Notes: generated by a model not told the origin, from the sequence alone. Counted from the first letter of the stretch, positions 1-24,000 are shown. The stretch: 24,000 nt of DNA from Planctomycetota bacterium (GCA_043816955.1 JBDRHL010000104.1:3790-27789); one strand, 5' to 3'. Translations and numbers: made by a program.

Positions 1-850
1 GCTCCATGAGAAGATCAAGGGAAGGCAGAATATAATCGTCATAACTTTTCGGCACATAGGGCTTTTGCCCTTTGCCCGTATTGGTCGAGGTAACTTTGAT
101 GCCTGCTCTTTTAGGTCTTGCATCTTTTCTGCCAGCCTCCTCAGCCAGTATCTCGATCGTACTGTCATGATGTTCCGCCATCTCGTGGTCAAACTCGGCA
201 GTCTGCTGCGAATCAACCTGTTTTTGTTTTGTACTCAGCTTCTGCCATATATCCCCGAGAACCTGGGAATGTTCCCTGGCAGCGTACCACGCCGGCGCCG
301 CCAGGCCGAATACACGAACAAAAACCTTCCCAATCCATCTTGCTGTGAACACAACAACGACATCCGCAAGAAGAACTGCTCCGACAATCCAGGCGCTCAC
401 CAGAATTATTGCGGTACCCAGAATCGCGAAATGCTCGCGCAAAAAGATCACAACTGCCGTACCGAGCACCCCCCCTGCTCCGATAGGAAAACCATTGGCA
501 GTATCCTTGAGGATAAGGCCGGTGCTCGCTGAAGCAGCCAAAGTAAGCAGGCAAAACCCAGTTGACCGCAGTATCGGCTGAGTGATCTGTCGGCCTGCCA
601 GCTTTACCAGTAGTCCAGAGGTAGCCGTGCCAAGTACAATGAATATGCCTGGCCCGATATAATACATCAGATAGTAGGCCATGAAGCCCCCTATCGGGCC
701 ACACCAGTTCTTACTGGGTTGATTATGAGGCCAGACATAATCGCTGGGATAGTCGCCTATGTCAAAGCTCAGGCAGCTACAGAAAACCAGCATAAACCCC
801 GCCGCAGAGAAACAAAGAGCCGCGGTAATGTACGATTTCTTCTGAGCCAT
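1..850 (-). CDS. ftsK: DNA translocase FtsK, N-terminal membrane domain plus linker (gene continues beyond window start)
   Basis: The frame is open from ATG 850..848 down to position 2 with no stop. It is probably missing from the ORF track because it has no stop in the window. My translation is MAQKKSYITAALCFSAAGFMLVF...GPIGGFMAYYLMYYIGPGIFIVLG...GAGGVLGTAVVIFL...ILVSAWIVGAVLLADVVVVF. That gives four hydrophobic segments, then a charged linker ending ...YVPKSYDDYILPSLDLLME. The Y-x-LP-x-L-x-LL motif immediately precedes the FtsK/SpoIIIE motor domain. Confidence 0.75.
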   Translation of the reverse strand, partial: MAQKKSYITAALCFSAAGFMLVFCSCLSFDIGDYPSDYVWPHNQPSKNWCGPIGGFMAYYLMYYIGPGIFIVLGTATSGLLVKLAGRQITQPILRSTGFCLLTLAASASTGLILKDTANGFPIGAGGVLGTAVVIFLREHFAILGTAIILVSAWIVGAVLLADVVVVFTARWIGKVFVRVFGLAAPAWYAAREHSQVLGDIWQKLSTKQKQVDSQQTAEFDHEMAEHHDSTIEILAEEAGRKDARPKRAGIKVTSTNTGKGQKPYVPKSYDDYILPSLDLLME

Positions 851-992
851 AATAATGTCTCTGATTTCGTCCGATAAAAACAACTATTAACAGCGATAAT
901 AACAGCGCCTGCCAGACCGCAATATAATATATATCGACCACTTACCGGAATTCACTGCACTTTTAACAGACAGGACTCTGCCTTGATTCGGC

Positions 993-1020
993 TTGCAATT
1001 CCCCCTCGCGACTGTACAAT
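993..1020 (+). promoter_or_regulatory. Sigma70-like promoter giving a probably leaderless methyltransferase mRNA
   Basis: TTGCAA (993-998), 16-nt spacer, TACAAT (1015-1020). The ATG at 1028 lies 7 nt after the -10 element and no Shine-Dalgarno sequence intervenes. Confidence 0.4.
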
Positions 1021-1027
1021 CACCGGC

Positions 1028-1987
1028 ATGGAAGAGCTGCATAACAAGATAATACAAGGCGATTGTATAGAAATTTTAGGCGGTATCGACAGATCTTTCG
1101 CCGACCTGATCTTCGCAGATCCGCCTTTTAACATCGGATATCAGTATGATAAATACAAAGACACCGTAAAAAAAGAAAAGTACGTCGCCTGGACCGAAGA
1201 TTGGATGCGGGCATGCAAAAAAGTCTTAAAACCCAATGGGTCATTTTATATCGCGATAGGCGATGACTATGCTGCCAATGTCAAACTCATCGCCGAACAA
1301 ATTGGGCTGTTTATGCGAAACTGGATAATCTGGCACTACACGTTCGGGCAGCAGACAAAACAGAAGTTCGCCCGCGCCCATACCCACATCTTTTACTTTG
1401 TAAATGACGAGAAAAATTTCACCTTCAATGATTTTGCCGTACGCGTCCCTTCCGATCGTCAGATGATATATAACGACCGTCGCGCCGATGCCCGCGGCAA
1501 GATGCCTGACGACGTCTGGGACCAGTATTCTCGCGTATGTGGAACATTCAAGGAACGCCAGGGCTGGCATCCCTGCCAGATGCCGGAAACCCTGCTCAGT
1601 CGGATTATCTCGGTCAGCTCTAATCCAGGCGATTGTGTTCTTGACCCATTTATCGGGTCGGGCACCACTGCAGCAGCGGCCTATCAGCTCGGGAGAAATT
1701 ACGTCGGCCTGGACATATCGGCCAATTATGTCAAAAACACCCGCATGAGGCTAGAGGAGTTAAAACACAGTTCAGACAGACACAGAAACCTGTTTTTCCC
1801 CACGACAGAAATGAATGAACTGAAACGACTGCTGCGTGATACAGGCATATCCGCCGCCGAGATCTCAGGTGATAAGAAGATTCTGGATGTTCTCACAAAT
1901 CAGTTTCGCATACGCATGAATAACGGCCAAAACTATACCGCTGATAAAGTAGCCGTTGCTCTCGAAGGGTTACTCATTGAAAAGTGA
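1028..1987 (+). CDS. Orphan beta-class N6-adenine/N4-cytosine DNA methyltransferase (N4/N6 methylase family)
   Basis: Catalytic motif IV is ADPPFNIGYQYD (DPPF). It precedes the AdoMet-binding motif I LDPFIGSGTTAAAA, which is the beta-class order. A ~90-aa C-terminal extension follows. No restriction endonuclease gene is adjacent. I prefer the start at ATG 1028 (MEELHNKIIQGDC) over the track's TTG 983 because the predicted promoter lies between the two. Confidence 0.8.
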   Translation: MEELHNKIIQGDCIEILGGIDRSFADLIFADPPFNIGYQYDKYKDTVKKEKYVAWTEDWMRACKKVLKPNGSFYIAIGDDYAANVKLIAEQIGLFMRNWIIWHYTFGQQTKQKFARAHTHIFYFVNDEKNFTFNDFAVRVPSDRQMIYNDRRADARGKMPDDVWDQYSRVCGTFKERQGWHPCQMPETLLSRIISVSSNPGDCVLDPFIGSGTTAAAAYQLGRNYVGLDISANYVKNTRMRLEELKHSSDRHRNLFFPTTEMNELKRLLRDTGISAAEISGDKKILDVLTNQFRIRMNNGQNYTADKVAVALEGLLIEK

Positions 1988-3701
1988 TAACTTCAAGAGA
2001 ATAATACTGATCTTCACGGGTTTTTGCGCTACCGGCGTTATGCTGACGCTGATTCAGGCACCATTGAGCATCGACTACCTGGCATGGACTTCGCTGGTGC
2101 CTCTGGTTCTTCTGTCCAATGACAAATCCAAACCAGGACAGCTAATCCTCGCAGGCTATATCACCTGTTTTTGCTATTGGCTGATCAACCTGTACTGGCT
2201 GGGGTTCGTTACCGCCGCAGGCTGGATCGCATTTTGCCTATATATGGGCTGTTACTGGCCTGTATTGTCTGTCCTGCTGCGCTTCTGCCGCTGCAGAGCA
2301 ATTCCAATGATAATTGCTGTGCCTGTGCTGGTTGTCGGAGCAGAGTCATTTCAAGCCGTAATATTAGGAGGTTTCGGCTGGCGATATCTGGCACATAGCC
2401 AGTATGAAAACATCAGACTGATACAGATTGCCGACATCTTCGGCACTGCGGGAGTGTCTTTTCTCATCGCTATGGTCAATGGGGCTCTGGTTGATATGAT
2501 ATTAAACATATCGAAAAAATCAGCGGTCTCAGCAGGCAATATAACAGGCAATATAATTAGAATCGCAGTCGTCGCCTGTGCCATAACTGCAGCACTTTTG
2601 TATGGCTGCCAGCGGGTCAACCAAACGCCGGGTTATGTTTCAGAGGGGCCTCTTATAGCTTCCGTACAATGCAATATACCGTTGAGGGTAAAAGAATCAG
2701 GCCTCGCTGAAGTGCATATTCTTGCCGATCTGCTCAGGCAAAGCACGGCTGCTTCAAACAGCAAGGCTGAACTGATTGTCTGGCCTGAGACGATGGTCCA
2801 GACCACGCTTGATGAACGATTTCTGCTTCTGTGCGACCCCTGTCATCCCGCAAGGATTTTTGATGCTGTGCTGGGCGAACATGCAAAAGACCGGGCTTAT
2901 ATCCTGGTAGGATCTTACGCAGGAAAACCTGCAGTAATTGACGGAAAGAACTATCTTGTCGAAAGGTATAATTCGGCTTTTCTTTACCGCCCGGACGGAT
3001 ATCAGGACCCTAATCATTATGATAAAATTCACATCGTCCCGTTTGGCGAATATGTTCCCTTCAAAGAAAGCCTTCCGTCTCTGCACAAATGGCTCCTGAA
3101 GCTCACCCCCTATGAGTATGATTATTCCCTGAATCAAGGCAGCAATTATACTGTCTTTAACATGGCCGGCAAACCGCACGATTACAGGTTCGCTGTGCTG
3201 ATTTGCTACGAAGACACCATTGCCGGCATTGCCAGACACTTTGCACTAAATAAAAATAACAAAAAACGAATAGACTGGCTGGTCAATATCAGCAACGACG
3301 GCTGGTTCGTACGTTTCTGCGGAGGAGATGTTTCTGCGAGTACCGAACTGGTTCAGCATACCGCCATTTGTGTTTTCCGGGCTGTTGAGAACAGACTTGC
3401 GGTTGTCAGAAGCGTCAATACCGGCATAAGCTGTCTCATTGATTCACTCGGGCGGATAAAAAATGGTTATCTCAGCGGGAATTTGCCGATGAAAGCTATG
3501 GATCGACAGGGTGTCGCCGGATGGTTCGTTGACCGGGTCGATATTGACAAAAGGGTAACTTTTTTCAGCAGGTACGGGCAAGTTTTGGATCCTGCCTGTG
3601 CGGCTTTGTTGCTCCTCACAGCCCTATGGGCATTGAGAATTTGGCTTCAAAATCGCAAGGCCTCCTGCCCCCGGTCCAGGTTCTCAGAGTCCCCTGCATA
3701 A
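1956..3701 (+). CDS. lnt: Apolipoprotein N-acyltransferase
   Basis: 581 aa with a multi-span hydrophobic N-terminal half, then a CN-hydrolase domain. Motifs include AELIVWPET, FAVLICYE (catalytic Cys context) and WLVNISNDGWF. An extra C-terminal hydrophobic helix is present. The TTG start at 1956 overlaps the methyltransferase 3' end by 32 nt. Confidence 0.85.
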   Translation: MLSKGYSLKSDNFKRIILIFTGFCATGVMLTLIQAPLSIDYLAWTSLVPLVLLSNDKSKPGQLILAGYITCFCYWLINLYWLGFVTAAGWIAFCLYMGCYWPVLSVLLRFCRCRAIPMIIAVPVLVVGAESFQAVILGGFGWRYLAHSQYENIRLIQIADIFGTAGVSFLIAMVNGALVDMILNISKKSAVSAGNITGNIIRIAVVACAITAALLYGCQRVNQTPGYVSEGPLIASVQCNIPLRVKESGLAEVHILADLLRQSTAASNSKAELIVWPETMVQTTLDERFLLLCDPCHPARIFDAVLGEHAKDRAYILVGSYAGKPAVIDGKNYLVERYNSAFLYRPDGYQDPNHYDKIHIVPFGEYVPFKESLPSLHKWLLKLTPYEYDYSLNQGSNYTVFNMAGKPHDYRFAVLICYEDTIAGIARHFALNKNNKKRIDWLVNISNDGWFVRFCGGDVSASTELVQHTAICVFRAVENRLAVVRSVNTGISCLIDSLGRIKNGYLSGNLPMKAMDRQGVAGWFVDRVDIDKRVTFFSRYGQVLDPACAALLLLTALWALRIWLQNRKASCPRSRFSESPA

Positions 3702-3742
3702 TGTAATAATTTTCTATAATTTAACAGATTGTGGAGATTTTC

Positions 3743-4729
3743 ATGGGTAAAAAACTGGTTGTTTCACTGATGTTGTCTGCCCTATTGCTTGGCGGCTGCA
3801 AAAGAAATGGCGCTCAATCTCTGCCTTTGCGAGGTTCCGTGTCAGAGCCTCTCCTGGAAACTCAGGCTCTTGACATTGTCAAAGCAGGACTGACCCACAG
3901 CGACCCGCTCGTTCGCGCACGCGCCATAGAGGTCGTCGCCTTTCGAGGAAGGACCGATTTGATGTATTATGTAACCGCTCGAACAGCGGACGAATACGTG
4001 CCAGTTCGATTCGCCGCTGCTCTGGCTGTGGGGGACCTGAAATACGCACGAGGACTACCTGTCGTCGAATCTATGTTGAAAGACAGCAACCAAAATGTTC
4101 AGGTTGCCGCCGCTTATGCGTTAACCAGGCTCGGACAAAAGAACCTGCAACACGTCTTCCAGAGCGGACTGGACAGTTCCGATCAGACTGTAAGAGCAAA
4201 CACTGCTTTGGTTGTCGGGAAACTCGGCGAACCCCGATGGATCGGAAGACTGTACAAGGTAATCGAGTCGCCGGATTCGCAGGACAAAGCCGTTTATCAG
4301 GCCGCTGAAGCCATCGCGATGCTGGGTGATGAAAAGATTTACCCCAAACTGTGGACAATGCTGATAAGTGCTTATGCCGACGTACGGGTGATGGGCATAA
4401 AAGCCATGGGCGCATTGGGGACTGCGCAGGCCCAAAATGCGATTATCACATTATTGGATGACGAGATCCCCGAGGTGCGATTGGTCGCAGCGGGCCAGCT
4501 CGGTCAGCTTGGGGAAAACACCGGCGAAACGGTTGTTCTTGAGTTTTTTGCAGAGGGGCAGAAAAACCTGGATACGCCTGATCTTGAACGTGCAAAAGTT
4601 CTGACAGCCATTGCCATCGGCCAGATCGGCACCGACCGACTTGAGCGGCACTTGCCTGCCCTGCTGGAGGATGAGTCAATAATCGTCAGGTTGGCGGCGG
4701 CAAAAGCCGTGCTTATGCCAGCCAAATAA
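3743..4729 (+). CDS. HEAT-repeat lipoprotein (PBS-lyase HEAT-like repeats)
   Basis: GGAG (3733-3736) lies 6 nt before ATG 3743. The signal peptide carries a lipobox: MGKKLVVSLMLSALLLGGC. About nine repeats of the pattern xxxVRxxAAxALGxLG follow, for example DPLVRARAIEVVA, NQNVQVAAAYALTRLG, DQTVRANTALVVGKLG and IPEVRLVAAGQLGQLG. Confidence 0.7.
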   Translation: MGKKLVVSLMLSALLLGGCKRNGAQSLPLRGSVSEPLLETQALDIVKAGLTHSDPLVRARAIEVVAFRGRTDLMYYVTARTADEYVPVRFAAALAVGDLKYARGLPVVESMLKDSNQNVQVAAAYALTRLGQKNLQHVFQSGLDSSDQTVRANTALVVGKLGEPRWIGRLYKVIESPDSQDKAVYQAAEAIAMLGDEKIYPKLWTMLISAYADVRVMGIKAMGALGTAQAQNAIITLLDDEIPEVRLVAAGQLGQLGENTGETVVLEFFAEGQKNLDTPDLERAKVLTAIAIGQIGTDRLERHLPALLEDESIIVRLAAAKAVLMPAK

Positions 4730-4765
4730 ATAATAATAAGTACGCCGGGCTTAATGAAAAATGAC

Positions 4766-4794
4766 TTGACCTTAATAATTGGAAAACGTAAAAT
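4766..4794 (+). promoter_or_regulatory. Sigma70-like promoter upstream of the coiled-coil protein gene
   Basis: TTGACC (4766-4771), 17-nt spacer, TAAAAT (4789-4794). It sits ~80 nt upstream of the TTG start at 4874, which is preceded by AAGGAG. Confidence 0.4.
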
Positions 4795-4873
4795 TCGCAT
4801 ATTAAGTTTGTCCGATATATATGCCTGACTTCAATTTTGCAGAAGCCTTTGTAAGAGTTATAAGGAGTATATT

Positions 4874-5749
4874 TTGAGTGTATTAACGAAAGTTCTGATA
4901 ATTCTGCTGGTACTGTTTTCAAGCTTCCTTTGTGCAATTGTGGTAACTTATGTAGGGACTGCCAATAACTACAAAGCAGCGTACGAGGATCTCAACATAA
5001 CCGCAGAAGCACTCCGGCAAAACATTGCCAGTCTGAAAGAACAATTGAACGAACAGGCTGCCGCCGCTGAACAGATGAGTTCAATATTAAAAAAAAGAGC
5101 ACAGGCCTGTGATATTGAGAATGATCAGCTCCAGGTGGAACTTGCCAACAAAGAGCGAGCCAACTCCGTCCTGACGGAGCGAATAAACAGCTGGTCGGGG
5201 GAAGTAATGGCTTTCCGCCAGATTATTGCGAACATGGAAGATAACCTGAAGCAAACGAGAATAGCGCTCGATAAGGGCAGAATTGAGCAAATAGAAGGTC
5301 GTCAGAGACTCAATGAAATCGCATCGCAGTTAACTGAAAAACTTGTTCAGCTTGACGCTCTCGAAGCTGAACGAAGGCGCCTCCTTGAAAAGAACGCCTC
5401 GCTGGAGGAACAAATTACAGGCGTCAGAACAGTCCAACAGCCCGATATGGCACCGCCGCAGCCCGTTACTCCCTCAAGGGAGACGGTAACAGCGGCTCCG
5501 CCGGTTACAGCCGAAGTGGAACTGCAGGGTATCGTTACCGAAGTTGATCTGCGTAACTCACTTGTTACTATTTCGCTCGGCACTGCTGACGGCGTAAAAC
5601 CGGGAATGACATTCCATGTAACACGCGGCGATGAGTTCATCTGTGATATTATTATTTCTGATGTTGATACTGAAACATCTGCCGGCACCATGGGTATCAC
5701 CGCCGGCGACCCGCAAGTCGATGACAAAGTTTCAACCGGATGGTTGTAA
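4874..5749 (+). CDS. Membrane-anchored coiled-coil protein with Pro-rich linker and C-terminal beta-rich domain, function unknown
   Basis: AAGGAG RBS, then a TTG start. N-terminal TM helix VLTKVLIILLVLFSSFLCAIVVTYV. About 160 aa are heptad-like and Glu/Gln/Leu-rich (LKEQLNEQAAAAEQ...LEAERRRLLEKNASLEEQI). The linker is PDMAPPQPVTPSRETVTAAPPVT. The C-terminal domain reads GIVTEVDLRNSLVTISLGTADGVKPGMTFHV. Confidence 0.6.
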   Translation: MSVLTKVLIILLVLFSSFLCAIVVTYVGTANNYKAAYEDLNITAEALRQNIASLKEQLNEQAAAAEQMSSILKKRAQACDIENDQLQVELANKERANSVLTERINSWSGEVMAFRQIIANMEDNLKQTRIALDKGRIEQIEGRQRLNEIASQLTEKLVQLDALEAERRRLLEKNASLEEQITGVRTVQQPDMAPPQPVTPSRETVTAAPPVTAEVELQGIVTEVDLRNSLVTISLGTADGVKPGMTFHVTRGDEFICDIIISDVDTETSAGTMGITAGDPQVDDKVSTGWL

Positions 5750-5774
5750 ACAAAAAATTTGAAAGATACACAAA

Positions 5775-5945
5775 ATGAGTCCTGAAAGCCCGATTCGAAC
5801 CAGGAAAATCAGCCCTGCAAGCAGCTTATATACGGTGATTTTGGCCATAGTGCTCGGCGTCGTAGCCGCAACCAGTTGCTTTGTAGCTATAAAATGCTAC
5901 ATGGAATATGGGACAATCTTTAAAATTGCTGAAGTGTTTAAATAA
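5775..5945 (+). CDS. Possible 56-aa single-pass membrane protein
   Basis: ATG 5775 to TAA 5943-5945, below the track's size cutoff. Translation: MSPESPIRTRKISPASSLYTVILAIVLGVVAATSCFVAIKCYMEYGTIFKIAEVFK, with one clear hydrophobic helix. It fills the gap between the coiled-coil gene and mreB. No clear RBS. Confidence 0.35.
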   Translation: MSPESPIRTRKISPASSLYTVILAIVLGVVAATSCFVAIKCYMEYGTIFKIAEVFK

Positions 5946-6060
5946 GATCGACAGTACCGCGGAACTCTTAACCCGGCTGTTCAGGAATGTTCGCAGGGCG
6001 TGGTTGCATTTTGGCGGCATGGTTGTTACAAAATATATATAATAATTGAAGGGAGTCTCC

Positions 6061-7116
6061 GTGTTGCTTGATTCTATCTTAGGTTGGTTTAGTAAGGACA
6101 TGGGAATTGACCTGGGAACCTGCAATACGCTTGTCTGTGTCCGCAATGAGGGGATTGTTCTTAATGAGCCTTCCGTAGTTGCTGTTCGAAAAGGCACGAA
6201 TATAGTCCTCAATAATGGTGAAGCTGTCGGCCTTGTTGCACGCGAAATGCTCGGCAAGACACCAGGCTCTATAAGTGCTATAAGACCCCTCAAAGACGGC
6301 GTGATAAGTGATTTTGAAATCACCGAAGCCATGCTGGGTTATTTCATAAGAAAAGTACACGGCCGAGGCGGACTGGTGCGTCCAAGAGTAGTAATCGCGG
6401 TTCCAAGCGGGATAACAGCCGTTGAACGCCGGGCAGTCATTGACAGTGCGGAACGCGCCGGTGCCAGAAAAGTCTATCTCGTTGACGAACCCATGGCTGC
6501 CGGAATCGGCGCAGGACTGCCTATTACTGATCCGACTGCCTCTATGATCGTCGACATTGGCGGAGGAACCACCGAAGTAGCGATTATGAGCCTGGCGGAC
6601 ATCAGCACTTGCGATTCCATCCGTATCGGCGGAGACGATATGGATGAGGGCGTAATTAATCATCTAAAGCGCACCTATAACCTTCTGATTGGCGAGCCGC
6701 GAGCTGAGCAGGTGAAGATACAGATCGGTTCGGCTGCACCCATGACCGAAGAATTAACCATGGAAGTTGCCGGGCGTGATACCATATCCGGCCTGCCGCG
6801 CAAGATTGTTATTACCAGCGAGGAAATTCGGGAGGCACTGAGAGAACCGGTCGCAGCGATCATAGAGTCTGTTACAAGAACACTGGAAAAAGCAGAACCC
6901 GAACTGGCTGCAGACTTGATTGATAATGGATTGTATCTTTGCGGCGGAGGCTCACTGTTGCGTGGAATGGACACAGTCCTTTCAAATGCAACCGGCCTGC
7001 AGGTAAAACGTGTTGATGACCCCCTCACCTGCGTGGCCCGCGGTACCAGCGTGTATCTGGAGAATCTTGAACTCTGGAAAGATACAATGGATCATGATGG
7101 TTATGGATGGGATTAG
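6061..7116 (+). CDS. mreB: Rod-shape-determining actin homologue MreB
   Basis: Actin-fold phosphate-1 motif GIDLGTCNTLV. Further motifs are DEPMAAGIGAGL, IVDIGGGTTEVAI and LCGGGSLLRGMD. I prefer the GTG at 6061, which has GGGAG 5 nt upstream, over the track's TTG at 6046. Confidence 0.93.
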   Translation: MLLDSILGWFSKDMGIDLGTCNTLVCVRNEGIVLNEPSVVAVRKGTNIVLNNGEAVGLVAREMLGKTPGSISAIRPLKDGVISDFEITEAMLGYFIRKVHGRGGLVRPRVVIAVPSGITAVERRAVIDSAERAGARKVYLVDEPMAAGIGAGLPITDPTASMIVDIGGGTTEVAIMSLADISTCDSIRIGGDDMDEGVINHLKRTYNLLIGEPRAEQVKIQIGSAAPMTEELTMEVAGRDTISGLPRKIVITSEEIREALREPVAAIIESVTRTLEKAEPELAADLIDNGLYLCGGGSLLRGMDTVLSNATGLQVKRVDDPLTCVARGTSVYLENLELWKDTMDHDGYGWD

Positions 7117-7243
7117 TACCGTTGCCGACCCTTTGGAGAAAATGCCGTCATGACAATATGCGTGCACAAAGGAATGTGCGGCACCGTGTATTGGGAAAAG
7201 CTGTCCGAATGGCGGTTTTGTTTATCTTCCAACTCTTCGTGAA

Positions 7244-8053
7244 ATGACTCGCAGAAAGCTTAAAGTATCCAAAGGCTTCTTATTTACCTGGCTCATGCTT
7301 GCTGCCTTAATTGTTTTTTTGACTCCGGACATCATCACTTCAAGATTTCAATTGGGCCTCCTTAGTGTTTTCAAACCTCTGCTTGGATTAGGCCGGGGAA
7401 TATCGCTCTTTAGCCCCACAAAAAGCAGCCTGAGTGCTCAGCAGACAACCAGAAGAGAAAACTCCTATCAAAACCATTGCCGCAATCTTGAGGCTGAATT
7501 ACGTCAGGAGCGGGAAAAAGTCACACAACTGACCGGCCTTAAAAGCGGCAATGCATGGGAACGTGCAACGTACCTTTTGGTCAGAGTAGGTACAACTCAG
7601 CTCACTGCGTCGCACCATATTATCACCATTAACCGTGGAAGCACCGACGGTCTGGCGGTAGGCCAGTTTGTTCTGGGAGAAAATAGTGTCATTGGTGTGA
7701 TAAACGCTGTCTCATCAAACATAGCTACTGTAAAACTCACAACCGATCCCTCATCTAAACTCGGCGTGCAGATACTACACAACGACAAATACATCCAGGG
7801 TGTTTTGCAGGGTTCGCTGGAAGAGGGAGCAAAGATTAGCGGCCTGGCTGTCAAGGTCTTTCCTGAAGATACTGTTTACACCTACAAAGAGCCGTGGTTC
7901 ATCGAGACCCCTGTAGTTATTGGAAAAGTGCACAAGTGCACAAAAAGCGATGCCAATCCACTACTCTGGGATGTTTCCGTCAGACCTGTCTGTGATGTGC
8001 GGGGTCTGGATACCGTTGCCGTTATTATCATGAGCACCGAATATGAGGATTAA
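7244..8053 (+). CDS. mreC: Rod-shape-determining protein MreC
   Basis: It lies immediately after mreB. It has an N-terminal TM helix, a short coiled coil (LEAELRQEREKVTQL) and a beta-barrel-type region (GLAVGQFVLGENSVIGVINAVSSNIATVKLTTDPSSKLGV). Confidence 0.8.
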   Translation: MTRRKLKVSKGFLFTWLMLAALIVFLTPDIITSRFQLGLLSVFKPLLGLGRGISLFSPTKSSLSAQQTTRRENSYQNHCRNLEAELRQEREKVTQLTGLKSGNAWERATYLLVRVGTTQLTASHHIITINRGSTDGLAVGQFVLGENSVIGVINAVSSNIATVKLTTDPSSKLGVQILHNDKYIQGVLQGSLEEGAKISGLAVKVFPEDTVYTYKEPWFIETPVVIGKVHKCTKSDANPLLWDVSVRPVCDVRGLDTVAVIIMSTEYED

Positions 8054-8059
8054 CTATCA

Positions 8060-8578
8060 ATGCGATGGTTACGCTTTGCTGCAGTCGTTCTGATCGTGGT
8101 GTTGCTCCGGTTAAGCAACATAGATGACCTTATTGCGGTCACACGTTTCGGTATCAAGCCGGATCCGTTTTTGATACTGCTGGTTTTTTTTGCTGTTCAA
8201 TGCAGCGGCCATGATGCTATAATAATCTCATTTGTCCTGGGTTTTGCAGCGGATTTGGTCGGCGGCGCTATGGGCGTCCACATGATAAGCTTTGGCCTGT
8301 TGGGCTCGCTGCTTTGGCAGATTAATCAAGTCATCGTTGTCAGAAAATCAATGCATTTTGCCGCGGCTATATTCGTCACGGGATTCTGTTCAGAATTCAT
8401 TATACATTTCCTCACGGCGCTCAAGCTGGCTGACAGACCCGCCAATACATACCTGCTTGTCTTTGGAACATCAGTGTATTCGGCAGCTATAGGTCCGTAT
8501 ATCTGTTCAGCACTAAAACTGGCATCGAAATGGATGGGCCTCAGAAGGTATCGCCTCAGAATATCCATTGACAGGTAG
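8060..8578 (+). CDS. mreD: Rod-shape-determining protein MreD
   Basis: 172-aa polytopic hydrophobic protein in the conserved position after mreC. GAGGA lies 9 nt upstream of the ATG. The call rests mainly on synteny and topology. Confidence 0.7.
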   Translation: MRWLRFAAVVLIVVLLRLSNIDDLIAVTRFGIKPDPFLILLVFFAVQCSGHDAIIISFVLGFAADLVGGAMGVHMISFGLLGSLLWQINQVIVVRKSMHFAAAIFVTGFCSEFIIHFLTALKLADRPANTYLLVFGTSVYSAAIGPYICSALKLASKWMGLRRYRLRISIDR

Positions 8579-8581
8579 ACA

Positions 8582-10696
8582 ATGTATCATAAACGTCTAA
8601 GGGTTTTCATCGCGTTGTGTCTCATATTCCTGCTCGCGTGCCTGGTCCGCCTGGTTCATCTTCAGTTGGTCTGTCAAAAAGAATACCGCGAGAAAGTTGA
8701 AGACCTTCAACAAAAAACCAGACAGTTCCTTGTAACGGCTAGAGGCAGCATACTGGATAGACACGGCAGGATTATAGCAACGGATGTGCCTTCCTTCAGA
8801 TTGATGATACATTACAATCTCACACGATTCGGGGACCCGCGTTTTGTACAAACCCTCAAATTAAAGGCAGATTCCGGTAAAGCCCTTGCCGAACTGGAAA
8901 AAACTCTTGAACGCCAAAAAGGCAAATTGAACGCCGTCATAAACAAATGTTCACAGATTTGCGGGGTTCCTGCTGAGCAAATACACCGCCGGCTGCAGCA
9001 AATAAACGATTACGTCTGGAATCTAAGAACGTTCCAGGCATGGAGAGGTAACTTCCCTGATTCGGGGTTGTTAAAAAAATACAAAAGCATAATTGAAATA
9101 CCGGCAGTCGAGGCTTTTCTGGATTTTGCCCGACAAGTACCGGACGTCAATGAACGCTTCAGGCAAATCGTGAAAGTCGATATTGCCGAAATGCACCAAA
9201 GTTATTCCCTTTATGAATTGCACAACAATGATCAAGTCCTCGCCGCTCAGCTTGAATTTATAGACACAGATGAAATCCAGGTCATTTCTACTATGAAAAG
9301 GATGTATCCTTACAGCGCTGTAGCTGCACAGACTATCGGGTGGGTCGGCCCTGCAAGCGAGCAGTACCGTCTGCCTCTATCGGGGGAACTATCAGAATAT
9401 ATTCCAGGAGAACTGTGTGGCCGAGAGCATATTGAGTATGCGTGCGAAACTGCTCTTCGAGGCAAACGTGGAAAAATTGTCTTTGACTTTGATGACCGTT
9501 TTGTCGAAAGAACCGAAAGACAATTCGGCGATGATGTTACCCTCACTCTCGATATCGAATTGCAGAAAAAAATCGAAGATTATCTGCTGGACTGCTCTCA
9601 TAATCCCAGGTGCAAAGCAGGCATGGCAGCGGTCATAATCGATGTCGCCAGCGGAGACATACTTGTTTTGGCCTCCCTGCCGCGGTTCGATCTCAACGAA
9701 GTTCGAACAAATTATTCAAAATTGGCCTTTGATGATGTCAACAACCCTATGCTCAACCGTGCCATAAACCAGCATTATCCGCCGGGCTCTATAATAAAAC
9801 CAATCATACTTATCGCCGCTCTTGAACAAGGCAGCATTACTCCGGATGAGGTTATTTCATGTCCTCCCACCGCAGCACCAGCCGGCTGGCCCAACTGCTG
9901 GGTCAGAAAAAGAGGCTATTGTCATGATGAGCGATGGCTCAATGATGCCCGTCACGCCTTAAAAGGAAGCTGCAATATTTATTTCTCTCACCTGGCCAGC
10001 CGTCTTGCTCCGGATGTTTTGCAGAAGTGGTTTTTGAAATTCGGCTACGGAACCCGTGTTCTGGCTTTACCCCAGTTTGACGTTCAGCACCTTCAAGGCG
10101 AACTTGGTGATATGCCAGGCGAGAGAAATCTCTTACAGTTGGAGGGAGTCATCACTAGTCCAGCCTCGGCAAAGTCCGATGATCCGGGACCAGCGGTAAT
10201 AGCACCGGGTGATCTGCGATGGTTCGGCATCGGCCAGGGAGACTTGCGGGTAACGCCTCTTCAGGCAGCTAATGCCATGGCAGCCATCGCCAGAAATGGA
10301 TTGTATAAACGACCCACTATCGTTCGCCAGGGGGAAAGAGAAGGGGAATACAAACTTGTTGCAATGGATATTTCACCTCAGACCTTGGCTGTAGTTCGCG
10401 ATGGCATGAACGCTGTTATCAATGAACCTGGAGGAACCGCATATTCGGTCTTCCAGCACAGCGGATTCAGTGAGCAGTCAGTAAACGTTTTCGGCAAAAC
10501 AGGCTCCACACAGAGCCCTGACAGCGCGTGGTTTGCCGGCTTTGCGGAAGACTCAATTGGCCGTGCTGTCGCGTTTTCGATTATTGTGGAAAAAGGGCAA
10601 AGCGGCGCATCTGATGCCGCATCACTTGCTCGCGACATCCTGCAGTTTTGCATCGACGCAGGGTATCTTGGAGATGCCGCCTCAGCAGCACACTAA
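8582..10696 (+). CDS. mrdA: Penicillin-binding protein 2 (elongasome class B transpeptidase)
   Basis: N-terminal TM anchor. The transpeptidase motifs are SxxK (PPGSIIKP), SxN (GSCNIYF) and KTG (FGKTGST). It follows mreBCD. At 704 aa it is longer than typical PBP2 because of insertions. Confidence 0.85.
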   Translation: MYHKRLRVFIALCLIFLLACLVRLVHLQLVCQKEYREKVEDLQQKTRQFLVTARGSILDRHGRIIATDVPSFRLMIHYNLTRFGDPRFVQTLKLKADSGKALAELEKTLERQKGKLNAVINKCSQICGVPAEQIHRRLQQINDYVWNLRTFQAWRGNFPDSGLLKKYKSIIEIPAVEAFLDFARQVPDVNERFRQIVKVDIAEMHQSYSLYELHNNDQVLAAQLEFIDTDEIQVISTMKRMYPYSAVAAQTIGWVGPASEQYRLPLSGELSEYIPGELCGREHIEYACETALRGKRGKIVFDFDDRFVERTERQFGDDVTLTLDIELQKKIEDYLLDCSHNPRCKAGMAAVIIDVASGDILVLASLPRFDLNEVRTNYSKLAFDDVNNPMLNRAINQHYPPGSIIKPIILIAALEQGSITPDEVISCPPTAAPAGWPNCWVRKRGYCHDERWLNDARHALKGSCNIYFSHLASRLAPDVLQKWFLKFGYGTRVLALPQFDVQHLQGELGDMPGERNLLQLEGVITSPASAKSDDPGPAVIAPGDLRWFGIGQGDLRVTPLQAANAMAAIARNGLYKRPTIVRQGEREGEYKLVAMDISPQTLAVVRDGMNAVINEPGGTAYSVFQHSGFSEQSVNVFGKTGSTQSPDSAWFAGFAEDSIGRAVAFSIIVEKGQSGASDAASLARDILQFCIDAGYLGDAASAAH

Positions 10697-10712
10697 CACT
10701 GATGAACACCTC

Positions 10713-12416
10713 TCAAAAGGTTTTTGCCGGGTACATTTGCTCAAGGTAGTTCAGCGTTTTTTCGATTATTGAGCCCACTACCGGTGCCGCTACTGTTCCC
10801 CCCGTATAAGCAATGCTCTTATCAGGATTACGTATCGAGACGAGCACAACTATCCGGGCATCTTCAGCAGGAGCACCTCCGATAAAAGATGAAACATAAT
10901 AGTTATCATAGCCGGCTTCTCCAGACCTGGCGATGTTTGCAGTTCCCGTTTTTCCGAAAACGTGCCATTTTTCCAGCCTGGCTTTTTGGCCTGTCCCACG
11001 CTCTACTACTCCTGTAAGCGCCTGCATCACTATCTGTTTTGCTGCCTCGGGCTTTATTACATAGCCTGCAGGACTAGGCGCCTGTTTCAGATTATGAATC
11101 TTGCCATCGCTGTCAACAAAGGCTTTGACTACGTACGGCCTGACCTGTTTTCCTCCGTTTGCAAGTATGCAGAAAGCCCGTGCTATCTGAATTGCGGTAA
11201 CGGCAATTTCCTGGCCGAATGGTATTCTTGTTACGCTGTAACCGGTCCATCGATCAGTCGGCCACAAAATCCCACAATCTTCACCCGGCAGATCAACTCC
11301 CGTTTTCTGCCCAAATCCGAAAAGTTTTAATCCATCATACAGTTTTTCCTTACCCATTCGCTGGCCTATTTTGGCCATCCCGATATTGCTGGATTTGATT
11401 AGAATCTCGCATACGCTAAGCGTTCCAAAGCGATGGCTGCCGTATTCACCGATCCTTCCAAAACCCTTACCGCGATAATCCCCTTGTTCACAGAAAATTT
11501 TCTCTTCGATACTAAGGATGTCATTGTCTATGGCTATTGCGGCCACAATCGGTTTAAGTATACTTCCGGGTTCGAAAGGATCACAGATCGCACGGTTTTT
11601 CAGTTTGGACGGTTCGACCTTGCTGAAATTACACGGATCAAAATCAGGCAGTGATACCATAGCCAGTATCTCACCGGTTTTCGGCTTCATTACTATCACT
11701 ACTGCCGAGTCGGCATTGTACTTCTTGAACTGCTTGTAAAGCTCATCGCGGGCAAATTGCTGAATAGTCGCATCAATCGTCAGAATCACCCCCATCCCCT
11801 CTGAGCATTGTGCCTTTTGCTCTCTGGGCCAGATGGGCTTGCGCGACGCATCCACGAAAAATATATCTTCCCCGGATGAGCCGCACAATGTCTGATCATA
11901 CAGAAACTCTGCCCCCGCCAGACCATGCTGTTCAGCGCCGACAAAGCCGATCACATGGCACATCAGCCTGCCTGTTGGATAGTATCTTGTCCAATCGGAA
12001 AATAATCCTACCCCAACGATATTCTCTCTTCTTACTGTATCGATTTCCCACTGCTTGAGATTTGCTTTGATTTTCACGAAACCGCGGTTTCGGCTATCTT
12101 TGATAATCCGGGCAATCTGCTCGGAAGGAATGTTTATTGTTCTGTGGAGTTCTAATGCGGTCTTGTTAACATCTTTTACTATTCTTGGTTCGGCAAAGAC
12201 GCTGTAGGTCTCATTGCTTGCCGCAAGAAGCCTTCCGCGACAGTCGACCACTGCTGCCCGGCGGGGATTATATTTGATATTTACCTGGCGTTGTCTAAGA
12301 GACAGATGCTGGTATTTGCCCGATTGAAAATACTGAAGATAGAAGCACCTTCCTGCCAGCGCTATAAATGAGCACAGAATAGCTGTTACAATGATTGCGC
12401 AGCGGATGATCCTCAT
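10713..12416 (-). CDS. ftsI: Penicillin-binding protein 3 / FtsI (divisome class B transpeptidase)
   Basis: TM anchor, then SxxK (EPGSILKP), SxN (KSSNIGM) and KTG (FGKTGTAN). It lies downstream of an ftsL-like gene in a dcw-type cluster. Confidence 0.85.
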   Translation of the reverse strand: MRIIRCAIIVTAILCSFIALAGRCFYLQYFQSGKYQHLSLRQRQVNIKYNPRRAAVVDCRGRLLAASNETYSVFAEPRIVKDVNKTALELHRTINIPSEQIARIIKDSRNRGFVKIKANLKQWEIDTVRRENIVGVGLFSDWTRYYPTGRLMCHVIGFVGAEQHGLAGAEFLYDQTLCGSSGEDIFFVDASRKPIWPREQKAQCSEGMGVILTIDATIQQFARDELYKQFKKYNADSAVVIVMKPKTGEILAMVSLPDFDPCNFSKVEPSKLKNRAICDPFEPGSILKPIVAAIAIDNDILSIEEKIFCEQGDYRGKGFGRIGEYGSHRFGTLSVCEILIKSSNIGMAKIGQRMGKEKLYDGLKLFGFGQKTGVDLPGEDCGILWPTDRWTGYSVTRIPFGQEIAVTAIQIARAFCILANGGKQVRPYVVKAFVDSDGKIHNLKQAPSPAGYVIKPEAAKQIVMQALTGVVERGTGQKARLEKWHVFGKTGTANIARSGEAGYDNYYVSSFIGGAPAEDARIVVLVSIRNPDKSIAYTGGTVAAPVVGSIIEKTLNYLEQMYPAKTF

Positions 12417-12451
12417 CCCTTGCCTCGAAAAAGATTAACCCACAGTATATT

Positions 12452-12679
12452 TCACCGGGATTCTTCCAGACGCTGGGATATTGTCGCCGGGTTGATCAGA
12501 CTTTCCAACCGTAACTTCTCCTGCCACAAGCTCTGCTTAAGACGATCTGCCTGCCTTTGTGCAACTCGATATTCAAAAAAAAGACGGTTCCGCCCAGCAC
12601 GTAGTTGCACGGTTATACTTAAAAGAAAACAAACATAAAACAATAAAAAAATAAACCGAAGTGGAATCTTTAGACTCAT
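12452..12679 (-). CDS. ftsL: FtsL/DivIC-like small bitopic division protein
   Basis: 75 aa with one TM helix (LRFIFLLFYVCFLLSITV) followed by a short Leu-rich coiled coil (RQADRLKQSLWQEKLRLESL). It sits directly upstream of ftsI. Confidence 0.6.
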   Translation of the reverse strand: MSLKIPLRFIFLLFYVCFLLSITVQLRAGRNRLFFEYRVAQRQADRLKQSLWQEKLRLESLINPATISQRLEESR

Positions 12680-12697
12680 CTGCGGCCTCGGTTAAAG

Positions 12698-13498
12698 CTA
12701 ATGAGCCGGCAATTTCAGTATCATACCTACTTTTAGTGTATCTTCATCATCTATCATGTTTTTATTCAATTCCACGATCTCGCGGTATCTGCTTCCATCG
12801 TTCAACTGGCTCTGGGCAATCTGCCAGAGACTGTCACCTTCCCTGACCGTATATTGCCCGTGTTGTTCTGAAACTGTCATTTCAGACAGATGCTTTCTGC
12901 CTATTGATGCTGCTTCTTTCAGCAACCCACTTGCCTTTGCCATGGCAACCTCTCCGGGCTTGTCCGATGATCCCAGAGGCGGAATTGCCAGTTTTTGACC
13001 GGGGTACAATTCATCCGGTGACTTAAGCACATTCTTGTTGGCAGCAAAAATGTGATTAACCGCGGCAAGTTTACTTCCTTCCAGCGGACCATAGAACATC
13101 ACGGCGACGGAAGCCAGATTGTCACCTTCGCGAACAATATAATAACCCGAAGAGGCTGTCTCTGTAACGCTGCCTTGAGGTATATCTTTTTCCGAATTGA
13201 CCACATTTGCCTTTGGTTCCTCAATGCGTTCTGCCCGGCTGTCTGCCTTGGGAGGAAGATTCATCTGGAAGCGTGCCGAATCCTGCGCCGGGCTGGATTC
13301 GTAGCTGATTTTCTCCGCTGCCTTGCGCGCCTGCTCATTCAACGTGTCAGTTTCATTCTTCAAATTGTCAATATAACGGCTCGTAAGCTCGTTGGTGTCA
13401 TCACTTTTACAGAGCCGCGGCCAACCGTTGATTACAAATCCTATTACAAATATAAATGCTAAACCCAGCAATAATCCGATCTTGGCATCTGAGGTCAT
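12698..13498 (-). CDS. Membrane-anchored protein with two LysM peptidoglycan-binding domains
   Basis: N-terminal TM helix IGLLLGLAFIFVIGFVINGW. Two LysM-type units are present: YIVREGDNLASVAVMFYG...LYPGQKLAIP and YTVREGDSLWQIAQSQL...YREIVELNKNMIDDEDTLKVGMILKLP. Confidence 0.75.
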   Translation of the reverse strand: MTSDAKIGLLLGLAFIFVIGFVINGWPRLCKSDDTNELTSRYIDNLKNETDTLNEQARKAAEKISYESSPAQDSARFQMNLPPKADSRAERIEEPKANVVNSEKDIPQGSVTETASSGYYIVREGDNLASVAVMFYGPLEGSKLAAVNHIFAANKNVLKSPDELYPGQKLAIPPLGSSDKPGEVAMAKASGLLKEAASIGRKHLSEMTVSEQHGQYTVREGDSLWQIAQSQLNDGSRYREIVELNKNMIDDEDTLKVGMILKLPAH

Positions 13499-13525
13499 AA
13501 TCGAAACTCCGTTTCCGATCTGTGG

Positions 13526-14431
13526 TCATTTCTTTCTTGCGATTCTGAGTTTGGCGCTCCTGGCACGGGGATTGTCCCGTACCTCGACAAGTGTCGGAAC
13601 AATCGGCTTTTTTGTCACTAACTCATAAATACCTTGCGCCTTGTTATCTTTGAAATTCTCTTTTACCAGTTTATCCTCAAGACTGTGAAAGCTGATAACC
13701 GCCAGATAACCTCCCGACCTGAGCAAATCACAGGCTGCTGTAAGAAACCTTTGAAGATTTTCAAGTTCGTCGTTGACAGCTATCCTCAGCGCCTGAAACG
13801 TTCGCGTAGCCGGGTGTATCCTGCTTTTTCTGCCCCTCGCTTTCTGTCGCTTGGCCCGGCAGATTATATCCGCCAGCTCCATGGTCGTCCTGATAGCCTT
13901 TTTCTTACGGGCCTGAACGATAAAACGTGCGATTCTCCGGGATGCTTTTTCCTGGCCGAATCTGTATATCAGATCTGCCATAGATTGTTCATCAATTCTG
14001 TTTATAACGTCTGCTGCCGTCGTTTTCAGTGATCTATCGAGTCTCATGTCGAGGGGCATCTCTGACTGAAAGCTGAGCCCAAGCTCCGGATCCGTCCATT
14101 GCGATGAACACACACCCAGATCGGCTATTATCAAATCAACCTTGTCCATGCTGAATTTGCCAAGTTCTTCTCTGATATTCGCAAAGTTCGAACAGATCAG
14201 ATTAACTTTACAGGAAAGGTTGCTTAATCTCGTTCGGGCCCTGGAAGCGTTTCTGCAATCAACGTCGAATCCGAATATTTGTCCTTCAGGGCCCAAAGCA
14301 GTTCCAAACAGTAAGCTGTGTCCTCCATGACCAATAGTGGCATCAATTATTATCCCATCCTTGGGAACGCTTATCTGTTCAATCAGTTCTCTTTTGAGTA
14401 CTGGAACATGGTCAATAACTTCACTATTCAC
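13526..14431 (-). CDS. rsmH: 16S rRNA (cytosine1402-N4)-methyltransferase RsmH (MraW)
   Basis: HVPVLKRELIEQI...IIDATIGHGGHS is the RsmH signature. Also present are DLGVCSSQ and ISFHSLEDKLVK. The start is GTG, preceded by GGAG. Confidence 0.9.
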   Translation of the reverse strand: MNSEVIDHVPVLKRELIEQISVPKDGIIIDATIGHGGHSLLFGTALGPEGQIFGFDVDCRNASRARTRLSNLSCKVNLICSNFANIREELGKFSMDKVDLIIADLGVCSSQWTDPELGLSFQSEMPLDMRLDRSLKTTAADVINRIDEQSMADLIYRFGQEKASRRIARFIVQARKKKAIRTTMELADIICRAKRQKARGRKSRIHPATRTFQALRIAVNDELENLQRFLTAACDLLRSGGYLAVISFHSLEDKLVKENFKDNKAQGIYELVTKKPIVPTLVEVRDNPRARSAKLRIARKK

Positions 14432-14488
14432 TTTTCCACTCCGGCAAAATATTCTGCCAGAAGTAAATAAAGAGCACTGATCCCGGCC

Positions 14489-14698
14489 TCAGTTTATGCC
14501 TACCTCTTTCTGATGTTTGCAAAGTTCACCCACCTCCTCAGAAAACTCGATCGCAGCGAACATACTGTCGCGGCGTTTCAAACGTTCAAGCCGGTCCCGT
14601 AGAATCGCTATTGACGCAAATGTCTGCTCTCCTATGGTCCCCTGGCCGGAAAGGCTGTCGTTTACTACTTGGCAATGGCTGCAATCCGTTGCGAACAT
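14489..14698 (-). CDS. 69-aa hypothetical protein inserted between mraZ and rsmH
   Basis: A strong SD (GAAGGAG) lies ~10 nt upstream of ATG 14698, which is 15 nt after the mraZ stop. No recognisable motif. The arrangement looks coding, but homology is unknown. Confidence 0.45.
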   Translation of the reverse strand: MFATDCSHCQVVNDSLSGQGTIGEQTFASIAILRDRLERLKRRDSMFAAIEFSEEVGELCKHQKEVGIN

Positions 14699-14713
14699 CT
14701 TTTAATTTCTCCT

Positions 14714-15193
14714 TCAATACTCAATTTCCCTGCTTTGTTTTTGCAGAACACTTTGTCGGGCCTGCAGCAGTTGCTGCTGGTGTTGATCCATATGATCGTG
14801 GAGGTATTGCTCCCAGCTGGATGTGTTCCAGATTTCAATATGATCCCTCACACCCACCATCGTAAGATGATTCCCAAGCCCTGCACGTTTTCTGAGTTTT
14901 TCCGACAGAAGTAGTCGTCCTTGCCGATCCAATTCCACCTTGCTGGCTAGGGCGAAACTGATTCTTTCAAATGCTACAGTTTCATCCGGGGCAGCCATCC
15001 CTGGCGCCACGGCAAGGGCGATTTGCTCAAAACACTTCTCTGGATAGAGACAAAGAATTGCATTGGCACCAAAAGTCAGATAAAAATTGCCTCCATGTTT
15101 ATCGACATCTATCTGACTGCGAAGCTTATTTGATATGAACACTCTGCCTTTGCTGTCAATTGTATGTTCATACTCACCTGTTAGCAAAAGCAT
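14714..15193 (-). CDS. mraZ: Transcriptional regulator MraZ
   Basis: Two SpoVT/AbrB-type repeats each carry a DxxGR motif: TIDSKGRVFISNKLR and ELDRQGRLLLSEKLR. I prefer the start at ATG 15193 (MLLLTGEYEHTIDSKGR, GGAG ~9 nt upstream) over the track's 15259, whose extension would cover the predicted promoter. Confidence 0.88.
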   Translation of the reverse strand: MLLLTGEYEHTIDSKGRVFISNKLRSQIDVDKHGGNFYLTFGANAILCLYPEKCFEQIALAVAPGMAAPDETVAFERISFALASKVELDRQGRLLLSEKLRKRAGLGNHLTMVGVRDHIEIWNTSSWEQYLHDHMDQHQQQLLQARQSVLQKQSREIEY

Positions 15194-15221
15194 GGTTTTT
15201 ACTCCACTGAAAGTACCATTT

Positions 15222-15256
15222 GTGGGATATGTTACCACTATCCCCCACCAAGTCAA
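15222..15256 (-). promoter_or_regulatory. Putative dcw (mraZ) promoter with embedded GTGGG-type MraZ boxes
   Basis: Read on the minus strand: TTGACT (15256..15251), 16-nt spacer, TAACAT (15234..15229). GTGGG (15248..15244) and GTGGT (15238..15234) are spaced 10 bp apart. An inverted GTGGG lies at 15222-15226 on the plus strand. A long T/A tract (15269-15287) sits upstream. Confidence 0.4.
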
Positions 15257-15318
15257 CAACTAAAATCATTTTTTTTCTTTTTTTTGAAAATTTTTATTAT
15301 AGGATGTAGTTCGACAGT

Positions 15319-15353
15319 CTATTTGGCCAATTTTACCGCTAAATGGCCAAAGA
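15319..15353. repeat. TTGGCCAA motif pair (left flank)
   Basis: ctatttggccaatttt (15319-15334) is the reverse complement of aaaattggccaaatag at 23425-23440. A degenerate copy aaatggccaaaga lies at 15341-15353. Confidence 0.8.
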
Positions 15354-15367
15354 CCCCAGAAAAGAAA

Positions 15368-15458
15368 ACCCCCGCCCATGATGTTGCATCATTTTTTTGA
15401 TCACCCTCATTTTTAGCTTGTAAACACGGTTCTATAGACTTCGTGTCCTGTTTTTCCT
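15368..15458. repeat. Direct repeat copy A (att-like), next to the mraZ promoter
   Basis: acccccgcccatgatgttgcatcatttttttgatcaccctcatttttagcttgtaaacacggttctatagacttcgtgtcctgtttttcc aligns to 23612-23700 with about 5 substitutions and 1 indel. The identical 35-bp core is 15408-15442. Confidence 0.85.
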
Positions 15459-15517
15459 GCCGTGTTTTAGGCCCTAAACTACCCAGGCCGGATAAGGTCT
15501 CCTAATAATATACAAGG

Positions 15518-15943
15518 TTATATGGTCTTTTTGGGGAATACTAACGGGCTAATTCCAAGCCTTCTGATGTTTACCCAATAACGTCCTAAGGCACTTTTAC
15601 TTGCTTTGTATTTATACTTTTTAAGCAAAAAACTTGATGTTTTTTTTATGTTGTATCCACTTAAATAACATTTGATAACCGGTAATTCTAAGCCCCTCTT
15701 TTCGATTCCTGTATGAATCATCCGCTTCTTTGATCTTGCTTGCCGAAAGTATAGCCAGACTCGCTCCGCTTCTGCATCCAAGTTTCCCGGCAATCTTTCC
15801 TTACCCAATACATAATTGATGCTTTCCCAGTTGTCGGATTCAACCTTACAGATACCATAAGGAGACGTGATCTCCACTGAAAACTTCAAACCGACCTGGG
15901 GAAGCCTTGGTAATTTTCCCGCTGCTTTGTTTTTCTTTTTCAT
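15518..15943 (-). CDS. AT-rich 141-aa protein with a probable C-terminal helix-turn-helix, function unknown
   Basis: It is the last gene of the island operon, starting 2 nt after the upstream stop. By eye it is clearly more AT-rich than its neighbours. The C-terminus GYNIKKTSSFLLKKYKYKASKSALGRYWVNIRRLG resembles transposase/terminase-small type HTH. Confidence 0.5.
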   Translation of the reverse strand: MKKKNKAAGKLPRLPQVGLKFSVEITSPYGICKVESDNWESINYVLGKERLPGNLDAEAERVWLYFRQARSKKRMIHTGIEKRGLELPVIKCYLSGYNIKKTSSFLLKKYKYKASKSALGRYWVNIRRLGISPLVFPKKTI

Positions 15944-15945
15944 AA

Positions 15946-16449
15946 TCAGAATTGACCTCTACTGTACTTATCCCATATTTCGGCATCGGCTTCGTCCTCG
16001 GATTCCTGCAACCTGGGACCTACCTCTGAAAGCCATGCCTTAATTTTAGGAAGCACTTCAGGTTTGATTCGCACTAATACAGCTCGTATTCTTTCCAAGG
16101 TTTCAGCCTTGTTCGGTTTTGCAACGGCATATAATCTTCTGTTCGGATTTATGGTTAAGGCCTCTATTCCCTCCTGTGATGATTCAAGGTGCATCCTGAA
16201 GAATCTGAGAGCCAGCCCGTTCATGTTATTACTAAGCAGGTTTATTATTTCGTCTGTTTCCTTTGAAGCCGTCACATCAACGGGCGTAACGATGTCTCCT
16301 GCTCTGTGATTCAGTTTTCTGCGCTCCAGCTTAACCATAACAATACCCAGCCATATATGCACCCAGCCAAATACCAGCCGTAAACTTGAAACAGCAAGTA
16401 TCGCAATCATCAAAACCAGCTCAAACAGTTTTTCTTTCAGCTCTCTCAC
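15946..16449 (-). CDS. 167-aa membrane protein, function unknown
   Basis: The GTG start overlaps the upstream stop (GTGA). The N-terminal hydrophobic stretch LFELVLMIAILAVSSLRLVFGWVHIWLGIVMV could form one or two TM helices. A soluble, acidic C-terminal domain follows. Confidence 0.5.
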   Translation of the reverse strand: MRELKEKLFELVLMIAILAVSSLRLVFGWVHIWLGIVMVKLERRKLNHRAGDIVTPVDVTASKETDEIINLLSNNMNGLALRFFRMHLESSQEGIEALTINPNRRLYAVAKPNKAETLERIRAVLVRIKPEVLPKIKAWLSEVGPRLQESEDEADAEIWDKYSRGQF

Positions 16450-16970
16450 GGCTTATCGTACCTTTGCCTGGCAAGCTCACTATCCAGCTTAATGTCCAGG
16501 CCGTTTTCATCTATCAATACCGAACCAAACTCAAGAACCAGGTTCATCTGTTTCAACCCTTCCCCCTGCCAATCCAGAAAGCTTTTTATCATAATGGTCA
16601 ACTGCTTCTTGTGTAAAACCATCGGTGCTATCTTGTCTTCAAAATATTTTTTAGCACCCGTTATCTGCTCTTCAAATTTCATTTGCTCGGCATCAATGCC
16701 CGCCTGCATTTCCGCCATTTCGCGGATAGCACTTCCTATCTGGCCAAAAGAGCTTATTCCTTTTCTCAACTGCGATGCAGGGGCGGCTCTCTCTGTTGGA
16801 ATAATCGGCTCTATTACAGCGGCATTGCTTGCCCGTCTCGAAACATTCGCACAATCCTTGCATAAGGTACGCCGTCCATCCCTGTTTTTTTTGTCTCTTG
16901 CAAAGGCTTCCAGTGGCTTTTGTATCTTGCATACCCTGCATATTTTTTCTGATACCTCTACGGCGGTCAT
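16446..16970 (-). CDS. Zn-ribbon protein with Gam-like (host-nuclease-inhibitor-like) helical region
   Basis: N-terminal CxxC...CxxC: CRVCKIQKPLEAFARDKKNRDGRRTLCKDC. The stretch IGSAIREMAEMQAGIDAEQMKFEEQITGAKKYFEDKIAPMVLHKKQLTIMIKSFLDW...LEFGSVLID follows the pattern of the Mu Gam N-terminal half as I recall it (IG..RE...E......F...IAP...I..L...V..W....L..G.V). The recall-based alignment is unverified. Confidence 0.4.
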   Translation of the reverse strand: MTAVEVSEKICRVCKIQKPLEAFARDKKNRDGRRTLCKDCANVSRRASNAAVIEPIIPTERAAPASQLRKGISSFGQIGSAIREMAEMQAGIDAEQMKFEEQITGAKKYFEDKIAPMVLHKKQLTIMIKSFLDWQGEGLKQMNLVLEFGSVLIDENGLDIKLDSELARQRYDKP

Positions 16971-16976
16971 GGTTGT

Positions 16977-18563
16977 TTATTCCTCGTTAGCTGTGTATCT
17001 GCCAACTTCATTAGGCTCGACCGCCGGATAATAATTCATGCTATAATCATTGTTATTGTTTATAACGACAGGTGCCTGGTTTTTCATTTCCTCAACTTCG
17101 CGGGCAATAGCAGCCATGTGCTTGGGGTGCACTGTAAAAGGACCACTGTGTATTGTAAGCCTCATGTTTAATGCTGCTATTTCATCCAACTGTTCCGGTG
17201 TGGTGGCAGTTTTTTCAAGCTCGTTCAAGTCCTCACTTATGGCCTTTACTGCAAGAAGTTCCGTTTCCCACTTATCTGGGATTAACCACTTGTCTTCGCT
17301 CTTTGTCTGGAGAACCTTAAATTTCCCCTTGGCCTCTTTAAGCCTTAACTGCCAGGCTTCAAACCCCGGAGCGGCTTCGATATATTCCTTTTCAATTTCG
17401 GCCTCTATCGCCCTGGTTTTTCCGAGCCGTGATTTTTTGTAGGCCTCTACCTGCCGGTCGATCAACTCTGGTGTGGCCTGTGATATTTTTTGCGCAGTTG
17501 CAGCAAAGGTTTGTATGGCCTCCGGCGTTACCATTTTTCCTATTTCACCTGCAAGCCCAGGCTCAAAGCCCATCTCTACAAGCCTCTGCATACGCATGTT
17601 TTCAGGGATACCCCTGGCATATTGCAGCAACGCCCCCACCCGCTGGTCCATGTTCAAATCTTCCCACTTCAAGCCAAGTCCCGCTTCAATAGCCTTTCTT
17701 GGCTTTTCGTACCCACCGCTTGACAGCCGCGTTACCTGTTCCAGCAGGCTCGCTGCAAGGGCCTCGTTTGTCGTTATTGCACGAGCTGAGGCAAAAGCAG
17801 CCAAAGCCCCCTCGAACGAGCCACCAAGGCCCATATAGCCTGTGGCGCCTTTTTGCAGGCCCTCTATAAAAGCACCGAACTTTTGAGCCTTTGACGCGGT
17901 ATAAGTGGCCTGAAGCTTCGACAAATAACCCATCCAGGCCTGCTCATTCGGAGCGACACCTGCTGTCCCTGCGAACTCAAACAGTTTACCAACCTCTTCT
18001 TCGCCAAGCAGATTAGCTCCGGCAAACGGAGCAATTTTTGCCAACAGCGCCCGCACCTGCTCATTTTTCATTCCACCTTGAGCACCAAAGGCAATATCAC
18101 CCGATATGAGCATCTGCTTGCCAACACCGACATCTTTTAATCCCCCCGCCTTTTGCAGCCTTAAGGCCTCTTTGGTCCAAAAATCCGCCTGGCCAGGCGT
18201 GCCCGCCTGCATCACAAGGGCCTGGCCAACCTCGGAAAGACTGGTTGCTTTTTCTGTTATCTCTTTTTGAAGCTGCTTAATCGCTTCCAGTCTGTCAACA
18301 AGCCAATTAACAACCTTTATTAACGCCTGGGCACCAATCCACGCGCCAAACATCGACATCAGGGCGGTTTTTGCCTCGCCTGCAACCTTGCCCATAATGC
18401 CTATTTTTTGTGTGGCTTGCTCTGTCGAATGGGCCGCCTGCTTCTGGCCTTCAGTGGTTTTTTCGCCAAGGTCTTTTGTGCTCGCTGCGACCTTGTCTAT
18501 GTCCCGCTTGGCCTGATCTGCGCCCTGTGCCTGGACGCGAATGTTTATATCTTTATCCGGCAT
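16977..18563 (-). CDS. Tape-measure-like protein (528 aa)
   Basis: The N-terminus INIRVQAQGADQAKRDIDKVAASTKDLGEKT is typical of tape-measure proteins. A hydrophobic segment follows. The Ala/Gly-rich core (LSEVGQALVMQAGTPGQADFW...LISGDIAFGAQGG...FEFAGTAGV) resembles the TP901-type core, and the C-terminal part is a long helical region. No tail tube or chaperone genes accompany it. Confidence 0.5.
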   Translation of the reverse strand: MPDKDINIRVQAQGADQAKRDIDKVAASTKDLGEKTTEGQKQAAHSTEQATQKIGIMGKVAGEAKTALMSMFGAWIGAQALIKVVNWLVDRLEAIKQLQKEITEKATSLSEVGQALVMQAGTPGQADFWTKEALRLQKAGGLKDVGVGKQMLISGDIAFGAQGGMKNEQVRALLAKIAPFAGANLLGEEEVGKLFEFAGTAGVAPNEQAWMGYLSKLQATYTASKAQKFGAFIEGLQKGATGYMGLGGSFEGALAAFASARAITTNEALAASLLEQVTRLSSGGYEKPRKAIEAGLGLKWEDLNMDQRVGALLQYARGIPENMRMQRLVEMGFEPGLAGEIGKMVTPEAIQTFAATAQKISQATPELIDRQVEAYKKSRLGKTRAIEAEIEKEYIEAAPGFEAWQLRLKEAKGKFKVLQTKSEDKWLIPDKWETELLAVKAISEDLNELEKTATTPEQLDEIAALNMRLTIHSGPFTVHPKHMAAIAREVEEMKNQAPVVINNNNDYSMNYYPAVEPNEVGRYTANEE

Positions 18564-18681
18564 AACAATAATCTCCGTAAAATTCTACGCCCGCCGCCGA
18601 TGTTTACCTGTGCATAAACCAGGCAGACGGGCGTAGTAACCGCAAACAGGTCTTTGAAAAAGAAAAACAAAGCTATTAAAA

Positions 18682-19134
18682 TCAGGCAGTTATAAGCTCC
18701 GCAAGTCCCTGGCCCGCTGCATTTTTCGGACCCTGGCCTGAATGCCTTGAAAGTATGGCGATAATCGCCAGGTTGCAGCCGGTTGTGCCATTGCCCGCGT
18801 GCGGGGCGTTGACTTCCATGTATCGCTTATGGCTTTTTGTCAGGTCAAGATCAATGGCAAACAGGGAATCATCCTCACTTGCACCGATTGCATCAGCCAG
18901 CGCTGCACTTGTTACGGCGGTATAGGCCCCATCGGTAGTGTCGCACTCCTCCACAAACGGAGCTGCACCTTCAGCGGTTGAACCTATAGCTTCATCAACT
19001 GTGCCGACGATAAACAAAAAGCGGACATGGCCCCAACCCTGGGTATCCACATAGATGTTACCTGCAAAATCACCGTCATCCTTAAGTTGTGGTGGCGTCA
19101 AAATCACTGTTTTTGTTTCTTGTATATCAATCAT
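18682..19134 (-). CDS. 150-aa protein following the capsid gene (possible head accessory/decoration protein)
   Basis: The call is based on position directly after the major capsid gene and on a beta-rich, acidic sequence. No diagnostic motif was recognised. Confidence 0.3.
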   Translation of the reverse strand: MIDIQETKTVILTPPQLKDDGDFAGNIYVDTQGWGHVRFLFIVGTVDEAIGSTAEGAAPFVEECDTTDGAYTAVTSAALADAIGASEDDSLFAIDLDLTKSHKRYMEVNAPHAGNGTTGCNLAIIAILSRHSGQGPKNAAGQGLAELITA

Positions 19135-19212
19135 TTTTCTACCTCAAAAAAGTAAAATACTTTCAGTTGTAAAAACCAGTTAAACATCCTTTAATTGTCA
19201 ATTACACTGCCG

Positions 19213-20391
19213 TTAAGAAGCAGCGGTAATCAATCCGACGATCGGTCCGGCATCGGTAGTGTCACCGACACCATACACGGCAATATCTATCCGTTCTTTG
19301 CCTCGTATGCCGACCTGGTCGTTTGCAAAATAGACATCGACCGATTTATCAATAGTGATCTCTTTTCGCTCACCAAGGAAAGCGCCCGTATACAGATCAC
19401 CCAGGATCGCGCATATCTGGCTGTCATCTTCCGTGCTCGGCATACAGGAGACAAACTCAACCGGATAGCCCAGCAGATACCTGGTCTTTCGATCAGAGAG
19501 AATGTCAAACAGGTTCGCAACACCGGCAGTGACGGCAAGCGGATACACAACGTTCCAGTAGAACTTGCGGTTCATGTACCACTTGGCGTTTTCGTCTGCC
19601 TCTTCCGGCAAAAGCGCCACGACACCTTCAAAATCAACCAGGGCTATTTCCGAATACGCATTGCCGGAAGCAACCTTCAGACCCTTGATATTGCCTATGG
19701 TTGCATCTACCGCCATCAATGCACCGACTATTCCGGTCATGCCGAAGTATGTCGAAGTGCCATCACCGAGGAAGCCTATCAGGTCCTCTTTCCTGGCAAG
19801 GCTGCGCACTATCGATTGACCGATAATCTCACCCAGGGCAATAACTGAATCCTCCTCAAGCTCATTGCTGGCCTTTGCCAGGCAAATAAGCTTTCGGCAG
19901 GTCAGGGCAACCTGGGAAAACGACATGTCGCTTGGGGTAACAGCGCCACCCTCACCAGGACAATAAATCGTAAGGTCGCTTTCGACCTTGGGAACCATAA
20001 GCCTGTCGCTTTTCATCGGAACACGAAGCGCATTTTTGCGAAACTTGCTATACACACCAAGCAGGCTTATTATGTTTGCTGCAAGCTCCTCAGGCACAAG
20101 AACGCCGCCATCAACATTGACCGTCTCTTCCATAGCCTTCTTGCCTGCGACGTGCAGGATTATCTCGCCAAATCCCTTGGCCTGTTCTTCATGCATCCAC
20201 AACAAAGGCCTGTCGCCTTTGTCTGCTGCACGAGCTATCGTGCCTGATTTCCGTAAAATCCGAAGCTCATTCCCTATATCATCCAGGTGTCTTTTCATTG
20301 TGGGCATATCACCCTGTTTGTTTTCAATATCTTTTAATCTTTCACCTATGACCTTGAAGGCCTCGGCGATTTTTTCATCCGTTGTCAACAT
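19213..20391 (-). CDS. HK97-family major capsid protein
   Basis: 392 aa with AGGAG 8 nt upstream of the ATG. The N-terminal helical delta-like region is EKIAEAFKVIGERLKDIENKQGDMPTMKRHLDDIGNELRIL. The body follows, including GGVLVPEELAANIISLL and C-terminal GIRGKERIDIAV. The gene lies after a prohead protease gene. Confidence 0.75.
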   Translation of the reverse strand: MLTTDEKIAEAFKVIGERLKDIENKQGDMPTMKRHLDDIGNELRILRKSGTIARAADKGDRPLLWMHEEQAKGFGEIILHVAGKKAMEETVNVDGGVLVPEELAANIISLLGVYSKFRKNALRVPMKSDRLMVPKVESDLTIYCPGEGGAVTPSDMSFSQVALTCRKLICLAKASNELEEDSVIALGEIIGQSIVRSLARKEDLIGFLGDGTSTYFGMTGIVGALMAVDATIGNIKGLKVASGNAYSEIALVDFEGVVALLPEEADENAKWYMNRKFYWNVVYPLAVTAGVANLFDILSDRKTRYLLGYPVEFVSCMPSTEDDSQICAILGDLYTGAFLGERKEITIDKSVDVYFANDQVGIRGKERIDIAVYGVGDTTDAGPIVGLITAAS

Positions 20392-20455
20392 TTCGTATAC
20401 TCCTAATGTTTAATTTTGATAATTCGATTAACATTTTTTACCAGCTCCCAGCTTG

Positions 20456-20488
20456 AAAAAAGGCGCTGCCGCTGGTAGAGACAGCGCC
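20456..20488 (-). terminator. Terminator-like hairpin plus T-run between the protease and capsid genes
   Basis: Read on the minus strand: GGCGCTG (20488..20482), 13-nt loop, CAGCGCC (20468..20462), then TTTTTT (20461..20456). An alternative inner pairing GCGCTG/CAGCG is possible. Confidence 0.4.
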
Positions 20489-20610
20489 CAGGACAAGAAA
20501 AAAAGAAACTGACCGAACCATAACAAGTCTCGAAAAAATTGCAGACCCGCACATGCAGCATCGAGCCTGCCGGCATGCACCTTGTCAATACAATTTTCAT
20601 GTTATTATCC

Positions 20611-21465
20611 TTAACGTCTTGAAACCAAGGCCACAAAATCCGTCTCAGGCAAACCAGCCTTGCCCTTGGCGGATTCAGGAATATTCTTGACTTTACCAGA
20701 GATATTTTTCTGGTTGCAAATCTCTCTTATAAAATCACACGCAAGCTCTTTTATTTTTTCTATGCCTACCTTCGCCTGTAATTCAAAAAATTTGTCATCG
20801 CTTAACCCGACGCCCTTTATTATCGCTTCAAGGACCGGGCAGGCAAAACAATCCTCACCCACAGGATCACTGGAAAGCAGCACGCTGCCAAAATCTTCAT
20901 CATCATCCAAAATATCATCCAGGGGCAGATCGTATTTTTCCTGCCGCTTGGCATCGACAAAATCCGCTTTTCGCTGCCTTGATTTACTAAGAGCGGCCCT
21001 GTTGCTCGGCACGGCAACTGCCGAGATTTCCAGCAGCTCTACACGCGTGAAGGTCCGGATTGTCCGTCCACCTTCATTGGCGGTGTCCTTCCATTCCTTT
21101 GGAATAAAACCGATTGAAACCGCCCGCATGTAACCATCCCTGTAGAGCTGCCAGTATTCCTCAGCAAGCTGCGTCTGCGCAAATTCGACAACAACCCAGA
21201 AGCCGGTTTTATCTATCCAGGCGTTGATGATCTTTCCGATAACAGGCGATGTGCCATCACTAAGCCTGTGCTGATGCGCAGCCAGAAAAACGGGGTTAGA
21301 CATAAATATATTCAGGTCCGCCTTGAATGCGCTGGGAAGGATTATCTCCCCATCCCTGTCCGTGTCACCCGTCGAGGCAAGAAAGCGAATCTGCCTCTTT
21401 TCGCCGTCAACCGCCCCCGCCTTGCACACCCCCTGAAAATATTTCGTTTGAATATCCGTATCCAT
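20611..21465 (-). CDS. HK97-family prohead protease (S78-like) with C-terminal acidic/scaffold-like extension
   Basis: FLASTGDTDRDGEIILPSAF...NPVFLAAHQH gives the His context and MRAVSIGFIPKEW the Ser context. Both match the pattern of the HK97 gp4-type protease family. About 110 extra C-terminal residues are rich in Asp. Confidence 0.7.
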   Translation of the reverse strand: MDTDIQTKYFQGVCKAGAVDGEKRQIRFLASTGDTDRDGEIILPSAFKADLNIFMSNPVFLAAHQHRLSDGTSPVIGKIINAWIDKTGFWVVVEFAQTQLAEEYWQLYRDGYMRAVSIGFIPKEWKDTANEGGRTIRTFTRVELLEISAVAVPSNRAALSKSRQRKADFVDAKRQEKYDLPLDDILDDDEDFGSVLLSSDPVGEDCFACPVLEAIIKGVGLSDDKFFELQAKVGIEKIKELACDFIREICNQKNISGKVKNIPESAKGKAGLPETDFVALVSRR

Positions 21466-21488
21466 TTTTTCTCGTCCTTGATTTTAAT

Positions 21489-21953
21489 TTACCACAGGTA
21501 TAAGCCTGAAAATCTCTTGTTACAGCCCTTCGGACAAATCCACTGGGCCTCGGTAATCATATCTCCCGGCGCAGCCTTTATCTTCCACTGGGCCTCACAG
21601 AACGTGCAGCCGATAATCCCTTTGTCGGCATCTATCACCTTGATTTCGCGCCTAAGCAGTTCCCTGGCAGAAAACCTGATGTGCACCTTGTTGCTCTTGC
21701 GCTCGATGTAAGGTATCCCCATAATCAAAACATTCAGGTCCAGATTAAGAGCTGCGGCAAAACCGGCAACATACTCCAGGTTAAGCGCTGCCTGGCCGGT
21801 TTCGATCTTTTTGATTAACATGGCCTTATCCAGGCCCATCATTTCCTTGATCTGCCTGTAGGATAGATTATTTTTCTCCCGCGCCTCTTTCAGCCTGGCT
21901 GCGACACCCCGCATTATCTCAGGAGTTATCTGTTGTGTTTTTTGCTCTGTCAT
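21489..21953 (-). CDS. XRE-family HTH protein with C-terminal Cys-cluster domain
   Basis: The HTH is LKEAREKNNLSYRQIKEMMGLDKAMLIKKIETGQAALNLEYVAGFAAALNLDLNVLIMG. The C-terminal Cys cluster is GCTFCEAQW...WICPKGCN (CxxC...CxxxC). Confidence 0.65.
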   Translation of the reverse strand: MTEQKTQQITPEIMRGVAARLKEAREKNNLSYRQIKEMMGLDKAMLIKKIETGQAALNLEYVAGFAAALNLDLNVLIMGIPYIERKSNKVHIRFSARELLRREIKVIDADKGIIGCTFCEAQWKIKAAPGDMITEAQWICPKGCNKRFSGLYLW

Positions 21954-22277
21954 TTATGCGTGATCCTCACCATAACGAGCGCTTAATTTAAGTCCTGTAA
22001 CGGATTCTTCCTCTCTTGCTTCCTTAATAAAAGTTGTCAAGGCTTCATCAATATCGAACTTGTGAATGATCGCAATTTGTTCATTTATAATTGCAATCTT
22101 TTTTTCGCGATCATCCGTTGCATCAAGTTTCGCTTGCAGCTCCTCAAGTTTTTTCTGTGTTCGAAAAACATAATTAACCAAAAGTCCCCGTTGTCGGTCT
22201 GTCAAAGACTCAACGATTTCGGCTGCTGTTAATTTCTTGTCTATAGCCGATCTTTCAATTCCTAATGTCGCGTTCAT
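21954..22277 (-). CDS. 107-aa helical hypothetical protein
   Basis: It is tightly packed in the operon, 1 nt after the upstream stop and abutting the next start. Coiled-coil-like segment KKLEELQAKLDATDDREKKIAIINEQIAII. No motif recognised. Confidence 0.45.
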   Translation of the reverse strand: MNATLGIERSAIDKKLTAAEIVESLTDRQRGLLVNYVFRTQKKLEELQAKLDATDDREKKIAIINEQIAIIHKFDIDEALTTFIKEAREEESVTGLKLSARYGEDHA

Positions 22278-22278
22278 T

Positions 22279-22524
22279 TTAGTCCCCTTTCTTCTTACTG
22301 TTTTTTATATCCTGCCCGATACAATTCGGGCATTTTTCCTCTTGCTGTTTCGCGCGAGATTCAATACCATTGCGTCGTTTGAAAGTTTTATTGCCCAGGT
22401 GTTCTATGATGCTAACCGCTGCTGCATTACCTGGGGGACGGTGTTCGTTTGCCGCCCTTTGGTTGACAAGTTCAACGGCCCTTGTGTCAGTTATTATTAC
22501 CCTTTTGACTGGTCTATACGCCAT
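22279..22524 (-). CDS. First gene of the island operon; possible ribbon-helix-helix (Cro/Arc-like) regulator
   Basis: GAGG lies 9 nt upstream of ATG 22524. The N-terminus PVKRVIITDTRAVELVNQRAANE...NAAAVSIIEHL fits a beta-strand/helix/helix layout. The tail is basic with CPNC. The gene is divergent from the CI-like gene. Confidence 0.4.
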   Translation of the reverse strand: MAYRPVKRVIITDTRAVELVNQRAANEHRPPGNAAAVSIIEHLGNKTFKRRNGIESRAKQQEEKCPNCIGQDIKNSKKKGD

Positions 22525-22541
22525 TTTGTTTAACCTCTATT

Positions 22542-23090
22542 ATGTCATTCATTGGCTACATTACTCAGATGCCTGAAAGCTGTCAAGACAAAAATATCGA
22601 AAAAGTCGTAGATTTTTACAGTTTCGGGGAACGTGTCCGCCATGCGCGAAAACAAGTCAAGCTTAATCAGACTGAGTTAGCAGAAAAAATAGGAGGCACT
22701 ACCCATGCCACAATCAGCAACATTGAAAAAGGCAAAGTGAACCCCAGCATCGAAATTACCGCCAAAATCGCCCATGCCCTTAATCTTGACCTCCATTGGC
22801 TTATTACAGGCCAAAGCTCCCCTACAAGTCAGGAAATTCATAAGATTCTTAGGCCCTTTGCCACAGTCCATCTTTCGGGTATAATGCGTCAAATACAGGA
22901 TTTAGAAAAGGAACGCCAGCAGCTAGAATCCCTGCCACTCACAGAACGAGCAATAGCTATAAGCCGTTTATACGAAATCCAGGATGAGCTTGAAACCCAT
23001 CATTTGCATTATAAGGTTATGTTCGATAGAATCAGTGAAGCAGATAAATTTATTAAGCCTTCCCAGGAACCTGACAAAACCAAAACTTAG
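22542..23090 (+). CDS. CI-like XRE-family repressor without a peptidase S24 domain
   Basis: The HTH is FGERVRHARKQVKLNQTELAEKIGGTTHATISNIEKGKVNPSIEITAKIAHALNLDLHWLITGQ. The C-terminal half is helical/coiled (IQDLEKERQQLESL) and shows no Ser-Lys autocleavage domain. The true start may be ATG 22569 (MPESCQDK). Confidence 0.7.
   Translation: MSFIGYITQMPESCQDKNIEKVVDFYSFGERVRHARKQVKLNQTELAEKIGGTTHATISNIEKGKVNPSIEITAKIAHALNLDLHWLITGQSSPTSQEIHKILRPFATVHLSGIMRQIQDLEKERQQLESLPLTERAIAISRLYEIQDELETHHLHYKVMFDRISEADKFIKPSQEPDKTKT
22558..22586 (-). promoter_or_regulatory. Strong sigma70-like promoter for the island's minus-strand operon
   Basis: Read on the minus strand: TTGACA (22586..22581), 17-nt spacer, TAATGT (22563..22558). 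It lies ~34 nt upstream of ATG 22524 and inside the 5' end of the track's plus-strand ORF 22542-23090. Confidence 0.5.
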
Positions 23091-23317
23091 TACTCTTTAG
23101 TTTATATAAGTACACTCAACAATCCTTTGTTTTACTTAGTGGAACCATTAGACTTAGTATAAGCATATTAAACCCGACAAGAAAAATCTTATAAATTTTC
23201 AAAGAATTTTTTCAGCCAATTTCCACCCAGACCGCTCCGAAGGCCCAAATCGGTCATTTTCCGCTCATATTTTACCCATCTTACCTCTATATTGGACATA
23301 GAACATACTGGAAATGT

Positions 23318-23380
23318 GTCGTTTTGAATGTCGTTTTGTCGTTTCATCCAGCGACATATCTGATTTTGTATTTTGTATTT
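23318..23380. repeat. Iteron-like short tandem repeats in non-coding DNA
   Basis: GTCGTTTTG occurs at 23318-23326 and 23330-23338, and GTCGTTTC at 23338-23345. Another GTCGTTTT lies at 23602-23609. ATTTTGT repeats in tandem over 23362-23380. Confidence 0.6.
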
Positions 23381-23424
23381 ATAAGCCCTTTGGAGGCCTT
23401 TTAAACACGAGTTAAACGTTTTGT

Positions 23425-23598
23425 AAAATTGGCCAAATAGGTGGAAAAATCCGGCCAAAATCCCCAAATTGGCCAAATAGGAAACTGCTTAAATTGGACG
23501 ATAGAAGTCCTCAGAAAACCCCCTTTTCGGCCCCTTGAACCCGCTTTTTATTGGCTAACTTCAGTTATTCCCGCCACTTCGCCATTTTGGCCAAATAG
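23425..23598. repeat. Cluster of near-palindromic TTGGCCAAAT(AG) motifs (right flank)
   Basis: aaaattggccaaatag at 23425-23440, ccggccaaaa at 23451-23460, aaattggccaaatagg at 23466-23481 and ttttggccaaatagc at 23586-23600. The related left-flank copies are listed in the 15319-15353 repeat feature, including the identical 16-mer in inverted orientation. Confidence 0.8.
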
Positions 23599-23611
23599 CT
23601 TGTCGTTTTAC

Positions 23612-23700
23612 ACCCCCGCCCATGATACTGCATCATTTTTTCATCACCCCCATTTTTAGCTTGTAAACACGGTTCTATAGACTTCTTGTCCTGTTTTTCC
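23612..23700. repeat. Direct repeat copy B (att-like)
   Basis: It aligns to 15368-15458. The identical 35-bp core catttttagcttgtaaacacggttctatagacttc is at 23651-23685. Confidence 0.85.
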
Positions 23701-23794
23701 CACCAAGGCCCATATAGCAGGTTGTGCCTTTTTGCAGGCCTACCATGAACTTGCCGAGCTTCAAAGCCTGAAAATAAACGTCGCACAATTGAGG
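23699..23794 (-). pseudogene. Fragment of a second, diverged tape-measure-like gene fused to repeat B
   Basis: The plus-strand sequence ccaccaaggcccatatagc...tttttgcaggcc matches 17821-17860. The minus-strand translation LCDVYFQALKLGKFMVGLQKGTTCYMGLGG aligns with LQATYTASKAQKFGAFIEGLQKGATGYMGLGG of the 528-aa protein. An in-frame TGA lies just upstream at 23797..23795. Confidence 0.7.
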
Positions 23795-23919
23795 TCATGT
23801 GTACCCCATGATACATAGTTATTCGCGCTGTAGTATTAATATGGCAACAAGTGCAAGTTCATAAAACAATCCTTCCGATTTCAAAAAAGAAAATACTGTG
23901 CTGCTGCTTACGCGCCGGA

Positions 23920-24000
23920 TTACTCAAGCTTCAAACCCACCTCTTCGGCAAGATTCCTGATCGCTTCAATTGTCTGTGAAAAAAGCCCCGGCCCGGTGAA
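23920..24000 (-). CDS. 3' end of an unidentified gene running off the window end
   Basis: The frame is open from the window edge to TAA (23922..23920). Translation: FTGPGLFSQTIEAIRNLAEEVGLKLE. It is too short to identify. Confidence 0.3.
   Translation of the reverse strand, partial: FTGPGLFSQTIEAIRNLAEEVGLKLE

Follow-up and report, generated by a model that had tools for sequence, protein, structure and literature searches.

Gene content of the island

The window, i.e. the whole stretch of 24,000 nucleotides that was analysed, contains an 8.3-kb phage-derived island upstream of the host gene mraZ. Its bounds are set by terminal inverted repeats at 15305-23612, which corrects the limits of 15319-23700 proposed in a sequence-only reading of this DNA. 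The features of the island and its flanks are as follows.

15229-15256, minus strand: promoter-like site of host mraZ (TTGACT-16-TAACAT), left intact at 48 nt from the L-end, outside the element
15305-15330, plus strand: L-type terminus, 5'-TGTAGTTCGACAGTCTATTTGGCCAA, inverted-repeat partner of 23587-23612 (21 of 26 positions identical)
15319-15330, minus strand: subterminal site L1, TTGGCCAAATAG, exact; putative transposase-binding site
15339-15350, minus strand: subterminal site L2, TTGGCCATTTAG; putative transposase-binding site
15368-15457, no strand assigned: conserved non-coding L-end block, the left "direct repeat" of the sequence-only reading, containing the TTTTTAGC-TTGTAAAC motif
15518-15943, minus strand: 141-aa protein, last gene before the L-end
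15946-16449, minus strand: 167-aa protein with a hydrophobic N-terminus
16446-16970, minus strand: 174-aa Zn-ribbon and Gam-like protein (weak Mu Gam profile match), putative DNA-end protector
16977-18563, minus strand: tail tape measure protein, 528 aa (synteny and AlphaFold/Foldseek)
18682-19134, minus strand: 150-aa head-module protein, PHROG 5707 (function not assigned in PHROGs)
19213-20391, minus strand: HK97-type major capsid protein, 392 aa, of the short-N-terminus "compact" clade (Phage_capsid, E 1e-37)
20392-20610, minus strand: non-coding protease-capsid gap of 219 nt with two hairpins, one conserved and one G+C-rich with a T run behind it
20611-21465, minus strand: S78 prohead protease, 284 aa (Peptidase_S78, E 2e-13)
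21489-22524, minus strand: small early genes of 154 aa (21489-21953), 107 aa (21954-22277) and 81 aa (22279-22524)
22542-23090, plus strand: divergent CI-type HTH repressor candidate, 182 aa (HTH_3)
23091-23612, plus strand: R-type end region, terminus ...CTTGTCGTTTTACA-3', last base 23612
23429-23440, 23469-23480 and 23587-23598: R-end sites R3, R2 and R1, all exact TTGGCCAAATAG
23612-23770, minus strand: relic of a second, related element outside the island, consisting of an L-end block copy (23612-23700) and a tape-measure fragment

All eleven open reading frames of the sequence-only reading lie where it had placed them and are uninterrupted, and the GTGA start/stop overlap it had noted is real (16446-16449). 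Its gaps of 0-23 nt hold for six of the nine junctions, which fall in that range or overlap, while the gaps at the other three measure 78, 118 and 219 nt. Profile searches confirmed the HK97-type protease and capsid protein, HTH_3 in the Cys-rich 154-aa protein (its XRE/Zn protein), a Zn-ribbon with a weak Mu Gam match in the 174-aa protein, and, in the 182-aa repressor candidate, HTH_3 but no S24 domain. The labels "RHH-like" (81 aa), "membrane" (167 aa) and "HTH" (141 aa) received no profile support.

The 528-aa protein, previously called tape-measure-like, is a true tape measure protein according to synteny and fold match. Its homologues directly follow the tail tube gene in complete phages, and its AlphaFold model (pLDDT 80) matched 68 viral proteins at E<=1e-3 in a Foldseek search of viral structures, the named proteins among the top matches being tape measure or minor tail proteins. 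The nearest relatives are tape measures of full phages (47-49% identity over nearly the whole length), and the tape measure type has been exchanged between compact elements and full phages.

The sequence-only reading had seen no integrase, large terminase, portal or tail tube, and this is confirmed: in Pfam, PHROGs, NCBIfam and PADLOC, no frame among the eleven matched a family of integrases, transposases, terminases, portals or tubes. All eleven were free of DDE_2, rve and Mu-transpos matches, so that no MuA-type transposase is encoded, and no AAA match was obtained in the island, hence no MuB-type target protein; primase families were not among the profile matches either. Pseudogene fragments of integrase, transposase, terminase, portal or tube genes were not seen between the frames, and no connector, tail-tip or lysis gene was recognised among the families matched.

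Mu-type ends and the flanks of the island

The termini are of Mu type, with 5'-TGTAG at 15305 and TACA-3' at 23612. Inside them lie five sites of the TTGGCCAAATAG type (four of them exact): the L-end has two, inverted, the R-end has three, and the first site is at a conserved distance from the terminus. The 12-nt site has 10 matches in the window against 2.98 expected, a count of 10 or more being reached in none of 100 shuffles. The end architecture is matched by three L-ends and five R-ends of relatives: the TGTRGT start and site spacing of the L-terminus are found in the full phages L111, L112 and L119, as well as in the compact elements L120, L122, L124 and L135 described below, and the R-end arrangement recurs in L008, L013, L015, L018 and L024. 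Exact matches to the end motif and the L-end block were absent from the viral and metagenome collections searched, as was a helper with matching end sites. TG-CA ends combined with a 5/6-bp duplication are recognised hallmarks of Mu/B3-like phages (PMC8705779). A target duplication is absent at the island (TAGGA vs. CCCCC), where the right flank is the relic of another element; among the five elements with mapped ends one, L120, has a clean 5-bp duplication (ATAGT/TGTAAAC...AAACTACA/ATAGT).

The direct repeat at 15368-15457 and 23612-23700 (93-95% identical) could be taken for an 89-nt att duplication bounding an integrase-type island, with the recombinase acting in trans or encoded beyond the window, and such integrase/att logic was implicit in the sequence-only reading. 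We consider this extremely improbable. Of the two copies, the left one lies within the element, 63 nt in from the L terminus, and the right copy lies outside the R terminus, starting at its terminal base (23612) and fused to a tape-measure fragment. In addition, the repeat block is a conserved part of the L-end in related phages (the TTTTTAGC-TTGTAAAC motif is also found within the L-end regions of full phages), and the family is of Mu type throughout, with TG...CA ends and MuA/MuB encoded by relatives and sister elements, while the gene tables of the compact elements examined contain no integrase. An att-bounded integrase island is contradicted by repeat copies that do not sit at both boundaries and by a MuA/MuB family. 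The 89-nt repeat is not an att site or excision core, and its right copy belongs to the relic of the second element, whose tape-measure fragment (23699-23770) comprises 24 codons, 16 of the 24 residues being matched (E 7e-6). Because the repeat is not an excision core, a junction joining 23685 to 15408, as envisaged earlier, is not to be expected. The window stops 388 nt past the element, so that the right-hand context is partly visible only.

On the other side, the island and the sister element L124 are inserted at the identical spot upstream of mraZ, 48 nt from the promoter box TTGACTTGGTGG. The two elements have diverged to a similar extent as their hosts (capsid 57% and protease 50% identity vs. 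58.5% for host RsmH and 56% for PBP). Judged from these comparisons, the shared site and the host-like divergence seem to fit long vertical residence better than a satellite that is actively moving. The same site holds relics of further insertions, in the window and in L124 alike.

A family of compact Mu-type elements

In the full-phage relatives, the genes upstream of the terminase encode MuA (DDE_2, Mu-transpos_C, HTH_Tnp_Mu_2, rve), a MuB-like AAA protein, GemA and Gam, and more than 25 loci have the same layout; their portal is a fusion with Mu_F, and Mu_Gp27 is their small terminase. The structural genes of the island belong to these Mu-like transposable siphophages of Planctomycetota, which use MuA/MuB and not an integrase.

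The reduced gene set recurs in at least ten other elements, located at other chromosomal sites or on short viral contigs. They share the layout repressor, small genes, (MuA, MuB), protease, capsid, 150-aa protein, tape measure, Gam-like protein, and the island has this synteny between its R-type and L-type ends, ending in small genes. L120, L122, L124 and L127 sit between host genes, and L133-L136 and L139 lie on viral contigs. MuA/MuB are present within the same compact layout in L127, L134 and L136, and are absent in four of the five elements sitting between host genes. These compact elements of 8-10 kb are a widespread Planctomycetota family, apparently an undescribed one. The sequence-only reading had named a random deletion derivative, with no conservation of the reduced gene set, as one outcome that would speak against it; the island is no isolated deletion derivative, and the recurrence of the set, with capsids forming their own clade, favours a satellite.

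The 11 compact capsid proteins (388-398 aa), including that of the island, form one clade in a simple neighbour-joining tree without support values, and 20 full-phage capsids (422-491 aa) fall outside it. The N-terminal (scaffold/delta) region measures 80-89 aa in the compact capsids vs. 117-179 aa in the full phages. The best 120 capsid homologues, nearly all of them full-length and nearly all of 387-404 aa, show 54-63% identity, none of them exceeding 63%. The capsid of L124 groups with that of L122, which resides at a different locus (tatD/dnaG), and not with the capsid of the window. Together with the capsid protein, the 150-aa protein, which is 49-72% identical to its counterparts in compact elements and full phages, is the best conserved of the family. 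A protease-capsid gap similar to that of the island is present in nine other compact elements, with about 200 nt in seven and 80 and 321 nt in the remaining two, and was not seen in the full phages checked (2-27 nt).

Six of the seven accessory genes of the island have positional homologues in sister elements, the exception being the 107-aa gene. Homologues of the 182-aa repressor candidate occupy the same divergent position in L120, L122, L127 and L134-L136 (33-44% identity). L122 has counterparts of the 81-aa protein and of the 154-aa C-terminus in the corresponding place, and L139 has one of the 81-aa protein. The 174-aa protein, for which a word-based search returned nothing but itself, is 32-33% identical over about 166 aa to the gene product following the tape measure in L120 and L122 (annotated Phage_Mu_Gam). 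Homologues of the 167-aa protein (25-42% identity) come after the Gam-like gene in L120 and L122; in L124 they are placed further downstream. Those of the 141-aa protein (27-36% identity) are again the terminal gene in L124 and L135 and come after MuB in L134 and L136. The earlier suggestion that a non-cleavable repressor points to helper-dependent derepression does not carry over, since the lack of S24 is common to the sister elements; it is typical of the family and on its own no evidence for such derepression.

Proposed satellite function, alternatives and known systems

On balance we lean, by a little, towards the view that 15305-23612 is a transposase-less compact (~8-10 kb) Mu-type element whose family most likely consists of satellites of Mu-like siphophages of ~32-36 kb; the earlier interpretation, which had offered a new kind of satellite, a domesticated capsid-forming module and a prophage reduced by deletions, is in this sense partly supported. 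The satellite function of the island is something we infer: it lacks genes needed to make virions by itself yet is kept as a conserved unit, as is generally expected of satellites. More tentatively, and with not quite even confidence, we suggest that the family represents a new satellite class which moves by Mu-type transposition, makes its own capsids with a shortened scaffold domain, brings a tape measure matched to the helper, takes terminase, portal and tail (and here the transposase) from Mu-like phages, and possibly gates capsid expression. Points against a satellite are that no helper turned up in the collections searched, that one of the five elements with mapped ends, and not the island, has a clean target duplication, and that a transposase-less member cannot integrate on its own in a new cell. 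A helper Mu-like phage, infecting or induced, would supply MuA/MuB to transposase-less members, and these proteins would attach to the end sites and multiply the element through replicative transposition. The protease, the capsid protein and the 150-aa protein of the element would build capsids, possibly smaller ones that fit ~8-10 kb and shut out the helper genome, while terminase, portal, connectors, tail tube, tail tip and lysis functions would come from the helper. The element tape measure, of a type shared with full phages, would fit the helper's tail, the Gam-like protein would guard the injected linear DNA, and the hairpin and terminator before the capsid gene may gate capsid expression.

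Could the transposase-less islands instead be domesticated modules, inherited vertically over long times and kept by the host? We consider this unlikely, although the identical mraZ insertion point, the divergence close to that of the hosts, the intactness of every frame in the window and in L124, and the lack of MuA/MuB in four of five elements between host genes all agree with it. Tape measure types common to full phages would also suit such a module, which might act in defence, sabotaging the assembly of Mu-like phages through a capsid with an altered scaffold and a tape measure matched to the invader; the island might alternatively be one locus of a multi-locus system resembling a gene transfer agent. 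However, PADLOC defence models were unmatched apart from a generic HTH, and no portal or terminase elsewhere is known. In the island both Mu-type ends and the full set of five sites are nearly perfect, which would be superfluous in a purely domesticated module. Furthermore, the likewise transposase-less L120 has a fresh-looking 5-bp duplication, the L124 capsid pairs with that of the tatD/dnaG element and not with that of the window, and the mraZ site has received additional insertions in both genomes.

In our judgement it is quite unlikely that the copy seen here has become inert, left behind by the compact family or by a Mu-like prophage as a stranded, non-functional descendant on its way to decay. 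Neither a transposase nor a target duplication is present, the rearranged right junction adjoins another relic, the capsid has no relative above 63% identity among the best 120 homologues, no helper was found in the collections searched, and the 174-aa protein found only itself in the word-based search, all as expected of a remnant. Decay, on the other hand, is not apparent in eleven intact frames with clean junctions and no pseudogene fragments inside, and four exact 12-nt sites and both termini have been kept next to a relic reduced to 160 nt. Transposase-less sister elements retain the same gene set, too.

The island was compared with several known systems. With the Mu/B3/D3112-type phages, including the uncultured Planctomycetota phages of ~32-36 kb (e.g. 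IMGVR_UViG_3300024262_000125), it shares TG...CA termini, subterminal repeats, a divergent HTH repressor and Gam, and its S78 protease, HK97 capsid, 150-aa protein and tape measure are homologous to theirs (33-72% identity). In contrast to these phages, the 8.3-kb island lacks MuA/MuB, terminase, Mu_F-portal, connectors, tube, tail tip and methylase, its capsid N-terminal region is much shorter, and the arm reading towards the L-type end, in full phages the place of the early genes, holds its head and tape-measure genes. The complete virion and packaging module in ~36-39 kb that characterizes an autonomous Mu-like phage is not contained in it. Gene transfer agents resemble the island in their reduced phage-derived head module and possible vertical inheritance at one locus, but their clusters also contain genes for portal, terminase and tail and lack transposon ends, whereas the island cluster gave no portal or large terminase match. 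The sequence-only reading had also found no fit to P4-like elements, PICI, cf-PICI, PLE or PICMI, and this is borne out. Like the island, cf-PICIs combine their own HK97 capsid and prohead protease with borrowed tails, and form small capsids. What sets them apart is an integrase together with a portal, terminase and head-tail connectors of their own, and they are not known to have a tape measure, whereas the island matches no integrase, portal or terminase family and its mobility is of Mu type. P4-like elements, PICI, PLE and PICMI carry an integrase and markers such as a primase-replicase, AlpA or Psu/Sid, and in the island neither integrase nor primase was matched. A satellite encoding a tape measure has a precedent in the EPIPs of Mycolicibacterium, which are also small and for which the authors suggest that the satellite manipulates helper tails (bioRxiv preprint, PMC12822802); unlike the island, EPIPs have no capsid genes, are not described as transposable and reside in a different host phylum. 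Engineered mini-Mu and mini-D3112 (PMC8705779) likewise consist of two Mu ends with or without A/B and depend on a helper in trans for transposition and packaging, but these are laboratory constructs, whereas the compact elements are natural, diversified and conserved and bring their own capsid, protease and tape measure.

Gene content and transposition ends of the island

All eleven open reading frames claimed for the island by the sequence-only reading were found by an ORF check of the window, and none is interrupted. Profile searches agreed with its HK97-type prohead protease and capsid protein, the protease being of the S78 type, and the divergent 182-aa protein is of the HTH_3/CI type and lacks an S24 peptidase domain, as had been proposed for the repressor.

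Island proteins placed by profile search (window positions)
16446-16970, minus strand, 174-aa protein, zinc ribbon at the N-terminus, weak match to Mu Gam
19213-20391, minus strand, HK97-type capsid protein
20611-21465, minus strand, S78 prohead protease
21489-21953, minus strand, HTH_3 protein with a Cys-rich C-terminus
22542-23090, plus strand, divergent 182-aa HTH_3/CI-type protein without S24 peptidase domain

The reported absence of integrase, terminase, portal, tail tube and lysin was also borne out, since none of the island ORFs matched these families, or a transposase, in Pfam, PHROGs, NCBIfam or PADLOC. A Planctomycetota MAG contig at NCBI encodes proteins 100% identical to those of 528 aa and 174 aa, both labelled hypothetical (ABIG61_07545 and ABIG61_07540, respectively), and to the capsid protein, which is annotated there as phage major capsid protein; an exact-protein look-up found no record for the repressor, capsid and tape measure. 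A word-based search with the 174-aa protein returned only the protein itself, and tblastn found weaker homologues in sister elements. Neither Rfam families nor, by tRNA scan, tRNA genes were found in the window. To the left of the island lies the host division cluster (mraZ, rsmH, LysM protein, PBPs). At 7244-15259, plus-strand mreC-mreD-PBP2 faces minus-strand genes for an ftsI-like PBP, the LysM protein, rsmH and mraZ, with the LysM protein in the usual ftsL place of division clusters.

The ends of the island are of the Mu type. Mu/B3-like phages are recognised by their TG...CA termini and a 5/6-bp duplication (PMC8705779). The left (L-type) and right (R-type) termini form an inverted repeat, TGTAGTTCGACAGTCTATTTGGCCAA from 15305 and TTGGCCAAATAGCTTGTCGTTTTACA ending at 23612, with 21 of 26 positions identical. 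The 12-mer TTGGCCAAATAG is present at the right end in three exact plus-strand copies (23429, 23469 and 23587) and at the left end, on the minus strand, in one exact copy (15319) and one with two mismatches (15339). With up to two mismatches allowed, it occurs ten times in the window against 2.98 expected, a count reached in 0 of 100 shuffles. The ends of related complete phages share this build: three L-ends start with TGTRGT and contain two sites each, five R-ends finish in ...ACA preceded by a site and GGGAA-rich repeats, and one full phage has a right end to which the right end region of the island can be aligned along more than 200 nt. Within the R-end region, at 23320-23350, GTCGTTTT occurs twice and matches the start of the terminal GTCGTTTTACA; a third similar copy reads GTCGTTTC.

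An 89-nt direct repeat could be taken for an att duplication of an integrase-type island. Of its two copies, the left one (15368-15457) is internal to the element, 63 nt from the L terminus, and corresponds to a conserved non-coding L-end block of related phages. The right copy (23612-23700) begins at the terminal base of the R-end and is therefore outside the element, where it is fused to a 24-codon second tape-measure fragment (16/24 residues and 77% DNA identity to 17821-17890). These positions relative to the Mu-type termini contradict the att/integrase model, which we ruled out. The two copies of the block are 93-95% identical, compared to 77% at the DNA level for the adjoining fragment. 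Together, block and fragment identify the right flank as the relic of another related element:

23612-23770, minus strand, second-element relic consisting of an L-end block and a 24-codon tape-measure fragment

The relic explains the missing target duplication in the island copy, whose flanks are TAGGA and CCCCC. One possibility for the R terminus abutting position 64 of another L-end region is a transposase-mediated adjacent deletion. Searches of viral and metagenome contigs with the end motif and the L-end block gave no exact matches.

Mu-like siphophages and the tape measure protein

The 528-aa protein is a tape measure, and synteny and predicted structure both uphold the tape-measure-like label it had been given. 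It has 50 homologues (37-51% identity), which directly follow the tail tube gene wherever a complete module is visible, in a conserved gene order. In the full phages, complete Mu-like siphophages of Planctomycetota (~32-36 kb), this order is small terminase (Mu_Gp27), large terminase, portal fused to Mu_F, S78 protease, capsid and 150-aa protein, followed by five to six head-tail genes, the tube, the 528-aa homologue and tail proteins of 130, 715 and 250 aa. The AlphaFold model (24 sequences, pLDDT 80) is all-helical and matched 68 predicted viral structures at E<=1e-3; the named proteins among its top matches are tape measure or minor tail proteins, and no portal, terminase or recombinase fold was matched in the structure search. 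Against the PDB, neither a sequence profile nor Foldseek gave anything useful.

On the full-phage contigs, four genes for MuA, a MuB-like AAA protein, GemA and Gam lie on the opposite strand ~5-8 kb upstream of the terminase, a layout common to more than 25 loci. MuA is 640-660 aa long, with DDE_2, Mu-transpos_C, HTH_Tnp_Mu_2 and rve domains. Because these relatives encode MuA and MuB, the family is integrase-less by nature, and the main puzzle of the sequence-only reading falls away. Full phages have tail-fibre-like structural genes in the early-gene arm beside the L-end (L111, 16649-21239), so that their structural genes are split over both genome arms.

A reduced or rearranged Mu-like element of a different kind from the island is found in a Pirellulales MAG (L007, 3000-14300): MuA-MuB-GemA-Gam immediately precede tail genes (tube, tape measure, 130 aa, 720 aa), head genes are absent, and the element adjoins a tRNA-like sequence, as judged by eye. 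The tape-measure homologue nearest to that of the island, with 51% identity across the N-terminal 315 aa, carries a frameshift and lies on three contigs (L011, L015 and L016) that all start within ~200 nt upstream of its gene; in L011 an IS5-like transposase gene starts upstream of it. This locus is a decaying prophage, and the frameshift and transposase gene ruled out L011/L015 as a second reduced island.

A conserved family of compact elements

The 50 other tape-measure homologues with context read, none above 51% identity, all lay in complete or decaying phages, which led us in the interim to take the island for the one-off product of a deletion in a complete Mu-like phage. The capsid search and context look-ups reversed this view, because the compact set recurs in other genomes. 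At E<1e-20 the island capsid has 759 homologues. Identity among the best 120 is 54-63% to the island capsid; almost all of these are full-length, and almost all measure 387-404 aa. Full-phage capsids are 33-51% identical, comprise 422-491 aa and mostly align from about residue 45-85 onward. Elements of the island type lie between host genes in four other assemblies, and five more are on viral contigs (L133, L134, L135, L139 and L136/L138, the last being two different elements in tandem).

Host context of compact elements, from context look-ups
L120: sulfatase, element, thiD
L122: tatD, element, dnaG-rpoD (498-kb contig)
L124: element, mraZ-rsmH-LysM-PBP
L127: element, fur-ferritin

The common order is divergent repressor, small genes, (MuA, MuB), protease, capsid, 150-aa protein, tape measure, Gam-like protein, ~160-aa protein and (141-aa-like protein). 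MuA and MuB are present inside this layout in L127, L134 and L136, and no terminase, portal or tube gene occurs inside any of these elements. Six of the seven accessory genes of the island, all except the 107-aa gene, have positional homologues in compact elements (repressor 33-44% identity, 81-aa 41-55%, C-terminus of 154-aa 32%, 167-aa 25-42%, 141-aa 27-36%, and the 174-aa protein 32-33% to a protein annotated Phage_Mu_Gam). The termini of L120, L122, L124 and L135 are TGTAA.../...CTACA with the R-type end beside the repressor, and L120 has a clean 5-bp target duplication, ATAGT; inverted k-mers did not map the ends of L127, L133, L134 and L136. We hold with high confidence that the compact family is real, and the one-off deletion model was dropped.

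In a neighbour-joining tree without support values, 11 compact capsids form one clade with 20 full-phage capsids outside, and this sequence tree indicates that the compact state is old rather than the product of repeated decay. The stretch before the conserved capsid core measures 80-89 aa in compact elements versus 117-179 aa in full phages. This stretch corresponds to the scaffold-like delta domain of HK97-type capsid proteins, so its systematic shortening could plausibly influence shell size. The tape measures follow another pattern than the capsids: for the window, L120 and L127, the nearest relatives are full-phage tape measures (47-57% over nearly the whole length), and identity to those of other compact elements is at most 39%. 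Tape measures may thus have been exchanged with, or matched to, phages that would lend the elements their tails.

A non-coding gap of ~200 nt separates the protease gene from the next gene in eight of ten compact elements examined (the remaining two have 80 and 321 nt), compared to 2-27 nt in the three full phages checked.

Capsid leader gap (others also found)
20392-20610, window
9795-10000, L122
9794-10000, L127
9279-9477, L120

Most aligned compact leaders contain a conserved hairpin, GCYGG...CTGCG, with 12 pairs, 8 of them with compensatory changes, and then a G+C-rich hairpin and a T run. A regex search for the conserved hairpin in full phages returned only noise. The leader may be a regulated terminator.

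Several features of individual members deserve mention. The 150-aa protein (18682-19134) and the capsid are the proteins best conserved between compact elements and full phages (49-72%). The former belongs to PHROG 5707, a family without an assigned function, occurs in two tandem copies in the locus L004 (2-833), and gave a single-sequence AlphaFold model too poor for a fold search (pLDDT 50.8). In the tandem pair L136/L138 (1-14590), one element reads repressor-protease-capsid-150 aa-MuA-MuB-141-aa-like and the other repressor-protease-capsid-tape measure. Contigs L127-L132 carry a compact element that itself encodes MuA and MuB; its capsid protein occurs on 23 contigs, these six among them. 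In L129, MuB is interrupted by an insertion or duplication of ~155 nt. In L135 (66-2056 and 5892-14512), the compact element lies 4 kb from a full-phage large terminase and Mu_F-portal on the opposite strand; these may belong to a helper or to a host prophage that received the insertion.

Proposed satellite function and comparison with known satellites

We propose, with moderate confidence, that the island is a satellite of Mu-like siphophages. Element DNA would be amplified by Mu-type transposition with its own or the helper's MuA/MuB, and helper terminase and portal would package it into shells made of the element's own capsid protein and protease. The element would further contribute a tape measure compatible with the helper and a Gam-like protein that protects the DNA ends. 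Lacking a transposase, the window element would need a helper for transposition too.

Could the island instead serve its host? The sister element L124 (7300-8900 and 16270-16420; also L125 and L126) is inserted upstream of mraZ at the identical position, 48 nt away from the TTGACTTGGTGG box that is conserved in the mraZ promoter, and element and host proteins have diverged to a similar degree between the two. Both points speak for an element that has long been inherited vertically and that plays a role for its host, for instance in defence through interference with assembly or in the manner of a GTA. On the other hand, the L124 capsid groups with that of L122, an element at another locus, relics of further insertions occur at the mraZ site in both genomes, and the transposition ends are kept nearly perfect. 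L124 itself has two R-type ends ~700 nt apart, with a 91-aa ORF on the opposite strand between them, an arrangement that points to nested or tandem insertions; immediately beyond the element there is a tRNA gene. The island copy could also be stranded and inert.

To our knowledge, Planctomycetota have almost no characterised phages, and known satellite families, including those named in the sequence-only reading, integrate by a recombinase. We found no description of Mu-type or transposase-based satellites in the full-text literature, and the nearest capsid among deposited phage genomes is 27% identical to that of the island. The family looks large, given that the best 120 capsid homologues fall within 54-63% identity and almost all have the compact length. 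It opens questions on how capsid N-terminal length relates to shell size, what the tape measure is for, whether transposase-less elements use helper MuA and whether host-kept copies act in defence. Before an integrase-less phage island is called a remnant, its ends should be examined for TG...CA. A December 2025 preprint describes EPIP satellites, which have a tape measure and no capsid gene, and names cf-PICI, MiniFlayer, MulchRoom and Phanie as satellites that encode capsids, none of them described as transposable (PMC12822802). If the compact elements are satellites, their use of the ends, and sometimes the enzymes, of transposable phages would be a new way of hijacking a virus, and the family would be the natural counterpart of the laboratory mini-Mu.
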